A stretch of 64,000 nucleotides of DNA, taken from the IMG/VR virus record IMGVR_UViG_3300022910_000005, positions 1 to 64,000 of that record, one strand, 5' to 3'. The position numbers and the translations under genes were made by a program. Shown here piece by piece: positions 1 through 64,000 of the stretch; position 1 is the first letter of the stretch; every line of letters starts with the position of its first letter. The stretch comes from a virus. The notes under the pieces were generated by a model, which made no database searches, had not been told where the DNA came from, and saw only the letters and a list, made by a program, of their open reading frames with translations.

Positions 1-292
1 GTCCTACGCGCGGGGGCGGCGCGGGGGCACCCCCCTGGGTGCGCGCGGCGCGAGCGAGGCCGACACGCCCGACCGCGTTGTGGGGCTGACCTGCGGAAAC
101 GAGGGTCGGACTTGACAGTACGCCCCGGCTTGAGGCAGAGTGGTCCTCAGCACCACAGCGAGGCACGCAGAGCGAGCACACGCTGAGGTGGGCAGCACCC
201 CCGTAGTGCAGGGGGCAGCACGGGCCTCGCCCCTCTGCTACCCCCTCCACAGGGCGCACCACATGCACCCCCTGCACCACAGCACCCCCCGC

Positions 293-321
293 TTGACAAG
301 CGGGTGACAAGGCAGTAGCGT
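293..321 (+). promoter_or_regulatory. sigma70/HrdB-type promoter TTGACA-N17-TAGCGT
   Basis: TTGACA 293-298, TAGCGT 316-321; member of a repeated phage promoter family. Confidence 0.8.
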
Positions 322-648
322 ACTACCCAGCACCACAGCAGCACCCCCGCCGGGAGGCGGCACGAACACCCCTGCGAGCCAGGGCCTCACGTTGATCGGC
401 ACTCCCCGTATGGACGCCCATACGGTCGGGGGGTTCCGGGCGGCGTGGGCACACCAGCCGGGCGGGGCAGAGCGCACATGCAATCGCTGACACGAGGCAT
501 CGGGACATGCGTGATCCACGGGCTGTCCGTTGGATCTCCGATAAAGCCGGGCGACCATGCGAAACGCTCAAGCACAATCCCCTTGCACCACAGGGGAGCG
601 TGCCGAGAGCCCCTCTCCACACGGAGGGTGGCCGTCGGGACGCTCCGC

Positions 649-677
649 TTGACAAGCGAGTGACAAGCCTGTAGCGT
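649..677 (+). promoter_or_regulatory. promoter TTGACA-N17-TAGCGT
   Basis: TTGACA 649-654, TAGCGT 672-677; upstream of ORF 718. Confidence 0.85.
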
Positions 678-717
678 ACTACCCAGCACGACAACGACAA
701 CGGAAGCGAGGCACACG

Positions 718-945
718 ATGGAACGTGACCTGAGCAGCACCGATGAGCGAGAGATCGCTCTGGTCAACGAGATGGTCAAGACGCCCGGCCAACAGGTCCA
801 CATCCTGATGGGCCCGTGGGCCGCAGGCAACGGCCGGACGATCCGGGCCAACGGCAACGCCGTGACGGTCTGGGTGTTCCGGGCCGGTTGCGAGGTCGAG
901 TACGACGTGTCCGATCTGGACATCGACCGGACGGCCGCGAAGTGA
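718..945 (+). CDS. hypothetical early protein
   Basis: ORF after promoter and GAGG RBS; GC3-rich codons. Confidence 0.7.
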   Translation: MERDLSSTDEREIALVNEMVKTPGQQVHILMGPWAAGNGRTIRANGNAVTVWVFRAGCEVEYDVSDLDIDRTAAK

Positions 946-1139
946 GCCGGGTCACGATCGACATCGATACGGCGCGGTGGGCAGCCGAGAGCCTGGCGAA
1001 CCACGCCATCGAAACCCAGAGCGCCTATGAGGCGCTCTGCGCCATCAGGATGTACGACGCCATCGTGAAGGCGGGCGGCAGTTCCGCCGTCAAGCACGTC
1101 CTGTCCGACCTGGCAGAACTGGCTCACGTCGATCTGTGA
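942..1139 (+). CDS. hypothetical early protein
   Basis: GTGA overlap with upstream stop. Confidence 0.65.
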   Translation: MSRVTIDIDTARWAAESLANHAIETQSAYEALCAIRMYDAIVKAGGSSAVKHVLSDLAELAHVDL

Positions 1140-1146
1140 AAGGCCC

Positions 1147-1183
1147 GGCCGGACGGCACAAGTCGTCCGGCCGTAGCATCCAA
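1147..1183 (+). repeat. ACAA-loop hairpin repeat copy 1 (others at about 1508, 2104, 2455, 2755, 4656)
   Basis: GGCCGG(A/G)CGGC-ACAA-GTCG(T/C)CCGGCC followed by GTAGCATCCAA; 6 intergenic copies. Confidence 0.9.
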
Positions 1184-1223
1184 CCGTAAGCGAGCCGCTT
1201 GGCTCACGTCGAAAGGCAACCTC

Positions 1224-1487
1224 ATGAAGCGCACTCTGTCCGCCATCGCCCTGTCCGTCGCCCTGATCGCCGGAGGAGCGACGTCGGCCCAGGCCCAGCC
1301 GCACCACGTCGACCCGGTCAAGACCTGCGAGCGGTACCTGAAGTGGGCCGACCGCAAGCACACCGAGGCTCGTGCCGACCGGGCCGTGATCGTCTGCGGC
1401 CGGACCGTGCGGACTGAGCGGCAGGCTGAGCGGCTCTACGCTTGGGCCGCTCACCAGTCGCCGTACATCCGCGACCTGATCGGCTGA
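1224..1487 (+). CDS. small secreted protein
   Basis: N-terminal signal peptide MKRTLSAIALSVALIAGGATSAQA. Confidence 0.7.
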   Translation: MKRTLSAIALSVALIAGGATSAQAQPHHVDPVKTCERYLKWADRKHTEARADRAVIVCGRTVRTERQAERLYAWAAHQSPYIRDLIG

Positions 1488-1568
1488 AAGACCGCACGTC
1501 GCTAGACGGTCCGGCTGGCACAAGCCAGCCGGGCCTAGCATCCAACCGAAAGCCCCTTCGAACGGCGC

Positions 1569-1597
1569 TTGACAAGCGCATGACAAGCCTGTAGCGT
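1569..1597 (+). promoter_or_regulatory. promoter TTGACA-N17-TAGCGT
   Basis: near-identical to the promoter at 649. Confidence 0.85.
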
Positions 1598-1627
1598 ACT
1601 ACCCAACGACAGAGAGCGAGGCACACA

Positions 1628-1867
1628 GTGAAGCGACCGGAGCACACCAGCAACGTGAACGACATCCGGCTGATTGAGAAGTACCTCAAGGCGCACCGCA
1701 AGCCGGTGTGGGTGGTCCACACCCCGCCCGAAAGCCGTCTGCTGGGTGGCTTCGCCTGCGAACTGATCGACTCGTCCGGGAACCGGATGTGGAAGGTCAA
1801 GATCGCCAACGGCGACATCCTGACCGTCGATCGGCGTGAGATCTCAATGCAGATCGGGGAGTGGTGA
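1628..1867 (+). CDS. hypothetical protein
   Basis: ORF after promoter and RBS. Confidence 0.65.
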   Translation: MKRPEHTSNVNDIRLIEKYLKAHRKPVWVVHTPPESRLLGGFACELIDSSGNRMWKVKIANGDILTVDRREISMQIGEW

Positions 1868-1869
1868 GC

Positions 1870-2097
1870 ATGGCCAACATCGAGATGCGGTTCCTGATCG
1901 GGGACCTGAGCGAGACTGCCGGAACCCGCCGGATCACCCAGCCGGACGGCGGGACGTTCGTCCTCGGCCGATCCTGCCGCGTACCGGATGAGGCGACGTC
2001 GGCACTGGCCAACGGTCTGCTGGCCGACGTCAAGGTATCGGTCAACTTCTGTAACGACGTCGTCCGGATCTGGGATGTCAAGCCCGTAGCACGCTGA
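1870..2097 (+). CDS. hypothetical protein
   Basis: in-operon ORF; start uncertain (1861-1870). Confidence 0.6.
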   Translation: MANIEMRFLIGDLSETAGTRRITQPDGGTFVLGRSCRVPDEATSALANGLLADVKVSVNFCNDVVRIWDVKPVAR

Positions 2098-2101
2098 TCG
2101 T

Positions 2102-2174
2102 CCGGCCGGGCGGCACAAGTCGTCCGGCCGTAGCATCCAAGCCGCACAACCGGAAGGGGTCCATCGTGGCCATC
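2102..2174 (+). repeat. about 73-bp direct repeat (hairpin + RBS + first 3 codons), second copy about 2453-2525
   Basis: two copies differ by one base. Confidence 0.9.
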
Positions 2175-2447
2175 CACAGCAAGAACCGCGCCATCATCCT
2201 GTCCAAGATCCAGGACCGCGACAACTTCGCGGTAGCCAGCATGTCGGGAGGCGTGTTCTGCGGAACCGGGCGACTCTCGCCCGAACTGGCGGACGAGATC
2301 AAGGCGGACAAGCCGGTCTACGTCGTCTACTCGTACGGAACGCCGATCGGCTGGGTCCTGCCCGACAACCGGGCCAAGGTGCCTACCGTGTCCTACTCGG
2401 CGACAACGTCCGCCCACCAAGGCATCGTACGCCAGGCTCTGCTCTGA
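2166..2447 (+). CDS. conserved-type phage hypothetical protein
   Basis: YVVYSYGTPIGW...YSATTSAHQ pattern recalled from phage early proteins. Confidence 0.65.
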   Translation: MAIHSKNRAIILSKIQDRDNFAVASMSGGVFCGTGRLSPELADEIKADKPVYVVYSYGTPIGWVLPDNRAKVPTVSYSATTSAHQGIVRQALL

Positions 2448-2516
2448 AACGCCCGGCCGGGCGGCACAAGTCGCCCGGCCGTAGCATCCAAGCCGCACAA
2501 CCGGAAGGGGTCCATC

Positions 2517-2747
2517 GTGGCCATCGTCGAGACAGTTACAGCCAAGATCGTCGAGAGCGAACTGCTCAAGAACTCTGCGAGTGGGGCGGCGCGCTACCGG
2601 ATCACCTTCGACGACGGGGTGACCCGAACGAGTAGCAGTGACGCATCGTGGGTATGGGGATTCGGGAATCCCGGAATGCGCAACGGCGACAAGGTGACCA
2701 TGACCTTGACCCGTGCGGGCTACATCTCGCACATGTCGCCAGCCTGA
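2517..2747 (+). CDS. hypothetical protein (paralog of 4222..4446)
   Basis: shared G..(Y/W)(R/K)(I/V)TFDD pattern. Confidence 0.65.
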   Translation: MAIVETVTAKIVESELLKNSASGAARYRITFDDGVTRTSSSDASWVWGFGNPGMRNGDKVTMTLTRAGYISHMSPA

Positions 2748-2807
2748 AACGCCCGGCCGGGCGGCACAAGTCGCCCGGCCGTAGCATCCAAGCCGCACGA
2801 ACCGCAG

Positions 2808-2836
2808 TTGACAACCGCTTGGCAAGCCTGTAGAGT
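2808..2836 (+). promoter_or_regulatory. promoter TTGACA-N17-TAGAGT, leaderless start at 2844
   Basis: ATG 7 nt after the -10; an RBS-preceded ATG at 2865 is an alternative start. Confidence 0.8.
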
Positions 2837-2843
2837 ACTACCC

Positions 2844-3524
2844 ATGACGACGACGGAGGCCACGATGACCGAGACAACACCGGCAGTGAAGCGCAAGGCG
2901 CTCTCCCTGGACGCCCTCCTGCCCAGCAAGGGCGAGATGACCGGCCGCATCCTCGCCACGTACAACGCGGCGAACGAGGACCAGATGCTCGATGGCAAGT
3001 CCTGGTACAGCACTGCGCATCACCTGGCCGTCCGGCTCGACCCTGAGTCACCGATCAGAGCGGCTGGTGTGATCGCGGCGCTCTCTCCACAGATGGACTG
3101 GGAGCGCAACATGTTCCTGGCCGAGCGGACCTACGCCGAGGGTCTGGCGTACGGATGCCTCGGGGTGTCCTGCCGTAAGGCGAACGAGATCTACAACGGC
3201 AACGGCTCCGAGGTTGACGTGATGCGGCTGCTGAACGCGCCGAAGACGCAGGCTTTCGCCGCGACCATCGCGAACCCGGACCATGAGGATGCCGTGGTGA
3301 TCGACCGGCACGCCGTGAGCATCGCTCTCGGTCGACCGTCCGACGACGCCGACGTGGCCACGCTCGGCCGGAAGGGTGCCTACGCCTACTACGCCGCTGC
3401 CTACCGGGCCGCCGCCGAGGTTGCCGGTGTGTCGCCGTCCACGATGCAGGCCGTGACCTGGGTGGTCTGGCGCGAGACGTCCATCCGCACGGCCGCCGCC
3501 GTCCGAGCGAAAGCCGGTCGCTGA
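2844..3524 (+). CDS. phage protein with HhH-GPD glycosylase-like motifs
   Basis: WY...AALSPQ..W..N, KTxAF, VVIDRHA, QAxTW motifs. Confidence 0.5.
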   Translation: MTTTEATMTETTPAVKRKALSLDALLPSKGEMTGRILATYNAANEDQMLDGKSWYSTAHHLAVRLDPESPIRAAGVIAALSPQMDWERNMFLAERTYAEGLAYGCLGVSCRKANEIYNGNGSEVDVMRLLNAPKTQAFAATIANPDHEDAVVIDRHAVSIALGRPSDDADVATLGRKGAYAYYAAAYRAAAEVAGVSPSTMQAVTWVVWRETSIRTAAAVRAKAGR

Positions 3525-3601
3525 CAGGTCGAAACGAGGGCCGGGAAACCGGCTTTCGTCCACGGGTGAGGCCCGTGCTGACGAGACCAGAGGAGAAGCA
3601 G

Positions 3602-3889
3602 ATGCCCGACAAGGTGACGTACGACGTGTTCCGCGACTGGATGAACCGGCCGGTCAAGCCGTACCGCAGTGAGGCGCTCTACCGGCCCGACCTGCGCAAG
3701 GCCATGATGGCCAAGATCGCCGCTCCGCTTCAGGTGATCCGCGAGCGTGGCGATGCGGAATGGACCGACGCGACCAAGATCCGTTACGAACAGGTCGACC
3801 CGGAGATGGGCATGGTCCGGTTCGTCGTCCGGCTGGCCGACGGCACCGAGCACACGGTGTCGGAGGACCGTGTCCGCGTCCGTCCCTGA
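3602..3889 (+). CDS. hypothetical protein
   Basis: GAGGAG RBS, ATG at 3602. Confidence 0.65.
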   Translation: MPDKVTYDVFRDWMNRPVKPYRSEALYRPDLRKAMMAKIAAPLQVIRERGDAEWTDATKIRYEQVDPEMGMVRFVVRLADGTEHTVSEDRVRVRP

Positions 3890-4179
3890 TGCCGCCGCAG
3901 TGGGAGGCCACGCTCACGCCGAAAGACGGGAGCGTGGTCAACGGCGACAAGCGCGAGATCGGCGTCGTGAGCGTCGTCCGGCTGGACAGCCCGGACGCCG
4001 ATCCGGTCAAGGTGGCCAGCCGTGAGGTTCGCGCGCTCACCTTGATCGGCCTGCGACGCAAGGCGGATCGAATCGCGAACGACCTGATTGACCGTGATCG
4101 GCGCAAGGTGAAGGCGGCCATCCAAGCCAAGATCGACCGCAAGCAAGCCGAACTTGACAAGCAGTTGTCAAGCCAGTAG
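3889..4179 (+). CDS. hypothetical protein with C-terminal coiled coil
   Basis: TGATG coupling to upstream gene. Confidence 0.6.
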   Translation: MPPQWEATLTPKDGSVVNGDKREIGVVSVVRLDSPDADPVKVASREVRALTLIGLRRKADRIANDLIDRDRRKVKAAIQAKIDRKQAELDKQLSSQ

Positions 4180-4182
4180 AGT
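4154..4182 (+). promoter_or_regulatory. promoter with operator palindrome TTGACAAGCAGTTGTCAA
   Basis: TTGACA-N17-TAGAGT. Confidence 0.85.
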
Positions 4183-4221
4183 ACTACCCATCAGCCCGAA
4201 CGAGCAGAGAGCGAGACCACG

Positions 4222-4446
4222 ATGAGCATCAAGATCGTCCGCAAGGTCGTCACCAAGGTCGAGCGCAAGAGCGCCACCCGCAACGGCCGCATCGTCTGGA
4301 AAGTCACCTTCGACGACAACACGGTGGCCACCACCAAGCCGAACTCACACTTCGGCCTGACCGTCACCCAGAACGAGCAGGGCCTGTACTCGGTCGAGTT
4401 CGACGACTACGGCCGGATCGTCGGCTGGGAGAAGGAGGAAGCCTGA
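4222..4446 (+). CDS. hypothetical protein (paralog of 2517..2747)
   Basis: ORF after promoter. Confidence 0.65.
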   Translation: MSIKIVRKVVTKVERKSATRNGRIVWKVTFDDNTVATTKPNSHFGLTVTQNEQGLYSVEFDDYGRIVGWEKEEA

Positions 4447-4698
4447 TGGCCGCCCGGGGCGAAGCGCAGGCGATGAAGGTGGACGGCGTGTTGATGCTGG
4501 TCTGCCAGTACTTCGGGGCCTGCACGAACGGCACCCTGAGCGCCTACGACCATCCGGTGCTCGGACCTGTGCCGACGTGCGTCCGCTGCGCTCGCAAGAT
4601 GCGCATCGCGAACGACCTGAAGCCGATCGAACTGGTGGTCGAGAACTGAACTGCCCAGCCGGGCGGCACAAGTCGCCCGGCTGTAGTATCCAACAGAG

Positions 4699-4727
4699 TT
4701 GACAAGCAAGTGACAAGCCTGTAGCGT
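4699..4727 (+). promoter_or_regulatory. promoter TTGACA-N17-TAGCGT
   Basis: family member directly after hairpin copy 6. Confidence 0.85.
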
Positions 4728-4750
4728 ACTACCAACGACGACGAAGGGAA

Positions 4751-5041
4751 GTGAGCATCGTGGGCAACCGGATGCGGTTCAACGCACGGGAGAAGGAACT
4801 GCTCGCCAGTGGCGTGCTGGACATCGAGGTGTCCTACGGCTCCGGCCAGTGGATCGCCTTCCGGCTCTCCAGCACCGAGACCGAGAAGTCGGTCGACGGC
4901 TACTGGCGCACCGCCGTCGGCATCATCGTCAGCGACATGAACACCAAGGGCCAGAGGTCCAAGGTGATCGGCAAGGGCTGGCAGATGCGCGGCACGCCCG
5001 GCCACATCCGCCCGGTCGGCTCCGACTGGAAGGTGACCTGA
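4751..5041 (+). CDS. hypothetical protein
   Basis: ORF after promoter. Confidence 0.6.
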   Translation: MSIVGNRMRFNAREKELLASGVLDIEVSYGSGQWIAFRLSSTETEKSVDGYWRTAVGIIVSDMNTKGQRSKVIGKGWQMRGTPGHIRPVGSDWKVT

Positions 5042-5042
5042 G

Positions 5043-5318
5043 ATGGCGCAGCAGTTCAAGATCCTCGGGCACGAGACCTGGTACGAGGTCACAGAAGTGA
5101 CCGCGCAGCAGGCGCACAACGCTGGATGCCCGACCGCGACGCACCGGATCGAAGGACCGCGCACCCACTCGCTCTACTGGGGCCGGTTCGAGTGGAACGG
5201 CAAGCGCGTCAGCAAGATCCCCGGAACGACCAACAGGCACGGCATCAAGGCCGTGTTCCACACCGAAACCCCAGGCACGGACGATGTCCGGTTGCCTGGT
5301 CACCTCACCACCGACTGA
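5043..5318 (+). CDS. hypothetical protein
   Basis: in-operon ORF. Confidence 0.6.
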   Translation: MAQQFKILGHETWYEVTEVTAQQAHNAGCPTATHRIEGPRTHSLYWGRFEWNGKRVSKIPGTTNRHGIKAVFHTETPGTDDVRLPGHLTTD

Positions 5319-5334
5319 GAAGGGAGGCACCACG

Positions 5335-6669
5335 ATGGCCAAGACGCCGTCCGACATCCAGAACGAATGCATCAAGGCGCTACGGCGCGACTTCGCGGCC
5401 GGGCTCAACCGCTTGGCCATCGTGCTGCCGACCGGCACCGGAAAGGGCTTCGTGATCGCCATGTGCGCGGCCACGTTCGCGGCCGGTAAGCGTGTGCTGG
5501 TGCTGGCCAACTCCGGCAAGTTGATGCGCCAGATCGAGGAGGACATCCGGGAACTGCTGCCGAACGCCTCGATCGGCTGGGTCAAGGCGGGCCGCAACGA
5601 GGTCAGCGCCGAGATCGTCATCGCCAGCGTGCAGTCGATGTCCGAGAAGCGCTGCCACGAGATAACCAACGTCGGGCTGGTGCTTGGCGACGAGACGCAC
5701 TACGCGGTCGCCCCGTCATGGATGCGGGTGTTCGCTCACTTCGGCTGCTTCGAGCCGGGAAGTTCTTCCACGCCGTACATCGGCTTCACGGCCACGCTGG
5801 TGCGCAACGATGAGAAGGGCATGGGTGACCTGTTCCAGAAGGTGTCGCTTCAGCGTGACCTGAAGTGGGCCATCAAGAACGGCTACGTGCTCCCCGACCG
5901 GCGGATCGACGTGGCCATGCCGACGCTCGACCTGCGGAACGTGCCGCAGGATACGGAAGGAGAGTACAACCAGGAGGTGATCGGCGCGATGCTGGCCGAT
6001 CCGTCGGCTGGCCGGTTCATCGCCCGCACGTTCAAGCACTACGCAAGGGGCAAGCGCGGGATCGTCTACGCCCCGTCCAAGAAGGCCGCTCACGCGCTCG
6101 GTGAGTTCTTCACCGAAGCCGGGATCACGAACGCGGTGATCACCGGGGACATGCCGGAGGACGAGCGGGAGGAGATCTACGCCGCAGCACGCCGAAACGA
6201 GATCCAGGCGCTGATCAACGTGGGCGTGTTGATCGCCGGGTTCGACGATCAGGGCATCTGGCTGGTCCTGGTGGCGACGATGACGAAGGCGCAGAGTCGC
6301 CTGACGCAGATCGCTGGCCGGGCCATGCGGATCGACCGCAGCGACCCGACGAAGACCGAGGGCCTGGTCGTCGTGATGCAGGGCGTCGAGGCCGAGATCG
6401 CCACGATCGTCGACCTGAAGCGAACCGGCGCAAAGAAGCCGACCCGGACGGCGTCCGCCAAGCGGGCCAGTCTGGCGAAGATCCCGGCCAGGATGCTGGA
6501 CGGCCAGTACAAGGCGCGGCGTGACGGTGGCTACCTGGTGGTGACCCGGCTGCATCCAGACCCGATGGAGATCTACCGCGTGCCAATGCCAACGAAGGGA
6601 GGCGAAGAGATCGCCGCGAAGGTGATCCGGCTGGACCAACTCCAGCGCAACAAGGCCAAGAAGCGTTGA
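5335..6669 (+). CDS. SF2 DExH-box helicase
   Basis: LPTGTGKG (Walker A), DETH, TAT, GFD, QIAGRAMR motifs; GGAGG RBS. Confidence 0.92.
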   Translation: MAKTPSDIQNECIKALRRDFAAGLNRLAIVLPTGTGKGFVIAMCAATFAAGKRVLVLANSGKLMRQIEEDIRELLPNASIGWVKAGRNEVSAEIVIASVQSMSEKRCHEITNVGLVLGDETHYAVAPSWMRVFAHFGCFEPGSSSTPYIGFTATLVRNDEKGMGDLFQKVSLQRDLKWAIKNGYVLPDRRIDVAMPTLDLRNVPQDTEGEYNQEVIGAMLADPSAGRFIARTFKHYARGKRGIVYAPSKKAAHALGEFFTEAGITNAVITGDMPEDEREEIYAAARRNEIQALINVGVLIAGFDDQGIWLVLVATMTKAQSRLTQIAGRAMRIDRSDPTKTEGLVVVMQGVEAEIATIVDLKRTGAKKPTRTASAKRASLAKIPARMLDGQYKARRDGGYLVVTRLHPDPMEIYRVPMPTKGGEEIAAKVIRLDQLQRNKAKKR

Positions 6670-6694
6670 CAACCGCCTGACAAGAGAGTAGAGT
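6666..6694 (+). promoter_or_regulatory. promoter TTGACA-N17-TAGAGT, leaderless start at 6702
   Basis: ATG 7 nt after the -10, no RBS. Confidence 0.8.
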
Positions 6695-6701
6695 ACACCC
6701 C

Positions 6702-6887
6702 ATGAAGAACTACTGGCTACGCGACGGCGGCGGCGGCACCTGGCCGATGTCCTTCAGGAACAACGAAGAGGCGATCAACTTCGCGTTCCGATCGCAGTCC
6801 TTCCAGCGCAAGGACCAGGTCGTCTCGGTGCGAGACGCCGACCACAACCTCATCTGGGCCACGACAACCGAAAGGAAGTCTTCATGA
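6702..6887 (+). CDS. hypothetical protein (leaderless)
   Basis: ORF at predicted +1. Confidence 0.6.
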   Translation: MKNYWLRDGGGGTWPMSFRNNEEAINFAFRSQSFQRKDQVVSVRDADHNLIWATTTERKSS

Positions 6888-7195
6888 TCAAGAACATCGC
6901 CACCATGCACACCACGAGCATCAGCGGCCTGCCGCTGCTGGTCGTGTTCCTGCCGCCCGGCACCTGGGCCGGGTATCCGGCCGCGAAGTCCGACAAGCCG
7001 CTGGTGGAGTTCTACGACACCCGCTACGACCACACGCTGTTCGGCCAGTTCACGGGCGGACGCTACTACGCCGACGAACTGCTGACGGTCGACCGACCGG
7101 ACCGGGGCCTGGCCCTGGAGAGTGGCGTTCGTGACTGGACGATCAGCGCCACCGAAATCGCCAAGATCCGCACCTGGGTAGAGGACTTGATATGA
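6884..7195 (+). CDS. conserved-type phage hypothetical protein
   Basis: PLVEFYD.RY...GQF..RYY pattern; ATGA overlap. Confidence 0.7.
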   Translation: MIKNIATMHTTSISGLPLLVVFLPPGTWAGYPAAKSDKPLVEFYDTRYDHTLFGQFTGGRYYADELLTVDRPDRGLALESGVRDWTISATEIAKIRTWVEDLI

Positions 7196-7431
7196 CGTAC
7201 GACGAGTTCCAGTACCACACGCCCGCCGCGAAGGCGGGCACCCTGTTCATCCGCGCCCTGCCGGACGACGAACTGAAGCAGGCAATGGATCAAGGCACGC
7301 CTGCCTACAACAAGGTGATGGCGATGCTCGGTCCGGACACGAACCCGTTCTGGATCACCTCGCTGGCCGCCGAGACGGCCTACTTCCGAAACCTCATCAG
7401 CGAGAAAGAGTTCGACTGGAGGACCGAGTGA
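7192..7431 (+). CDS. hypothetical protein
   Basis: ATGA overlap. Confidence 0.6.
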   Translation: MTYDEFQYHTPAAKAGTLFIRALPDDELKQAMDQGTPAYNKVMAMLGPDTNPFWITSLAAETAYFRNLISEKEFDWRTE

Positions 7432-7776
7432 CCAACCGATTCGGGATCGACGACGAGCACCTGCCGGACCTGCGGGACGTGCAAGGCGGCCGACCGGCCC
7501 CGGAACCGTCGTTCGCCCGTCGCGTCTGGGACGCGAAGACGGACCCGTGGGCACCGCAGTACGACCCGGCGTGGGTCGGGACGGAGCCTCCGTCGTGAGC
7601 GGCGAACGGCGAACGATCTACTGGTACCGGGGCGTCGCGTACGCAGCCGACGGCACCGCGCTCGGCTGGATGAGCCTGAGTGAGGCGGCGATGCTGACCG
7701 CAGCGGCCGGTGACCGGGCAGGCGACATGGCGTTCGTGCGGATCGGCCTGCCGCCTACCTGACGGAAGTACCTGAG

Positions 7777-7810
7777 AGCCCGGCCAGCAGACTCTGCTGG
7801 CCGGGCTTTT
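7777..7810. terminator. intrinsic terminator between convergent operons
   Basis: AGCCCGGCCAGCAG-ACT-CTGCTGGCCGGGCT followed by TTT. Confidence 0.85.
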
Positions 7811-7815
7811 CGGCG

Positions 7816-8043
7816 TCAGTCGAGGATCGTGCCGCTCCAACCGGCTCGGCGCAACTGTGCCCGCAGGTTCTTCTTCCAGCGCGCCCGGTCGCCGGGCGAG
7901 CAGGGGATCATGATGATCGGCCCGTTGTCCGGTGGGTAGACCTTGGTGTGCTTGCCGCCTTCGGCCTGGAGGCTGACCCGCCAGCCGGGTAGGGACGCCA
8001 GTTCCTTCTCCAGCGACTTGATGACCTTCTGCTCGGAACTCAT
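7816..8043 (-). CDS. HicA-like mRNA interferase family protein
   Basis: GW...GGKHTKVYPP.NG...IPCSPGD...NLRAQLRRAG pattern. Confidence 0.7.
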   Translation of the reverse strand: MSSEQKVIKSLEKELASLPGWRVSLQAEGGKHTKVYPPDNGPIIMIPCSPGDRARWKKNLRAQLRRAGWSGTILD

Positions 8044-8513
8044 CGACCTTCCTCTCGTTCGGCCGCACGCCGTAGGCGACGTTCTGCGGCTGCTGCGGCT
8101 CTCCGGGCACGATCGGCCCGTGCCTGGCTCAGTTCGGGCGCGAGCGGAGCGCTGGGGGCCGCTGGTGACCAGTCCTTGCCGTGGCCCTTCAACGCCGCCG
8201 CCCGCCGGTTGCAGCGTCCGCGATGCTCCGGCCCGCCGTACCGGCCGTCGTCCAGGTGACCGAGGTCCCACTCCTCGCCCGGCAGGATCAACCCACCGCA
8301 GCGCCAGCAGGTGACGAGCCCGGCCAGCACTGCCGGGGCCGCCTCCACTCGCGCGGCGACATGCTTCGCGTCGTACCCGCGCTCCTGCCGAGAGCCGCGC
8401 CGCGCTTCGTACGCCTGCGCGTGCGGCTCGCACCGGTTGCCGTTAGTTGCCGGGAAAGGACATCTGGAGTTGTCCGTCACTTTCTCCGCGCAGGTCCGCT
8501 TCGCTCTTGGCAT
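8040..8513 (-). CDS. HNH endonuclease (packaging-associated type)
   Basis: ERGYDAKH, CWRCG, WDLGH, PEH...CNR motifs. Confidence 0.85.
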   Translation of the reverse strand: MPRAKRTCAEKVTDNSRCPFPATNGNRCEPHAQAYEARRGSRQERGYDAKHVAARVEAAPAVLAGLVTCWRCGGLILPGEEWDLGHLDDGRYGGPEHRGRCNRRAAALKGHGKDWSPAAPSAPLAPELSQARADRARRAAAAAERRLRRAAEREEGR

Positions 8514-9006
8514 TCTTCACCGCCTTGTCCAACTGGCTCCAATTGCAATTCATGACCAGGCGGCGATTCTTCAGGATCATCCCGGAATCCCATCCGTTCT
8601 TCACCCAATGCCCGACGTACGTCATGTCGCCGTGCTGAATGACGACCCGGACGGAATCCACGGGGCCGACCCGTTCGCTGCCGACCTGTTTACGAGCAGC
8701 CTTTCCAGTGGGCGTCTCCTCGCCGGTCGGTTCCATGATCGCAACGCTCAACGGAAGCCCGGTCGACGGAGTGATGTCCTCACCGACGGCGTGCGTGATC
8801 CGAACGTTCGCGCGCATCTCGATCCCCAACGTTGCGAGACGGCGAGCGTTGGGCGGAACGATCGGAGCGTGGGCCGTCACCTCGATCGCTCGCTGCACCG
8901 GCTCCGGATGAACGATCGCAACGTACGTCGTCTTGCCCCACGTTCGACCGTCGACCGGAACGCTCTCCAACGTTGGGTCGAGGTGAGCGTTGTGATCGTC
9001 AGCCAC
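8443..9006 (-). CDS. hypothetical protein
   Basis: GTG at 9006 overlapping upstream stop; contains AACGTT cluster. Confidence 0.6.
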   Translation of the reverse strand: MADDHNAHLDPTLESVPVDGRTWGKTTYVAIVHPEPVQRAIEVTAHAPIVPPNARRLATLGIEMRANVRITHAVGEDITPSTGLPLSVAIMEPTGEETPTGKAARKQVGSERVGPVDSVRVVIQHGDMTYVGHWVKNGWDSGMILKNRRLVMNCNWSQLDKAVKNAKSEADLRGESDGQLQMSFPGN

Positions 9007-9403
9007 CGCAGAGCCTCCGGAACGAATCCATCGCAACGTTGTCGGGTCGAACGTTGAACTGGACGTGGGCCGGTGCGACGAACGTTCGGTTGAACCGGCT
9101 GCGGCTGTCCGTCTCACGGAAGTACTCGCCGATGTCAACGAACCGGCCAGCGTTGACGGCGTAGCGATGCGGTCCAGCCCGGCCGACGCGGTGACGGGCG
9201 GCGGCGCGCGCGACGAGGATCACCGGCCCTCGGCCCGGCTCGCCGTCCGCATCGTCCTCGATCACCCACCAGGCGGACATCCCGGCCAGGGGCTTGGCTA
9301 CCGCCCAGATCCGCCCGTAGCAGTCCGTCTCGTCGCCGTTGCCGTCGATGTCACGCCACGTAATGGACTTCGGCTCGCTTGCGGGGGGTTCTCTGGTTGC
9401 CAT
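8999..9403 (-). CDS. hypothetical protein (leaderless)
   Basis: minus-strand GTGACA-N18-TAGGAT promoter immediately upstream. Confidence 0.6.
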   Translation of the reverse strand: MATREPPASEPKSITWRDIDGNGDETDCYGRIWAVAKPLAGMSAWWVIEDDADGEPGRGPVILVARAAARHRVGRAGPHRYAVNAGRFVDIGEYFRETDSRSRFNRTFVAPAHVQFNVRPDNVAMDSFRRLCGG

Positions 9404-9536
9404 GTGTCACATCCTACTCCGGTTGACAACCGCTTGTCACCTGTCCCTTGTGTCCGATTCGCCCGGCTATGCCCCGACAATCCCGGCCAGTGATGCAGCC
9501 CACACTTCTCGTTGGCCGAATCGGGAACAAGATCCA

Positions 9537-9624
9537 CTGTCACAGGTGTCACAGGCAACTTATTAGTTTTCTAGCAGATTTTGCCTCGCAGGGAACGAAT
9601 CTAGAGCCTGTGACACCTGTGACA
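9537..9624. repeat. 88-bp origin-like element copy 1
   Basis: TGTCACAGGTGTCACAG / CTGTGACACCTGTGACA inverted arms around an AT-rich core; 5 mismatches to the copy at 45617. Confidence 0.9.
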
Positions 9625-9754
9625 CCCCAGGTCCAGGCTGTGTCACAGCCCCCGTAACCGAACCGATGCGGCACGCGCCCTTGAATGGCCGGGCTCTGTC
9701 AAGCGGTCGGTGTGACGCTTGCTGTGACACCCCTCGCCGAGGACAATTCGGCGC

Positions 9755-10045
9755 ATGAAGCAGCCGCGAGTGAATCCTCCTCGAACCCCGCTCACGTTCA
9801 CGCAGCGTGACTATGACCGTGCCGACATGGCCGGTCTGATGGTCCGCCTGGACGGCCGCCGGGCGGTCCTGGTGAACGAGGAAGGCTCCCACCACGACTA
9901 CCGGGTGGTGGGCGAACTGCGATCCAGTGCGCTGGCTGTGGTGGTGGACGTGGTGCGCGATGAGGCGTGGTGGCGGCACAAGCACCTGGCGATGCGCATG
10001 GAGCCCATCCGCTGGCCTGCCGCTGCCGTCTGGGTGGAGATGTAG
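9755..10045 (+). CDS. hypothetical protein
   Basis: GAGGA RBS and ORF. Confidence 0.5.
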   Translation: MKQPRVNPPRTPLTFTQRDYDRADMAGLMVRLDGRRAVLVNEEGSHHDYRVVGELRSSALAVVVDVVRDEAWWRHKHLAMRMEPIRWPAAAVWVEM

Positions 10046-10430
10046 GCACCCGGCCGCAGGTCGGGGGCCTGATGTCCGTAAACGGGCATACGGGCCGCCT
10101 GGATGTCCGGGAAGTGCCTGATGGTGGACATGAGGAGGGGCTCCGGGGAGGCATAAGCCGTCAACCCGGAGCCCCACGCGGTCCGTCCTGCACCTGCCGC
10201 AACGCCTCCGCCGACCCTGCACCCGGTGGAAACGCTCGCCATGCTTGAACTGAACCGCCTGTCGAGCGTACCAGCGATGTCAAGTTCTTGGTAACGCTGC
10301 TATCGGTTCAGCCCTACCCGGCGGCCGGGGGTGGCTCAGCCGAGAAGTGCGTAGGCGCAGGTCAGGAAACCGAGCGCGATCCCGATGCCCAGCCCGAGGC
10401 AGAAGCCGGTCCAGAAATCCTCCGGCGTGT

Positions 10431-10613
10431 TCACCAGATCCATCCGAGCCAGCGGTCCATGAGGTGCCAGCCGAACCACCAGGTGGGGACGGACACGGCC
10501 GCCCCGGCCTGAAGTCCGACGTACCAGAGCGCCAGCGTCTGCCAGGTCGCCCGCCCGCCTCGGTGCACGGCGGCCCGGGGTGGCGCGATGATCTCGTCGA
10601 AGGTGCTGGTCAC
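10431..10613 (-). CDS. small membrane protein
   Basis: hydrophobic Trp-rich ORF among several small TM ORFs (about 10336-10702). Confidence 0.5.
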   Translation of the reverse strand: MTSTFDEIIAPPRAAVHRGGRATWQTLALWYVGLQAGAAVSVPTWWFGWHLMDRWLGWIW

Positions 10614-10692
10614 AGGCCCTTCCTTCCGTTGATCAGCATGGCCAGCCCGGTCACACCGGAGCCGATCATGATCAGGACCAGCCAGATGACGT

Positions 10693-10968
10693 TCACGTCC
10701 ACGGTCCGTCCTCCTTCAGGTTGGGCGGGGTGAGGTTCAGGTAGATGTCCGACATGCCGTTCCTGCTGGTCAGGCGCAGGGCGTCTTGGCCGTTCAGCAG
10801 CAGCCGTTCGGCGGTGTGAGCCTGCTGGAGCGCTCCGAGCGCCTCGGAGAGGGTCCACATGCGCCGGGGGCCGCCGAGCCAGCCGGTGACGCTGTGGGCG
10901 GCGGTGGCCCACAGCAGCGGCTCGGCGTCCACCTTCCGCATGACGATCACGAAATCCTTGCGCTTCAT
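10693..10968 (-). CDS. hypothetical protein
   Basis: ATGA overlap with upstream gene. Confidence 0.55.
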   Translation of the reverse strand: MKRKDFVIVMRKVDAEPLLWATAAHSVTGWLGGPRRMWTLSEALGALQQAHTAERLLLNGQDALRLTSRNGMSDIYLNLTPPNLKEDGPWT

Positions 10969-11750
10969 GACCAGACCCGCTGGACGGACTTCAGTTCGGT
11001 CTGCCGCCCGTAGTGCTTGTGCTCGACGTGCGCGGCAACGACAGCGTTGACGGTGACCTCCTCGCCGAGTTCGACAACGTTGGCCCACGCGGCGCTGCTG
11101 GTCATCTTCAACGCTGACCCGTCGCTGGCCTCCAGGATCACCAGAACGTTCGGCTTCCGCTCGCCGTAGCGACTGGGCAGCGTTGCAACGTTCGTGACGC
11201 GACCGGCGAACGTTCCGCCCTCCCCAACGCTGCCGACGTAGGAACGTTGCGGCGTCTCGAACGCTTCGCTCAACGCTCGGTCCAGCAGGAGGCTGACGGC
11301 GTAACGTTCCTGCGTAACGTTGAGGGGCATCTGGATCGCACGCAGCGCCAGCGACAGCAGCGTCGGATCAACGTTGCGGTCGCTGCCGGAACGTACGACG
11401 GCCAGCAGGTAGGCCACATCAGGCACGCGGGCGGCCCATTCGTCGATGTCCGCGAGCCTTTCCAGTTCCTTCTTCTTGGCGTATGTCATGGGCGAGTTCT
11501 CGAATCGGATGCGCTTGCGCAGCACCTCCTTCATGCGGAATTCCGATCCGGCGAGCCGGAGGATTTCTGATCCACCGCAGCGCGGGCAGCGGTCATGGTC
11601 GATCCCCGGGCAGAATTCGTACCAGGCGTCGTTCTCGGCCTTCAGGAGGGTTTTACCGTTGACGTCGTAGGCGAGGTATTCCTGTCCGTTCATGGGCCAG
11701 CGGGGATCGTGAAGGAGGGTCGGGCTGATCGCGATGGTTGAGGTTGGCAT
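10965..11750 (-). CDS. phage protein with predicted C-terminal OB-fold (leaderless)
   Basis: YVGSVGE...SRYG...GEEVTVNAVV..H...GRQTEL pattern; promoter 11758-11786. Confidence 0.65.
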   Translation of the reverse strand: MPTSTIAISPTLLHDPRWPMNGQEYLAYDVNGKTLLKAENDAWYEFCPGIDHDRCPRCGGSEILRLAGSEFRMKEVLRKRIRFENSPMTYAKKKELERLADIDEWAARVPDVAYLLAVVRSGSDRNVDPTLLSLALRAIQMPLNVTQERYAVSLLLDRALSEAFETPQRSYVGSVGEGGTFAGRVTNVATLPSRYGERKPNVLVILEASDGSALKMTSSAAWANVVELGEEVTVNAVVAAHVEHKHYGRQTELKSVQRVWS

Positions 11751-11757
11751 GGGTAGT

Positions 11758-11786
11758 ACGCTACAGAAGGGCGCTTGACTTGTCAA
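11758..11786 (-). promoter_or_regulatory. promoter TTGACA-N17-TAGCGT, leaderless
   Basis: TAGCGTACTACCC-ATG, same tail as the plus-strand family. Confidence 0.85.
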
Positions 11787-11858
11787 GCCCCTACCAACCG
11801 CTTGTCAACTAGAGAGGCCCGGCCCCCACGATCGGGAGCCGGGCTGGTGGACGGTGGG

Positions 11859-12317
11859 TCAGCGGGTGACGATCGTTCCCTTCGTCGTGCCGGGGCCGTA
11901 GGCGTACACCGAGGCCGCGTAGGCGGCACCCTCGGGATGCACCTGCTGCGCGTAGTTGAAGATCCGCGCCGTCTCCAGGGCGACCTCCTTGTCCGACGTG
12001 ATGGTGACCGGCGGCGCGCTCAGGTTGTCGACCACGACCGCATAGTGGGTCGGCTTCTCGAACGGGATGTACCGGGTCGCTCGCATGGTCCCCACCGACC
12101 GGTCGTCGTCCAGCACCCGCTCCGCGTTCCGCTTCTGCCGTTCGGTGAGCGTGAGTCGCGGCGACGTTCCCCGCGCCTGGAACGCCTCCTGCCGGTACTC
12201 GTCTTCGAGCCTGCGGTGCCGGGCGGCTTCCTCAGGACCCCAGCGAGAACTCGGTCGCCTGGCGCAGTGCAGGAGGAAGGCGAAGTCGCCCATCGAGATG
12301 TTCATGTTGTGCGTCAT
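11859..12317 (-). CDS. hypothetical protein (leaderless)
   Basis: TTGCCA-N18-GAGAGT-N7-ATG. Confidence 0.6.
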   Translation of the reverse strand: MTHNMNISMGDFAFLLHCARRPSSRWGPEEAARHRRLEDEYRQEAFQARGTSPRLTLTERQKRNAERVLDDDRSVGTMRATRYIPFEKPTHYAVVVDNLSAPPVTITSDKEVALETARIFNYAQQVHPEGAAYAASVYAYGPGTTKGTIVTR

Positions 12318-12324
12318 GGGATGT

Positions 12325-12387
12325 ACTCTCTCACAGTTGATAGCCGCTTGGCAAGGACTTGACAACTCAGGTGATCAGGAGCACGAT
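12325..12387. promoter_or_regulatory. divergent promoter pair
   Basis: minus-strand TTGCCA/GAGAGT; plus-strand TTGACA(12359)-N17-CACGAT-N6-ATG. Confidence 0.65.
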
Positions 12388-12393
12388 CGAGTC

Positions 12394-12633
12394 ATGACGA
12401 AGCGAGAGAGGATCGTGACCATTGCGAATGAGCATGGCTGGCGCGAGACGAACTACAGCACCGCCCTGGCTCTGCAACTGGAGCGTGGGGACGAACTGCT
12501 GACGGTCGGCATTCTCCCACTGGACGGCGGCCTGGGGCCGATCAGCGTCGGCGACTCCGCGACCCAGACGTCCCGGATGCTGCGTTCCGGTCTGCCCGGC
12601 CTGCTGGCGATCGTCCGCAAGTCCCGCCCGTGA
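12394..12633 (+). CDS. paralog family A protein
   Basis: R..I...A..HGW N-terminal pattern. Confidence 0.7.
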   Translation: MTKRERIVTIANEHGWRETNYSTALALQLERGDELLTVGILPLDGGLGPISVGDSATQTSRMLRSGLPGLLAIVRKSRP

Positions 12634-12887
12634 GCCGCCGCGAGGAGATCGTCGAGTACGCCCGGCGGATGGGCTGGCGCGAGTTCCGGCGGCCGGGCGA
12701 CTCGATCCACATGCTGAACCTGAACGCCGACCAGCCGAAGCGCGTTCATCTATCCGTCCACTTCAAGATCGACAGCGGGCACATCGACCTGGCGATCGGG
12801 GCGGCCGAGAACGGCACCGTTCAGGCCATCACGGGCGGCGTCCGTGAAGTGAAGCGATTCCTACGAGAGAGGCGGCACCGCAGGTGA
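12630..12887 (+). CDS. paralog family A protein
   Basis: GW, V.F...G.I..A and ITGG patterns. Confidence 0.75.
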   Translation: MSRREEIVEYARRMGWREFRRPGDSIHMLNLNADQPKRVHLSVHFKIDSGHIDLAIGAAENGTVQAITGGVREVKRFLRERRHRR

Positions 12888-13135
12888 GCACCAGAAGCGA
12901 ACTGCTGGACCAGGCGCTCCAGCATGGCTGGACGCAGGAGACCACGTTCGGGGACAAGGAATGGTTCCTGGAACTGGAGAAGAGCACGCCCAACGAGCGC
13001 AAGGTCCGGCTGCGGGTGGAGTTCACCGAGTCCGGCCGCGTCGACTTCGCCATCGCCTTCGTGCGCGGCGTCGGCGAGCAGCGGATCACGGGCGGCCGGA
13101 CGGCTGTCCTGCGCTACATCAAGGCCGCGAAGTGA
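12884..13135 (+). CDS. paralog family A protein
   Basis: HGW, VEF..SGRV..A and ITGG patterns. Confidence 0.75.
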   Translation: MSTRSELLDQALQHGWTQETTFGDKEWFLELEKSTPNERKVRLRVEFTESGRVDFAIAFVRGVGEQRITGGRTAVLRYIKAAK

Positions 13136-13392
13136 ACCCCGTCGGCTCGCACGAGAACAAGATCCTGGTGGCGGCCCAGCAGTTCGGCTGGGACGTCGAG
13201 CACGAGCGCAACGGCTGGATCGTGCTGACCCGCCCGCCGGGGCCGATGATCCATCGCACGCCCCGCGACCGGATCTGCGTGCAGTTGAACGTCGGCGGCC
13301 GGTTGATGGGCGCTTTCTACGGCACGGAAGGCCAGCCGTACCAGGTGCCCAATCCGCTGATCAGCAACGTCCTGGAGATGATCGCCCGATGA
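13132..13392 (+). CDS. paralog family A protein
   Basis: FGW and V.L..GGRL..A patterns. Confidence 0.65.
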   Translation: MNPVGSHENKILVAAQQFGWDVEHERNGWIVLTRPPGPMIHRTPRDRICVQLNVGGRLMGAFYGTEGQPYQVPNPLISNVLEMIAR

Positions 13393-13616
13393 AGCGTCCG
13401 AGCAGGGTACGCAGTGCGTTCGGCACGCCGGTCGAGGTGGAACTGGAGTGGGAGGAGGACGGGCAGTACTCGCACTTCATCCTGGACGGCTACCGGTACC
13501 AGATGGGTCCGCGCGGCACCTGCACCACCGCGCCGAAGGGCCGCCCGAGGTACACCGTCGACTGGACGGACCTGCGGGTGGCGCTGGCGCAGACCGGCTG
13601 GGACATCGTCCGGTGA
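13389..13616 (+). CDS. paralog family B protein
   Basis: LDG..YQMGP...L...GW.IV. Confidence 0.7.
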   Translation: MKRPSRVRSAFGTPVEVELEWEEDGQYSHFILDGYRYQMGPRGTCTTAPKGRPRYTVDWTDLRVALAQTGWDIVR

Positions 13617-13837
13617 GGCTGCCGGTGAAGGTCGTCAGCCGGTTCGGCCGGGTGCAGCGGCAGATCGAGTGGCAGCAGGAGGGCGGCATGTCTGTCGGCC
13701 TGCTGGACGGGAAGAAGTACCAGATGGGTCCGGGTCGTGTCGTGCGCGTCTGGAGCCTGAGCGTGGCATCCGACGTCCAGGATTACGCCTACCTGGAGAA
13801 GGCGTTGCACGACAACGGCTGGCACATCGTCGCCTGA
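13613..13837 (+). CDS. paralog family B protein
   Basis: LDG..YQMGP...L...GW.IV. Confidence 0.7.
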   Translation: MRLPVKVVSRFGRVQRQIEWQQEGGMSVGLLDGKKYQMGPGRVVRVWSLSVASDVQDYAYLEKALHDNGWHIVA

Positions 13838-13961
13838 TTCTTCGGGTCGGCCGCCGATTCCAAGGCGGCGGCCGGTCCCTGTGGTCGCGTCAACCTCACC
13901 GCCCTGATTCCAATAGGGGAGCCCGGAAGGATGGCAGGAAGTCTGCCAGCGCGAAGGAGTA

Positions 13962-14000
13962 GAGCCCGGCCAGGTGCGCGCCAATGCCCTGGCCGGGCTC
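13962..14000 (+). terminator. GCCCGGCC-stem terminator
   Basis: GAGCCCGGCCAGG...CCTGGCCGGGCTC. Confidence 0.75.
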
Positions 14001-14052
14001 CTCTGCATCCAGTGAGTTGACAACTCCATGACATGCATGTAGAGTTCTGCTC

Positions 14053-14190
14053 ATGGAGAACAGCGAGAGGGTCCGCCGGACTCTGGAGCGTCGCCGCAGC
14101 GGGGCCGCCGGTAAGCATGGCGACCGGCGCACGAAGCGGCTCCGCTCTCGGTCCGCCATCAAGAGTCACGCGATCAAGGAGGCACGATGA
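14053..14190 (+). CDS. 45-aa Arg-rich leaderless peptide (not in ORF track)
   Basis: TTGACA(14017)-N17-TAGAGT-N7-ATG; ATGA overlap with the next gene. Confidence 0.65.
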   Translation: MENSERVRRTLERRRSGAAGKHGDRRTKRLRSRSAIKSHAIKEAR

Positions 14191-14519
14191 GCGACAAGAA
14201 CGTGGACATCACCCTGGTGGCCAGTTTGATCGACAGCGCCAGCCGCACGACGGCGGGCATCCTGATCGAGAACCTGGAGCCGCGCACGCTGAACCTCCCC
14301 GAGCGGACCGCCGCCCGGATGGTCATCAACCGGCTGCCGGGCATGGCGTTCGAGGTGGACGTGAACCGGCACGGCCAGGACGTGGCCGGTCTGCTTCAGG
14401 CCCTGGAGGCGTGCGGCAAGGAGTTGAAGCGGCTGTACGGCCGGGTCGAGGGCCTGGAGGCGCTGGCCACCCAGGACCGCGCCGACAAGGCCGCCCTGCG
14501 ACGCCTGATGGGCCTCTGA
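14187..14519 (+). CDS. hypothetical coiled-coil protein
   Basis: AGGAGG RBS. Confidence 0.65.
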   Translation: MSDKNVDITLVASLIDSASRTTAGILIENLEPRTLNLPERTAARMVINRLPGMAFEVDVNRHGQDVAGLLQALEACGKELKRLYGRVEGLEALATQDRADKAALRRLMGL

Positions 14520-14754
14520 TGGCGGCCACGGCGAAGCCGATCGTCTGGATTGAGACTCGGTTCGGCATGAAGATCGGCCGGGTCGGCGGCCGGGCCCTGT
14601 TCAGCATCATGAAGTCCACGAAGCGTGGCGACCATCGGGTGATCCTGTCCACCAGCCTGCCCGACCACGGCCTGAACTACTACGCCGACAGCGAGATCAA
14701 GGCGATGCAGATGGCCGGGACGATGATGCGCGAGTTCATCGCGGAGGCGACCGA

Positions 14755-15021
14755 GTGAAAACCCTCCTGAAGGCCCTGATCGAGTCCGGCAAGAAAGGCT
14801 CGATGACCCTGAACGGCCTGCGGGTGAACCAGTACAAGAACGGCGTGATCAACGTGATCGAGCCGGATGGGACCCTCACCCGCGCCCGCCTGGACGAGTT
14901 CCGGGCGGCCCTGACCGCCGCCGGTTACCGCGAGAAGGAGTCGTGGGTCGCCTCGCAGGGCGTCTCCTGGCTGTCGGATGGCGTTTTCGCTGGCGTGTCG
15001 ATGCGACTGGAGAAGATCTGA
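14755..15021 (+). CDS. hypothetical protein
   Basis: GTGA overlap. Confidence 0.6.
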   Translation: MKTLLKALIESGKKGSMTLNGLRVNQYKNGVINVIEPDGTLTRARLDEFRAALTAAGYREKESWVASQGVSWLSDGVFAGVSMRLEKI

Positions 15022-15443
15022 TGAGCCGCGCTCGCCTGCGGGTGTGCCTGGCGCTGATCCTGACGTCCGCTCTGCTGAACCTCGCCACCGGCCTGATCAT
15101 CGTCTGGCCCTACATCGGAAGGCTCGAATCATGGCTCAATGGCCGACCCTGAGCACCAACCAGCGGGACGCACTGATTGCCATCGCGGTTGAGCGGGTGG
15201 AGTTCTCCTGCATGACGAACGCGCAGGGCGTCAAGTACAGCATCGGCGGCCTGGGCGGCCCCCGCATCAAGCCGGTGACGATCAGCGCGCTGGCGAAGAA
15301 GGGCCTGATCAACGCCGAGTCGACCAACGACCGGATGTTCGGCCGGTCGCGGGTGATCCACCTGACGCAGTTGGGTTATCGGATGGTCACCTACTACGGC
15401 TGGAGCAGTTGACAACCGCTTATCAACTCTGGGAGAATGGCAC

Positions 15444-15695
15444 ATGGCAACCACAGAGAAGCGCAACCTCAGCGACATTGCCCGCGAGATCAAGGCCATC
15501 TGGTCCCGGATCGGCAACGGCGTCAGCCCGTACGCGAAGCCGTACCTCGACGCGATGATGGAACTCGATTCGGTCGACCAGGCGTACTACGCCGAGGACG
15601 GCCGCACACAGGTCCGCTACTTCCTGTCCAACGCCCAGTCGTTCCGGGGCGCGGACGCGAAGCGCCTGAAGGCCGAACTGAAGGCCCTGCTGTGA
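15444..15695 (+). CDS. conserved-type phage hypothetical protein (leaderless)
   Basis: AKPYLDAM...YFLSNA..FRG..AK..KAELK pattern; promoter at 15409. Confidence 0.7.
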   Translation: MATTEKRNLSDIAREIKAIWSRIGNGVSPYAKPYLDAMMELDSVDQAYYAEDGRTQVRYFLSNAQSFRGADAKRLKAELKALL

Positions 15696-16001
15696 GCGTC
15701 GTCCTGACCGAACTGGAGTGGAAGCGAATCAAGAGGACCCGCGACCAGGCGATCGTTGATCTCGACGGCGTGATCGCGATGACGAACGATCTGTCCGTCG
15801 AGGACCGGATCAAGAAGATCCAGGCTGACCTGAAGGCGGGCGTGAAATGAGGCATCAGCGCATCCGTTCCGGCTGGTGGATCATCGGCCCGTACATCGTG
15901 AAGCGAGTCGAGCCGAATCTCTGGCAGGCAACCCTGAACGGCTCCTGGGTCACCACCCGACCCACCCTGCGTGCCGTGATCGAAGACTTGGAGGCCGGAC
16001 G

Positions 16002-16241
16002 ATGAAGACCGACAGCCGTAAAGCCCTGCACACTGCCGCCGTCCACAACCGCTGGGACGTGAGGCTGCTCGGCGGGCCGTTTACCCTCTCCCGGCCGGGC
16101 GTGGCGATCACCGTCTACTTCAACGACGCGAACGGCCGAGTCCGGGCGGCTTACTTCCAGACCACCGAGAACCAGCACCCGGAGCGCATTCTCGGCGGCG
16201 TCCCGGCGATCGTCGCTGAACTCAAGCGGTTCGGCGGATGA
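16002..16241 (+). CDS. paralog family A protein
   Basis: VYF...GRV..A and RILGG patterns. Confidence 0.65.
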   Translation: MKTDSRKALHTAAVHNRWDVRLLGGPFTLSRPGVAITVYFNDANGRVRAAYFQTTENQHPERILGGVPAIVAELKRFGG

Positions 16242-16750
16242 TCCCCGTGGAGACCACCGTGGCAACGACGCCCGAAGTTCTCCAGGGGCCGTGGGAAGCG
16301 CTCGCCGAGCAGGTCGCCCGGCGGGCCCACGGCACCACCCGCAACAAGCATGACGGCACGCTCTACATCCTCCACCCGCAGTGGGTGGTCGAGTACCTGC
16401 GCCGCCGGGGATCGTCCGACATCCGCCTGGCCATCGCCTGGCTGCATGACGTGGTCGAGGACACCAGCCTGACCCTCGAAGATCTGTCCTGGATCTTCCC
16501 GATGATCATCGTTGAGGCGGTCGACGCGCTGACGCACCGGCCGGGCGAATCCCGCAAGGACTACTGCGCCCGGGTCGGGGCCGTCCTGGACGCGCTGATC
16601 GTGAAACTGGCTGACCTGCGCCACAACACGGACCGCTCCCGCCGGGAAGGACTGCCGCCCCTGGTGGTGACCCGGCTGGACCTGAAGTACACCGAAACGC
16701 ACCTGGAACTGAATCAATGGATCATCTACCACCTGGAGAACCCAGCATGA
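16238..16750 (+). CDS. HD-domain hydrolase (RelA/SpoT hydrolase-like, small alarmone hydrolase type)
   Basis: AH, YILHP, AWLHDVVEDT, VKLADLRHN motifs. Confidence 0.85.
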   Translation: MIPVETTVATTPEVLQGPWEALAEQVARRAHGTTRNKHDGTLYILHPQWVVEYLRRRGSSDIRLAIAWLHDVVEDTSLTLEDLSWIFPMIIVEAVDALTHRPGESRKDYCARVGAVLDALIVKLADLRHNTDRSRREGLPPLVVTRLDLKYTETHLELNQWIIYHLENPA

Positions 16751-17583
16751 GCAACGAGAAGCCGCACGCCGACCCGGCTGAGAACGCTGTCGGCGACAAG
16801 CCGACCGACTGGGGCACGAACGTCGGCCGACAGAGCCTGGACGATGACGTGGCCGCGCTGGCTGCCGCGTCCGGCACCCCGCAGGCGCTGCTGACGCCCG
16901 CCGCCGACCAGAAGATCGACGACGACGACGATCTGATCGTCTCGGACGCGCAGACGCTGCGCATGCTGATGGTGGAGCGGGCGGCGAAGGTGCTCGTCGA
17001 CCTGGCCGAGCGGCCGGGCTTCGGTCGCCGGGCGGCCGTCGACCTGGAGGACGTGCTGGAGTTGGCCGACTACTACATCGGGGACGAGGACTACCCGATG
17101 AAGAACGTGGTGGTGGACGAGGGCAAGCGCTTCTTCGACCAGATGACCCAGCAGGCCGACTTTCGCCCGAAGATCGCCCCCTGGCTCGACGGCGTCCTCA
17201 GCCCGTCGTCGGAGTCGTTCATTGCCGACCGGGCGGCGGCGCAGGCCGAGCAGGCGCGCCTCTACCGCGAAGGCACCGGCGGCCTCTTCCACTCGATGAT
17301 GAAGCCGGGCGCGCGCCACCCCAGGTCAACGACCGGCAAGGAGCCGACATTCGCTGAGCGGATGGACAGCCTGTTCGGCAAGCCGGTGCAGGCGAACATC
17401 CGGGTCGAGGAACTCCAGGTCGATGACCTGGTGACCAGCCACGGCGACGTGGTGATCGGCCAGCCGACCTGGGACGGCCGAGCCGAGCGCTGGGTGGTCG
17501 ACGTCTACTGCCCGAAGAAGGACGAGACCTACACCCACCGCGCGAAGGTGGACGACAGGGTCGACATCTTCAACGAGCGGTAA
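16747..17583 (+). CDS. hypothetical acidic protein
   Basis: ATGA overlap; GC3-rich codons. Confidence 0.65.
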   Translation: MSNEKPHADPAENAVGDKPTDWGTNVGRQSLDDDVAALAAASGTPQALLTPAADQKIDDDDDLIVSDAQTLRMLMVERAAKVLVDLAERPGFGRRAAVDLEDVLELADYYIGDEDYPMKNVVVDEGKRFFDQMTQQADFRPKIAPWLDGVLSPSSESFIADRAAAQAEQARLYREGTGGLFHSMMKPGARHPRSTTGKEPTFAERMDSLFGKPVQANIRVEELQVDDLVTSHGDVVIGQPTWDGRAERWVVDVYCPKKDETYTHRAKVDDRVDIFNER

Positions 17584-17600
17584 CCGATCCACCACAGACG

Positions 17601-17632
17601 AGCCCGGCCAGGCAACCGCCCGGCCGGGCTTC
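17601..17632 (+). terminator. GCCCGGCC-stem terminator, identical to 56483-56514
   Basis: AGCCCGGCCAGGCAACCGCCCGGCCGGGCTTC. Confidence 0.85.
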
Positions 17633-17711
17633 TCTGTGTTGCCAACGAGTTGACAACCGCTTGTCACTCTGATTGACTGTACTCATCGAACCAAGCGAAA
17701 CGGAGACCACC

Positions 17712-18206
17712 ATGAAGGCCAGCGAGATCCGGACGGACGGCACCGAGTACGCCTACCAGCGCAACGTCCACTCCTACGGACGCCGGGTGAAGGTGCTCCA
17801 GAAGGCCACCGTCCCCAGTTACGGCTACAACATGGCGCAGTCCGGTTGGCTGGTGGAGTTCCTCGACCAGCCGGTGTCCAGCGACCGGCGCGGCACTCCG
17901 AAGGGGCTCACCAAGGCCGTCACCAGCCGCCAGATCACCGCCCTGTGGGAGGTGTTCGACGCGCAGGCCAAGGCCGACCGTGAGCAGCGCGCTGCCGAGA
18001 AGGCCGCCTACGACGCAGAACTCGCCAAGCAGGAGCAGGCAGTGAAGGCGCTCGGTGCCCTGTTCGAGCAGTACGGCATCGCTGAGGGCATTCGACCGAC
18101 CAGCCGGATGCGCTTCACCGCGTTCGACTTGAACAGCCTCCTGGAGGATCTGATGACCGCCGTCACCAACGAGTACGTGGGCGATTCGACCACCGAGAAG
18201 TTCTGA
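17712..18206 (+). CDS. hypothetical protein
   Basis: GGAG RBS; after promoter/operator at 17650. Confidence 0.65.
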   Translation: MKASEIRTDGTEYAYQRNVHSYGRRVKVLQKATVPSYGYNMAQSGWLVEFLDQPVSSDRRGTPKGLTKAVTSRQITALWEVFDAQAKADREQRAAEKAAYDAELAKQEQAVKALGALFEQYGIAEGIRPTSRMRFTAFDLNSLLEDLMTAVTNEYVGDSTTEKF

Positions 18207-18248
18207 CCAGCAAGGTTTTATGTCCGACCCGACAACGAGAATGGAATC

Positions 18249-18800
18249 ATGAGCATCGACCAGGACCCCATCTTCAAGCCCACCACGACCGCCGCCCCGT
18301 ACCGCACGAAGGGCGTCGCGACCGGCGGCTCCAGCGCTGACGGATCGTCCGCCGACCGGGCGCTGCGGGAGGCCGGAGACGGCACCCTGTCCGCCCGCCA
18401 GGTGACGATCCTCCAGATCCTCGAACAGGCCGGACCGACCGGCCGCACGTACATCGAGATCGCCGACGCCACCAAGTCACGCGGCGGGGCGGTGACCGGC
18501 GCGCTGTCCGTCCTGCACAAGGCGGGCCTGGTGGCGGCGCTGAAGACGGACGGCATCCCGAACAACTCCCGCAACGGCTGCGGCATCTACGTCCTGCCCG
18601 AGCACGTCAACGGTCGGATCACCCGCAAGTTCACCGGCAACAAGAAGGTGGACGCCCGCCCGCGCCTGAACGACGCCGAGCGGGAACTGGTGAAGACCCT
18701 GAAGGCGGCCCTGCCGCAGTACAACGACCGGCCGTCGATGCCCCTGCGTCCGGCGTCCGTGAAGACCCTGGTGGCCGCCCTCGAACGGCTGGACGGCTGA
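18249..18800 (+). CDS. winged-helix DNA-binding protein
   Basis: LSARQ..ILQIL...G.TYIEIA...VTGALSVLHKAGLV. Confidence 0.7.
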   Translation: MSIDQDPIFKPTTTAAPYRTKGVATGGSSADGSSADRALREAGDGTLSARQVTILQILEQAGPTGRTYIEIADATKSRGGAVTGALSVLHKAGLVAALKTDGIPNNSRNGCGIYVLPEHVNGRITRKFTGNKKVDARPRLNDAERELVKTLKAALPQYNDRPSMPLRPASVKTLVAALERLDG

Positions 18801-19787
18801 TGCTGCCGACGAAGATCCGCTCGATCAAGCAGCCGAACTGGACTGACGAACTGACCTGGTCCGTCCACCAGAGCGGCCGGTGCGTGGCCGACGTCGACCA
18901 TGACTGGCGTGTCTCCTGCGACGTGAACGGCAACGACGCCGTCTACTGGAACAAGGGCACGCCGTTCAATCGCACGTACTGCGCGACGCTGGTCAAGGCG
19001 CTGTCTGCCCTCGACTACCGGCCCGACGGGCAAGCCCGTTCCTGACGTCGGAGGCCCGAACCGCTGGCCGGACTGGTGCATGGGCTACCAGCCCTACAGT
19101 TCGGCCAGCGAGCCCCGGCTGCGGGTGCTGCCCGGTTTCCGATTCCGGGCCGAGCAGTTCGCTGAGGCGGCCGAAGAACTCACGAAGATCCCGATGGAGG
19201 TCTGGCGCGACCGCGCCGGGCACTGGTCCGTTTCACCGAAAGAGAGCGACTGATGCTGAACACGAACCGCAAGCCGAAACCGCCCACCTGGGCGGAAGGC
19301 TGGCTCCCGATCTGGACCGAGGGGCAGTGGATCGTCCAGTTCACGGACGAGCAGGCCGCCCGGTTCGCCCTGAGGGAGATCCGCACGGCCGACAAGGACC
19401 TGCTGTTCCCGATGCTGGCCGCCGCCCCGTACCCCGGCGGCGGAAACTCCTGGTACATCGGCGAAGTGCATCCGTGAGCGCCAGCAGGGCTGCCGTCAGC
19501 CGTGCGTCCGGCGGCACGAACAAGGCCACCAGCGTCGGCGCTCGCACGCTGCCGAAGACCCGCTCGACCAGCAGCCACACGAAGGGCAACATCCCCGCTT
19601 ACCGCTACTGGGAGCAGGGGTACGGCACGATCACCATCTACGGCCGCCGCGTGGTGCCGTTCCTGTCGGAGGAGACCTGCCGCCGGATCGCCCGCAACGC
19701 GGAGCGGGAGATGAAAGAGCCGATGGACGTACGTAATCCGCCCGGTACCGACCTGTGGGTCTACCGGCCTGTTGACGAGGAGCGACT

Positions 19788-20684
19788 GTGAAGAAGAACC
19801 GCCGCCGCATCCTGCCGACCGTCGGCCGGATCTGGGGCTACCTCGGTGTGGCCCTGGCGCTGGGCACCAGCCTGGCCGGGAACGTTCAGTCCGCCCGCCT
19901 GCACACCCCGCTGGTCGATCCGTCCTGGACGGAGTACGCCTTCAGCGCCCTGCCGCCGCTCGTTGCGTTCGTCGGCATCGAACTGGTGAATCACAACCCG
20001 TGGACTCGCATCTGGTGGGGCAAGTACATCACCCGGGTGCTGTTGTTCGTGGTCGTGCCCGGCAGCGCTCTGGTGTCGTTCGCTCACCTGACGCTGGTCG
20101 GCTTGGACGCTTCAGCGGTGAAGGTGCCGGACGGGTTGCAGGACGTGCTGAACATCGCGACGGCGATCCTCACGTCGCTGTTGGTGGACGGCATGATCCT
20201 GGGCGGTACCGGTGCGCTGCTGCTGCCGACGAAGGTGGAGGACGAGCCGGAGGTGGTCGACGTGGTGCCGGTGGCGGCGATCGAGGCTTACCCGGACTGG
20301 CGTGGCGAGATGGAGCGCCTGCTGGCGACCGGGCGGACGGGTGAGCAGGAACTGCTGGGCCGCATCGCCGCCCTGACGGAGAAGATCGAGAACCTCCCCG
20401 TCGCCCCGGCGCCGACCCCCCGGCGCGAGAAGGTCGTGAAGGCGACCCTGGCTCCGCAGGAGTCGCAGGACAAGAAGGACCAGGTCCGCTGGCCGATCGG
20501 CACGCACCCGCTGTGGAAGGCGTGGCTGGCGGCCCGGGGCACGAAGGACGCCTGGGACGCCGACCGGTACGTGCTGGAAACGAAAGAGCACCTGCACCGC
20601 GACATCAAGCAGAGTGCCGGGCAGACGGCGCTCAACCGGTGGGAGAACGCACTGAAGGCGGACCCGAGCCTGCTGAACGCCTGA
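19788..20684 (+). CDS. DUF2637/SpdA-like multi-TM protein with coiled-coil C-terminus
   Basis: about 4 TM segments; SLAGNV, ALPP, VSFAHL, LLVDGM patterns. Confidence 0.7.
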   Translation: MKKNRRRILPTVGRIWGYLGVALALGTSLAGNVQSARLHTPLVDPSWTEYAFSALPPLVAFVGIELVNHNPWTRIWWGKYITRVLLFVVVPGSALVSFAHLTLVGLDASAVKVPDGLQDVLNIATAILTSLLVDGMILGGTGALLLPTKVEDEPEVVDVVPVAAIEAYPDWRGEMERLLATGRTGEQELLGRIAALTEKIENLPVAPAPTPRREKVVKATLAPQESQDKKDQVRWPIGTHPLWKAWLAARGTKDAWDADRYVLETKEHLHRDIKQSAGQTALNRWENALKADPSLLNA

Positions 20685-20699
20685 TCGTTCCTCCGCGAC

Positions 20700-20765
20700 A
20701 AGCCCGGCCAGCCCCGCCGCTGGCCGGGCTTTCGTTTGACAGGCGCATGACAAGGGTAGTAATGT
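20700..20765 (+). terminator. GCCCGGCC terminator followed by TTGACA promoter
   Basis: AAGCCCGGCCAGC...GCTGGCCGGGCTTT then TTGACA at 20736. Confidence 0.75.
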
Positions 20766-20799
20766 TGAGACATCACCTGCACACGATCAAGGGGTCACC

Positions 20800-21081
20800 A
20801 TGAAGAACCTCCGCAGCGTCGTCCTGTCGCTCGGCCTGGTCGCTGGCGTCGTCCTGCTGTCCGCCTCCTCCTGCGACGAGGACAGCAAGTACAGCCAGCA
20901 CAACAACGACGCTCCGACCGCCAAGGGCAACCACGACAAGGCCGACGTCGGCTACATGCCGGACGGCTTCAGCAACTACGCCACGAAGTGCGACCGGCCC
21001 GGCATCCGGGTGTACGTCCTGTTCCACGAGGACGGCGCGTTCGGCTCCATCAGCGCCATCGCCGACCCGGCCTGCAAGTAA
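20800..21081 (+). CDS. putative lipoprotein
   Basis: hydrophobic leader ending SASSC. Confidence 0.65.
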   Translation: MKNLRSVVLSLGLVAGVVLLSASSCDEDSKYSQHNNDAPTAKGNHDKADVGYMPDGFSNYATKCDRPGIRVYVLFHEDGAFGSISAIADPACK

Positions 21082-21468
21082 TGGCCGCCGACCGCCGCAA
21101 GGACACCAGCGAGGCGCTGACCGAGATCCGCACGGTGCACAGCCGCGCCTGGTCGGCGCTCGATCGGCTGGCCATGAACAACGGCCTGAGCGAGACGCGC
21201 CGGATCGAAGCGTCGTACGACGAGGACGGCGAGTACGTCCCGCCCAGCATCGAGAACTACCGCGACCCGGACGCCGACGAGATGGTGGCTGCCCTGGAGG
21301 CTTTCGTGGCCGCCACCGCCAAGTGGGCGAACCGCAAGCGTAAGGGGCTCTGATGGATCACTGGTACTGGGCCGGTGGATTTCAGGTCGCCGTCTGGGGA
21401 ACGCTCATCCTCCAGGTCGCCACGGGCATCGTCCGTAGCATCGTCAGGGCGGCGAAGGAGGGCAAGAA

Positions 21469-23136
21469 GTGAGCCAGACGAAGATCACCGGCAGCCTCCG
21501 GCAGCAGGTGTTCGACATCCGGCAGAACCCGCGCAAGCCGTCCGAGTTCCGTTGCGACGGCTGCGGCAAGTACTTCGTGCGCACGGCGCTTCAGGTCGAC
21601 CACATCGTCCCGGAGGCGGACTCGCGCCCGGAGGACCGGCTGGACCCGGACAACCTCCAGTTGCTCTGCTACACCAAGGGCTCCACCCGCTGGAATTCCT
21701 GCCACAAGCGGAAGACCTACGAGGAGCATCGACGGCGTGCGGTCCGCAACCGGCCGAAGAAGGACTGGGGGCCGTTCTGGCGGCGGGCTGCCGTGTGCGG
21801 CCTGGTCTTCCCGGCCACCTGGAACTTCTGGGTCAACGGTCAGCAGGAGATGATCGACGACCTGGTGAACGGCGTGCTGATCGAGGCCACCCTCTTCTCC
21901 ACCTATTTGGTCCAGAAAGGTTGGCGGATGCGCCGCCCCCGGCGGATCATTTCGGCCGACCCGGAAATGCTCGACGAGCCCGGCCAGGAGGAGGCGATCG
22001 ACACGCAGCGGATCGTCGAAGCAGCCCGCGAGGTGATGGGCCTGAAGGGCAGCGTGACCGCCCGAGGTGGCCATGAATCGTTCGTGCTGTCCTACGCCGG
22101 AACAGGTTTCGCCGACCATGAGTCGGACAAGCGGTGGAGCCTCCAGGAGAAGATCACCGCGAAGATCGGCGACCGGTGGATCGTCGACTGGAACACGGCG
22201 GAGGACAAGGCCACGTTCACCCGCCGACCGCCGCTGCCGCGCAAGGTGCATCATCCGGGCCTGGACCCGAAGCGGAAGTGGCACGTCCTGCCCGTCGCTG
22301 ACGGGGCCGAGTTCGACCTGCTGGTGACGCCGCACATCCTGATGGCCGGGGAGACGATGTCCGGCAAGACGGCCATGATGCGGGCGATGCTGATCGCCGC
22401 CAGCCAGTCGGCCGCGACCAACGACAACGTCGAGATGAACCTGCTGGACCCGAAACAGATCGAGATGATCGGCTTCCAGGGCTGGCCGGGCGTGAAGAAG
22501 ATCGTCACCGACCCGCACGACCTGTGGGCCTTCGCGATCGGCATGAAAGCCGAGATGGACCGCCGGTACCGGGAAGTGAAGGCTGGCCGGGCGGTGATGT
22601 CCCAGTTCAAGAAGATCATTAACTTCTGGGACGAGCAGGAAGAGTTCTACAACGCCATGCTGGAGTTGTGGCAGAGCGGTGAGAAGGACGAGAACGGTGA
22701 GCCGTACAAGCGCTCCGGAGAACGGGTTCCGCGTGCAGTGCGGGCCGTGGCCAGCCTGCTGGCCATGTCCCGTCGGTGCGGCATCCACAACGTGATCGCC
22801 ACGCAGTCACCGGACGCGCTGATCTTCGGCAAGTCCGGCGTCCGCCAGAACATGCCCGGCCGGGCCAGCGTCGGCGCGATCGACGGCATCCGGGCGGGCT
22901 GGCTGTATGGCGACAGCAGTGTCGGCCGCGACATCCCCTCGAACCTGAAGGGTCGCGCGACGATTCAGATCGGCGACGGCAAGCCGTTCGAGGTGCAGAC
23001 CTTCTGGGTGCCGGACCCGTCCGACGGCGACGCGAACTACGACAACGACCAGGAAGACTGGGCGACCCTGCTGCGGCTGGGGATGCCCACCGAACAGTTG
23101 CCCGAGAAGTTCAATCACCTGCTGGAGGCGGCGTGA
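21469..23136 (+). CDS. HNH-TM-FtsK/SpoIIIE (TraB/TcpA-like) DNA translocase fusion
   Basis: CDGC..LQVDHIVP..DNLQLLC..CHKRKT (HNH); two hydrophobic segments; HILMAGETMSGKT, DPK, EMDRRY, WDE, IATQ (FtsK). Confidence 0.88.
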   Translation: MSQTKITGSLRQQVFDIRQNPRKPSEFRCDGCGKYFVRTALQVDHIVPEADSRPEDRLDPDNLQLLCYTKGSTRWNSCHKRKTYEEHRRRAVRNRPKKDWGPFWRRAAVCGLVFPATWNFWVNGQQEMIDDLVNGVLIEATLFSTYLVQKGWRMRRPRRIISADPEMLDEPGQEEAIDTQRIVEAAREVMGLKGSVTARGGHESFVLSYAGTGFADHESDKRWSLQEKITAKIGDRWIVDWNTAEDKATFTRRPPLPRKVHHPGLDPKRKWHVLPVADGAEFDLLVTPHILMAGETMSGKTAMMRAMLIAASQSAATNDNVEMNLLDPKQIEMIGFQGWPGVKKIVTDPHDLWAFAIGMKAEMDRRYREVKAGRAVMSQFKKIINFWDEQEEFYNAMLELWQSGEKDENGEPYKRSGERVPRAVRAVASLLAMSRRCGIHNVIATQSPDALIFGKSGVRQNMPGRASVGAIDGIRAGWLYGDSSVGRDIPSNLKGRATIQIGDGKPFEVQTFWVPDPSDGDANYDNDQEDWATLLRLGMPTEQLPEKFNHLLEAA

Positions 23137-23463
23137 GTAAGGAAAACGCACCGACCGACGATCGTCATCCGTGGTGCGACACCTGCAAGAGCCCGGCCGT
23201 CTGGAGGGAGGGCCAAGGCTGGATGCATTCGACGCCCGAGCATCCGTTCGGCGTTTGGTCCGACACGTCCGGCCACGAGGTGACCGCCCGCGAGTGGAAC
23301 GCGAAACCACGACCAGGATGGGAGTTCTGATGGCAGTCTGCGAAGGCTGCGGCAGCAAGCGCGGCAAGAAGATGCTCGACCCGTACGAGGAGGACGTGAA
23401 CGACAAGAAGGTCGAGGTCGTCCTCTGCAAGAAGTGCGTTGAGGCTCTCTGCGAGGAGATCTG

Positions 23464-23904
23464 ATGGCGGACCTGCCGACACCGGAGACGGTGGTCCTGG
23501 AGTGGCGGAAGTTCGCTGCGGCACAGCAGATCCCGGTGAACATGCTGGAGAACCTGGAGTTCAGCGTCCATCATGACCACTTCTTCCGGCTGCTGCTGAT
23601 GCGGCTGACGAAGTCCGTGCTGGCTGAGCATCTGGCTGAGGAGGAGTACAGCGCTCGCGCTCGCTTCCCGGCCACCTGGTGGGACCACTGGAAGGAGACG
23701 CATGGGCAGACCTGGCTCGGTCCGCTGTGGATGCGGAAGTGGCCGCCCCGCTTCACGTATCGGGAGGCGACGATGAAGATCGAGCATGCCTTCCTGTATC
23801 CGGAGGCGAACGTCCCGCGTCCGCCAGACATCGGCAAGCCCGTTCGTTACGACCAGATCACCGGACCGTACTGGACCGACGAGAACCAAGGAGACACGCA
23901 GTAA
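23464..23904 (+). CDS. hypothetical protein
   Basis: TGATG coupling. Confidence 0.6.
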   Translation: MADLPTPETVVLEWRKFAAAQQIPVNMLENLEFSVHHDHFFRLLLMRLTKSVLAEHLAEEEYSARARFPATWWDHWKETHGQTWLGPLWMRKWPPRFTYREATMKIEHAFLYPEANVPRPPDIGKPVRYDQITGPYWTDENQGDTQ

Positions 23905-24342
23905 ATGAGCACCAAGACTGGTCCCGCGCACGGCACGTCACGCCGGTACGGCGACCCTCGCTGGATGTGCCGGTGCGACGTGTGCACGGACGGCAATTCC
24001 CGGCGCGCGAAAGAGGCGCGGGACAAGCGGTTCGGCCAGGAGCCGCCGGAGCATGGCGCGTCCGGCTACGCGAACTACGGCTGCACCTGCACGGTCTGCA
24101 CGGAGGGCAACCGGCAGATGCTGGCCGACAAGCGGAACGCGGCCGGACCGGGCGTCAACCGGCGCAAGGAATGGACGGACGCGGAGATCAAGAAGATCAC
24201 CGCGAAGAAGGACGGCCGCCGGTACCAGAAGACGGCGTACCAACTGGCCAAGGAACTGGGCCGGTCGGTCGGTGCGGTGAACCAGCAGCGGTCCATGTGT
24301 AAGGTCAAGTCAGCCACGAAAACCCGCGCCCCCCAGCGGTAG
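23905..24342 (+). CDS. Cys/His-repeat protein with C-terminal HTH
   Basis: two HG...Y..CxCxxC repeats; TAYQLAKELGRSVGAV. Confidence 0.65.
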   Translation: MSTKTGPAHGTSRRYGDPRWMCRCDVCTDGNSRRAKEARDKRFGQEPPEHGASGYANYGCTCTVCTEGNRQMLADKRNAAGPGVNRRKEWTDAEIKKITAKKDGRRYQKTAYQLAKELGRSVGAVNQQRSMCKVKSATKTRAPQR

Positions 24343-24350
24343 ATCCACCA

Positions 24351-24422
24351 GAAGCCCGGCCAGGTGCGCGTCGCCCGGCCGGGCTTCTTGCGTTGACAAC
24401 CGCTTGCCAACTGTGAGAGACT
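24351..24422 (+). terminator. terminator followed by operator-promoter, leaderless start at 24429
   Basis: GAAGCCCGGCC...GGCCGGGCTTC; TTGACA(24393)-N18-GAGACT. Confidence 0.75.
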
Positions 24423-25073
24423 ACATCCATGAGAACAGTAGTCATCATGGAGCACGACGGCACCGGCTACAAGGCCATGCCGATCGCGGTCCTCCAGGTG
24501 GAGGACGCGGACCAGGACTGGCGCGTCAAGGACTGGCTGGAGAGAAACGGCTGGTCCGACATCTACACCCCCGAGGGCAGCGCCTGGTCCAAGTTCGTGC
24601 CGGGCATCTACGGCGGCGAGCGCCGGTTCGCTGGCATCAGCGAACCGATCTTCGTGACGGAGGTGAACTGATGCAGAAGGAGATCCGGTCCTGGGCCGAG
24701 GTGTCCCACGACCGCGACGACGGCACCGACGTCGGCGTCTACGTGCAGATCAAGGGCCACCGCGTGTGGCTCACCACCGACGAGGCGCAGCGCCTGATGA
24801 TGCGCATCAATGCAGCCACCGTCCAGGCCACGCAGGCGAACAAGCGATGACCACCTGTCTCCTCCCCTACTTCGGCGACGAGCCGTGGTCCGCCACCTGT
24901 ACCCGCTCGCTTTACCACGACGGCGACCATGAAGGCCCCGCCTTCGACGTCGAGCCGCTCGGCGTGGTGGTGACCGACGGCATCTCCCTGCCGCCCGGCG
25001 CGGTGGTGTCCGGTCACTACCGGAGAATCGAACTGGGAACGAAGCGCTGGAACGACAACCAGGAGGTACAGCA

Positions 25074-26678
<1,605 letters not shown>

Positions 26679-26741
26679 TGATCCGATTACTCTGGGGGTC
26701 CTAGCGTGTGCTAGGCCCTTCAGACGTTTAGGAGCACCACC

Positions 26742-27167
26742 GTGGCCAACCAACTCCTGGGACCGGGACGAGAGGGCTTCCTGCTCGGCGAGATCGACTG
26801 GGACACCGCGACCATCAAGATCTCGGCCGTCCGTGGCTACACCTTCTCGTCCAGCCACAAGTTCGTCTCCGACGCGACCGGCGCAGGCGCGACCCTGGTG
26901 GCCACGGCCACCCTCGGCTCGAAGACCGGCACGAACGGCACCGCCGACGCGGCCGACGCAACGTTCACCGCCGTGGCCGCAGGCGCAGCGATCACCAGCC
27001 TGCTGATCTACCAGGCCAGCGCCGTGACCGGCGGCGCGGACGTCGCTTCCAGCGCGCAGCGTCTCATCGGCTACATCGACACGGCCACCGGTCTGCCGGT
27101 CACGCCCAATGGTGGGGACGTGGTAGTACAGTTCGATAACGGCAGTAACAAAATTTTTACCCTCTAG
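26742..27167 (+). CDS. putative virion structural protein
   Basis: Ala/Thr/Gly-rich, LIGYID...PNGGDV; AGGAG RBS; precedes the repeat fibre. Confidence 0.6.
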   Translation: MANQLLGPGREGFLLGEIDWDTATIKISAVRGYTFSSSHKFVSDATGAGATLVATATLGSKTGTNGTADAADATFTAVAAGAAITSLLIYQASAVTGGADVASSAQRLIGYIDTATGLPVTPNGGDVVVQFDNGSNKIFTL

Positions 27168-27216
27168 GGCCGTAGCCGCCTCTGCCGCAGCACTTCTCAC
27201 CCGATAGGAGCCCCAG

Positions 27217-29505
27217 GTGCCCGGTCTCATCGGCCCCTGGGGCTTCGAGGGTCAGTCCAGCGGGACGCAACCGTCTGTCGCGAACTCGGACGACTTCGGC
27301 GACCCGGCGTTCTCGTCGGTCTCGACCGGCGGTGGCATGTGCACGTACTCATCGGCGCAGGCCAAGTACGGCACGATGTCGCTGCGGTTCAACATCACGA
27401 CGGCGGCAACGGCGGCGATCGTCGACTCGGCGGACACCGCCTCGTCCAGCGTCGCCGCGCACTGCTGGATCTACATCGGCACATCACCCGGCGGCGAGAT
27501 CCAGGGCCCGATCGTGTTCCGGAACGCTGCCGGTGCGGTGAACGTCGCTCGCGTGCAGATGACCGCGACGAACCAGTTCCGCAACGTCTTCATCACGGGC
27601 GGCACCGGGACGGCCAGTACCGCGACCATCTCGACGGCCGGTTGGTATCGGGTCGAGGCCGTGGTGACCGGCGCGACCGGCGTCGCGTCGGCGCTGAGCA
27701 TGACGTCGAACGTGTACGACTCGTCCGGCTCCCTGGTGGTGGCCGTCCCGGCATTGACCGGCGGCACGGGCGGCAACATCGACACGATCCGCTGGGGCAA
27801 GGCAGGCGGTTCGTTCACCGTCGACTTCTGGCTCGACGACCTGCGGATGAACTTCGGGTCCGGTACCGAGATCGGCATCCCGACCCAGACGTTGACCCCG
27901 GCTGGCCTGGCGACCGTCGAATCGTGGGGCACGCAGGTGCTCACCCCCGGCTCGGTGAACGTCACCCCGGCCGGGATCATCGCGGCCGAGCAGTGGGGCA
28001 GCGCCCTGCTGACGCCCGGTTCGGTGGCCGTGGCCCCGACCGGCCTGGCGACCGGCGAGACGTTCGGCTCCGACACGGTGACGCCCGGCCAGGTGGCTGT
28101 CTCCCCGGCGGGGATCGCGTCGGCCGCCGCGTTCGGCTCCGACACGGTCGCGCCCGGTTCCGTCAGCGTCGCGCCGTCCGGCCTGGCGACTGGCGAGGCG
28201 TTCGGGTCGGCCACGGTCACCAGCAAGGCGACGATCAGCCCGGCCGGGGTCGCGTCGGCCGAGGCGTTCGGGTCGGCGACCGCTGGCATCGTCGTGGTCG
28301 CCGTCAGCCCGTCCGGGCTGGCCAGCGGTGAGGCGTTCGGCAGCAGCATGGTGGTGCCCGGCCAGGCGGCTGTCGCCCCGGCGGGGATCGCGTCGGCCGC
28401 CGCGTTCGGCAGCGCCACGGTGGCCGCTGCGGCTGCCGTCATCGCTCCGGCGGGGATTGCGAGCGGCGAGGCGTTCGGGGCCGGGAGCGTCCAGCCTGGG
28501 GCTGCTGTGGTGGCACCGAGCGGGCTCGCCTCCGGCGAATCGTGGGGCACCGCGACGATCCGCAGCAGCGTCACGCCCACCGGCCTGGCCAGCGCGGAGG
28601 CGTTCGGGTCGGCCACCATCGTCAGCGTCGTCGCGCCGGGTGGGGTGGCGACCGGCGAACAGTGGGGCGCACCGGCCATCAGCCGGGCGCTGACGGCCTC
28701 CGGCATCGCGTCGGCCGAGGTGTTCGGGACCGCGTCCGTCGTGCCGGGAGCGTCCAACGTCGCGCCGTCCGGCGTGCCTACTGGGGAGACGTGGGGCGAG
28801 CCATTCGTCGGCGCGGGCGGGGCCCGGCTCAGCCCCGTCACGATCCCCACCGGGGAGCAGTGGGGAACCGCCGCGCTCATCCCCGGCCCGGCACCGACGA
28901 TCCTCCCGCCGCCGATCGCGACCGGCGAACAGTTCGGCACGCCCCGGATCGACACCGGCCCGGCGCTGCCCGTCGGCCTGCCGTCCGCCGAAGCGTGGGG
29001 CGAGACGGCGGTCAAGCCGCAGCCGGTCGTCATCAGCGTGGCCGGGATCGCCAGCGCGGAAGCGTGGGGCCAACCGGACACGCTGCCGGGGGCCGCCGTC
29101 ATCTCCCCGGCAGGCATCCCGTGGGGGCAGGCGTGGGGAAGCCCGATCGTCGGCCCCGGCTACACCCCGATCATCCCGGCCAGCATCACTACGGGCGAGG
29201 CGTTCGGCACGCCATCCATCAGCACCCGGGCGACCATCTCGCCGTCCGGGATCGGCACCGGGGAAGCGTTCGGTCTGCCGACGCTGCACCTGCGGCTGCG
29301 CCTGGCCGGGATCGGCACCAGCGCTGCCTGGGGCTCGCCGACGATAGTCCTGGGTGTCGACCCGGACGGCCGGGACGTGGACCTGGTGGGCATCCTCGCT
29401 GACCAGGGCCGCATTGGCACTATCCTGGCTGAACAGGGCCGCGTCTCAACAGGACTCGCGACACAGGGGCGGATCACCGCCGGATTGAGGGACCAGGATG
29501 GCTGA
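27217..29505 (+). CDS. repeat-containing fibre-like protein with N-terminal beta-sandwich domain
   Basis: about 22 repeats of 20-24 aa, P(A/S)G(I/L)A(S/T)xEx(F/W)G. Confidence 0.7.
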   Translation: MPGLIGPWGFEGQSSGTQPSVANSDDFGDPAFSSVSTGGGMCTYSSAQAKYGTMSLRFNITTAATAAIVDSADTASSSVAAHCWIYIGTSPGGEIQGPIVFRNAAGAVNVARVQMTATNQFRNVFITGGTGTASTATISTAGWYRVEAVVTGATGVASALSMTSNVYDSSGSLVVAVPALTGGTGGNIDTIRWGKAGGSFTVDFWLDDLRMNFGSGTEIGIPTQTLTPAGLATVESWGTQVLTPGSVNVTPAGIIAAEQWGSALLTPGSVAVAPTGLATGETFGSDTVTPGQVAVSPAGIASAAAFGSDTVAPGSVSVAPSGLATGEAFGSATVTSKATISPAGVASAEAFGSATAGIVVVAVSPSGLASGEAFGSSMVVPGQAAVAPAGIASAAAFGSATVAAAAAVIAPAGIASGEAFGAGSVQPGAAVVAPSGLASGESWGTATIRSSVTPTGLASAEAFGSATIVSVVAPGGVATGEQWGAPAISRALTASGIASAEVFGTASVVPGASNVAPSGVPTGETWGEPFVGAGGARLSPVTIPTGEQWGTAALIPGPAPTILPPPIATGEQFGTPRIDTGPALPVGLPSAEAWGETAVKPQPVVISVAGIASAEAWGQPDTLPGAAVISPAGIPWGQAWGSPIVGPGYTPIIPASITTGEAFGTPSISTRATISPSGIGTGEAFGLPTLHLRLRLAGIGTSAAWGSPTIVLGVDPDGRDVDLVGILADQGRIGTILAEQGRVSTGLATQGRITAGLRDQDG

Positions 29506-29794
29506 CGAACTCACGCAGTGGAGTGTCGCTGCGGAGACCAAGGAGTGGGTCGGCCCGATCACGGTGACCGCCGACGGTGTGCCGACGAGCGCCTTCGAGG
29601 TGACCCTGACGGAGCCGGGCGCTCGCCCGGCCGACTGGGTGACGGCCACCCTGCTGGACGGCGGCCGGGGCATCCTGATCGGCGAAGGCACCGACTTCAC
29701 CCTGGTGGCCGGACGCAAGTACACGGTGTGGATCAAGTTCACGGACGACCCGGAGATCCCCGTGCAGCGCGTCGGCAACGTGAGGACGTACTGA
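29498..29794 (+). CDS. putative fibre anchor/Ig-like virion protein
   Basis: overlaps the fibre gene; L..G..YTVW..F.D.PEIPV pattern. Confidence 0.5.
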   Translation: MADELTQWSVAAETKEWVGPITVTADGVPTSAFEVTLTEPGARPADWVTATLLDGGRGILIGEGTDFTLVAGRKYTVWIKFTDDPEIPVQRVGNVRTY

Positions 29795-30150
29795 TGTACG
29801 ACTATCGGGCTCGGCTGGTGCGCCTGATCGACGCGGACACGTTCGTGCTGGACATCGACCTGGGCTTCTACGTCCACACCGAACAGCACATCCGCCTGCT
29901 CGGCATCGACTGCCCGGAAGGCAGGACGCCGGAAGGCAGGCGGGCCACCGAGTTCACCCGCTCCTGGTGGGCGGCCCGAGGCGACGAAGCGGTCGTCGTG
30001 ACCGCGAAGCGGCCGACCCGCTCGCTGGAACGGTTCGTGGCGCAAGTGCTGACCGCCGAGCAGATCGTGCCCTCGCCGCCGTTCGACAAGAACCTCGACG
30101 CCTGCCTGCGCCTGGCCGGTCACTTCAAGCCGGTCGAACACCTGGGGTGA
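29794..30150 (+). CDS. thermonuclease (SNase-like) family protein
   Basis: RLIDADT..LDIDLGF...IRLLGIDCPE. Confidence 0.85.
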   Translation: MYDYRARLVRLIDADTFVLDIDLGFYVHTEQHIRLLGIDCPEGRTPEGRRATEFTRSWWAARGDEAVVVTAKRPTRSLERFVAQVLTAEQIVPSPPFDKNLDACLRLAGHFKPVEHLG

Positions 30151-30703
30151 AGGCCACCCTGCGCTTGGCTTCCCGGCCACCCTGCGGCTGTGGCGCGAGG
30201 TAAGGAGAGCCGTACCGAGTCCCCGTCACCACACGCCGGGGTTCGGCTTGCGGCGACGCTTCAGTTCCCGCAGGGACGTCTTCGGCCCGATCAGCCCGTA
30301 CTCCACCCCGTACCAGGCGGCCAGCCTCGGCACCAGCCGCTCCACCGACCACTGAACCGTTTCGAGAGAGTGGTCGAGCAACTGCACGCCGATCTCGTTC
30401 CAGTCGATCCTGACCGGCTGGACGAGAACCGGCTCCAGGTAGTACCTGGTCTTGTCCGGCAGAGTGATGAAGGTTTCATGCCACCTGTGGCCCGGCTCCA
30501 GCCGGACGACCCTCATACCGGCGGCTCCTCGTACAGTTGGATCGCCTCTTCGGCAACCAGCACCCGGCCGAGGCCGACGTGCGCCTGCCGGACGTAGTAG
30601 ACGACGCCGTCGACCCGCACCCGGTTCGGCTTCGCGCCGTCCGGGATGCGCACGCGCTTCGGCTCGCCGTCACGGGGGCCGCCGACGAAGGTCATCGACT
30701 CGA

Positions 30704-31525
30704 TCATCGGATAGCCGGTTCCATCGTGATCTCGATGTTCGGCGGGAACGCCTTGTGCAGCGCGTCCAGCAGGGACGGCAGCGCCATCACGTCGGACCCG
30801 GCCAGGAGGGTCTTCGCCTCCCCGGCGTACGAGCGCAGTTCCGAGCGGACTGCCTTGCCGCGCAACGATTCACGCAGGACGTGGATGCTGCGGATGCGTG
30901 CGAGGGGGATCTGCTTGGCGGCCATCTTCTTGTCCGGGTCGAGCCGCACCACGTCGCCGTCGCAGTCGATGACGTGCGCCACGTTGGTGGACAGCGGCCG
31001 GTTCGTGGTCCGCTGGTAGGAGATCCGCACGTAGTTGCCTTCGGCCAGCGCCCACGGCCCGGCCGGGAGCGTCATGGCCTGCATCATGCTGTTCGCCTGG
31101 ACGCTGATCGGGATCTCGATCGAGATGCTGTTGCCGATGAAGTGCTGTACCTGGTAGGCGCGGGCGCGAGGTTTCGTCTCCGCGAAGGACAGCACCAGGT
31201 ACGCCAGGGACGTGTCGGCCGCCATCCGCAGGTCCGTGTCGGACAGGATCGGCTCGCTGGTTGGGTGGCTGTGAAACATCGCCACCGGCTCCTCGGCGGC
31301 CAGGTCGAAGTCGGCGTACGCCAGCCGGACTTCCTCCGGGTGCATCTTGAACGTGGTGATCGGCTTCTCGGACACGTTGCGCATCCAGTGCACGCGCACG
31401 CCGAGGCTGGAGCCCTTCTCGGCGACGATGAAGCCGCACGACTCCTGGGGTCGCTGGAGCCTGCACATCCGGATCATGTTCTGCATGGTGCTGGCCGTCA
31501 TGGTCAGCGAGCCGGGAACGCTCAC
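30704..31525 (-). CDS. JAB/MPN+ metalloprotease with C-terminal extension
   Basis: PQESCG and FHSHPTSEPILSDTD (intact JAMM motif). Confidence 0.85.
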   Translation of the reverse strand: MSVPGSLTMTASTMQNMIRMCRLQRPQESCGFIVAEKGSSLGVRVHWMRNVSEKPITTFKMHPEEVRLAYADFDLAAEEPVAMFHSHPTSEPILSDTDLRMAADTSLAYLVLSFAETKPRARAYQVQHFIGNSISIEIPISVQANSMMQAMTLPAGPWALAEGNYVRISYQRTTNRPLSTNVAHVIDCDGDVVRLDPDKKMAAKQIPLARIRSIHVLRESLRGKAVRSELRSYAGEAKTLLAGSDVMALPSLLDALHKAFPPNIEITMEPAIR

Positions 31526-32083
31526 TCAGGTGCCTCCGCTGGAAAGGATGATCAGGACCCCGTACCAGACGGCGACCATCCCTCCGAGCATTTGCACGCC
31601 GGTCACGAACCGGTCTTCGCTTTTCGAGCCGGTCACCATCCAGCCGATGCGGATCTTATGCTTGACCAGCGGATATAACAAGCCCACGCCGTCCACGGTG
31701 AGCATGTCGATGAAGATGTGCAGCCCCCAGCCGATCGCGACCGCGTGAGCCAGCGTCCAGTTGCTCAGCAGCCAGCCGGTCAGGCCCCACGCGAACAGCA
31801 CGGAGAGAGCGGAGTGGGTGAGCATCCGGTGCCCGCCCATCAGGCCCCTGATCCAGCGGGGCACGTACCGGCCGACCGTCGAGTTGTGGTGGTCGAGGTC
31901 CGGCAGGAACGACGCCAGCCCGGCCAGGATGAAACCCGCCAGCGCGTCCTTCATGCCCTGGCCGGGCAGGAGGATCGTCGTGCCAGCCAGGTGGGCCGAC
32001 GACCAGACGGGAGCCGACACGGTCACCGGCAGGCTGGCGAACCAGCCGACCCATGCCGTGTTGACTCCCGCCCGCGCGTTCAC
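31526..32083 (-). CDS. YdjM-like membrane metal-dependent hydrolase
   Basis: LPDLDH, HRMLTHS, HIFIDMLT..G motifs with TM helices. Confidence 0.85.
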   Translation of the reverse strand: MNARAGVNTAWVGWFASLPVTVSAPVWSSAHLAGTTILLPGQGMKDALAGFILAGLASFLPDLDHHNSTVGRYVPRWIRGLMGGHRMLTHSALSVLFAWGLTGWLLSNWTLAHAVAIGWGLHIFIDMLTVDGVGLLYPLVKHKIRIGWMVTGSKSEDRFVTGVQMLGGMVAVWYGVLIILSSGGT

Positions 32084-32924
32084 TTCAGGACCAGCATGTA
32101 ATGCGGTAGCACCTGCTCGGTGAGGCGGCCCGGCCGGATGTTCAACTGGCCGTCGATTTCGGACCGAACCTGGACGGCGACGGTGGTGCCCATGATGTCC
32201 TTCACCCGCCCGATGGCGGCACCGCCGCCCGGCCGGAGGACGGCCACGTTGCAGCCGACGGTGACCTCCTCGCCGATCCGATCGAACATCATGATGGAAT
32301 CCTTACCTGTTCGTGGGTTTTCACGACGTGCGCCCGATGCAGGCGGACGACAGGGTGCCCGGTCTGGTAGACGAGCGGACCACCGAGGTTGGCGGTGGCG
32401 ATCACTTCGGCGTCGATCATGCTGCTCATGCCGAGGATTTTGACGATCTTCCCGAGCACCACGTCGTTGCCCGCGTAGGCGGCGACCAGGTCGTCCACCT
32501 TGATCTGCGTTCCGACGGCGTCTTTCACGGCTTGATCACCCACTTCGCGTCCGGGACGGTGTCGACGTACTTGGCCTTGCTGCGCCAAAAGTGACCGTGC
32601 AGGGCGCACCAGATCTCGCTGTAGTCGGACGGCGTGACCTTGTAGCCGTTGAAGGCGGACTGGTTGCAGTTGCGCATGGTCACCACCCAGTTCTGCTTGT
32701 CCTTGCAACGGTTCATGCCCGGTCCTTCCTGAATCTCCAGAGAGGCTTGCGGTCGGACTGGTCCTGGTGGACCAGGTAGGCGATCGGCACCGCGAGCAGC
32801 GTGACCGGAAGCATTTCCGGTGCCCATTTCGCGATGCCGATCGCGCCCAGGACGCCCAGGCCGGTGACGAACCAGCGGCCGGGCTGCGTTTCCGAGAGGT
32901 CGATGACCCAGTGACGTTCCGGCA

Positions 32925-33239
32925 TCAGTGCTCGATGTACCAGACGGTGACGTCCACGGTGCCGACCTTGCCGGTCCGGCCGTAAGCCTTGCCGATCAGG
33001 CGCATGACCTGCTCGATGGCGGTCGGCAGGCTGAGCGCGTTGGCGACGTGGAGCATGACGCCTTCGTCCTTCACCTGGATGTGCAGGGCGTTGCGGCCCT
33101 GCACCCGAAGGTCGACCAGGCCGTTCTTCAGGTGCGGCCGACGGTCGATCTCGGCCAGCACCAGGTCGATGACCGCAGCACTGGTGTCGACGGAGGCGTT
33201 CTTCAGGGTGATGGTGCTGATCTCGGTCTTCTTCGTCAT
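32925..33239 (-). CDS. hypothetical protein (leaderless)
   Basis: TTGACA-N18-TAAACT-N6-ATG. Confidence 0.6.
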   Translation of the reverse strand: MTKKTEISTITLKNASVDTSAAVIDLVLAEIDRRPHLKNGLVDLRVQGRNALHIQVKDEGVMLHVANALSLPTAIEQVMRLIGKAYGRTGKVGTVDVTVWYIEH

Positions 33240-33257
33240 GACTTGAGTTTACCAACG

Positions 33258-33297
33258 CCGAAGGGGACTTGTCAACTGTATGACAAGTCCCCTTCGG
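33258..33297 (-). terminator. 17-bp perfect hairpin whose arm contains the next promoter -35
   Basis: CCGAAGGGGACTTGTCA-N6-TGACAAGTCCCCTTCGG. Confidence 0.8.
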
Positions 33298-33441
33298 GTG
33301 GTGCTACCGCGTCCTCGGGCTCGGCGTGCGGACCGGCGGGCTCCCGGTGCCCGGCCTCGGCGGCGGCGTCCCAGGCCCCGGGTTCGGAGCAATGGGCGAC
33401 GGTCCAGGGTCACGGCTCATCAGCGATCACCTCCTCCCGAA

Positions 33442-34248
33442 TCAGTACTTCTTCACCCACGGCAGCCGCAGGAACGTCGCCCGGCGGCCGACCGCCGCCG
33501 CGTAGTACCCCGGCTCGATGATCCCGGCGACCTTCATCGCCTTCAGCAGCCGCCGATACTTCCACCAGGGCATCGGCACGTCGATCAGCAGGTGGTAATG
33601 GCCCTCCGTGCTGGAGCCGATCACCTTCACCTCGTGGTCGATGTCGATCGCGACGGTGTGCATGTTCTCGTGCTTGACCATCCGGATCGGCGGCAGCCCG
33701 AACGGGTCGTCGCTGTCGTCCAGGATCAGCCCGGGGCCGAACTCGAACAGGTCGACCGTGCCGTCCACCTCAGACGAGTAGCAGTTCGCCAGCGGGCCGA
33801 ACGGGATCTGCGCCCGGTTGCGCTCGCTGTCGGCGTTGTAGTCCTCGTCGTTCCATTCCTGATCGGCCCGGGACTCCAGGTCGACGATGTACGCCTTGTG
33901 CGGCCAGCGCGACAGCGAATCCCATTCGTCCTGGTGGGTTTTCGGCAGCCGCTCGTTGATGTAGGTGGCCGCCTCGACGAAGGACCCGGCCAGCAGGACC
34001 CGGCCCCGGCGGAACGCGACGATGTCCCGGCGCTTCTTCAGGTCGTCCAGGGCCACCTCGACCACAACCCATTTGCCTTCGGTGCGGGGTCCACGAGCGA
34101 ACAGTCGGTCGTCGCCGAGTCCCCACAGCAGACCGACGTACTCGTTCATCAGGCCGAAGGCGTCGACCGGTGGCTGGTCGAAAGCCTCACCTGCGGCGGG
34201 CAGTTCGTCGTTCTCGTCCTCCACGAGCACCAGCACAAGATCACTCAC
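33442..34248 (-). CDS. hypothetical protein with DxD...S..GHYH motif
   Basis: AIDIDH...SSTEGHYHLLID. Confidence 0.55.
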   Translation of the reverse strand: MSDLVLVLVEDENDELPAAGEAFDQPPVDAFGLMNEYVGLLWGLGDDRLFARGPRTEGKWVVVEVALDDLKKRRDIVAFRRGRVLLAGSFVEAATYINERLPKTHQDEWDSLSRWPHKAYIVDLESRADQEWNDEDYNADSERNRAQIPFGPLANCYSSEVDGTVDLFEFGPGLILDDSDDPFGLPPIRMVKHENMHTVAIDIDHEVKVIGSSTEGHYHLLIDVPMPWWKYRRLLKAMKVAGIIEPGYYAAAVGRRATFLRLPWVKKY

Positions 34249-34507
34249 GATCTTCCTCCCGTGATCTGGTCCAGTCCGGCGTCGTTGAAACGCCAGTGGA
34301 AGTCGTGGAGGGTCATGGAGTGGAACCAGGCGTCCGCCAGTTCCAGGATCATGTGCGCTACCAGCGGCCGGTTGCACATCGGACAGCGCATCAGCGACAC
34401 CTTCTCGAACTTGACGACGACCAGCGGTTCCATCGAACCCCAGACGCGCCAGGTGAATTCGATGTCGTTCTCAACCTCGGACGCCAACCCCTCCAACAGG
34501 CCGGTCG

Positions 34508-35074
34508 TCACAGCGCGCCTCCCATCACCGCGTCGTGGTTGGCGATCGTCCACAGCACGTCGCCCATCGCGGTGTGCCGGTCGAACAGCGTTGGGTCCAC
34601 ACCGACCAGCCGGGACAGTTCGTCGGAGTCGATCGGGAACGGCACCGACACGCCGCGCCCGGCCAGGAATCCCCGCAGGAGGGTCTCCACGTCGGTGATG
34701 TGGTAGTGCCACGGCGACTTCGACCGCGTCACGCCCATCAACTGCCGCAGTCCGGCCGTGTCGAAATCCGGTACGGCACCGATCAGTTCGTGGCGCGGCT
34801 CGCCGTCGACTCGCGCGAACAGGTCCCACAGCAGGGTGCTGGCCCGGCGGCGGCTGACGGCCTGGACCGGGTCGTACCGCCGCAGGTAGTCGGTGAGGAA
34901 CGGCTCCGGCAGCCGCATCGCCTTGTCGACGTCATGCTCCACGAACAGGTGCAGCGACTCCATGTGCGGCATCAGTTCGGTGCCCCGCTTGACGGCGGCC
35001 AACTCCCAGATCTCGTCCATGCCGTTGTCCGGGTCGAGCCCGGTCGTCTCGGTGTCGAGGAAGATCTTCGCCAT
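34508..35074 (-). CDS. DEDDh 3'-5' exonuclease (DnaQ-like)
   Basis: FLDTETTGLD, FD, DVET, HTAMGD. Confidence 0.88.
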   Translation of the reverse strand: MAKIFLDTETTGLDPDNGMDEIWELAAVKRGTELMPHMESLHLFVEHDVDKAMRLPEPFLTDYLRRYDPVQAVSRRRASTLLWDLFARVDGEPRHELIGAVPDFDTAGLRQLMGVTRSKSPWHYHITDVETLLRGFLAGRGVSVPFPIDSDELSRLVGVDPTLFDRHTAMGDVLWTIANHDAVMGGAL

Positions 35075-35833
35075 CAGACGGGCCGCGTCCGGACGAAGAC
35101 CTCGTACTCGACGCCTTCGTAGTCGGCGATCGTGAAGGTGCCCGTGGTGCCGGACATCAGGGTCACCGGCCCGGCCAGGTGCGCCTTCGGCTCGACGGCG
35201 AAGTCGGTCACCTCGGACAGGACGGCTCGCACAGCGTTGGCCATGCTGACGCCTTCGATGTCCGAGTCGGCGAACGACGCGGCCACCTGGTCGTTCGTAG
35301 CGAACGTGCCGGAGATCGGCACGCCGTCCACGTCACAGCCGGTGAAGGTGGCGTTGAATTCCGGACGCTTCGGGACGTTGCTGCCCTCGTTGTCCGGCTC
35401 GCTGCTGTACTGCTGGGTCACTGCGGTGCCTCCTGTTTCGGTCCGAACTGCTGGACGGCGAGAACCCTGTGGCTCTCGATCGGACAGTCGTGGTCGTACT
35501 GTTCGACGAGCGACCCGGCGCAGCAGGCGGCACAGTGATCGATCGTCGGATGCCCGAAGGCGGGCGTCGTGCACGGGACGCAGGTGCAGGTCATGGCGCG
35601 ACCCGGTTGGTGATCTTGCAGACTCGCTTCTCGTAGTCCTCGGGGCTGACGCCGCCGCCGCACTCGAAGGTCCACTCCGCGCCCTGCTGGGTGTCGTTGT
35701 AGGTGACCCGGCCAGACTTCTCGTCCAGCCACACCTTGTCGCCCTCGCTGTCGGTGCCGAACAGGGAGACCTTCATGATCATCCTTCCATCGGGGGCAGT
35801 CGTCTCGGTCGCTCAATGAGACAACAGTACTCC

Positions 35834-35855
35834 AGTTGACAAGCGGTTGTCAACT
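35834..35855. promoter_or_regulatory. operator palindrome with perfect 9-bp arms / minus-strand promoter
   Basis: AGTTGACAA-GCGG-TTGTCAACT. Confidence 0.85.
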
Positions 35856-36426
35856 ACTCCTTGATCACCGAGTGCGCGAAGTTCTCTTCCAGGTAGCCGA
35901 CGATCCGCCGGGCCATCGCCACGTCCTTGATCTTCCCGAGAATCGCGTAGTTGCAACCCCACTCCTGGCCGGGGCAGAGCAGGCCACGCACCTCGTTGGA
36001 GTTGTGATCGTGGTCGGTGGCCATCCGCTTGCCGATCGAACGACGACCGCAGATCCGGCACTTCCCGTCCTGCTCCTTGAAGAGGATCTTGTAGTCCTCC
36101 CCGGTGAACGGCCTGCCGTGGATGGTGTACGTCCGGCGCAGGTACGAGTCCCAGTTCGCCAGCGAGGCGCACGCCGAGCAGCGGGACTTCGTGCATTCGG
36201 TCAGTCGCCGGAAGGACTGGCAGCCAGCACACCAGCGCCGTCCCACCGGCCATTCGGTGGCGGGCACCACCGCCCGCCGTAGCGGCTCCGGCACGCACGC
36301 CAGGCGCTTCTCAGCGGCCATCTCCTGGATCTCTGGAGCCTGCTCCAGCAGCCAGCACTCCTCGCACTTCTGGCCGCCGGGTCGCTTGTTCGACGCGCCG
36401 CACTTCACGCACATCTTCGTCGCCAC
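35854..36426 (-). CDS. endonuclease VII (Holliday junction resolvase-like)
   Basis: QDGKCRICG, DHDH, VRGLLC, CN...LG. Confidence 0.88.
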   Translation of the reverse strand: MATKMCVKCGASNKRPGGQKCEECWLLEQAPEIQEMAAEKRLACVPEPLRRAVVPATEWPVGRRWCAGCQSFRRLTECTKSRCSACASLANWDSYLRRTYTIHGRPFTGEDYKILFKEQDGKCRICGRRSIGKRMATDHDHNSNEVRGLLCPGQEWGCNYAILGKIKDVAMARRIVGYLEENFAHSVIKE

Positions 36427-36495
36427 GCAGGGTCTCCAGAATCAGAAGGGGCCGGGCAACCCGAAGGTTACCCGGCCCCGCCGACGATCAGTGGA

Positions 36496-36843
36496 TCAGA
36501 ACTGGCCGAACTCGCCCTCGGACGGCGTGCCCTCCGGCACGATGACCTGCGCGGGCGGCTGCTCCACGACGTTCTCGGACCGGCCGTCCACGAACAACTG
36601 GGTCCGCTCGATCAGCGCCTGCTCGGCGGCGATCTTCACCTCCAGGTCGACCACCTTGGCCTTGGCGGCGTCGACCGCCTTCTGCTTGGCGGCGGCGGCG
36701 GCCTTCTGGGCGTCCTCGGCGACGGTGACCTTCTTGGCGGCCTCGACCTTCTTGGTCTCCAGGGCCGACTTGCGGGTCTTCGCGGCCTCGATCGTGTCGT
36801 TGGCCTGCTTGAGGAACTTGCTGGGGTCGAATTCCTTCGGCAT
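36496..36843 (-). CDS. Ala/Lys-rich coiled-coil protein
   Basis: heptad-like AK-rich sequence. Confidence 0.6.
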   Translation of the reverse strand: MPKEFDPSKFLKQANDTIEAAKTRKSALETKKVEAAKKVTVAEDAQKAAAAAKQKAVDAAKAKVVDLEVKIAAEQALIERTQLFVDGRSENVVEQPPAQVIVPEGTPSEGEFGQF

Positions 36844-36980
36844 GATTCTCTGAATCCTTCTCTGTCGCAGGGAAAGTCGTTCGCTGGGTGCCCCGTGTGC
36901 ACACGGCCGGGGCCACGCCGCCTGGCTGGCTCTGAGCAACAGCCTGCCGGGCCGTCAGGCCGGGATGCAAGCGTGGTGGA

Positions 36981-37760
36981 TCAGAAGGGCGGCGGCTTCT
37001 GCTCGGCGTCGGCCTTGACGGCTTCCGGCCCCTTGTACGGGTCGGCCCCGTCCTGGCGGTCCTCTGCGTCACCGGCCTCGGCCCGCGCGTTGTCGACGTA
37101 AGCCTGCACCTGGGCGCGGGTTTCGTCGGTCGGCGGGTCGATGTGCACCTCGTAGTGCGAGGTCTTGCCGGGCTTGCCGACGTTCGGAACGCGGTCGACG
37201 AGCGTGACGGTCCAGGTCTGGCCGACCTGCGGGGCACCGTCGGTGGCCCGGATGCGACGCAGTTCCTTGTTGGCCGCCTCCCGCAGGTTCTGCGAGGAGA
37301 GGATCACCCGACGCTCGGTGACGCCGGACAGTTCCACCTCGTCGTCCTGCAACCGCAACTTGGCGTTGTCCGAGACGAACTCGCCGCCGCTGTAGGTGGT
37401 GGCCATCGTGATGCTGGTGCGGGAGACGCGACCGGCACCCTTGGGAATCGGCAGGTCGGGCCACATCTCGGCGAACTTCTGCTCGGTGACCGGCCGCTTG
37501 GAGCCCTTGAGGTCGTTCTTCGGACGCCAGACCATCCAGCCCTTGTCGTCCGGGTCGGTGTCCGTGCCCTGCTGGTACTCGCCGACCATCTTGTAGCCCT
37601 TGTCGGGCCGCTTGACCGGCTCGGGCGGAACCACGACGCCGACGAACTTGTCGCCGGGGCGGGAGTAGTTCCAGGAGATGACCGGCGCTCCGGCGCTTCC
37701 GCCCTGAGCCGCGTACGGGTCGTAGTACTCGTCCTCGTCGTAACCGTTTTCGTCGCTCAC
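36981..37760 (-). CDS. putative single-stranded DNA-binding protein
   Basis: acidic termini, C-terminal PPPF, replication gene context. Confidence 0.6.
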   Translation of the reverse strand: MSDENGYDEDEYYDPYAAQGGSAGAPVISWNYSRPGDKFVGVVVPPEPVKRPDKGYKMVGEYQQGTDTDPDDKGWMVWRPKNDLKGSKRPVTEQKFAEMWPDLPIPKGAGRVSRTSITMATTYSGGEFVSDNAKLRLQDDEVELSGVTERRVILSSQNLREAANKELRRIRATDGAPQVGQTWTVTLVDRVPNVGKPGKTSHYEVHIDPPTDETRAQVQAYVDNARAEAGDAEDRQDGADPYKGPEAVKADAEQKPPPF

Positions 37761-37886
37761 TGTGTCTCGTCTCGTTGTCGTTTCTTCTCTGTGGTGCAGC
37801 CATGAGTCTACAGGTCGTTGATAGGTCACGGCAAGCGAAAGGCCCGGCCAGCGGAGGGAAAGCACACCGGCCGGGCCACGAATCGG

Positions 37887-38993
37887 TCAGTATCGGACGG
37901 TGATCGCGGTGCCGTCGATGTACGAGCAGTTGGTGACCGTCGCGCGGCCGGTCCAGGTGCCACCGAAGTTCACCGTCTGCCCCTGCACGGCCTGGCTCTT
38001 GTCGAACACCAGCCCGTCGTAGAGGCCCATGCTCGCGGTGCCGCCGGGCGACGGGTTGCCGCCGCCGTTGAAGGCGTACTGCCCGCCGAGGAACAGCGTG
38101 TTCACGATCCGATGCTCGCCCGTGTAGCCCTGGCTGACGGTGCCGAACATCAGGCAGGCGTTGTCCGGCCCGTTGATCCTTCCCCGGCTCAGCAGGCCGG
38201 TCCCGTTGTCCTCCCACGGCAATGCCCTGGCCGGGTGCGTGGAGTCTCCGGCGAAGGCGTACGGTCCGCCGTCCGGCAGCGAGCCCATCGGCACGCTGAT
38301 CGGCTCATACGTGTCCGGGAGGTTGTACGCCTCGGCCTCGGTGAAGACGTGCCCGCTGGAGTCCATCAGCCACAGGTGGCCCGCCTGGCGGGCTGGCCGG
38401 GCGTCGATCACGCTGTCTTCGATGTCCATGCCGAGGCCGCCGAACAACTGGATGCCGTCGTTGTGGCTGATTGTGTCGGACGGATGGACGATCCCGCGAG
38501 CGTTGGCCGTCCACTTCGTGAGGCGGCGAATCATGGTGCGGCGCAAGATGATCCCGCACTGCCACCCGGCACCGGTCGCGTTGAACTGGTTCGAGTTGTT
38601 GACCGAGATGCCGTCGGTGGTCTTCTCGATCAGGCAGTCGTAGAACTCAAGGTCGTGCCCGTTGAAGGCGTTGCGGTTACGGATGAACTTCGGGGAGAAG
38701 ACGCACCGGTTGAACTTGATCCGCTTGGCGTTGATGTTCGTCGCCGTGTAGATCGGATTGTCGGTGTCGTCGCCCTCGAAATAGCAGTCGTTGTAGGTCA
38801 AGTCGGCCACGTTGCCGTTGACCCGGGCGAACCGGATGTTGTTGAACGTCTGCCCCGGGGTGTTGTGCGAGACATTCGCGACGGCCGTCGCGGGCACCCC
38901 GGCCACGACGGCGGCCACGTTGACTCCGGCGATGAAGACCTTCTTGGTGCCGACCAGGCCGGACTGGTCGGTGCCGGTCAGCGTGGTCGGCAC
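37887..38993 (-). CDS. right-handed beta-helix (pectin lyase-like) protein
   Basis: Asn/Gly-rich beta-helix coils; HNDGIQL motif. Confidence 0.65.
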   Translation of the reverse strand: MPTTLTGTDQSGLVGTKKVFIAGVNVAAVVAGVPATAVANVSHNTPGQTFNNIRFARVNGNVADLTYNDCYFEGDDTDNPIYTATNINAKRIKFNRCVFSPKFIRNRNAFNGHDLEFYDCLIEKTTDGISVNNSNQFNATGAGWQCGIILRRTMIRRLTKWTANARGIVHPSDTISHNDGIQLFGGLGMDIEDSVIDARPARQAGHLWLMDSSGHVFTEAEAYNLPDTYEPISVPMGSLPDGGPYAFAGDSTHPARALPWEDNGTGLLSRGRINGPDNACLMFGTVSQGYTGEHRIVNTLFLGGQYAFNGGGNPSPGGTASMGLYDGLVFDKSQAVQGQTVNFGGTWTGRATVTNCSYIDGTAITVRY

Positions 38994-38994
38994 G

Positions 38995-39228
38995 TCAGGC
39001 AGTGAAGGTGAACGTGGCCAGCGTGCCGGTGTCGGACACCTTCGTGAGCGTCTTGGCCGGGCTGATGGACAGGAAGCCCTGACCGATGACCAGGGTGTTG
39101 GTGCCGATGTTGCCGTCCTGGTCGGTGCCGGTCAGGACGTAGGTGCGCGGGTCGTAGTCGACGGTGACCGTGACCAACTGGCCGGGCAGCGGCGCGAGCG
39201 GGGTGAACGAGACGACGGGATTCGCCAC
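38995..39228 (-). CDS. small beta-rich protein
   Basis: AGGAG RBS; adjacent to the beta-helix gene. Confidence 0.55.
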   Translation of the reverse strand: MANPVVSFTPLAPLPGQLVTVTVDYDPRTYVLTGTDQDGNIGTNTLVIGQGFLSISPAKTLTKVSDTGTLATFTFTA

Positions 39229-39312
39229 GGTGTTTCTCCTGGGGACGCAGAGAGGGGCGCCGTCCTGGTGGACGACGCCCCTCACGCTACTGCGAAGTAG
39301 TTGAGCCCTGCT

Positions 39313-40356
39313 CTACAGCATGACCAGCACCTTCGTGAAGGCGACCAGGCCACGGTTCGGCGCGGTCGACTGCACGAAGATGTCGTAGTCGGGGTTCGGG
39401 TCGGCCTTCTGGCTGACCGTCATGTCCGGCAGGCCGATCATGTCCCGGATCTCCTGCTGCGTTCCGACGAAGACCTTGTCGGTCTTCTTCTCGACGATCG
39501 CGAGACCCTTGCCGGGCTGCACCTTTTCGCGCTTGTTCCACTGGTAGTAGCAGGTACCGAGCACGAACTTCATGCCGCAGTCGTCCTTGATGAACTTGTC
39601 GACGCGGATCTTCGGGTACTGGCCGGTCTTCGGGTCCTTCGCCGCGCCGTCCTGCGGGGCGACCGGGATCAGCCGGTACTTGTCACCGGCCAGCGGCGTG
39701 AGCGCGGCCCGGACGGTCGCCTTGTTGACGGTATCGGCTCCAGTTGAGAAGATCGCCCGGCTGCCGCGCACGCCCTGCTGGCGCATCGTCATGAAGTTGT
39801 CGGTCGCGGCCTTGATCGAGGCACCGGCCGTCTCCACGTTGCTGGTATCCCAGGTGGCGATGTTGTCCGGCGGGAAGCCCGCCTGCGCGGCCAGATGGAC
39901 GCTGCGGTGGTCGGGAACGAGCGTCGCAACGGAGTAGTTCTCCGGCAGGCCCGCGAGCAGGTTCCGCAGGGTGTCGGCCGACGCCATCGAGCGGTTCTCC
40001 TGCCCGTCGGTGACGACGAACGTCAGGAACGCATGGTCACCGTAGATGACCGACGTGGTCTTCAGGTCCCGCTGCGATTCGATGGTCGCGTCCCGCAGGG
40101 CGGTCATGCCGGACGGCCGGTACAGCGCGCCGATCGACGGGAGCCGCAGCACGTCCTTGTCGAAGATCAGGCACTTCACCTGGTCAGCGAAAGAGTAGAC
40201 GGACACGCGGACTTCGCGGTCCAGGTCGGTCGAACGCTTCGCCAGGTAGGCGATCTGTCCGTCGACCACCTTCACGACGTCGCGGCGCAGGCCGTTCATC
40301 GAACTGCTCGCGTCCATGACGATGGCGATGTGGTCGATCTGGTTCTGGGTTTCCAC
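39313..40356 (-). CDS. vWA domain protein
   Basis: MIDAS DASSSM, TALRDA, VTDGQEN. Confidence 0.88.
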   Translation of the reverse strand: METQNQIDHIAIVMDASSSMNGLRRDVVKVVDGQIAYLAKRSTDLDREVRVSVYSFADQVKCLIFDKDVLRLPSIGALYRPSGMTALRDATIESQRDLKTTSVIYGDHAFLTFVVTDGQENRSMASADTLRNLLAGLPENYSVATLVPDHRSVHLAAQAGFPPDNIATWDTSNVETAGASIKAATDNFMTMRQQGVRGSRAIFSTGADTVNKATVRAALTPLAGDKYRLIPVAPQDGAAKDPKTGQYPKIRVDKFIKDDCGMKFVLGTCYYQWNKREKVQPGKGLAIVEKKTDKVFVGTQQEIRDMIGLPDMTVSQKADPNPDYDIFVQSTAPNRGLVAFTKVLVML

Positions 40357-40410
40357 GGTGCGGTTCTCCTTGGTTTTCGAGGTGGATCTCAGTGTTCGTT
40401 CTCTACGATT

Positions 40411-40989
40411 TTACTGCGGGGGTACGACAGTTTCGGTGGCGTTCTCCTGGATCAGGCAGCCGTCGATGTACGCGGTCGGCCTGCCGTTGCCGTCCACCGA
40501 CCACGGGTCGGTGTCACTGTGGCGGTGTCCAACCCGAGACTCCATCGGCGCGCCTACGGCCACCTCGGGAGTAGTCACGACGACCGGCACGGCCGAGTCG
40601 CCTTCGGTGGCAGCCAGGAACTTGTCGATCTTCACGTCGCTGGCGATCGGGCCGAGCGTGCCGAGCCGCCGCGCGTCCACGTCCTGAATCTTCTTGAACA
40701 GCAGACGGAAAGCGTCGCCCCGGTTGCCGGTGATGTGTTCCACCACGCCGAGCGCGGTGATCGCCCAGTCGAGCGACTCCTCCTGAACGTCGAGGATGTT
40801 CGCCGTCACGCCCTTGCGGGGGTTCTGGCCGGACATGCCGATGATCTCGGCCGCCGCTTCGCCCCGCTCCTCATGGATCTTCAGGAACCGCGTCAGCAAC
40901 TGCTCCAGCGGCGTCTTGTCCGCGTTGTGGTCGTCGATCCATTTGCTCAGGGCCGTCAGCCGGGACTGCGCCTCGTCGAAATTCGTCAC
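40411..40989 (-). CDS. MazG-like nucleotide pyrophosphohydrolase
   Basis: KIHEERGE...GQNPRKG...EESLD. Confidence 0.8.
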   Translation of the reverse strand: MTNFDEAQSRLTALSKWIDDHNADKTPLEQLLTRFLKIHEERGEAAAEIIGMSGQNPRKGVTANILDVQEESLDWAITALGVVEHITGNRGDAFRLLFKKIQDVDARRLGTLGPIASDVKIDKFLAATEGDSAVPVVVTTPEVAVGAPMESRVGHRHSDTDPWSVDGNGRPTAYIDGCLIQENATETVVPPQ

Positions 40990-42170
40990 GCCGTGATCTC
41001 CTTCGGTGCGTTGATGACGGCCAGGCGAGCCGAGGCGTGCGCGATGAGCGCCGGGCTCCAATGGTCGCCGGGGTACTGGTGCCAGAGCGCTTCCAGTTCC
41101 GCCTGGCTGCCGGTCTGGTCGATGATCCGCCACAGGTTCGGGACGGCCGTGAACTGGACCATCCAGTCGTTTTCCCGCTGGTGGTCACGGATCAGGGGGA
41201 TCAGCGACACGGCGCGGAAGATGCCCCGCGCGATGTCCACCCAGCGCAACGTCGCTTCGCCTTCGCCTTCCGGCGGGATCGAGATGACGATCCCCCGGTG
41301 CGGGCAGACGTCCGGCAGGTCGTACCGGTCGGCTCCCTTGCCGTCAGGCCACGGAACGTACAACTTGGACCGGCTATAGATGCCCAACTGAATGCCGGTC
41401 TTTCGCTGGGCGTGGATCAGTCCGGTCAGGCTGGACGTCTTCAGGTCGGCGATGTAGTTGCGCCGCCCGCAGATGTCGCACGGCAGGTACTCGAACAGCC
41501 GGTCGAACGTCCCGGCCAGGTGGATCATGATCGGGTTGCCCTGGTCGTCGTACATCGGCTGGCCGAACTGATCGAGCCGCTGCGCGTCGAGCGCCACGAA
41601 GCATTCCACGCCCGGCTGGCCGGTCGGCAGGTCGACGATCTTCAGGTACTTCGTCAGTCGCACCCACTCCGTGAGGACGTACTCGTACTCCTCGATCGGC
41701 GTGAAAGGGATTCCCAGGTCGTAGTTCTCGGTCATCGTATGCTTCATGGTGCCGAGCCGGTCAGCGTCGAACACCAGGCGCAGAGCCTTGTCGTTGACCT
41801 TGTCGTGGCCGTCCTTATCGACATCAGGCCCGGCCAGGACGGACCGCTCCGCCCGCAGCGTCACACCCTGCTGGCCGGTGTCGAAGTAGCCGGACACCGT
41901 CTTGCGCGTCTTCCAGGCCGCCAGCCGCTCGCTGTTGTCGCCCGGTTCGCCCCAGCCGGACGGGCGACCGTAGTACTTCATCTTCTTCCCGTCCGGCAGC
42001 CACAGTTTCGGGCTGCCGTTCCCGCCGTGGCGCGGGATCAGGTCTTCAGTCCGCAGCGGCCGGTCCGGGTCCTCGCGGTCGGCCGGGTCCAGCAGCGCGG
42101 GGATGCCCTTGCTGCTGATCTTCTTCTTGGCGTACGGGTCATACAGTTCGTCGTCCGGATCGTTGCTCAT
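40986..42170 (-). CDS. PD-(D/E)xK (RecB/Cas4-like) exonuclease
   Basis: GT..H, E, AGTFDRL, IADLKT, QLGIY. Confidence 0.82.
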   Translation of the reverse strand: MSNDPDDELYDPYAKKKISSKGIPALLDPADREDPDRPLRTEDLIPRHGGNGSPKLWLPDGKKMKYYGRPSGWGEPGDNSERLAAWKTRKTVSGYFDTGQQGVTLRAERSVLAGPDVDKDGHDKVNDKALRLVFDADRLGTMKHTMTENYDLGIPFTPIEEYEYVLTEWVRLTKYLKIVDLPTGQPGVECFVALDAQRLDQFGQPMYDDQGNPIMIHLAGTFDRLFEYLPCDICGRRNYIADLKTSSLTGLIHAQRKTGIQLGIYSRSKLYVPWPDGKGADRYDLPDVCPHRGIVISIPPEGEGEATLRWVDIARGIFRAVSLIPLIRDHQRENDWMVQFTAVPNLWRIIDQTGSQAELEALWHQYPGDHWSPALIAHASARLAVINAPKEITA

Positions 42171-42941
42171 AGGCCAAGTCTCCCAGTGGGGTACGACATT
42201 TCAGAGAGGCTTCGGTTCCGTCATACCGTTGATCGTCAGGGTCTCGCCCGGGTGGACTTCCTGATCCTGGCTGATGCGGTACAGCAGTTCGCCGTCCAGA
42301 CCGAACACACCGGCACCGGTCCAGGGCCGGAGTCCGGAGACGAACGTCCATTGCGTCGGTCCGCCGACGTGCAGCACCTTGGTCTCCATCCAGTGCGGAC
42401 GGTTGGACGGCCTGGTGAAGATCCGCACGCGGCACGGCTCGACGGCCACCGGCTCGTCCCCGACCATCGGCCGGACGTGCGCAAGGATGATCATTGGCGA
42501 GCCTTCAGGTCGATCCTGACGGGCGACTTCGCGAGGCCGACGGACGCCCAGTCCTCCTTGTTGATGGCCTGTCCGAGGCGGGCCTTCTTGAGGACGGCGT
42601 ACATCGCCCGGTTCGCGGCGACCATCACGTTCCGCTCGGTGACGAAGCCTTCCAGCATGTCCGCGTTGATAATCAGGTCGGTCGGCTTGCCGTCCGGCCC
42701 CCACTCGATGCTCAACTGGTTGGTCTCGGTGTTGCGCCGGATGATCGGCACTGCGGCGGGGATCAGGTCCCCCAGGTCGATCTCAGGCATGTCGTTGCTC
42801 ACTTGCGGAACTCCTTGATGGTGGCCAGCACGATGGCCGCCACGACAACTGCCACCACTACGACGACTCCGATGACGAACAGGGCCTGAGCGGTGTAGGT
42901 CAGGAGCAGGCTCCAGGACACGTAATCCTCCCAACATAGAA

Positions 42942-42989
42942 AACCGGCTGTCACCTGCAAGAATATCGCAGGTGACAGCCGGTTGTCAA
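42942..42989 (-). terminator. 17-bp hairpin terminator overlapping a TTGACA-N18-TATTCT promoter
   Basis: AACCGGCTGTCACCTGC-N9-GCAGGTGACAGCCGGTT. Confidence 0.75.
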
Positions 42990-42996
42990 TTGGTTG

Positions 42997-45561
42997 TCAA
43001 TCCATCTCGTCCCGCTTGAACCGCAGGCCACGGAACACCCGGGCGCGCGCCGGGAGCGGCGGCTGGGCCGACGAGAACGTCACGTTGGGAGCCATCGGCG
43101 GCCGGGAGATGTCCGAGGAGGCCGTCCGCACCTGGCCCTCCGTCACCCCGGCCGAGCGGACCAGTTCATGCACCCGGAACCGGCCCAGGAACGTCTCGCT
43201 GCTCCACTTCGAGTGGTTCTGGGCTACCAGGAAGTTGACGAAGTCGGTGAACAGATCCTGCCGGGCGACCATGCCGTCTGGGTCCACCTCCAGCCGGTCC
43301 ACGAAGTAGGCCATGATCCGGTCCGCCTCCATCTGCCAGCCCTTCACCGCCTCGGACACCTCCAGCGGCCGACGCTCCACCTCCACCAGCATCGGGTCCG
43401 CGAAGTAACGCATCGCGCCCTCCACCAGCCAGGTGATGATCGCGTCATGCTGATCGTCGGTGTTGTCGCGGATGCGCCGCTTCAGCGTCGGATCGCCGAC
43501 CCGGTCGTTCTCGGCCTCCGGCTTCTCCTTGAAGGTGTACGGGAAGTCCACCAGCAGCAGCCGACGCCATGTGCCCCAGTCCACTTCGGCCACCGACGGC
43601 TTCGAGTTGGACGTCACGAACATGCTGTGGCTGGCCGGGAAGGTGATCGGGTTCTGGTGCAGCATCCGGGCCGTGATGTAGCCGGTGTCGGTGATCCGCT
43701 TGATCTCCTCCACCGAAAGCGCGTGCGACTCAGGCAGTTCCTCGATCAGCGCGAACCGAACGCCCCGCAGGCTGGCCCGGTCCGGCGTCGCTCCGGTGCC
43801 CTGGCCCTTGGAGATCAGCGTCGGCTGGGCCATGTGCGCGTAGTCGCCGAGCGCCGGGAAGACGCCCTCCGTGGTGTACGCGGACTTTCCGTTGTTGCCG
43901 GTGCCGACCAGGAAGATCGCGTCCTTGGCGTTGTGGCCGGTGGCCGCCTGCCCCATCCGGATCTGCATGTAGTCGGCCTGCTCCGGCGGCAGGGCCATCA
44001 GCGCCTTGTCCCAGTCCGGATGCCGGAAGCCCTGCCGGTAGCGGCCGTTCGTGACCTTGGTGAAGTACAGGTCCGGGTCATGCTTGGAGAACTTGCCGGT
44101 CCGCAGGTCGACCACGAAGTTCGGCGTGTTCAGCAGTTCGGCGTGCGCGTCCAACTGCGCCGGGTCGGCGAACACGCCGTCGATGATCGCCAGGGTGTTG
44201 CGGATCGCGTTCATCTTGGAACGGGCCTGGAACGAGCGGTACGCCTTGGCCAACTTCAGGTACTTGTCGTCCTCGGTCTTCTTGAACTTGTCGACCATCG
44301 CCCGGAACTGCTTGGTGTAGAAGCGGGCGATCATGTTGTCGATGGCGTCCTCAGAGACTGGTGCCCACCGGCAGCCGTCCCAGCGGTGCCAGCCGACGCC
44401 GTCGGCGTGCAGCACCCGGGTGCCCATCTTCTCGGCCAGGTGCTGCGCCTGCCCGACGTCCGTGGCCCAGTCGGACAGGGCCTGCGACTCCTTGTCCTCC
44501 GGCACCGGGGGAGCACCGAGCGGCTGTGTGCCCTCAGGAGCCTCCAGATCCTCAGGCGTGACCATCTGCTCGGGATCGGCCACGATCGTCGCGTAGGCGG
44601 ACGTCCCGGCGGCCTGGGCGGGCACCGCGACGGCGGCGCTCGCGGACTTCGTGGGAGCGCCAGGGTTGATCGGCTTCTCCCAGGCCCGCTTGTTGGCCAT
44701 GCCGTCCTTCACTCCCCTGATGATCGTCGAGTTCATCGACGTCATGTCCGCGTTGCTGCGGAACGTCCAGCCAGCGATGGCGTCCAGCAGGCGGCCGATC
44801 ACCTCGTCCTCGTCCAACTGCCCGGCCCCGACGTACTGCCCGCACCAGAAGGCGATCCGGCTGGCCGTCGCGTTCCCCTGCCCGTCCGGGGCCGCCTCCA
44901 ACTGCCCGGCCAGGTCTTCGAGCCGGTCGAGCACCTCCTGCTCGGCCGCGATCGGGCCGGACTGCACCCGCTCCGGCCGCTGGACGTCCTTGCACATCTC
45001 GATCAGGTGCTCCGGCAGGTACATGAACGGCATGTCCTTGAACAGCCGGTACTGGCCGGTGCGGGGAAGGCCGGTCTTCGGGCTGATCTCCGTCACGACG
45101 GACGGCGGGGCGATCACGTAACCGTTGCCCCGGGTGTCCACGTCCGGGCCGATGCCACGCCCGGCCGCCCGGCCGCTGGTGTTGCGCAACTGCATCCCTT
45201 CCGGCATCAGGTACCAGAAGTGCAGGCCGCCGGTCCAGGACTGGACGGTGTACGTGTCGACGAAGCCGTGCTCGCCGCAGATCTTCGCCCAGGTCTCGCC
45301 GCCGACCTTGCCCTTCTCCTGGTCGGTGTCCACGTCGACCATGTAGAGCCCGGACGCGGCGGCCGAGACGCCGACGTTGGCGTAGGTGGCGTCTCTCCAC
45401 ATCCGTTCGATGATCGCCGGGTCGCTGGTCGCTTCCAGGTGGCCGTTCGATCCGTTGAGCGGGGCCTTGCTACGCGGAGTGAGCGGGAAGACCTTCAACC
45501 CCCGGCCAGCCAGGTCCAGGGCGGCCTTCTTGGTGTCTCCAGCGTCAAGTTGATAGTTCAA
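42997..45561 (-). CDS. bifunctional Prim-Pol / D5-P4-type SF3 primase-helicase
   Basis: VFPL..K.P, ANVG, VDVD, GGLH, DTRG.GYVIAPPS; LNTPN..VDLRTG; GTGNNGKS; WRRL. Confidence 0.92.
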   Translation of the reverse strand: MNYQLDAGDTKKAALDLAGRGLKVFPLTPRSKAPLNGSNGHLEATSDPAIIERMWRDATYANVGVSAAASGLYMVDVDTDQEKGKVGGETWAKICGEHGFVDTYTVQSWTGGLHFWYLMPEGMQLRNTSGRAAGRGIGPDVDTRGNGYVIAPPSVVTEISPKTGLPRTGQYRLFKDMPFMYLPEHLIEMCKDVQRPERVQSGPIAAEQEVLDRLEDLAGQLEAAPDGQGNATASRIAFWCGQYVGAGQLDEDEVIGRLLDAIAGWTFRSNADMTSMNSTIIRGVKDGMANKRAWEKPINPGAPTKSASAAVAVPAQAAGTSAYATIVADPEQMVTPEDLEAPEGTQPLGAPPVPEDKESQALSDWATDVGQAQHLAEKMGTRVLHADGVGWHRWDGCRWAPVSEDAIDNMIARFYTKQFRAMVDKFKKTEDDKYLKLAKAYRSFQARSKMNAIRNTLAIIDGVFADPAQLDAHAELLNTPNFVVDLRTGKFSKHDPDLYFTKVTNGRYRQGFRHPDWDKALMALPPEQADYMQIRMGQAATGHNAKDAIFLVGTGNNGKSAYTTEGVFPALGDYAHMAQPTLISKGQGTGATPDRASLRGVRFALIEELPESHALSVEEIKRITDTGYITARMLHQNPITFPASHSMFVTSNSKPSVAEVDWGTWRRLLLVDFPYTFKEKPEAENDRVGDPTLKRRIRDNTDDQHDAIITWLVEGAMRYFADPMLVEVERRPLEVSEAVKGWQMEADRIMAYFVDRLEVDPDGMVARQDLFTDFVNFLVAQNHSKWSSETFLGRFRVHELVRSAGVTEGQVRTASSDISRPPMAPNVTFSSAQPPLPARARVFRGLRFKRDEMD

Positions 45562-45616
45562 CGAGTTCTCCTTCGCGTGTCCGATTTGATGCGATTCACT
45601 CGGTCACTCTCTGTGC

Positions 45617-45705
45617 CTGTCACAGGTGTCACAGCCAACTTATTGATTTTCTAGAGGATTTTGCCTCGCAGGGAACGAATCTAGAGCCTGTGACACCTGT
45701 GACAG
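45617..45705. repeat. 88-bp origin-like element copy 2, directly upstream of the primase-helicase
   Basis: same orientation as 9537-9624. Confidence 0.9.
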
Positions 45706-45849
45706 TAGCCCATCCCTCCAGGTCAGAGCAACGGTGCCGATTCTCTTGTTGATCTTGATACGAACCCTGAGACGTATCACGGTGCGCGACCGGCGGGGCG
45801 GGCGTGCCACTGGCCGGGCTCTGCGTGTGACAGGCGTCGGTGAAGCGCT

Positions 45850-46356
45850 TCACAAGGTGTCCAGCCGAAGGATGACCGGCGGCGTGGGGTGCGCTCGCCG
45901 TCCCATCCGGATCGTCTGCCAGGTGCCGGAGCGTCGCTGCCGGGGGTCGTCCTCCGCGCCGATCGGGAAGCCGACCAACTGGTTGCTGTTGTCGACGATC
46001 GACTGGTTGCGGTCCTTGTAGGTGCTGCCGGGCGGCATGTGGATCACCTGGACGGCGTGGCCGAACGGCAGCCACCATCGGTCGGTGAACGATTCGTTGG
46101 CGGGCACGATCACCAGGTGGTGGCGGCCGGGGAACTTCTCGGCGCAGTATTCGCCGACGATGGTGTCCAGTCCTCGGCAGGCTCCGGTCACGAAGCCGTG
46201 CGCGTACTCGCCGAGCCGGTCCAGGTGGCCGTACAGCCGGTCGACGGTACGTGCGTCGGGCGTGAAGCGGCTGCCGGTGAAGCCGAGGATCAGTTGTGGT
46301 CGGTCGGGTGCCGGACCGCTAGATGTAGTGTTCACTTCTTGACCGTACGCGGACAT
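45850..46356 (-). CDS. SLOG-superfamily (YspA/DprA-like) protein
   Basis: GFTGSR, TGAC.GLD, RNQSIVD, SGTWQTI. Confidence 0.75.
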   Translation of the reverse strand: MSAYGQEVNTTSSGPAPDRPQLILGFTGSRFTPDARTVDRLYGHLDRLGEYAHGFVTGACRGLDTIVGEYCAEKFPGRHHLVIVPANESFTDRWWLPFGHAVQVIHMPPGSTYKDRNQSIVDNSNQLVGFPIGAEDDPRQRRSGTWQTIRMGRRAHPTPPVILRLDTL

Positions 46357-46424
46357 GCAGGTGTCCTTCCGGAGATAACGAGGCCCCCGCCACTGATGAT
46401 GGCGGGGGCCTGACCTTACGCCGC

Positions 46425-46679
46425 TCAGACGACTGGCGCGTTCCGCTCCGGCTTGATGACGGCCAGAGCCCTCGCCACGGTCTCGTCGAACGTCTGCCCC
46501 TCGGGCAGCGCGGTCTCGTCGGCCGGGTCGAGCCCGAACAGCATGTTGATCCCGGCCCGCACGACCTCGGCCTTGCCCTCGATCGCCGGGTCGGCCGCGT
46601 CGGTCGCCTTGATCAGTTCGTGCTGAAGACCGGTCATCACCGAACCGAACTGGTCGGTGTACTTGCGCGCCTTACCCAC
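46425..46679 (-). CDS. putative ribbon-helix-helix DNA-binding protein
   Basis: basic N-terminus, short strand, KAEVVRAGI helix; own promoter. Confidence 0.4.
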   Translation of the reverse strand: MGKARKYTDQFGSVMTGLQHELIKATDAADPAIEGKAEVVRAGINMLFGLDPADETALPEGQTFDETVARALAVIKPERNAPVV

Positions 46680-46735
46680 TCGGGCCTCCTGCTCATCGTG
46701 CTCTGAGCAGGGCCGGATGCCCTGCTGACAACGAG

Positions 46736-46777
46736 ATCTTATGGGACTTGTCATTCGATTGTCAACTGTGCAAGACT
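46736..46777. promoter_or_regulatory. overlapping divergent promoters with tandem TTGTCA sites
   Basis: minus TTGACA-N18-TAAGAT; plus TTGTCA-N18-AAGACT-N6-ATG(46784). Confidence 0.7.
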
Positions 46778-46783
46778 CCGTGC

Positions 46784-48731
46784 ATGACAACGCGACCTGA
46801 GCCTGCGCGGCTCGACACCGTCCGGGGCACCACTCGGCAGATCATCGGCCTGACCCGCAACCTCGGCAAGAAGGCCGTCGAGGACATCGACCTCCAGCAG
46901 AAGGAGGCTGTCGTCGTCCTGGAGTCGGTCCGAGTGCTGATCGCTTCCTACGAGTCGCTGCTGGCCGTCTGTTCCGACAACGGCATGGTTGGCCAGGTGC
47001 TCGCACCTGAGCAGGAGGACTACCGTGCGGCCAAGCACTACCTGCGCATCCTGGATGGGCTGTACGGCCCGAAGGCGGCGAACTCATGAAGATGACCACC
47101 AACGGCAACTACGCGCACAAGCGCGGCCGGTGGACCGAGGTCGACCGGGTGAAGAACAAGAAGGACGGCATCGACTACCTGAAGTTCCAGTTGGGGTACA
47201 TCGAGGGCCTTTCCGACGACCGGTACCTGGAGATCCTCAAGGAGACCGGCGTCACCGTCACATTCGAGGAGGACTGATGGACCCGAACGCCTGCCTGAAG
47301 TACCTGCGCCAGGCCGTCGCTGACGGCGAGGCGGACCGTGCGCTCGAACTGCGCGAGGCCCTGCACCTGTGGGTCGCTCGTGGTGGTTTCGAGCCGGACG
47401 ACCCGAACTGGCGCTCGGCATGAGCGACACCTACAACCTCGGCTACCTGCCGACCGGCCGCAAGGCACACCTGTTCTACGGTTCGCTGGCCGGGTCCGCC
47501 GTCTGTGGGATCTTCAGCCCGAACGTCTGGATGGGCACCGGCAGCCAGGCCGAGTACGAACGGGCGAAAGCCCTGCCCCCATGCCGCCGCTGCGCGAACC
47601 TCGTTGCAGCGGGCCACATTTAAGGAGAAGTGATGGCAAGCAAGGACGTTCTGATGGTGCCCTGGTCGACGGGGCTGACCTACTCCGGCCAGAGGAACCT
47701 GCGCGTCGCCGCCGGGAGCCTCCTGGAGTACGCCCGGTACAACCCGGACTCCGGGTTCTCGGACGAGTCCGTCGCCTGGCGGCCGAACGAGGTCTTCTCC
47801 GGCTCGCTCCGGCTGGAGGACATGGAGCGCGGCCGGTCGGCCGCCCGGTTCATCTGGCGCTCGGACGACGGCCGGACGTATCCGATGTTCATGTCCGGCC
47901 TGCTGGACCTGGTCAAGACGCACGGCATTCAGCCGGGCGGCCTCGTCCACACCCGCTGGACCGTCGCGAAGCGTGGCAGCAACTTCGGACTGGTGGTGGC
48001 GAAATGAGCAACTGGAGGGACGTCCATCGGGGCTTCATCGTGAAGGACAAGACCGGCCAGGAGTGGCTGGTGCTGGAGCGCAAGCCCGGCCAGGTCTTCA
48101 CGATCAGCGCGCCAGGTCGCAGCGAGTACACCGGCCCGTTCCAGGGTGAGGTGGAGATCGTGAGACGGCCCGCGCCGCAGTCCGATCCGCGTGTCCAGGA
48201 CGTCATTGCGCGCGGTCTGATCGCCACCAAGTTCGGTGGCGTTGAGATCGGTAAGCAGGGGAAGGACAAGACGCAGCCGTGGATGACTCCGGTCGACTTC
48301 ACGGACCCGGGCGCGATGCTGGCCCACCTGCGGATCTTCCACAACGGCATGAGCGACGACCCGACCCTGGCCGGGCTCGTCAAGTATCACGCCACGCTGC
48401 ATCACCCGAAGCAGAAGGCGGCGGATCTGTATGAGCCGCACGTCCACACTCCCGACTTCGACGAGTTGTGAGCAACGGAAAGCGTTGTGGGCGAACGGGT
48501 AAGGTCAGATTCCGGGATGACGATGAGGCGAAGGCTGCACTGAGCCGCATCAGGTCCGACCGGGGAGAGCGGCGGGCGAAGGTGCCGGTGCGCTGGTACG
48601 ACGACTGCGAGTACTGCGGTGGCGTGCATCTGACCAGCCAGGAGTACCACAACGCGAACGGGACGATCTGGGAAGAGGAGGACGGCCTGCACGGGTTCCA
48701 TCCGCTGCCGGACGCCGACCGGGACTACTAA
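46784..48731 (+). CDS. operon of about 7 small hypothetical genes
   Basis: mostly start-stop coupled ORFs at 46784, 47086, 47277, 47420, about 47633, 48004, 48468. Confidence 0.6.
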
Positions 48732-48743
48732 CTGAACGCAGCC

Positions 48744-48811
48744 GCCCGCCACCTCGTAGTAAGAGGTGGCGGGCTTCTGCGTTGACAAGCGGTTGTCAAG
48801 TCTGTTACCTT
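48744..48811 (+). promoter_or_regulatory. terminator followed by the operator-promoter of the transfer operon
   Basis: GCCCGCCACCTC...GAGGTGGCGGGC then TTGACAAGCGGTTGTCAA at 48782. Confidence 0.8.
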
Positions 48812-48843
48812 GATAGCAAGTTAGCAACCACGGGAGGAACCCC

Positions 48844-49137
48844 ATGAACCACCTGCACACGCTGGCCGTGCTCGCGGCTGCCCCCAACATCAGCGTCGAC
48901 AAGATCAAGCAGTCGGCGCTGATGATTCTCACCGCCCTGATCTGCATCGGCCTCGCCTACATGACCCTCAAGGTCATCTGGAAGGACACCGACGACGGCG
49001 ACTACAGCAGCGTCGCGAAGAAGGTGCTCACCTCGATCATCGGGATGATCCCCTTCGTCATGGCCGGATCGCTGGCCATCGCCGCCGGGTGGGCGACCGC
49101 GCTGCTGAGCCTGCTGACCGGGCTGGTCTCGAAGTGA
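48844..49137 (+). CDS. pilin-like (VirB2/TrbC-like) 2-TM protein
   Basis: 97 aa, two long hydrophobic helices, first gene before virB3/virB4-like genes; GGAGG RBS. Confidence 0.55.
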   Translation: MNHLHTLAVLAAAPNISVDKIKQSALMILTALICIGLAYMTLKVIWKDTDDGDYSSVAKKVLTSIIGMIPFVMAGSLAIAAGWATALLSLLTGLVSK

Positions 49138-49946
49138 GCCCCGTGCAGCGGAACGACGACGACGGACGCCAGATCCGGCAGCCGTGGCTGGGCGCGAAAG
49201 GCGCACGCTGGCCGATGGACTGGACCTACGACGAGTGGGCGCTCGGCCTGTTCGGGTTCATCGTCGGCGGGACGCTGATCACCTGGGTGGTCCCGGCTGC
49301 CGTCATGGCGTTCATCGTGATCCGTTCCGCTGCACGGTTCATCTCGATCCGCAACAACCCGCACGCGCCCCGCAAGACGTACCTGCTCGTCGTGGCGATG
49401 ATGACGACGCTCTGCCTGATCCTGTCCGTCAACCCGATGTTCTGGCTCAAGCCGATCTTCCTGCCGTTCGCGCTGGTCGCGTCGCTGTTCATGCCCTCGC
49501 GCACCGTGAAGGCGTACGGCAAGTACGTCGGCTGGAACCGGCCGCTGTCCTACTGGATCGCCATGCCGTTCCGGATCGCCCGGGGGCCGCGCCTGGTGCC
49601 CACCGACACGATCAACCCGGCGATGCTCGGCATGGGCCTCGACCTGGAGAGCCTCGACCGCGATGACACGGCCGACCTGGTGCCCGGCCGGATCGTCACG
49701 ATCCCCCGGCTGAAGGCCCCGGCCAGGAAACCTGCGCCGCAGGCGCTTGCCCCCAAGCCCGTCAAGGCGACCATCACCAGCGCACCGAAGAAGACCGCCC
49801 GCGTCGCCCGCACCCCGCTGACCGAGCGCCGCCTCGTCGCACCGGGCGCTCCGGTCCGCCACCGCACCCGCAAGCAGAACCTGATCTACCGCACGCCGAC
49901 CGGCCTGATGGTCTTCGGCACCGAGTACCGGATGGAGAGCCGCTGA
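49134..49946 (+). CDS. VirB3/TcpE/PrgI-like membrane protein
   Basis: TM helices; immediately upstream of VirB4-like gene. Confidence 0.5.
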   Translation: MSPVQRNDDDGRQIRQPWLGAKGARWPMDWTYDEWALGLFGFIVGGTLITWVVPAAVMAFIVIRSAARFISIRNNPHAPRKTYLLVVAMMTTLCLILSVNPMFWLKPIFLPFALVASLFMPSRTVKAYGKYVGWNRPLSYWIAMPFRIARGPRLVPTDTINPAMLGMGLDLESLDRDDTADLVPGRIVTIPRLKAPARKPAPQALAPKPVKATITSAPKKTARVARTPLTERRLVAPGAPVRHRTRKQNLIYRTPTGLMVFGTEYRMESR

Positions 49947-52633
49947 TGGGCCTGTTCGCCGCCCCCAAGAAGACGACCTGGACGACACCGGTCCGCAAGA
50001 CGATCGCTCTCGCGCCGACGGCCAAGCAGGTGGTGCGCAACCTGATCCTGCTGAAGGACGGCAGCGTGCTGGCCGGTTACCGGATCGGCGACGCACGCTG
50101 GGACTTCACCGGCAAGGACGCGAAGATCATGCGGATGGACCAGGACGCGGACGTGTTCGCCGCGCTGGTCGGCCGGTCCTACCACGAGCGGGTCACCACC
50201 CGCCCGCACCCGGTCGCGACCTGGGCCGGGAACCTCGACAAGCGGACGCCACGCCCGACGCCCGACATCCACACCTGCGACCTGAGCGCGGGCCTTTCCC
50301 AGGGCGACCTGCTGAACGGCCGGTGCGGCTGCGAGACGTGGGGCCGTCACCTGATCCGCCAGCAGGACGTCATCGCCCGTTCCGGCATGAACGACAAGAT
50401 CGTCTTCCGCTACTTCGGCCTGACCGTGAAGGTGTCGCCGCGCACCGACCTTCGCAAGCAGATCAACGAGTTCGTGAAGACCGGCAAGGCGTCCGGCGTC
50501 GTGGCTCGGCTGATCGCCGACGAGAAGCGCGTCAGCGACATCGTGACCGGCTGGCCGGGCTCCAAGCGGATGAGCGAGTACGAGCAGGGCTGGCTGCGGG
50601 TCCGCTCGCTGTCGCCCGGCGTCATCCCCACCGGCATCCACAGCAAGGACCGGGGCGGCTGGGACGAACTGGCCCTGCCTGCCCTCGCGTCCGACACCCG
50701 GTGGGCCGAGACGCCTTTCGGCCGGACCGTGACCGTCACCTCGTTCGCCGACGGCAAGCAGGTCGAGTCGGCCGTGCGCGTGCTGACGATGGCGCGGATG
50801 GCCGACCTGAACTACCCGGAGAACGGGATGCCGCCGTGGCAGGTGCACGGCGAGTCCGTCCTGGACGCTTCCGGCCGCCCGTTCCCGGTGGAGTGGTCGG
50901 TCGTCGGCCGTCTGCGCTCCGGCGAGGAACTGGCCAAGGAGGTGGAATTCGAACTGCGGCGCGTCCAGCACGTCAAGGGCGACTACGAGGATCACAGCGA
51001 ACTGCCGCCGTCGAACGTCGGCAAGGCCATCGCCGTCGCCGTCGACACCCGCGACCAGGTCACCACCGGCCAGGCTGCTGTCGCCGCCAGGTTCCAGGGA
51101 CAGATCAACGTGATCATCTCCGGCCAGGCGACCGAGAACCTCACCGCCGAGCAGGTGGTCGAGGAGCGGTGCGCCGCGTTCACCCGGATGTACGCCAACG
51201 CTGGCCTGCGGATGGACTTCACCGGCTCCGACAGCCAGTCGTTCATGCTGGCCAGCACGGTGCCCGGTGAGCCGTACGACCGGCTCGGCTTCCAGCGTCG
51301 CCTGCGGCTGCCGTTCCTGACGGCCGGGATGCCGAACGTCTCCTCGTCCGTCGGTGACGGCGTCGGCCCGTACCTGGGCCACACCCGGGGAGCGACCCGG
51401 CGCGCGGTGCAGCACGACCCGCACTTCGCCACGGAAGGTCTGCGGACCGGCCGGGGCCAGAACATGCACGTCGTGCTCGGCACGCTCGGTGCCGGGAAGT
51501 CCGTCGTGACCGGCTCCATCGGCTACAACGCCGTCCGCCGGGGCATCCGCACGGTCATCTCCGACCCGTCCGGCCCGCTCGCGGCGCTGACGAAAATGCC
51601 GGAGATCGCGGACGTTTCGCAGGAGATCAACCTGCTGAACGGCGCGCGGGGCATCCTGTCCCCGGCCGCACTGATCCGCGACCCGCTGCTGACCGAGTAC
51701 GACGAGCCCGGCCAGTTCGCGGAGGCCCTGGGCCAGGCGGCGGCCGAGCGGCGGGACCTGATGGTCGACATGGCCAAGCGCTGCCTGCCGGACTACCTGA
51801 TGAAGGACCAGGCCGAAGCCCGCACGGAGGCGGCCCTGCGCCTGGCCGCTCGCCAGCACGCCGAGACGCGGGACGGCTGGAAGCAGACCGACACCATGTG
51901 GGACCTGATGCGTCCGCTGAAGGACAGCACCGACGACTGGGCGAAGGCCGTCCACGGTGCGCTGACGGACGCCTCCACCGCTCCGCTGCTGCGCCTCATG
52001 TTCCCGGAGCCGGGCGCTCCCGGCAGCATCGGGCACTACGACAAGACGCTCACGGTGATCACTACCCCTGGCATCGTGCGGGCCGTGGACGGCACGCCGC
52101 GCAAGGACTGGAACCCGCTGGAGGTCGGGGCCGACGTGGTGCTGCGCCTGGTCGGACTGTTCACCGACCGGCTGATCTACTCGAAGACCCGCAGCGAACG
52201 CTGCATCGCGATCTTCGACGAGGCCGAGTCGCTGACGGACTTCGGGCCGGGCCGGTCCATGCTGTCCCGGCTGGGCCGCGACCACTCCAAGTGGAACATC
52301 GCCGTCTACCTGGCCGTGAAAAGCATCAACCCGCAGATGCTTTCGGGGGAGTTGAAGAACTTCCTCGCCAGCGTGTTCGTCGGCCGGATGGCATCGCGCG
52401 AACCGGCCGAGGCCGCGCTGGAACTGCTGGGGCTGACCGACAAGCGGTACGCGCAGGTGCTCATGGGCCTGTCCACGTACGTGCCCGGCGAGTTCGTCCA
52501 CGCCGACGTGGCCGGGAACGTGGGGATGCTGAAGGTCGACGTGGACTACCACCCGGCCCTGAAGGACGCACTGCTGACCGACCCGACTCCGGAAGGCTCC
52601 GGCCACTGGACCCTTGAAGAGGAGATCGCCTGA
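49946..52633 (+). CDS. VirB4-like conjugative ATPase
   Basis: 895 aa; C-terminal GTLGAGKS, ISDPSG, IFDEAE, R.GR motifs; GPYLG upstream of the P-loop. Confidence 0.82.
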   Translation: MGLFAAPKKTTWTTPVRKTIALAPTAKQVVRNLILLKDGSVLAGYRIGDARWDFTGKDAKIMRMDQDADVFAALVGRSYHERVTTRPHPVATWAGNLDKRTPRPTPDIHTCDLSAGLSQGDLLNGRCGCETWGRHLIRQQDVIARSGMNDKIVFRYFGLTVKVSPRTDLRKQINEFVKTGKASGVVARLIADEKRVSDIVTGWPGSKRMSEYEQGWLRVRSLSPGVIPTGIHSKDRGGWDELALPALASDTRWAETPFGRTVTVTSFADGKQVESAVRVLTMARMADLNYPENGMPPWQVHGESVLDASGRPFPVEWSVVGRLRSGEELAKEVEFELRRVQHVKGDYEDHSELPPSNVGKAIAVAVDTRDQVTTGQAAVAARFQGQINVIISGQATENLTAEQVVEERCAAFTRMYANAGLRMDFTGSDSQSFMLASTVPGEPYDRLGFQRRLRLPFLTAGMPNVSSSVGDGVGPYLGHTRGATRRAVQHDPHFATEGLRTGRGQNMHVVLGTLGAGKSVVTGSIGYNAVRRGIRTVISDPSGPLAALTKMPEIADVSQEINLLNGARGILSPAALIRDPLLTEYDEPGQFAEALGQAAAERRDLMVDMAKRCLPDYLMKDQAEARTEAALRLAARQHAETRDGWKQTDTMWDLMRPLKDSTDDWAKAVHGALTDASTAPLLRLMFPEPGAPGSIGHYDKTLTVITTPGIVRAVDGTPRKDWNPLEVGADVVLRLVGLFTDRLIYSKTRSERCIAIFDEAESLTDFGPGRSMLSRLGRDHSKWNIAVYLAVKSINPQMLSGELKNFLASVFVGRMASREPAEAALELLGLTDKRYAQVLMGLSTYVPGEFVHADVAGNVGMLKVDVDYHPALKDALLTDPTPEGSGHWTLEEEIA

Positions 52634-54429
52634 TGTTGAAGGGTTTTCACCGCTACGTGCGGCTGGCCCAGTTATCGGTGGTGCTGATGCTGGTGGCGTT
52701 CGCACTGATCATCCACGCCGCCTCGGCCCACGCTTCCGCCCCGGCCGGGATCGACGTGCCGGGCGTGGAGGTATGCCCGAAGGAGGCACCGTTCGCGCAG
52801 ACGCCGGAGTCCGGGCTGGCCGGGCTTCTCGGTGAGCGTCCGCTGAAGATCACCACCGACAACTCCCCCGATCACATCTGGACGACGGGCGGCTTCGCTG
52901 GCCTCCAGTCGAACACCTACGACCTCGGCTGTGGCATGAACCCCGGCAACTGGGTGAAAATCACCAGCGCGCACACCGGTTCGTCGATGAGCAACTTCTT
53001 CCTGTCGGCCGGGGACTCGATGGTGTCGCTGACGGACTCGATCGACCGGCGGGCGTGGCAGCCGCAGTGGCTGCTGTCGTTCCTGGACGACTTCATGTTC
53101 CGGGTGACGGGGATGACGAACACGCTCATCCTGCTGCCGTTCCTGGGCCTGGCGCTGGCGCTGGTCGGAGTGATCCTCGTCTGGAAGTCCAACGATGGTG
53201 ACTATGCCGCTGCCGCAACGAGTGTCGGCTGGATCTTCATCGTCCTTGCCATCACGTCGCTGCTGGTGACGACGCCGCTGATCGTCGCGAAGTTCGGCAC
53301 GAGCGTCGGCTCCACGTCGGTCGCGGTGCTGAACGGCGGCGCGAACGCCTCCGACGCCGTCACCAACCAGGTGGTCAAGAACGTCGAGTACCAGGGCTGG
53401 CTGCGTCGCAACTTCGGCCCGTCGGACACGGAGGTCGGCAAGAAGTACGGGCCGGAACTGCTGGCGGCCAGCCGGGTTTCGTGGGCGGAACTGGACAAGG
53501 TCAACGCCCTGCCCGCCGACAAGCAGTCGCAGGCGCGTTCCGATCTGACGGACGCGAAGGCGAAGAAGTTCAAGGACATCGCCGCGAAGGTGAAGGACGA
53601 AGACCCGACGGCCTACAAGTACCTGACCGGTGAGATCATCGGCACCCAGGAGAGCATCGTCGAGGTGATCTTCCTGTTCATGGCGTGCGCGCTGCGGATG
53701 ATGGTGGCGATCCTGATGATCGCCTGCGTGATCAGCCTGGCCCTGATCAGCATCCTGTGGGTGCTGCTGACGCCGGTCCTCATCCAGCCGCCGTTCAAGA
53801 TGCTGGACGGGCGCACACTCGGCACCGGCCTGCTGAACGGTTCGATGCGCGCCCTGCTGTACGTCGGCGAAGCGGCGCTCGGCGCATGGCTTTACGGCTT
53901 CTTCCTCCAGGCGTGCATGGCCCCGGGCCTGAACCTCTGGTGGTCGCTGCTGCTGCTGACGATCGGCACGCTGATCGCCTGGTTCATGATCGGCCCGTTC
54001 GGCAAGTTGATGGCGATCCTGTCGCTGGGCCGGGCCGACACCGGAGCCTCCTACGTCGGCAAGGCCGTGAAGGGCGCGCTGATGGCCTGGGGCGGCGGCC
54101 TGATCGCCGGGCTGGCGGCGGCGAAGTCGGTCAACGATCACGAGGACGAGGAGCGGGCGGCGGCCCCAGAGCGGCTGTCTGAGACGATCCAGCAGCCGCA
54201 GGTCGTGCACGCCACCGTCTACAACCCGTGGGAGCACCAGATGGACGACACGGTGCGCACCGAGCACTTCCCCGACGCAGACCGGACGCTGCCGACCGGC
54301 GGCACCCCGGAACTGCCGATGTACCGGCGCGGTGCCGAACCGGCCCCGCCGCCGGACGAGACCGCCAGCCCGTACGCCACGTACGAGCGGGAAAGTTCTT
54401 CTGATGACAACGAGGGAGCGCACCTGTGA
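52633..54429 (+). CDS. VirB6/TcpH-like polytopic membrane protein
   Basis: signal-like N-terminus, multiple TM segments, low-complexity C-terminal tail; follows VirB4. Confidence 0.7.
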   Translation: MLKGFHRYVRLAQLSVVLMLVAFALIIHAASAHASAPAGIDVPGVEVCPKEAPFAQTPESGLAGLLGERPLKITTDNSPDHIWTTGGFAGLQSNTYDLGCGMNPGNWVKITSAHTGSSMSNFFLSAGDSMVSLTDSIDRRAWQPQWLLSFLDDFMFRVTGMTNTLILLPFLGLALALVGVILVWKSNDGDYAAAATSVGWIFIVLAITSLLVTTPLIVAKFGTSVGSTSVAVLNGGANASDAVTNQVVKNVEYQGWLRRNFGPSDTEVGKKYGPELLAASRVSWAELDKVNALPADKQSQARSDLTDAKAKKFKDIAAKVKDEDPTAYKYLTGEIIGTQESIVEVIFLFMACALRMMVAILMIACVISLALISILWVLLTPVLIQPPFKMLDGRTLGTGLLNGSMRALLYVGEAALGAWLYGFFLQACMAPGLNLWWSLLLLTIGTLIAWFMIGPFGKLMAILSLGRADTGASYVGKAVKGALMAWGGGLIAGLAAAKSVNDHEDEERAAAPERLSETIQQPQVVHATVYNPWEHQMDDTVRTEHFPDADRTLPTGGTPELPMYRRGAEPAPPPDETASPYATYERESSSDDNEGAHL

Positions 54430-54923
54430 TCACCTGGATGTTCCAGAGCCCCGACCGGCTGAAGCGGGTGGCGATCACCTTCGCGCTGACCTGCGTGACG
54501 CTGACGATCCTGCTGACGATCGTCCGGGTCCACGACCTGGCTTCCCACCGGCCGACCGCCGAGCCGACCTACGGGGCCACCACGGAATCGACCGCTACCG
54601 GCCTGCTGCCGCCGTCTCCCAGCCCCGAACCGGCTCCGGCGACCACGGAGTACGGACCGGCCACGCCGATCGCCCTGGAGGCCGCTCAGGCGTTCCTCCA
54701 GGGGGACCGGAGCCGGTTCGCTGAACTGGCCCAGCCGGACGTCGTCGAGTCCGCCAACGAAGCGCCCACGCCCGGCGGGCAGATCACCGCGCCCGGCCGC
54801 GTCCTGCTCGGCGGGCCGACCCAGCAGAAGATCCTGGTGCCGACCAGCGAAGGCGACCTGACCCTCACCATGATCGTCATCGACGGGGCCTGGAAGGTCG
54901 CCGGGATGGAGTACGCGAAGTGA
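54426..54923 (+). CDS. VirB8/TcpC-like bitopic protein
   Basis: single TM, Pro/Thr linker, AAQAF...W.V NTF2-like pattern. Confidence 0.5.
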   Translation: MITWMFQSPDRLKRVAITFALTCVTLTILLTIVRVHDLASHRPTAEPTYGATTESTATGLLPPSPSPEPAPATTEYGPATPIALEAAQAFLQGDRSRFAELAQPDVVESANEAPTPGGQITAPGRVLLGGPTQQKILVPTSEGDLTLTMIVIDGAWKVAGMEYAK

Positions 54924-55244
54924 GCCGGTCGCAGCGGAGGATAGAACTGGACCTGAAGTACGGAATTGTCACCATGATGATCGTCGAGGCGGCCTGCTTC
55001 GCCGTTCCGTTCTGGCTGCTGGTTGCGCTCGTCCGGTGGTGGGCGGCGTGAGCAACTGGGTGCCGCCGCACATTCCGATCCGGGACCATCCCGGGCCGCC
55101 CCGCTGCTGGATGTGCAACCGGCGGCTGCGCTGGTGGCAGATGACCACCTGCCGGACCTGCTCGCCGCACTTCCACGACTTCATGTGGCTGCACAACCAC
55201 ATGGGCCGCAACACGTTCGCCCCACCCGACCGATGGAGGAACCG

Positions 55245-56228
55245 ATGAAGATCTGGATCGCTGCGGGCGCAGCCAGCCTGGCCGGGCTCGTCGCGGTTCC
55301 GCTCGCCATCACCAGTCTGATGTTCGGCCCACCGCCGCTGCCCGCGCTCAGCATCGCCACCCAAGAGGTCTCCTCCTGCACGGTGCAGATCCCGGCCAGC
55401 GCGCGCACGGCCGGAGCACTGTCGGCCGAGCAGGTCGCGAAATATGCGTACGCGGCCGGTTTCCGTGGGCAGGACATCAACATCGCCGTGGCCGTGGCCC
55501 GCGCCGAGTCCGGCTGGCGGCCGACCGCAACCCTGCTGAACACCAACGGCAGCACCGACCACGGCCTGTTCCAGATCAACTCGATCCACGCGGCGATCCT
55601 CGCGGAAGGGAACTGGGCTGACCCGGCCGACAACGCGAAGATGGCGTTCAAGGTCTGGACGCAGGCGGGCGGCAAATGGTCCCCGTGGGTGACGTACTGG
55701 CGCGGCACCTACAAGCAGTACCTGACGGACGTCGACCCGAAACCCACCTGCACCACACCGAAGTCGACCGGCCCGTGCAAGAAGGTGAGCGGTGAGTTCT
55801 CCAACGGGCTCATCCCGGCCAGCGCGCTCTGCACCCTGTGGACCAACCGCCACCACCGCCTGCGGGCCGACGCCGCCAACTCGTTCGACGCGATGAGCCG
55901 GGCGTACATGGCGAAATTCGGTGTGCGGCTGTGCCTTACGGACTCCTACCGGCCGCTGTCCGTGCAGATCGACCTGAAGCGGCGGAAGGGTTTCCTAGCC
56001 GCGAAGCCCGGCACGTCCAACCACGGCTGGGGTCTGGCTGTCGATCTGTGCGCTCGCGGCAGCCAGGAGAACCCGCAGCCGTGGAACCGTGGCACCGAGG
56101 ACGACGTGTGGCTGCACCAGAACGCACCGAAGTTCGGCTGGGTCCACCCCGGCTGGGCTGAGCCGTCCGGCTCGAAACCCGAACCCTGGCACTGGGGTTA
56201 CAACCTCGACAAGGAGCACGCACCGTGA
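55245..56228 (+). CDS. membrane-anchored lytic transglycosylase + M15B D,D-peptidase (VirB1/TcpG-like)
   Basis: AESG...GLFQIN; SYR...PGTSNHGWGLAVD...EPWHW. Confidence 0.88.
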   Translation: MKIWIAAGAASLAGLVAVPLAITSLMFGPPPLPALSIATQEVSSCTVQIPASARTAGALSAEQVAKYAYAAGFRGQDINIAVAVARAESGWRPTATLLNTNGSTDHGLFQINSIHAAILAEGNWADPADNAKMAFKVWTQAGGKWSPWVTYWRGTYKQYLTDVDPKPTCTTPKSTGPCKKVSGEFSNGLIPASALCTLWTNRHHRLRADAANSFDAMSRAYMAKFGVRLCLTDSYRPLSVQIDLKRRKGFLAAKPGTSNHGWGLAVDLCARGSQENPQPWNRGTEDDVWLHQNAPKFGWVHPGWAEPSGSKPEPWHWGYNLDKEHAP

Positions 56229-56473
56229 GCGATCCGCTTGACCTTCTGGGTGTTGCCGCCATGCGAAAACTACGGGCCCAGCAGGAACTTGCCGCAGCGA
56301 ACGCCTCCCTGGCAGCCGCCCTGCGACTCATGGCAGCCCGGCCTGGCGAACCGAAGTGCAGGGTCGGGCAGCACGCACGGGCCTACCTCGGCCTGCATGG
56401 ATTCGGACCAGAAGAGATGACGGCGCTCGGTATTTCGGACAGCAGTGTCAGGAACATGCTCGACGCGGGGTAG
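56225..56473 (+). CDS. small hypothetical protein (possible HTH)
   Basis: GTGA overlap; LGISDSSVRNML. Confidence 0.45.
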   Translation: MSDPLDLLGVAAMRKLRAQQELAAANASLAAALRLMAARPGEPKCRVGQHARAYLGLHGFGPEEMTALGISDSSVRNMLDAG

Positions 56474-56482
56474 GCAGCGAAA

Positions 56483-56514
56483 AGCCCGGCCAGGCAACCG
56501 CCCGGCCGGGCTTC
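56483..56514. terminator. terminator between the transfer operon and the lysis genes
   Basis: identical to 17601-17632. Confidence 0.85.
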
Positions 56515-56543
56515 GTCGTGTTCGCGACCTGCCAGACGAAGGA

Positions 56544-56786
56544 TCAGACGTCAGACAGCGTGCTGGCCGAGTCCGGGTTGCCGACCTGCTTGGCCACGAA
56601 CACCTTGACGGAGTTCAGACCGGCCAGGATGATCGGGGCCGACCAGATCGGCAGATCGAGGGAGTCGATCGACAGCAGGACGGACGTCACGACACCGTAG
56701 GACGTGGTCCAGAAGATCCGCTCCAGGGCGTCCTTCATGAACTTCGGCTGACGGTACCGGGGGACGGCCGGGGTTTCGTTGGTCAC
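56544..56786 (-). CDS. holin
   Basis: 80 aa, KDALERIFWT, two hydrophobic segments, downstream of endolysin. Confidence 0.75.
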   Translation of the reverse strand: MTNETPAVPRYRQPKFMKDALERIFWTTSYGVVTSVLLSIDSLDLPIWSAPIILAGLNSVKVFVAKQVGNPDSASTLSDV

Positions 56787-56803
56787 TGGTTTTCTCCTGA
56801 GGG

Positions 56804-57835
56804 TCAGACCGAGCGGGATTCGCCGGTCGGGTTGGACGGGATCAGCGTACTCGCCAGGTCGTTGACCTTGCCTTCGATCGTGGCCAGGGAGAGCGCCGTC
56901 GCCTCGCGGGCGGCCTTCTCCTCGTCCAGCGCGGCGGTCAGCGTCACCAGCAGGTTGTAGACCCGCTCGGCGGCCGGGCCGCCCCACTTCGCGAGCCGGT
57001 CGTAGGTCAGTTCGTCGCCCAACTTCCACGGCGTGGCGCTGGGGCCGTTGTTGCTGTTCATCTGGTCGACCATGTACTGGCTGGTCAACTTGACGGACAG
57101 GTCGTCCTTGGTGAGTGCGGCCACGCTGGGCTCCTTCGGTGGGTCCGGCTTCTCGACCGGAGGCTTGGGCTTCGGGGGGTTGAGCGCGCTCACGACGCGC
57201 GGGATGACGATCGCCTTCAACTGGGCGATCCGGGCGGGACCGGGGCAGCCCTTGCCGACCGCGCCAGACCACTGCACGCCGCCCTTCACCAGCCAGCCGG
57301 AGCCGGACGGCTTGAAGCCGGTCGAATGCTTGCAGCCCTGCCGGTGGTAGGCGATCCCCCGGCGGCCGGGCTTCGTGTCCGGCACCAGCCTGGCCGGGAT
57401 TCCGACCTTGTGGCACTCGAAGTGGCTCGGGCAGTCCTTGTGGGCTTCCTTCGAGCAGAGCCAGGTCACCAGCCGGACGATCGCGTCGATCTGCTCGGGC
57501 GTCCATCCGGCGATGTCCTCGACGAGACGCGGTGCGTTGTCAGCGGTTTCGATGGAGATGACCCCCATGTTTCCGTTGAGGTTCGCGTCGGCCTTGTACG
57601 CCGTGTCGCCCCATTGGTAGACGACGCCGTTGAGGTCGGCGGCCTTGTCGCCGCCCCACTTGCCGCCGACACCGAAATGCGATTCGGTGCCGGACCAGCC
57701 GTTCTGGTGGAACATCGCGTCGGTCGACGTGAGGAAGCCGACCATTGTGTGCAGGCAGATGAAATCGTGCGACGTCATCGCCGCCTGGTGACCGGCGGCG
57801 AGCGGTCGCCACCGGGCTCGGGAGTACCTAGCCAT
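56804..57835 (-). CDS. endolysin, N-acetylmuramoyl-L-alanine amidase
   Basis: LHT, SHF, ISIET, YH, CPG motifs; Pro-rich linker. Confidence 0.88.
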   Translation of the reverse strand: MARYSRARWRPLAAGHQAAMTSHDFICLHTMVGFLTSTDAMFHQNGWSGTESHFGVGGKWGGDKAADLNGVVYQWGDTAYKADANLNGNMGVISIETADNAPRLVEDIAGWTPEQIDAIVRLVTWLCSKEAHKDCPSHFECHKVGIPARLVPDTKPGRRGIAYHRQGCKHSTGFKPSGSGWLVKGGVQWSGAVGKGCPGPARIAQLKAIVIPRVVSALNPPKPKPPVEKPDPPKEPSVAALTKDDLSVKLTSQYMVDQMNSNNGPSATPWKLGDELTYDRLAKWGGPAAERVYNLLVTLTAALDEEKAAREATALSLATIEGKVNDLASTLIPSNPTGESRSV

Positions 57836-58262
57836 CCTGTCGGTCCTTCATCTCGTCAGTCCGGGCACCGAGCCTGGTCACCTGGGCCAGCAGCGCGTCG
57901 TATCGCAGGTTCGCTTCGGCGCGTTCGGTGCGGATCTGGTTCTCCAATCGTGCCACATCGGCACGAAGTCGCTCCTGATCGAACAGCCAGCGGGCGCGCT
58001 CGGTCGCGTGCCGGGCTTCGTCGGCGATGCGCTGCGAACGCTCCTCGGCGAGCATCTCTCTCAACCGAGCCACGTCCTCGCCCAGTTCGTCGCGCGCTCG
58101 CGCGACGGTGGCGATGTTGGCGTCGACAACTCCGGCATAGCGCATTTCCTTTGGGGGTTCGGCCCGCCAGGCTCGGAAGGCGTCGTAGGCATACTTGACG
58201 CCCCCTCCTGAGAGTACCGCGAGAAACACGGTCACCCACGGGTCCGGTGTGGGGGTGGCCAT
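57828..58262 (-). CDS. TM + coiled-coil lysis-cassette protein
   Basis: N-terminal TM followed by coiled coil. Confidence 0.6.
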   Translation of the reverse strand: MATPTPDPWVTVFLAVLSGGGVKYAYDAFRAWRAEPPKEMRYAGVVDANIATVARARDELGEDVARLREMLAEERSQRIADEARHATERARWLFDQERLRADVARLENQIRTERAEANLRYDALLAQVTRLGARTDEMKDRQDG

Positions 58263-58720
58263 CAGCAGTCCTTGCGTCGGGTACGGACAATCTCCTTGAT
58301 CAACGCGGCCTCCTGCTCTTTCAGCCACCACCCCCGCAGTAGGCATACGCAGCCGACCGTGAAGAAGAACGCCGCCGTGGCCCCGGCTCGGCCCCAGGTC
58401 GACGCTCCGATCACCGCGACCGAGAAGGCCACGAGGGTCGTTGCGAACAGGTACAGACCACTGGCGATCAGCCCGAGACGCCGGGATGCGATCCCGAACG
58501 CCACGGAAGAGCCAGCCATGATCATCATTACGGCCCAGACAAGTTCCAACTTGTCCGGCAATGCTTGCAGGCTCACCGACGGAGAGTTGCCGGTGATGAT
58601 GTTCATGACGATCGCTGCCGCCCAGATCACCAGGCCCATCTCCAGGCCGTATTCACCGATCGCGTGCGGAAGCCGCCTCCTGAGGACGAACCGTCGCGCC
58701 CTTGCTCGCCACGGAGACAT
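58262..58720 (-). CDS. 4-TM membrane protein
   Basis: hydrophobic helices; typical position before the lysin. Confidence 0.65.
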   Translation of the reverse strand: MSPWRARARRFVLRRRLPHAIGEYGLEMGLVIWAAAIVMNIITGNSPSVSLQALPDKLELVWAVMMIMAGSSVAFGIASRRLGLIASGLYLFATTLVAFSVAVIGASTWGRAGATAAFFFTVGCVCLLRGWWLKEQEAALIKEIVRTRRKDC

Positions 58721-58790
58721 CAAGATCCTTCCACCACAACGATTCGAGCCTGGACCCTGATCGTATGTCAACCCGCCGGTAACGTGCGGA

Positions 58791-59507
58791 TCAGAACACC
58801 TGCGTGGGCGTCACGTACATCCGGCTGGCCGTCGAAACGGTCGTGGTGTTCGCGTTCGAAGCACCCTGAGCCCACTGCCACTGCAACGTCCCGGCCGCCG
58901 TCACGGTCACCAGCATGTCCTCATGCAACACCGACGCGGCCAGGCCAGCATCCAGACCGATCCGCACGGCGGTCGCGAACCCGTGGCCGGACGCCCGGCT
59001 GACTGATCCGGCCGACTGACCCTCGGCCGCCGTCGTGTTCTCGCCCGGACCCATCACCGAGCGGCCGTTCGAGGATATCGTCCCGCCCGTGAAGGCCCAG
59101 GCCGTCCGCAGGTCCGGGACGTCGGACGGCGATGAGCAGTGAGCGAACAGTTCGATCCGGTACGTGCCGATCGACAGCGGCCACGCCAAGTCCGTGTCGT
59201 TCACCAGCGTGGTCGACGAAGTGACGCCCTGGCTGGCCAGTTTCCGCTTGCAGATGGTGCCGGACGGGATGCCGGACAGGCGACCGCCGACGATCCACGT
59301 CGACTTCTGCTTGACCATCCACACCCGGTCGCCGACCAGCAGTTGCGAATCCTGGTCTCGCGCAAGCCATGCCAGGTCCGTCTGGTCGGTGCGCACCTTC
59401 CGGGCCGCGCCCGTGTCGATCGCGGTGATGACGCCGATTCGCAGGTCGGCCGTCGGCTCCTTGTCGGCCAGGAGCCCGGCCAGGTCTTGCGTCTGGTCAA
59501 TGCTCAC
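58791..59507 (-). CDS. minor tail protein
   Basis: VGDRV..W..G N-domain; AGTLQWQWAQ beta-sandwich C-domain. Confidence 0.75.
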   Translation of the reverse strand: MSIDQTQDLAGLLADKEPTADLRIGVITAIDTGAARKVRTDQTDLAWLARDQDSQLLVGDRVWMVKQKSTWIVGGRLSGIPSGTICKRKLASQGVTSSTTLVNDTDLAWPLSIGTYRIELFAHCSSPSDVPDLRTAWAFTGGTISSNGRSVMGPGENTTAAEGQSAGSVSRASGHGFATAVRIGLDAGLAASVLHEDMLVTVTAAGTLQWQWAQGASNANTTTVSTASRMYVTPTQVF

Positions 59508-60619
59508 GTAATGGCCTCCTCGCACCGCAGGCGCGTGTGGTCGCCCTGCACGTTCACCAGCGGGATCGTTCCGCTGATCACCTTGTACCGGCCGTCGGTG
59601 GACGAACGGTTGTCGATCACGTTGATCACGTCGTAGATGTCGTGGCCGGGATGTCCACGGGTGAAGATCTCGACCTCCTGCTTCATTCCGCTGACGCGGG
59701 GCAGGGTTTCAGCAGCGATGGCGGCGGCCTGCACGTCGTTGACGATGATGTCGGACCAGACGCCGTACGGACGGCGGCCGAAAGGTCCGTCCGAATAGGT
59801 GGCACTGTTCGGGTCCGTGTCCCACAGTTCAGCGCGGATCGGCAGGTAGTCGGGATGCTGGCCGCGCACGATGACGCCGGAGTAGACCGCGTCCACCGGC
59901 CGGAACCTCCTGGACACATTCATCAGCACGCTGTGCAGACCGGTGGTGTACGTGACCCCGGTGTCCACTTCGGTGATCGGTTCGACGACCGCCTGCCCCA
60001 ACTGGTCGAAATAGCAGACGTACGAGGATGCTTCGCACAACGCACGGATCGCATCCCACGGCGACGTCAGCCGGTCGAACACCACCTCGGGCGTCACCCA
60101 CGCTGACGTGGTGACGCGGATGGCGACCGTCGGCATCCGGGCGGCGATGATCGCTGCGATGGCCGTGTGGATCGGCGTGCCGTCCTCCACCACCCACGGG
60201 TCCTCGAACCGCCTGCTGCGCAACGAGTCGACCCGGTCGAACCCCTTGATCTCCACGACGGTGCCGTCCGAGTGCGAACGCACCTCCGGCTCGCTGATCC
60301 CGAACACGCCCATCGGAACGTATTCGTAGCCGGACACTCCTTCGTCGTCGGTCACCCACAGACCGCGATAGATCTTCAGTTCCGTGCCTTTTGGCGTGAG
60401 CAGGTCGGTCGCCTTCGTGGGCGTCAGTTCGCCGTCCGCGTCGCTGATCGTGAAGTGGGCCTCCCGCCGCACCGCAACGTCGTCGATGCCGATGTAGCCG
60501 GAGATCAGCACGTCCAACGTTGTGATGAGCGTGTCCGCGTACAGCACGTCGATCTTCGTCGACCATCTCCGGGTGGAGTCGAGCAGCGCAAGGTCGAACG
60601 CCTTGCTGGTCCTCCACAC
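59504..60619 (-). CDS. minor tail / baseplate hub protein (DUF5047-like)
   Basis: VRR, LLTP.G.E...YRG, VPMGVF, YSGVIVRG, GPFGR motifs. Confidence 0.8.
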   Translation of the reverse strand: MWRTSKAFDLALLDSTRRWSTKIDVLYADTLITTLDVLISGYIGIDDVAVRREAHFTISDADGELTPTKATDLLTPKGTELKIYRGLWVTDDEGVSGYEYVPMGVFGISEPEVRSHSDGTVVEIKGFDRVDSLRSRRFEDPWVVEDGTPIHTAIAAIIAARMPTVAIRVTTSAWVTPEVVFDRLTSPWDAIRALCEASSYVCYFDQLGQAVVEPITEVDTGVTYTTGLHSVLMNVSRRFRPVDAVYSGVIVRGQHPDYLPIRAELWDTDPNSATYSDGPFGRRPYGVWSDIIVNDVQAAAIAAETLPRVSGMKQEVEIFTRGHPGHDIYDVINVIDNRSSTDGRYKVISGTIPLVNVQGDHTRLRCEEAIT

Positions 60620-63600
60620 TCACTGCCTCCCGAGCGTTGGGTCGATCTCGATGTAGTCGACAACGATGTTGCGATGCCGCTGTGCCTCAACGTTGTACTT
60701 GCGCCGGATCAGCCGAGCGAAAATGATCGCACCGACGGGACTCTGAAGGACGAACGTTGCCGTCCGATCCAGAACGCTCGTTGCGTATTCGATGTCGGCA
60801 GCCTTCACGAAGATGGTCAACGTTCCGGTGGCCGCCTGAAGTCCTTCAGTGTCAACGATCGGGTAGAAGCGTCCGGCCGGACGGTGAACGCTGGACGACT
60901 CGTCGTCCGTCCGATCGTGACCGACAACGTAGCCGTACAGTTCCGCTTCGTCAGCGCTGTCGCAATCGCGGATACCCCAACGTTCGGCCTCCAGGCTGAT
61001 CGTGGCCAGCGCTGACGAACCGCTCGACAGCGTGCTGCCCTGCCCCTGGTCGATGTCGGTGAACGCACGGTAGATCACGTCCTTGCCGAACGGCATCAGC
61101 CGGTCGTACGCGATGGCGATCTGGCGCAGGTTCGGCTTGATCCGCTCCAGGATCGTCGCGAACGTTGTCCCACCGTCATCGCTACGCTCCACCCGCAGCG
61201 TCTCGTTCTGAGCGAAACCTCCCGGCTGGTAAGCAACGACCCGGCCAGGGTGAAAAGACACGTACCCGACGTAGAACACCTCGGACGCTGCTGCCGTGCT
61301 CAGCACCTCCAGGACGACCCGGGCCAACACTGCGCCGACCGGAGCGACGTCCGTAACGTTCGCCTGAGCGTAGGCCGCGTTCGTTGCGTTGACCTGGCTG
61401 GACACCGTCGTTGAGATCAACGTTCCGGTGCCGTCGTCGTCGTCGTACCAGCGGATCGAAACGCGGGCCGCCCGCGTCGTTGTCGCTGCCCGGAACGACG
61501 CCATCAACGTATACGCTGTGCCTTCCTGCACCGGGAACGACAATGGTCGCAGCGGAGCCGGTTCGTCAGCGGTCGGCGGCGGCGGGTCGCCCACCACAGT
61601 GCGAGCGGCCATCGTCCCGGCCGCAACGCTGGTCATCTTGAATCCGATCAGCAGACCGGCCCCGGTGTCCTCGATCTGGTCGGCCAACGTAACGTTCGCG
61701 TCCGACTCCCAGCCGGTCGCACTGCCGTCCTGGTCGGCCGTCAGGAACGACGACTGGCCGGTCAGGTCCAGGCGAGCGCGCGGGACGCCAGACACAAAAT
61801 CGATTGAGTCCACCACCTCCACCAGCGGGCCGGACGGCGGCGTGACGAAGATGCTGAAGGACGAGTAGACCCAGTCGCTGGCGATGGCGGCCACACTCGT
61901 CGCCCGAACGTACGCCCGATACGAAACGTTGTTCGTCAGCGGCAGTTCGATGCGCGCTGACCTGGCGACACTGGAGCCGACCACGCCGGACGTCCACACC
62001 GCGCCGAGCGGGTCCGTCGGTGAGATGCCCGGCCCCTCCGGCACGATGCGGATCTCGTAGTCCCGTTGCGCGTCGAGGCTGGAGTACGTCCACTGCACCA
62101 GCGGCGTGCTCTCCTCGTACACCACGTTCGTCGGGTCGGTCACCACGACGATCGGGCTGGCCGCCGAGATGACGGTGCGCGGGCTCGTGAAGGCGCTGGA
62201 TGAGCCGCTGCTGGACACCACCTGGATCGCCCAGGTGTACGTGACGCCGTTCGTCCACTTGCTGGCCGGGAACGTCACCTGCGACGGGTTGTCCGGGTCC
62301 GTGGTGTTCGTGACCGTGCCGGACTGGAACGCTTGCGTCGTCGCGTTCCAGTACTCCGTCGTTCCACCGTTGACCCGCTTGAACACGTACCCGGCCTCGG
62401 CGTCGCCGGGCGCGATCGGGTTGTACGTCCAGGTGAACGTTCCGCCCAGCGCCAGGTTCAACTTCGCGCCGCTGGCCGGGCTCTCCAGGGTTGGCGTTGG
62501 TGGCGTCCGCACCAGCGTGGTGAGGATCGCCGAGTTCACCGTGTAGACCACGGGATTCGTGCCGGTGATGATCGTGTAGAGGTATGGGATCGTGTTCCGC
62601 TGCGGGTGCCGGGGCAGCGACACCTGCCCGTCCACCGTGGACGGGCTGCGGGCGATCAGCACCGACCAGGCTGACCAGGTCAGCAGCGAGCGGGTGAACT
62701 TGCTGTACCGCACGTCGCCGTCGCCCTGGTCGTGGAAGATCAGGTAGATGTCGTCGGTGACCGGGTCGCACGCCAGGGAGAGCCCGGCCAGTTGGGTGGT
62801 GCCGCCCGGGAGCGCCGGGGGTGAGCGGGTCACCGGGGCGGCCACGCCGTCCCATTCGACGACCGAGATGGAGTTCGCGTTCGCCGACCAGGCGAACATG
62901 TACCGCGCGCCGTCCCACACGCCGCACAGCGTCGTCTTCGGCACGCTGCCGGTCGCCAGGACCACCGGGGTTCCCCAGGTCCACACGCCGCCGCTGTAGG
63001 CCGCCCGGTTGAGCCGGATGCCGCCGGACGCGCCGTACAGGCCGGTCCCCAGGAACAGGTGAGGGGTCGCTGACGGGGTGATGCCGTCGCCCGTGTGCGC
63101 GAACTCCAGGCTGCCGAACTGGGTCGCCTCCAGGCCGCTGGACGGACCCATCGTCGTCGCGCCGACGCTCAGCACGCCCTTGTTGGAGATGTTGACCCGG
63201 GCCACCTGGCAGCCGCCGGTCGTGCCGATCGAGTAGCAGAGGAACGCCGTCCAACCGGTGCCGTTGCGGAAGGCGATCGGGTCCGAGTCGATTGCCAGGC
63301 GGCCACCGGCCGGGCTGATCTTCAGCGTCTTCCAGGACCAGCCGGGGATGTAGTTGCCGCTGGCCAGATCCTTCGCGCTGACGACGGTCGACGTGCCGCC
63401 CTGGAGCGTGGCCGTGTTGTTCGGGGCCTTCGTCGGCGTGCCCCGCGCGTAGATGATGACCTGCGGGTCCAGGTCGTACTGGACGAACGACAGGTGCGCG
63501 TAGCCGTCCTGGTCGACGTACATCGACGGGTTGGCCTTGTTCTGGCCGAGATTCAACTCGGACGTCGGACTCCAGTGCCAGGTGTTACCGGAGTCCCTGC

Positions 63601-63745
63601 TGTAGTAGAACTTGGCGACGCCGCCGGTCGAGCCGGACGCGGAAACCACGACGGCCCAGAAGAACCCGTCCTTGTCCTCCATGATCCGCTTGTCCGGCGA
63701 ACCCTGGAGGGCGAACGTGTTGTTGCCGACGAAGACTTTCGCCAC
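60620..63745 (-). CDS. large minor tail protein
   Basis: 1041 aa, Ser/Thr/Gly-rich, FN3/CBM-like segments; follows the tape measure. Confidence 0.78.
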   Translation of the reverse strand: MAKVFVGNNTFALQGSPDKRIMEDKDGFFWAVVVSASGSTGGVAKFYYSRDSGNTWHWSPTSELNLGQNKANPSMYVDQDGYAHLSFVQYDLDPQVIIYARGTPTKAPNNTATLQGGTSTVVSAKDLASGNYIPGWSWKTLKISPAGGRLAIDSDPIAFRNGTGWTAFLCYSIGTTGGCQVARVNISNKGVLSVGATTMGPSSGLEATQFGSLEFAHTGDGITPSATPHLFLGTGLYGASGGIRLNRAAYSGGVWTWGTPVVLATGSVPKTTLCGVWDGARYMFAWSANANSISVVEWDGVAAPVTRSPPALPGGTTQLAGLSLACDPVTDDIYLIFHDQGDGDVRYSKFTRSLLTWSAWSVLIARSPSTVDGQVSLPRHPQRNTIPYLYTIITGTNPVVYTVNSAILTTLVRTPPTPTLESPASGAKLNLALGGTFTWTYNPIAPGDAEAGYVFKRVNGGTTEYWNATTQAFQSGTVTNTTDPDNPSQVTFPASKWTNGVTYTWAIQVVSSSGSSSAFTSPRTVISAASPIVVVTDPTNVVYEESTPLVQWTYSSLDAQRDYEIRIVPEGPGISPTDPLGAVWTSGVVGSSVARSARIELPLTNNVSYRAYVRATSVAAIASDWVYSSFSIFVTPPSGPLVEVVDSIDFVSGVPRARLDLTGQSSFLTADQDGSATGWESDANVTLADQIEDTGAGLLIGFKMTSVAAGTMAARTVVGDPPPPTADEPAPLRPLSFPVQEGTAYTLMASFRAATTTRAARVSIRWYDDDDGTGTLISTTVSSQVNATNAAYAQANVTDVAPVGAVLARVVLEVLSTAAASEVFYVGYVSFHPGRVVAYQPGGFAQNETLRVERSDDGGTTFATILERIKPNLRQIAIAYDRLMPFGKDVIYRAFTDIDQGQGSTLSSGSSALATISLEAERWGIRDCDSADEAELYGYVVGHDRTDDESSSVHRPAGRFYPIVDTEGLQAATGTLTIFVKAADIEYATSVLDRTATFVLQSPVGAIIFARLIRRKYNVEAQRHRNIVVDYIEIDPTLGRQ

Positions 63746-63757
63746 CGAGCGCCATCC

Positions 63758-64000
63758 TTACTGGCGACGGATCGCCGTGAGCAGATCGTTGGCCAACTGG
63801 CCGCTGGCCCCATCGAACGCCTGCCGGGCCTCGGCCGGGCTGACGCCGTCTCCGACCTGCACCACAACCGACCCGGGGGCAAGGGTCACTGTAGTTGACC
63901 CCCCGCCCTGGCCGGTGCCCGTCGTGCTCGCGACCGCCCGGAACGAGCCTCCGGTGCCCAGGCCCATCGACATCACGTCAGCGATGTCGCGCGCTGCCGC
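63758..64000 (-). CDS. tape measure protein C-terminus (partial)
   Basis: GGGSTTVTLAPGSVVVQV...helix ending; position upstream of minor tail genes. Confidence 0.6.
   Translation of the reverse strand, partial: AAARDIADVMSMGLGTGGSFRAVASTTGTGQGGGSTTVTLAPGSVVVQVGDGVSPAEARQAFDGASGQLANDLLTAIRRQ

Follow-up and report, generated by a model that had tools for sequence, protein, structure and literature searches.

Self-driven horizontal transfer is held to follow two separate routes, that of phages and that of conjugative elements. Which route is open to a virus whose genome holds both the genes for a virion and an operon resembling those that build conjugation channels? The virus in question is uncultured, and its hosts are probably high-GC soil bacteria. 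Its genome is 80.7 kb in size and is represented by IMGVR_UViG_3300022910_000005, a metagenome contig without terminal repeats, of which we analyzed positions 1 to 64,000 (hereafter, the window). The first-pass annotation had described the element as a virion-producing tailed phage, and PHROG matches bear this out with a complete virion module that includes the terminase TerL (E 3e-145), portal (4e-97), protease (4e-66), major capsid protein (4e-39), and tape measure protein (1e-59). With its scaffold, tail, and lysis genes in addition, the element has the gene set of a siphovirus-like member of the Caudoviricetes. TerL is 55% identical to that of Arthrobacter phages. A primase had also been noted near the operon, and a Prim-Pol and D5_N gene does lie upstream of it (Table 1).

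Table 1. Positions of the cassette, its borders, and other genes of the phage discussed in the text
Feature	Coordinates	Strand	Remarks
HNH nuclease fused to FtsK/SpoIIIE-type translocase, 555 aa	21469-23136	+	Pfam HNH and FtsK_SpoIIIE
Prim-Pol and D5_N primase-helicase	42997-45561	-	Phage replication module, 3.3 kb upstream of operon
Hairpin	48735-48783	+	24-nt arms, 88% complementary; 3' of upstream 87-aa gene; left cassette border
Promoter/operator-like double heptamer TTGACAAGCGGTTGTCAA	48782-48799	+	Contains TTGACA -35 box
97-aa protein, 2 TM segments	48844-49137	+	First cassette gene; without family assignment
270-aa membrane protein	49134-49946	+	3 hydrophobic segments; basic Pro/Lys-rich tail; coupled to VirB4
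VirB4-family T4SS ATPase, 895 aa	49946-52633	+	Pfam AAA_10 and fold match
VirB6/TrbL-like polytopic membrane protein, 598 aa	52633-54429	+	Signal-like N-terminus; about 6-7 TM segments
VirB8-like bitopic protein, 165 aa	54426-54923	+	1 TM helix (9-40), disordered linker, NTF2-like domain
70-aa Cys-rich protein (CxxC...CxxC)	55036-55248	+	GC3 0.93; stop overlaps hydrolase start (ATGA)
Membrane-anchored peptidoglycan hydrolase, 327 aa	55245-56228	+	SLT_3 and VanY/M15; N-terminal anchor; last large operon gene
82-aa protein	56225-56473	+	Last cassette gene; 51-55% identity in L004, L016, L017, L022
Hairpin	56482-56513		10-bp G+C stem; between converging cassette and lysis genes; right cassette border
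Lysis cassette	56544-58771	-	Faces operon
Holin-like gene	56544-56786	-	Lysis cassette
Amidase_2 endolysin	56804-57835	-	Lysis cassette
172-aa protein	57828-58346	-	Lysis cassette
3-TM holin-like protein	58262-58771	-	Lysis cassette

Layout and protein families of the cassette

Positions 48,782 to 56,514 hold a translationally coupled plus-strand operon, a cassette of 7.7 kb with overlapping gene junctions (GTGA, TGATG, TGATG, GTGA, ATGA, and GTGA). The six genes that the first-pass annotation had placed in such an operon are all there, but its list lacked the genes for the 70-aa and 82-aa proteins. The orientation that it gave, head-to-head with the holin, endolysin, and tail genes, was in error, as the operon and the minus-strand lysis cassette are convergent, with their 3' ends facing each other. 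Coordinate 48782 is the start of a promoter/operator-like double-heptamer motif, and 56514 is the end of the hairpin between the converging gene sets. The sequence TACCTT, 18 nt downstream of the TTGACA box, would serve as a -10-like hexamer. The motif occurs 18 times in the window, where 0.02 matches would be expected, and its class recurs throughout the non-structural arm of the phage. It is also found upstream of the cassette in the relatives L004, L016, L017, and L022, whatever the orientation of the cassette. The hairpin at the right border looks like a minus-strand terminator by its T run, and Logan contigs break there.

The 895-aa protein matches Pfam AAA_10 (PF12846) over residues 491-870 with 68.4 bits (E 7.6e-19; cut-off, 27.5 bits), and a six-frame search returned the same domain at 68.1 bits. 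Its Walker A (GTLGAGKS, 512-519) and Walker B (FDEAE, 757-761) motifs contribute six positions, G515, G517, K518, D758, E759, and E761, that are invariant in 28 sequences. In the AF2 model (pLDDT 85), a predicted VirB4-specific N-terminal domain precedes the C-terminal ATPase domain. The best Foldseek matches are full-length TrwK (R388)/VirB4 structures (8rtd and 7o43), aligned over ~890 columns with E 1.3e-21 to 1e-18 and TM 0.5-0.6, and the C-terminal domain reaches TM 0.70 against 4ag5; HerA, DndH, and TrwB follow far behind, at 1e-9 to 1e-6. By sequence and predicted fold, the protein is thus a distant member of the VirB4/TrbE/TcpF family, as the first-pass annotation had proposed for VirB4. 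Orthology to TcpF itself was rejected, since the match to the NCBIfam model (E 1e-13) reaches 49.9 bits where the cut-off demands 1100 and covers only the Walker A region.

Downstream of VirB4, the expected polytopic, bitopic, and transglycosylase-M15 proteins follow in turn. The polytopic protein has no match in Pfam, TrbL included. In the Atlas, it falls nearest to actinobacterial TrbL/VirB6 clusters (score 0.94-0.95, TM 0.72), in which the name TrbL stands on only 11-18% of members. The bitopic protein is VirB8/TcpC-like at the level of the predicted fold only (AF2 pLDDT 73), with generic NTF2 folds interleaved at similar scores. VIA-align gave Z values of 10.0 for DotI, 9.8 for IcmL-like and TraM, 9.4 for VirB8 and TrwG, 9.2 for TraM of pIP501, 8.6 for PrgL, and 8.5 for TcpC; 13 of the best 25 matches are VirB8-family entries, and OrfG of ICESt3, at rank 42, brings these to 14. 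The 70-aa Cys-rich protein had no match with padloc. The start of the hydrolase was corrected from 55023 to 55245, because alignments with relatives begin at residue ~96-104 of the long open reading frame. It combines a lytic transglycosylase domain (SLT_3, E 4e-19) with an M15 peptidase domain (VanY, E 5e-14) and, by analogy, is the counterpart of VirB1/CwlT.

Upstream of VirB4, the assignments as a VirB3-like and a 2-TM protein are candidates that follow position and topology alone. The first gene had been called pilin-like with two TM segments; the segments are there, and nothing beyond them speaks for a pilin. This 97-aa protein is kept at 30-34% in L004, L016, and L017. The 270-aa protein starts at a GTG, corrected on the basis of the GTGA overlap with the previous stop and the point where relatives begin to align. 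It occupies the position of VirB3/TcpE/PrgI-like proteins, directly upstream of VirB4, and the Atlas cluster closest to it is that of the TcpE family (score 0.87), which we take as a lead only.

Relatives of the phage and plasmid counterparts

The cassette is present at the same locus in all known relatives, and a search for the same synteny found it beside tail or lysis genes in at least 11 distinct related metagenome contigs. TerL and the cassette share one contig in G002-G006, and G002 is a circular assembly of 77.9 kb (127-bp end overlap) with the cassette internal. Both cassette borders are spanned by Logan contigs, which come from the likely source sample and, in one case, from an independent sample of rhizosphere. 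Most relatives have the cassette immediately 3' of the tail and holin genes and co-directional with them; relative to those genomes it is inverted here, and at least one inversion has occurred within the lineage. Several relatives are without a detectable homologue of the amidase endolysin of the present genome. Compared across the relatives, VirB4 stands at 42-69%, TerL at 67-88%, and the tail protein at 40-79%. The dN/dS values for the cassette are 0.02 (VirB4), 0.12 (the VirB6-like protein), and 0.12, which by this measure place it under purifying selection and mark it as selectively maintained.

No tyrosine or serine recombinase was found, and a six-frame search at E <= 0.1 returned no TrwC, Relaxase (MobA), Mob_Pre, or Rep_trans domain. 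ParA/CbiA was matched by nothing except the VirB4 P-loop. Among the genes scanned, we saw no partition or Rep family and no host genes, and the cassette itself has neither a recombinase nor att-like ends. A phage-plasmid was rejected, as no partition or Rep genes were seen beside the virion genes among those scanned, and so was a phage-ICE tandem or integrated element, as these searches found no recombinase or relaxase and the cassette is internal in the circular relative. The first-pass annotation had named a chimeric join or a separate ICE as what would undo its reading, and neither was seen. That the locus is an artefact, either of chimeric assembly or of a prophage lying beside a separate ICE or plasmid, is hardly credible. 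The lack of terminal repeats on the contig would allow it, but both modules occur in the circular relative, the same neighborhood recurs in 11 or more other distinct contigs, drawn from various samples, the borders are spanned, and integrase, relaxase, and host genes were not found in the searches above. In their own right, we note paired 88-bp inverted-repeat elements, a candidate cis site (oriT/clt).

The closest counterparts of the cassette with known context are on plasmids. Homologues of the ATPase occur on 88 actinobacterial plasmids, with 25-29% identity over 79-97% of its length. The linear plasmid of Streptomyces sp. NEAU-S7GS2 (NZ_CP029542.1) and Prescottella equi pVAPN have the gene order of the phage cassette: two small genes come first, then those for the ATPase, a large membrane protein, another small protein, and the wall hydrolase, and the gene for an FtsK/SpoIIIE partner runs divergently. 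The protein after VirB4 on the Streptomyces plasmid is 27% identical to the VirB6-like protein over 408 aa (E 3e-32). The resemblance has its limits: the plasmid hydrolases are of the NlpC/P60 or M23 type instead of SLT and M15, and the bitopic protein has no detectable sequence similarity to its plasmid counterpart.

Unlike the plasmids, the phage carries virion genes, and its FtsK gene is fused to HNH and lies 26 kb from the cassette instead of beside it. Homologues of this HNH-FtsK are encoded next to the plasmid cassettes of Streptomyces and Rhodococcus, with 29% identity over 379 aa to one such neighbor (E 6e-33). HNH-FtsK is found in every near-complete relative, and its 38 metagenome relatives lie on contigs that equal the VirB4 contigs in length. 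Phages without any such cassette, for example Bacillus phage B4, can also have a solitary FtsK-like gene. HNH-FtsK is a candidate coupling protein, a putative DNA pump for the cassette.

Monoderm T4SSs have a gene order similar to that of the phage cassette, and the first-pass assignment to a monoderm or actinobacterial mating-pair-formation type agrees with the plasmid homologies of the ATPase, the polytopic protein, and the translocase. The MPF-FA/FATA systems (pCW3 Tcp, ICEBs1 Con/CwlT, Tn916 Orf13-17, pIP501, and pCF10) share with the phage a VirB4 (the weak TcpF match), a putative polytopic VirB6 analogue, and a VirB8-like NTF2 protein (fold matches to TcpC, TraM of pIP501, and PrgL). Their two-domain wall hydrolase CwlT and FtsK-family coupling protein TcpA also have counterparts here. 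The sequence similarity is, however, very remote, and the phage differs in that no relaxase was found and the cassette is not on an ICE or plasmid.

The Streptomyces lividans plasmid SLP2 needs six co-transcribed genes (SLP2.19-23/pQC542.1c-6c) for conjugal transfer, of which SLP2.21 is similar to the VirB4-like CmdB (PMC2782261). As judged from sequence, the phage cassette is of this type in gene order, ATPase, polytopic protein, and FtsK, the comparison being with the Streptomyces and Prescottella plasmids. CmdB belongs to cmdABCDEF, a chromosomal six-gene operon of Streptomyces coelicolor for five membrane proteins and CmdB that is paralogous to the SLP2 transfer genes; its role lies in sporulation and the segregation of chromosomes, and it could not replace the SLP2 genes in transfer (PMC2782261). 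This operon resembles the phage cassette in its make-up and differs in being chromosomal and non-transfer. Because of this non-transfer role, the cassette type is not tied to conjugation.

Overall, the operon is very probably a selectively maintained T4SS channel cassette of the actinobacterial-plasmid kind (monoderm, MPF-FA/FATA-like), to which HNH-FtsK belongs and which is fixed in a lineage of siphoviruses of ~70-81 kb from soil and leaf-litter Actinomycetota.

Possible cargo of the proposed channel

These features suggest that the phage and its relatives may pass DNA from cell to cell as well as by virions, which is the dual-mode reading of the first-pass annotation. For channel assembly, substrate, timing, and transfer itself, we propose the following. 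In an infected cell, the cassette would be expressed from its phage-type promoter with the non-structural genes and not with the late genes. The hydrolase would open the cell wall locally, and the VirB4, TcpE/VirB3-like, VirB6-like, and VirB8-like proteins would form a membrane channel, through which the FtsK-type pump would drive phage DNA into the next cell or hyphal compartment. As in Streptomyces TraB transfer, this DNA would probably be double-stranded or nicked by HNH, and a classical relaxase would then not be needed. The outcome would be contact-dependent spread, independent of virions and receptors. Because no relaxase, integrase, or ParA was found, conjugation is something that we infer. 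With neither integrase nor ParA detected, there is no sign of a persistent donor state such as a lysogen or plasmid, and lytic growth would leave little time for conjugation. We put the probability of the cassette identity and this mechanism, taken as one statement, at roughly 0.45. The passage of DNA from cell to cell, judged by itself, is tentative. More doubtful again are "conjugative phages" in the full sense, an actinophage lineage with two routes, virions and a self-encoded T4SS, in which HNH-FtsK pumps the genome into neighbors or hyphal compartments independently of relaxase and receptor.

Precedents exist for parts of this proposal. The Streptomyces plasmid-phage pZL12 (Zhong et al. 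2010, J Bacteriol 192:3747) is described in the accounts cited here as combining phage-particle genes with conjugal transfer (PMC3583192, PMC4487206), which would make it an earlier case of a phage able to spread by contact through an FtsK/TraB-type tra gene. It is said there to have ParA/ParB (PMC4487206), in contrast to the present phage, and its record is absent from the six Streptomyces plasmid matches to the phage VirB4. Phage-ICE tandems hold phage and T4SS genes on one stretch of DNA and move phage DNA through the T4SS (Sci Adv 2026, PMC13651849). These are two integrated elements with their own integrases and a relaxase, which their authors do not regard as a hybrid, whereas our cassette is internal and lineage-wide. 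A 2025 review states that no conjugative phage-plasmid or prophage is known, and we found no published description of a tailed phage with such a cassette.

The channel might move something other than phage DNA. T4SSs exapted for protein secretion are well known, and the cassette could export effectors to neighboring cells or, in the manner of cmdABCDEF, act on septation, sporulation, or segregation and so keep the host productive. The searches that found neither relaxase nor oriT fit this explanation, as do the role of cmdABCDEF and a promoter motif that is of early type and outside a late-gene context. We consider it unlikely, as a DNA translocase of the type that partners the plasmid cassettes is conserved together with this one, the nearest cassettes of known context are plasmid-borne, and no candidate effector was recognized within or beside the operon. 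Another substrate could be DNA other than the phage's own: a captured plasmid module might mobilize resident plasmids, satellites, or chromosomal DNA, or promote its own persistence, and leave the phage genome behind. Streptomyces-type FtsK pumps accept any DNA with a clt site (PMC3583192), and the cassette is a discrete unit of plasmid origin that has been inverted within the lineage. Its divergence, however, tracks that of the phage core genes, it is held at one locus under purifying selection and behind a phage operator motif, and it lacks a recombinase and att-like ends, all of which make this explanation quite improbable.

An accessory role at the envelope during the lytic cycle, in reshaping wall and membrane for egress, in the entry of DNA, or in excluding superinfection, where the SLT-M15 protein would be a second, membrane-anchored lysin, would account for the position of the cassette behind the tail and holin genes in most relatives and for the relatives that lack the amidase. 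The M15 and SLT domains also resemble those of phage endolysins and tape measures. To our knowledge, however, VirB4, VirB6-like, and VirB8-like proteins have no role in phage lysis; the present genome is fully equipped with holin and endolysin genes of its own, the cassette retains its own promoter motif and terminator in either orientation, and the same cassette occurs on plasmids without lysis genes. This role is therefore improbable. Passage of phage DNA through the channel remains our preferred reading.

The cassette is compact, its catalytic residues are clear, and its homologues reside on plasmids of culturable Streptomyces and Rhodococcus, so that the question is directly testable. If the system exports proteins or reshapes the envelope or development of the host instead, it would be a new viral use of a T4SS. 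If it moves DNA, a tailed-phage lineage in which selection preserves a T4SS channel together with a plasmid-type DNA pump would blur the division between phages and conjugative elements, phages would gain a route around receptor-based resistance, and models of host range and gene flow for soil Actinomycetota would change. Conjugative phages, if real, would be a bacterial analogue of viral cell-to-cell movement.

The operon and its protein products

The first-pass annotation placed a T4SS-type operon at 48782-56514, and these limits span exactly the interval from promoter to terminator. Six of the gene junctions within the operon are one- or four-base overlaps. A generic scan for sigma-70 promoters and terminators returned nothing useful at the cassette borders. 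The first-pass observation is confirmed except in one detail. The description of the operon as lying head-to-head with the lysis genes was wrong, as its 3' end meets the 3' end of the lysis cassette in a convergent arrangement. Between the VirB8-like and hydrolase genes lies a 70-aa ORF with a zinc-ribbon-like CxxC...CxxC pattern (GC3 0.93), possibly preceded by a 25-aa hydrophobic mini-ORF; described T4SS cassettes have no counterpart of either.

Features of the cassette, the lysis and late modules, and the candidate pump
Feature	Coordinates	Strand	Remarks
HNH-FtsK fusion	21469-23136	+	nuclease-translocase
Hairpin	48735-48783		upstream of cassette
TTGACAAGCGGTTGTCAA	48782-48799		after hairpin; followed by GGGAGGA ribosome-binding site, then first gene
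97-aa protein	48844-49137	+	2 TM
270-aa protein	49134-49946	+	3 hydrophobic segments
895-aa protein	49946-52633	+	VirB4-family ATPase
598-aa protein	52633-54429	+	~6-7 TM
165-aa protein	54426-54923	+	1 TM
70-aa protein	55036-55248	+	Cys-rich
327-aa protein	55245-56228	+	hydrolase
82-aa protein	56225-56473	+	
Hairpin	56482-56513		10-bp stem; closes cassette unit
Small holin-like gene	56544-56786	-	lysis cassette
Amidase_2 endolysin	56804-57835	-	lysis cassette
3-TM holin-like protein		-	lysis cassette
Minor tail proteins		-	late module
Tape measure		-	late module; PHROG E 1e-59
Major capsid protein		-	late module; PHROG E 4e-39
Scaffold		-	late module
Protease		-	late module; PHROG E 4e-66
Portal		-	late module; PHROG E 4e-97
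Large terminase		-	late module; PHROG E 3e-145

The assignment of the 895-aa protein to the VirB4 family was upheld. The protein scores 68 bits against Pfam AAA_10 (cut-off 27.5), its top NCBIfam match is a weak one to the pCW3 VirB4 homologue TcpF, and its Walker A and Walker B motifs show no variation across the 28-sequence alignment on which we built an AlphaFold model (pLDDT 85). For this model, the top Foldseek match is full-length TrwK/VirB4 of R388 (E 1.3e-21, ~890 aligned columns covering both domains), followed by the C-terminal domain of Thermoanaerobacter VirB4 (TM 0.70), with HerA, DndH, and TrwB far lower. At the sequence level, the PDB yielded no more than marginal matches to the Walker A region (TrwB, 4ag5) with phmmer and with profiles, so it is the fold search that settles family membership. 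A defence-system reading was dropped, as PADLOC gave only weak P-loop similarity.

Pfam, PHROGs, and NCBIfam hold no match for the 97-, 270-, 598-, and 165-aa proteins. The 598-aa protein does align with the one encoded next after VirB4 on a Streptomyces plasmid (27% identity, 408 residues, E 3e-32), and its closest ESM-Atlas clusters, taken as a lead, are actinobacterial TrbL/VirB6 (score 0.94-0.95, structure TM 0.72). The Atlas cluster closest to the 270-aa protein, the TcpE family (score 0.87), is likewise a lead only. The 165-aa protein is modeled as a TM helix joined by a disordered linker to an NTF2-like domain. Foldseek finds only weak generic NTF2 matches for it; in VIA-align comparisons with representatives, DotI, IcmL-like, TraM (R64), VirB8, TrwG, TraM (pIP501), TraE, CagV, PrgL, and TcpC score at Z 8.5-10, and these VirB8-type matches are interleaved with generic NTF2 proteins. 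The modeled architecture is VirB8-like at the level of the fold only, and the protein has no sequence similarity to its plasmid-cassette counterpart. The 327-aa hydrolase, encoded by the last large gene of the operon, is membrane-anchored and combines SLT_3 and VanY/M15 domains, a two-domain design typical of monoderm T4SS (CwlT, TraG of pIP501, PrgK).

Residence in a phage lineage

The window covers bases 1-64,000 of an 80,684-bp IMG/VR record that is rated 100% complete by CheckV and lacks terminal repeats. Gene calls, made from GC3 and profile searches, show that the minus strand carries the complete late module of a siphovirus, running from 80.6 kb down to 56.5 kb, and the remaining genome encodes a Prim-Pol/D5 primase-helicase, a DEAD-box helicase, endonuclease VII, an exonuclease, and many unknowns. 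G+C content is ~66% across the window, with no compositional break at the cassette. A search for tRNA genes found none, and neither an integrase nor a relaxase domain occurs in any of the six frames of the genome. TerL is at most 55% identical to that of cultured phages, with Arthrobacter phages as top matches, and all 2,012 of its matches are actinophages. Relatives of the endolysin and the hydrolase are scattered among Streptomyces, Brevibacterium, Clavibacter, Curtobacterium, and Rhodococcus phages and do not pin down the host genus. A VirB4 alignment search of 185,579 species genomes found no relative and thus no host or prophage copy, and among 50,697 phage records neither the region (blastn) nor VirB4 (tblastn) had a match. 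A 762-aa ORF in the non-structural arm (27217-29505, plus strand) lies where the window is richest in G+C (73.6%). It has no Pfam family and consists of ~20-residue repeats of the type P-A/S-G-I/L-A-S-A/G-E-A-F-G-S-A-T-V; it could encode a repetitive surface or fibre-like protein.

Eight related contigs in IMG/VR carry VirB4 (42-69% identity), and JGI metagenomes contain nine loci. VirB4 has 35 metagenome homologues (42-88%), and the contigs that bear them are as long as 76 kb. One IMG/VR relative (G002; 77,934 bp) has an exact 127-bp end overlap, indicating a circular assembly, and contains VirB4 (50%), TerL (79%), MCP (83%), the whole late module, and HNH-FtsK. TerL and the cassette share one contig in each of G003-G006, and the large tail protein is present in G003-G007. 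The proposed check of synteny in related phages gave a consistent answer, in that all loci with enough flank show tail genes, holin-like genes, sometimes an endolysin, and then the cassette. Logan contigs from the likely source run span both the upstream (45675-52840) and the downstream (56485-57364) border, and a single Logan contig from an independent rhizosphere run joins 55998-56536 to 56792-57118 in the same convergent orientation. The dN/dS values, calculated against a near-identical relative in a different metagenome, are 0.02 for VirB4 and 0.12 for both the VirB6-like and VirB8-like genes.

The first-pass annotation had named a chimeric join and a separate ICE among the readings that would undo its claim. 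The circular relative, the border-spanning contigs, the conserved neighborhood, the lack of integrase and relaxase, and the dN/dS values make both very unlikely, and an artefact of any kind is hardly credible. The claim that a tailed phage carries a T4SS cassette is borne out, and we give a probability of about 0.9 to the cassette being native to the phage lineage and a genuine, functional module of the T4SS type. At 56536-56792, an independent rhizosphere contig (run X2) that is elsewhere 95-99% alike has 360 unrelated bases replacing the small holin-like gene, which makes the stretch from the endolysin to the cassette terminator a variable locus.

In most relatives (L004, L005, L016-L021, L024, L028), the cassette points the same way as the tail and lysis genes. 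It is inverted from the first gene to the 82-aa gene (48782-56513) in this genome and in locus L022 (VirB4 65%), and the flanks keep their orientation. Long inverted repeats, sought around the cassette as an explanation of the inversion, were absent. Within the window there are 18 copies of the motif TTGWCAA-N4-TTGWCAA, where 0.02 would be expected. They fall between positions 293 and 48799, every one of them in the non-structural arm and outside the late genes, and the copy at the head of the cassette (48782-48799) is perfect. Because the motif also precedes the cassette in L004, L016, L017, and L022 irrespective of cassette orientation, the cassette appears to be a self-contained transcription unit under the phage's own regulator. 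This double heptamer overlaps TTGACA -35 boxes. The sites resemble an operator/promoter regulon spanning the phage, with the T4SS cassette as one member, and the cassette is probably expressed with the early/middle rather than the late genes.

Likeness to actinobacterial plasmids and a candidate pump

Searches with the ATPase (tblastn) reached 88 actinobacterial plasmids (62 Rhodococcus, 12 Prescottella, 6 Streptomyces, and others), whose ATPases are 25-29% identical to the phage VirB4 over 79-97% of its length. The order of two small genes, the ATPase, a large membrane protein, a small protein, and a wall hydrolase is found both on a linear Streptomyces plasmid of 45.8 kb and on pVAPN of P. 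equi. The plasmid hydrolase is NlpC/P60 or M23, unlike the SLT_3 and VanY/M15 enzyme of the phage. In both plasmid cassettes, an FtsK/SpoIIIE gene adjoins and is divergently transcribed, whereas the phage HNH-FtsK fusion, 29% identical to the plasmid FtsK over 379 residues (E 6e-33), lies 26 kb away. This fusion is present in all four near-complete relatives checked, and several of its 38 metagenome homologues are on contigs matching VirB4 contigs in length (54,154, 73,931, and 42,059 bp). The homologue in a 76-kb relative (G004:C1:56545-58122) contains one in-frame TAA, which may be a sequencing error or mark a pseudogene or a split gene.

Two near-identical 88-bp elements (9537-9624 and 45617-45704) lie in direct orientation 36 kb apart, each with inverted arms of TGTCAC units around an A+T-rich core. 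One sits immediately upstream of the primase-helicase gene, at a point where Logan contigs break. Both are candidates for an origin or a clt/oriT-like cis site for the FtsK pump.

Possible functions and precedents

In the best-supported reading, the phage would make a T4SS-type envelope channel paired with an FtsK/TraB-type pump. Streptomyces TraB systems recognize a clt site and move unprocessed double-stranded DNA without a relaxase (PMC3583192), and the HNH nuclease of the phage pump could supply a nick or cut; DNA transfer is thus compatible with the lack of a relaxase. The phage genome itself would be the likeliest substrate, giving contact-dependent spread. We hold this proposal tentatively, at somewhat less than even odds, and the dual-mode transfer suggested by the first-pass annotation is unproven. 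The plasmid relatives point in two directions: six co-transcribed genes, SLP2.19-23, are needed for conjugal transfer of the Streptomyces plasmid SLP2, and the paralogous chromosomal genes cmdABCDEF, among them the one for the VirB4-like CmdB, function in sporulation and chromosome segregation instead (PMC2782261). Protein secretion or a cmd-like manipulation of the host is a reading that we consider unlikely but weigh seriously. A role as an accessory to lysis or the envelope is improbable, and mobilization of DNA other than the phage genome is slightly less likely again.

Phage-ICE tandems are separate elements side by side (PMC13651849). The Streptomyces plasmid-phage pZL12, as described where it is cited (PMC3583192, PMC4487206), forms phage particles and shows tra-gene-dependent transfer, which makes it a partial precedent. 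pZL12 has ParA/ParB (PMC4487206), whereas a six-frame domain search of the phage genome found no ParA, and none of the six Streptomyces plasmid matches to the phage VirB4 is a pZL12 record. The literature searched contained no account of a tailed phage with a VirB4/VirB6/VirB8 cassette, and a search on Bacillus phages and VirB4 returned nothing. The FtsK neighborhood of Bacillus phage B4 has no T4SS cassette. A fold search of viral proteins (BFVD) did find VirB4-like folds in Bacillus phage G (gp155/156), in Bacillus phage JL (913 aa, annotated as MsbA-like), and in the uncultured 'Siphoviridae sp. ctHip2', which has annotated type IV transporter parts and proteins named conjugal transfer protein and FtsK. 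The ATPase alone therefore has viral precedent, and annotations may understate how widespread T4SS-type ATPases are among phages.

Follow-up and report, generated by a model that had tools for sequence, protein, structure and literature searches.

How a tailed phage comes to carry an operon resembling part of a conjugation machine, and whether that operon is run as a phage gene set or is a recent arrival, are the questions raised by the stretch from 48.74 to 56.51 kb of IMGVR_UViG_3300022910_000005. The record is that of an uncultured soil phage, a siphovirus with a complete sequence of 80.7 kb, and the window analyzed here comprises its first 64,000 nucleotides. Conjugation channels and virions are usually seen as alternative DNA routes between cells, and our literature searches for phage-borne VirB4 or type IV secretion systems (T4SSs) returned no description of a tailed phage with a type IV secretion channel. 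An earlier note on this DNA had proposed that the operon is wired with phage-native regulatory parts and is domesticated rather than a recent ICE insertion. The explanation we favor, with fairly high confidence, is that of a long-resident, self-contained unit under non-late, phage-style control that would provide a conduit through the envelope.

By sequence, the region is one tight seven-gene operon and a self-contained transcription unit (Table 1). Its VirB4-like ATPase has intact Walker A (GAGKS) and Walker B (FDEAE) motifs, the residues of which are invariant across 24 homologs; the match to TcpF is weak (49.9 bits against an NCBIfam cut-off of 1100 bits), and a sequence search of the PDB gave no match. 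The putative VirB6-like protein, for which no Pfam match was obtained, is placed by a protein atlas among TrbL/VirB6 clusters of Actinomycetota (score 0.95, TM 0.72), and Foldseek pairs it with R388 TrwI/VirB6 at a probability of 0.96 but with an E of 0.17 and from a model of pLDDT 61. The putative VirB8-like protein yields an AF2 model with pLDDT >90 within the NTF2-like domain, which Foldseek matches to generic NTF2-fold proteins, one IcmL-like T4SS protein among them (best E 3.5e-3). Foldseek with these two models returned nothing at E <= 0.001, and both identities depend on resemblance seen in folds or by a language model, for which the statistics are weak. The peptidoglycan hydrolase joins a lytic transglycosylase domain (SLT_3, SLT) to a VanY/M15 peptidase domain, has a putative VirB1/CwlT-like role, and probably starts at the ATG at 55233.

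The remaining genes encode smaller products. The 97-residue protein, kept in the related phages L010, L012 and L013, found no family match in profile searches and is a putative small membrane component of T4SS type whose position corresponds to that of VirB2/VirB3-like proteins. The gene for the ~270-residue protein has an alternative start at 49089, and its product has homologs in all eight related loci. Profile searches with the 82-residue protein gave neither a family match nor a DNA-binding domain; on visual inspection its C-terminus resembles a helix-turn-helix, and the protein may conceivably regulate the cassette. Taken as a set, the operon would encode the channel half of a monoderm T4SS, comprising VirB4, VirB6-like and VirB8-like proteins, a wall hydrolase and small membrane proteins. 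With the conserved HNH-FtsK pump, also present in the related phages G001, G002, G004 and G005, this channel would most likely build an envelope-spanning conduit during infection.

Table 1. Features of the cassette and of related elements elsewhere in the phage, with positions in the window.
Feature	Position	Strand	Details
Twin hairpin terminator	17601..17632	+	After gene 16717-17583; fold -37.9 kcal/mol
HNH nuclease-FtsK/SpoIIIE-type ATPase fusion, 555 aa	21469..23136	+	PF01580 + PF01844; outside the operon
Twin 18-mer	35836..35853	-	-35/dyad of leftward promoter, -10 TACTGT; serves genes 35782-33442, exonuclease included
Long hairpin ending the upstream 46.78-48.73 kb operon	48735..48783	+	24-nt arms, 88% complementary; abuts the cassette promoter
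Cassette 18-mer TTGACAAGCGGTTGTCAA	48782..48799	+	-35 hexamer 48782-48787 with inverted TGTCAA half 6 bp downstream
Predicted -10, TACCTT	48806..48811	+	18 bp after the -35
Cassette-specific conserved element	48812..48829	+	Paired TAGCA words, 8 nt apart; downstream of the -10 and before the ribosome-binding site
Small membrane protein, 97 aa	48844..49137	+	Up to three hydrophobic segments, two overlapping (hydropathy)
Protein of ~270 aa	49134..49946	+	Three hydrophobic segments; GTG start overlapping the preceding stop
VirB4-like ATPase, 895 aa	49946..52633	+	PF12846 AAA_10, E 7.6e-19
VirB6/TrbL-like membrane protein (putative), 598 aa	52633..54429	+	Seven hydrophobic segments, two overlapping (hydropathy)
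VirB8-like bitopic protein (putative), 165 aa	54426..54923	+	N-terminal membrane helix, linker, C-terminal NTF2-like domain
Membrane-anchored bifunctional peptidoglycan hydrolase	55023..56228	+	PF18896 4.3e-19; PF02557 4.6e-14; PF01464 2.1e-6; hydropathy
Last operon gene, 82 aa	56225..56473	+	Kept in L010, L012 and L013
GC-rich hairpin	56483..56514	.	Convergent junction with the leftward lysis/late operon (last gene ends 56544)

Transcription of the cassette would proceed from a host sigma-A/sigma-70-type promoter, inferred from its -35 TTGACA, 18-bp spacer and -10 TACCTT, with the -35 embedded in what appears to be the general promoter motif of the phage. As the earlier note had stated, the 18-mer at this promoter is an exact match to the one at 35836; what it had called a palindrome is mostly self-complementary (16 of 18 positions) and thus imperfect. 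The two exact copies fire in opposite directions, leftward from 35853 and rightward from 48782, and are therefore reverse complements relative to their own transcripts. A genome-wide scan of the kind suggested in that note, allowing up to 3 mismatches, found 16 positions with 26 strand-matches in total, whereas 100 shuffles produced 0, and the exact pair proved to be the two sites that fit the consensus perfectly within a family of about 20 at promoters, TTGACA-N6-TGWCAA. Since both copies are consensus-perfect family members, their identity implies no special connection, and at the level of sequence the matches constitute no private link between those particular loci. The family is confined to 0-49 kb, with about 20 motif promoters in the early, replication and accessory regions and none in the late virion/lysis region; the sole matches across 49-80.7 kb are 3-mismatch chance ones within genes. 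As the motif occurs at non-late promoters only, some factor, or RNA polymerase itself, would probably treat the cassette as a non-late gene set.

At the opposite end, transcription would stop at a GC-rich hairpin that faces the end of the converging lysis operon and belongs to a phage-wide terminator family, with further relatives at 20702 and 7779. The earlier claim that this operon terminator equals the hairpin at 17601-17632 over 32 of 32 positions was confirmed, and in self-BLAST the match lengthens to 41 nt at 95% identity. The hairpin folds at -27.7 to -31.5 kcal/mol on the + strand, where its U-tract is weak (tail UUCGUCGUGUU), and at -36.6 kcal/mol followed by UUUU on the - strand; it therefore has the stable GC-rich stem-loop and U-tract of an intrinsic terminator and, judged from these features, probably terminates in both directions. 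It is not listed by our terminator consensus scan because its loop is larger than the limit of 8 that the scan allows. The identity of the two hairpins likely arose when regulatory cassettes were recently copied or underwent gene conversion with one another, and a motif promoter (17639/17650) directly follows the twin. The long hairpin upstream of the cassette has an RNA fold of -40.3 kcal/mol (z -8.1), and in L013 the 3' terminator flank resembles 56474-56514.

The proposal that these parts are phage-native is borne out, as promoter motif and terminator are both multi-copy families distributed over the non-late regions, and neither is common in the other sequences that were searched. In 596 Gb of bacterial genomes the 18-mer occurs at chance level: 38 loci were found where our own calculation predicts about 35, and these are single, spread across taxa and in no case labelled Actinomycetota. 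In IMG/VR it amounts to 13 single sites in unrelated contigs. The 32-mer hairpin has no match in IMG/VR and is absent from plasmids, and the plasmid and phage records searched for these parts yielded nothing meaningful. The motif type is multi-copy in relatives (14 forward and 17 reverse in G001, 21 and 17 in G002, 3 and 4 in G003). G004 and G005 keep the cassette with the motif absent, indicating that the motif is unnecessary for cassette retention.

The age of the cassette is addressed by its distribution. VirB4 is present in eight IMG/VR relatives and 35 metagenome proteins, none of these 35 from NCBI, and the closest relative (P0001) is 88% identical. Megablast of the operon against phage and plasmid collections and tblastn of VirB4 against the phage collection returned nothing, and a VirB4 profile search of bacterial genome contigs found no relative. 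In a tail-protein tree all eight cassette-bearing phages seen form one clade (support 96/100), and the five related phage records outside that clade are without VirB4. The VirB4 tree is largely congruent with the tail tree, holding our phage together with L010, L012 and L013, with L011 paired with L016 in both, and the cassette lies at the equivalent genomic place, beside the same tail and lysis genes, in seven of the seven relatives with the tail side visible. A common promoter layout, with 32 invariant alignment columns that include the T-A-N3-T columns of the -10, extends to five phages (our own, L010, L012, L013 and L011). Synonymous sites are saturated at protein identities of 42-69%. The tetranucleotide comparison that the earlier note had called for showed the operon to be ordinary, its correlation of 0.95 lying inside the 0.92-0.98 of equal-sized windows of the genome. 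Its observation that integrase and flanking direct repeats are missing also held: HMM searches in six frames over the full 80.7-kb record gave no match to PF00589 tyrosine integrase or PF00239 serine recombinase, and around 46-58 kb no att-like direct repeats flank the operon, the only repeats being low-identity chance families (most 65-79%). Such families are of the kind that chance gives in GC-rich DNA. The features that would mark an ICE or a recent insertion (integrase, flanking repeats, foreign composition and patchy distribution) were thus not found.

It is extremely improbable, in our judgment, that the cassette instead arrived by recent insertion of part of an ICE or plasmid, or that the assembly is chimeric with the repeated hairpin as its point of joining. 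The ATPase, VirB6-like and FtsK-type proteins do have their nearest named relatives on actinobacterial plasmids, but those plasmid proteins are only 27-30% identical and the branch that leads to the plasmid is very long. The cassette is present on eight independent viral contigs, its neighbours are the same tail and lysis genes in the seven with the tail side visible, and its presence is monophyletic. A chimera might be suspected where assembly-graph contigs break at the 32-mer repeat, yet a rhizosphere-run contig from an independent sample spans the 3' junction, bridging 55998-56536 and 56792-57118. Clade-wide retention, phage-style parts and the discreteness of the cassette argue strongly against contamination, misassembly and fresh insertion alike. 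On sequence grounds it is well supported that the phage lineage acquired the cassette long ago and has passed it on since, and the overall inference of the earlier note is supported in part: phage-native parts and domestication stand, the latter through the single clade, largely congruent trees, equivalent place, shared promoter layout, ordinary composition and the failure to find an integrase or att-like repeats, while co-regulation with phage genes and a transfer role keep the standing of proposals. As a separate matter, several joints with short sides (at most 30 letters where given), linking ~46.5 kb to ~56.9 kb, were set aside as likely cross-matches from other organisms.

The structure of the motif bears on how the cassette might be controlled. 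It reads alternatively as a TTGACA-like hexamer with a second, TTGWCA-like hexamer 11 bp on, start to start; most sites have a TANNNT -10 at 17-18 bp, some have three phased hexamers (17639/17650, 42972/42983 and 12337/12348), and the asymmetric core occurs in both orientations relative to transcription. Genome-wide repeated sites are familiar from actinobacteriophages, among which mycobacteriophage L5 has its repressor-binding 'stoperators' and phiC31 its conserved inverted repeats. The phage shares with such repressor-operator regulons the many promoter-overlapping copies of one site: its motif is short, has about 20 copies over the non-late genome, overlaps the -35 and occurs in both orientations. 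Unlike those sites, it is found at promoters and not also inside transcription units, it consists of two or three TTGACA-like hexamers in 11-bp phase, and no repressor, integrase or sign of a temperate lifestyle was found in the phage. Among about 60 phage proteins scanned (Pfam, PHROGs, NCBIfam), none was recognized as a repressor, HTH protein or sigma factor and no DNA-binding family was detected, and a literature search with the motif half-sites retrieved unrelated primers only.

We regard it as rather unlikely that the motif is just a strong host-type promoter, constitutive and with no dedicated regulator, that was spread by terminator-promoter duplication. Such an account draws on the canonical -35 of the first hexamer and the well-placed -10s, on left-arm terminator and promoter blocks of 40-90 nt that are duplicated at 89-98% identity, and on the failure to find a motif-binding protein among those scanned; however, a second hexamer phased at 11 bp persists in phages with proteins only ~50% identical, three phased hexamers recur, and both core orientations fit a symmetric binder better than simple copy-paste. 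Separate control of the cassette is possible from its sequence, since its -10 is without the signature common to eight left-arm promoters, TAG(C/A)GT+ACTACCCA, and is followed by an element of its own. This element, which we infer to be an extra control site, has TAAC or TAGC pairs at identical spacing in the relatives (TAGC/TAGC in our phage and L011, TAAC/TAAC in L012 and L013, TAAC/TAGC in L010). A cassette mainly self-controlled through this TARC-N4-TARC element, perhaps by the 82-residue product, and sharing only a generic -35 with the other promoters seems unlikely. The position of the element is kept in five phages, a terminator precedes the cassette in our phage, L010, L012 and L013, even where it follows codirectional lysis genes, and the 82-residue gene is conserved at the operon end; on the other side, the protein has no detected DNA-binding domain, and the element could instead belong to the 5'-UTR or to the region where transcription starts. 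Self-control of this sort is compatible with the non-late, phage-style control that we prefer, and does not exclude it.

What the conduit would do can be approached through known systems. Among the features of monoderm conjugative T4SSs (MPF FA/FATA), the phage has a VirB4 with intact Walker motifs and a dedicated peptidoglycan hydrolase, and the six-frame HMM search of the whole 80.7-kb record found neither a VirD4/TraG-type coupling-protein domain (PF12696 TraG-D_C) nor a relaxase (PF03432), leaving the HNH-FtsK protein only. Minimised Gram-positive conjugative T4SSs include the ICEBs1 Con proteins, pCW3 Tcp, pIP501 Tra and Tn916; like these, the phage operon has VirB4, hydrolase and small membrane proteins in tight coupling, together with the putative VirB6-like polytopic and VirB8-like NTF2 proteins, and unlike these it has no detected VirD4-type coupling protein or relaxase. 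The order of genes in the cassette recurs on the Streptomyces linear plasmid NZ_CP029542, where two small genes are followed by those for a ~900-residue ATPase, a large membrane protein, a ~170-residue protein and a hydrolase. The ATPases are 29.5% identical (E 2e-88), the VirB6-like protein is 26.7% identical to the product of the neighbouring 784-residue gene (E 5e-31), and the HNH-FtsK protein is 28.8% identical to an FtsK/SpoIIIE protein beside the cluster (E 2e-31). In contrast to the plasmid cluster, the phage hydrolase is SLT plus VanY rather than NlpC/P60, the FtsK-type protein is HNH-fused and lies 26 kb from the cassette, the setting is a tailed phage with no detected partition genes (ParA and ParB were sought in the same six-frame search) or integration genes, and the proteins are very divergent (long branch). 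The plasmid comparison is with NZ_CP029542, and SLP2 is likened by description only; six co-transcribed genes of the latter type (SLP2.19-23 / pQC542.1c-6c) are reported to be required for conjugal transfer (PMC2782261).

That the cassette moves no DNA and serves some other envelope function, such as protein export, wall remodelling or exclusion of phages or plasmids, is quite plausible, if somewhat short of an even chance. Relaxase and VirD4-type coupling protein were not found, and the chromosomal cmdABCDEF genes (SCO4126-4131) of Streptomyces coelicolor, which are homologous to the plasmid cassette and which we liken to the phage operon by description only, affect sporulation and antibiotic production, their deletion leaving transfer of an SLP2-derived plasmid unchanged (PMC2782261); such cassettes can therefore be taken over for a non-transfer job. 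Against this stand the reported requirement of the six-gene SLP2 cassette for transfer, the FtsK/SpoIIIE genes that adjoin the syntenic plasmid clusters, and the retention of a homologous FtsK-type pump by the phage. The more specific idea that plasmid-derived channel and HNH-FtsK pump deliver phage DNA straight to adjacent cells or hyphal compartments, in a phage in whose 80.7-kb record no lysogeny genes were found and with a promoter of the non-late class, is speculative and quite improbable; were it true, the phage would spread both as particles and by cell contact. The conduit of our preferred explanation matters under either outcome. A clade of soil phages has long kept the channel half of a plasmid mating system: if DNA or proteins travel through it from cell to cell, ideas on how phages spread within soil aggregates or mycelia would need revision, and if they do not, the cassette clearly exemplifies a mating apparatus that a virus has turned to its own ends.

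For experiments the cassette offers concrete handles in its single promoter, dyad and terminator and its operon of seven genes. As a unit with its own phage-style promoter and terminator, it is inverted in this phage relative to every relative with visible orientation to the tail genes, with the consequence that its terminator now faces the converging lysis operon. This inversion is absent from the earlier note.

The promoter of the secretion-type cassette, a gene unit at 48.74-56.51 kb with a VirB4-like ATPase at its core, carries an 18-mer that recurs exactly in the replication region, as the earlier note had claimed, and the two copies belong to promoters firing in opposite directions. Its description there as an 18-bp palindrome holds only in part, since the element is largely but not perfectly self-complementary (16 of 18 positions). 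Shuffled windows gave no match even at three mismatches; eight sites match with at most one mismatch, and the two exact copies are therefore merely the consensus-perfect members of a motif family. A scan for TTGACA-N6-TG(T/A)CAA returned about 20 promoter-associated sites, 13 with a TANNNT -10 hexamer at 17-18 bp and several of the others with a GAGANT-type hexamer in that position, and found no such site in the late region (49-80.7 kb). An equally good reading takes the second half of the motif as another TTGWCA hexamer, 11 bp beyond its partner, with three phased hexamers at some sites. In the left arm, eight promoters have TAG(C/A)GT in common, with ACTACCCA or a near version of it directly behind. 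Several sites lie only 7-8 nt ahead of an ATG, which suggests that transcripts from these promoters would be leaderless. One divergent promoter region has three hexamers phased at 11 bp and might act as a switch, but the genes on either side showed no DNA-binding domain.

Features of the promoter and terminator families, with other elements of the window
Feature	Position	Remark
Exact 18-mer	35836; 48782	
Motif sites, left part	293, 649, 1569, 2808, 4154, 4699, 6666, 9440, 12337-12365, 14017	
Motif sites, rest	15409, 17639/17650, 20736, 24393, 33286, 35853, 42989/43000, 46748/46765, 48782	
Divergent promoter region	12337-12365	between leftward gene 11859-12365 and rightward genes from 12630
Exact 32-mer	17601; 56483	
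GCCCGGCC...GGCCGGGC hairpins	7779, 17602, 20702, 56484	
Second hairpin family	1146, 2454, 2754, 4656	
Short genes with terminator-promoter blocks	289-4744	repeats include 2099-2174 vs 2450-2525 and 2444-2503 vs 2744-2804
HNH-FtsK/SpoIIIE fusion gene	21469-23136	
762-aa ORF	27217-29505	internal tandem repeats at 27.9-28.8 kb
JAB/JAMM-domain gene	30704-31525	
88-bp elements	9537-9624; 45617-45704	direct orientation
Stop of cassette operon	56473	
Stop of last leftward lysis-region gene	56544	
Replaced stretch in close strain	56536-56792	

The terminator behaves in the same manner: the 32-mer hairpin is present in the two exact copies that had been reported, and four hairpins of its type occur beside a second family of four. 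The copy at the 3' end of the cassette, which sits between the stops of the operon and of the last leftward lysis-region gene, folds at -36.6 kcal/mol on the minus strand, followed by UUUU, and at -27.7 to -31.5 kcal/mol on the plus strand, with a weak tail; we read it as a putative bidirectional terminator. Self-BLAST of the left arm revealed terminator-promoter blocks of 40-90 nt repeated at 89-98% identity, and in one stretch such near-identical blocks separate a series of short genes, suggesting that these regulatory cassettes may have been duplicated or gene-converted repeatedly.

Both control parts are thus members of multi-copy families within the phage, in agreement with the proposal that they are phage-native, and neither proved to be common in the collections searched for it. 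In 596 Gb of bacterial genomes, a search for four variants of the 18-mer gave 38 single loci of scattered taxa, none labelled Actinomycetota, against about 35 expected by chance in our own calculation; the exact 18-mer is found in 13 unrelated IMG/VR contigs (GC 37-64%), one copy in each. The 32-mer is absent from IMG/VR, plasmids yielded solely partial, chance-level matches, and the cassette promoter region had no match in phage records.

Among the relatives, the cassette promoter of the window phage can be aligned with those of four IMG/VR loci that carry the cassette. In three of these (L010, L012 and L013) a holin-like gene is followed by a GCCCGGCC-type hairpin, CTGCG or TTGCG, TTGTCA-N6-TGTCA(A/T), a TATGNT -10, a TAAC/TAGC word pair 8 nt apart, a ribosome-binding site and the first gene; the fourth, L011, keeps this layout with TTGACA as its -35, and no such hairpin is visible upstream. 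L013 and the window phage have an identical operator core, AGCGGT, and share a CAGCGAAAAGCCC flank at the 3' terminator (56474-56486 in the window). The motif family is multi-copy in three related phage records (G001-G003), absent from two that likewise have the cassette (G004 and G005), and sparse or absent in cassette-less relatives. Each phage seems to supply the cassette with its own promoter style. Co-regulation of the cassette with other phage genes may reasonably be inferred; no motif-binding protein was identified. The conserved element after the -10, together with an 82-aa gene of the cassette, could provide separate control.

The cassette genes are tightly packed, with overlaps of 1-4 nt. 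They begin with membrane proteins of 97 aa and about 270 aa, and include the 895-aa AAA_10/VirB4-like ATPase and a membrane-anchored hydrolase that combines a lytic transglycosylase domain with a VanY peptidase domain. The 598-aa product has seven hydrophobic segments and is similar to actinobacterial TrbL/VirB6 clusters, its sole high-probability PDB matches being to VirB6 of the R388 system, with weak E-values; the 165-aa product has a single membrane helix and is modelled as that helix plus an NTF2-like domain, the architecture of VirB8. Nowhere in the record was there a match to a VirD4-type domain or a PF03432 relaxase. A gene outside the cassette, kept in related phages, encodes an HNH nuclease joined to an FtsK/SpoIIIE ATPase; its match in G004 contains one TAA stop. 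The best plasmid matches to the VirB4-like ATPase of the phage, at 27-29% identity across 95-97% of its length, are from Streptomyces, followed by Rhodococcus and Prescottella. On the Streptomyces linear plasmid NZ_CP029542 the gene order is that of the phage cassette, and the phage ATPase, VirB6-like protein and FtsK domain each find a counterpart, the plasmid FtsK-type protein being homologous to the HNH-FtsK fusion. The plasmid cluster is adjoined by its FtsK/SpoIIIE gene and parA, whereas the phage record has no ParA match. The six-gene cassette of SLP2 (SLP2.19-23) is reported to be co-transcribed and needed for conjugal transfer, while the related chromosomal cmdABCDEF cluster has a role in sporulation instead (PMC2782261). 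For the phage cassette, a "transfer" role would be a hypothesis.

The 80,684-bp IMG/VR record, rated complete by CheckV and represented in the window by its first 64 kb, has many small rightward genes in the left 27 kb, leftward replication and recombination genes at 30-46 kb (primase-polymerase/D5 helicase, endonuclease VII, exonucleases) and, on the minus strand of its right third, genes for large terminase, portal, head protease, major head protein, tape measure, tail proteins and endolysin. Profile searches in all six frames gave no hit to a tyrosine or serine recombinase, ParA or ParB, and the phage VirB4 had no relative in a pattern-limited scan of 185,579 species genomes. On these grounds the phage appears to be a siphovirus lacking lysogeny genes, with a high-GC Gram-positive host; metagenomes from leaf litter, rhizosphere and soil contain nearly identical DNA. 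Two 88-bp elements, 94% identical, each have inverted arms of TGTCAC units flanking an AT-rich core; one lies immediately 5' of the primase-helicase gene, and assembly-graph contigs end at them. The most GC-rich stretch (73.6%) holds a 762-aa ORF without a family match, and a JAB/JAMM-domain protein (Prok-JAB, E 6.8e-14) among the replication-side genes adjoins a YdjM-like membrane protein.

A recent ICE insertion would be a rival source of the cassette. The searches agree with the earlier note in finding no integrase, the operon has no convincing direct repeats on its flanks, and the tetranucleotide usage of the cassette is ordinary (its correlation with the remaining genome is 0.95, against 0.92-0.98 for equal-sized windows). 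The cassette occurs in eight IMG/VR contigs, with VirB4 identities of 42-69%, and VirB4 relatives include a further 35 metagenome proteins, none from NCBI. In a tail-protein tree every cassette-bearing phage falls into one clade (support 96/100), VirB4 was found nowhere in the records of five relatives outside it (one 96% complete), and the main groups appear again in the VirB4 tree, where the plasmid homologue sits on a very long branch. Together with the ordinary composition, this pattern points to a single gain long ago that would have been followed by vertical descent. It is thus well supported that the control parts are phage-native and that the cassette is a long-resident, domesticated module rather than a recent ICE. 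In the library of papers searched, no published description of such a phage-borne cassette was found.

In relatives with visible tail genes the cassette is always co-directional with the tail and lysis genes. In the window phage the cassette alone is inverted: the adjacent genes at 46.7-48.7 kb, like the primase, keep their orientation. The flipped segment has a hairpin at both ends, and recombination between palindromic terminators may have caused the inversion. The convergent 3' junction is real and also present in a close strain, because a rhizosphere contig from another study joins 55998-56536 to 56792-57118 with three differences. Between these segments, that strain has 360 other letters in place of 255 nt in the region of the holin-like gene, with flanks more than 99% identical.
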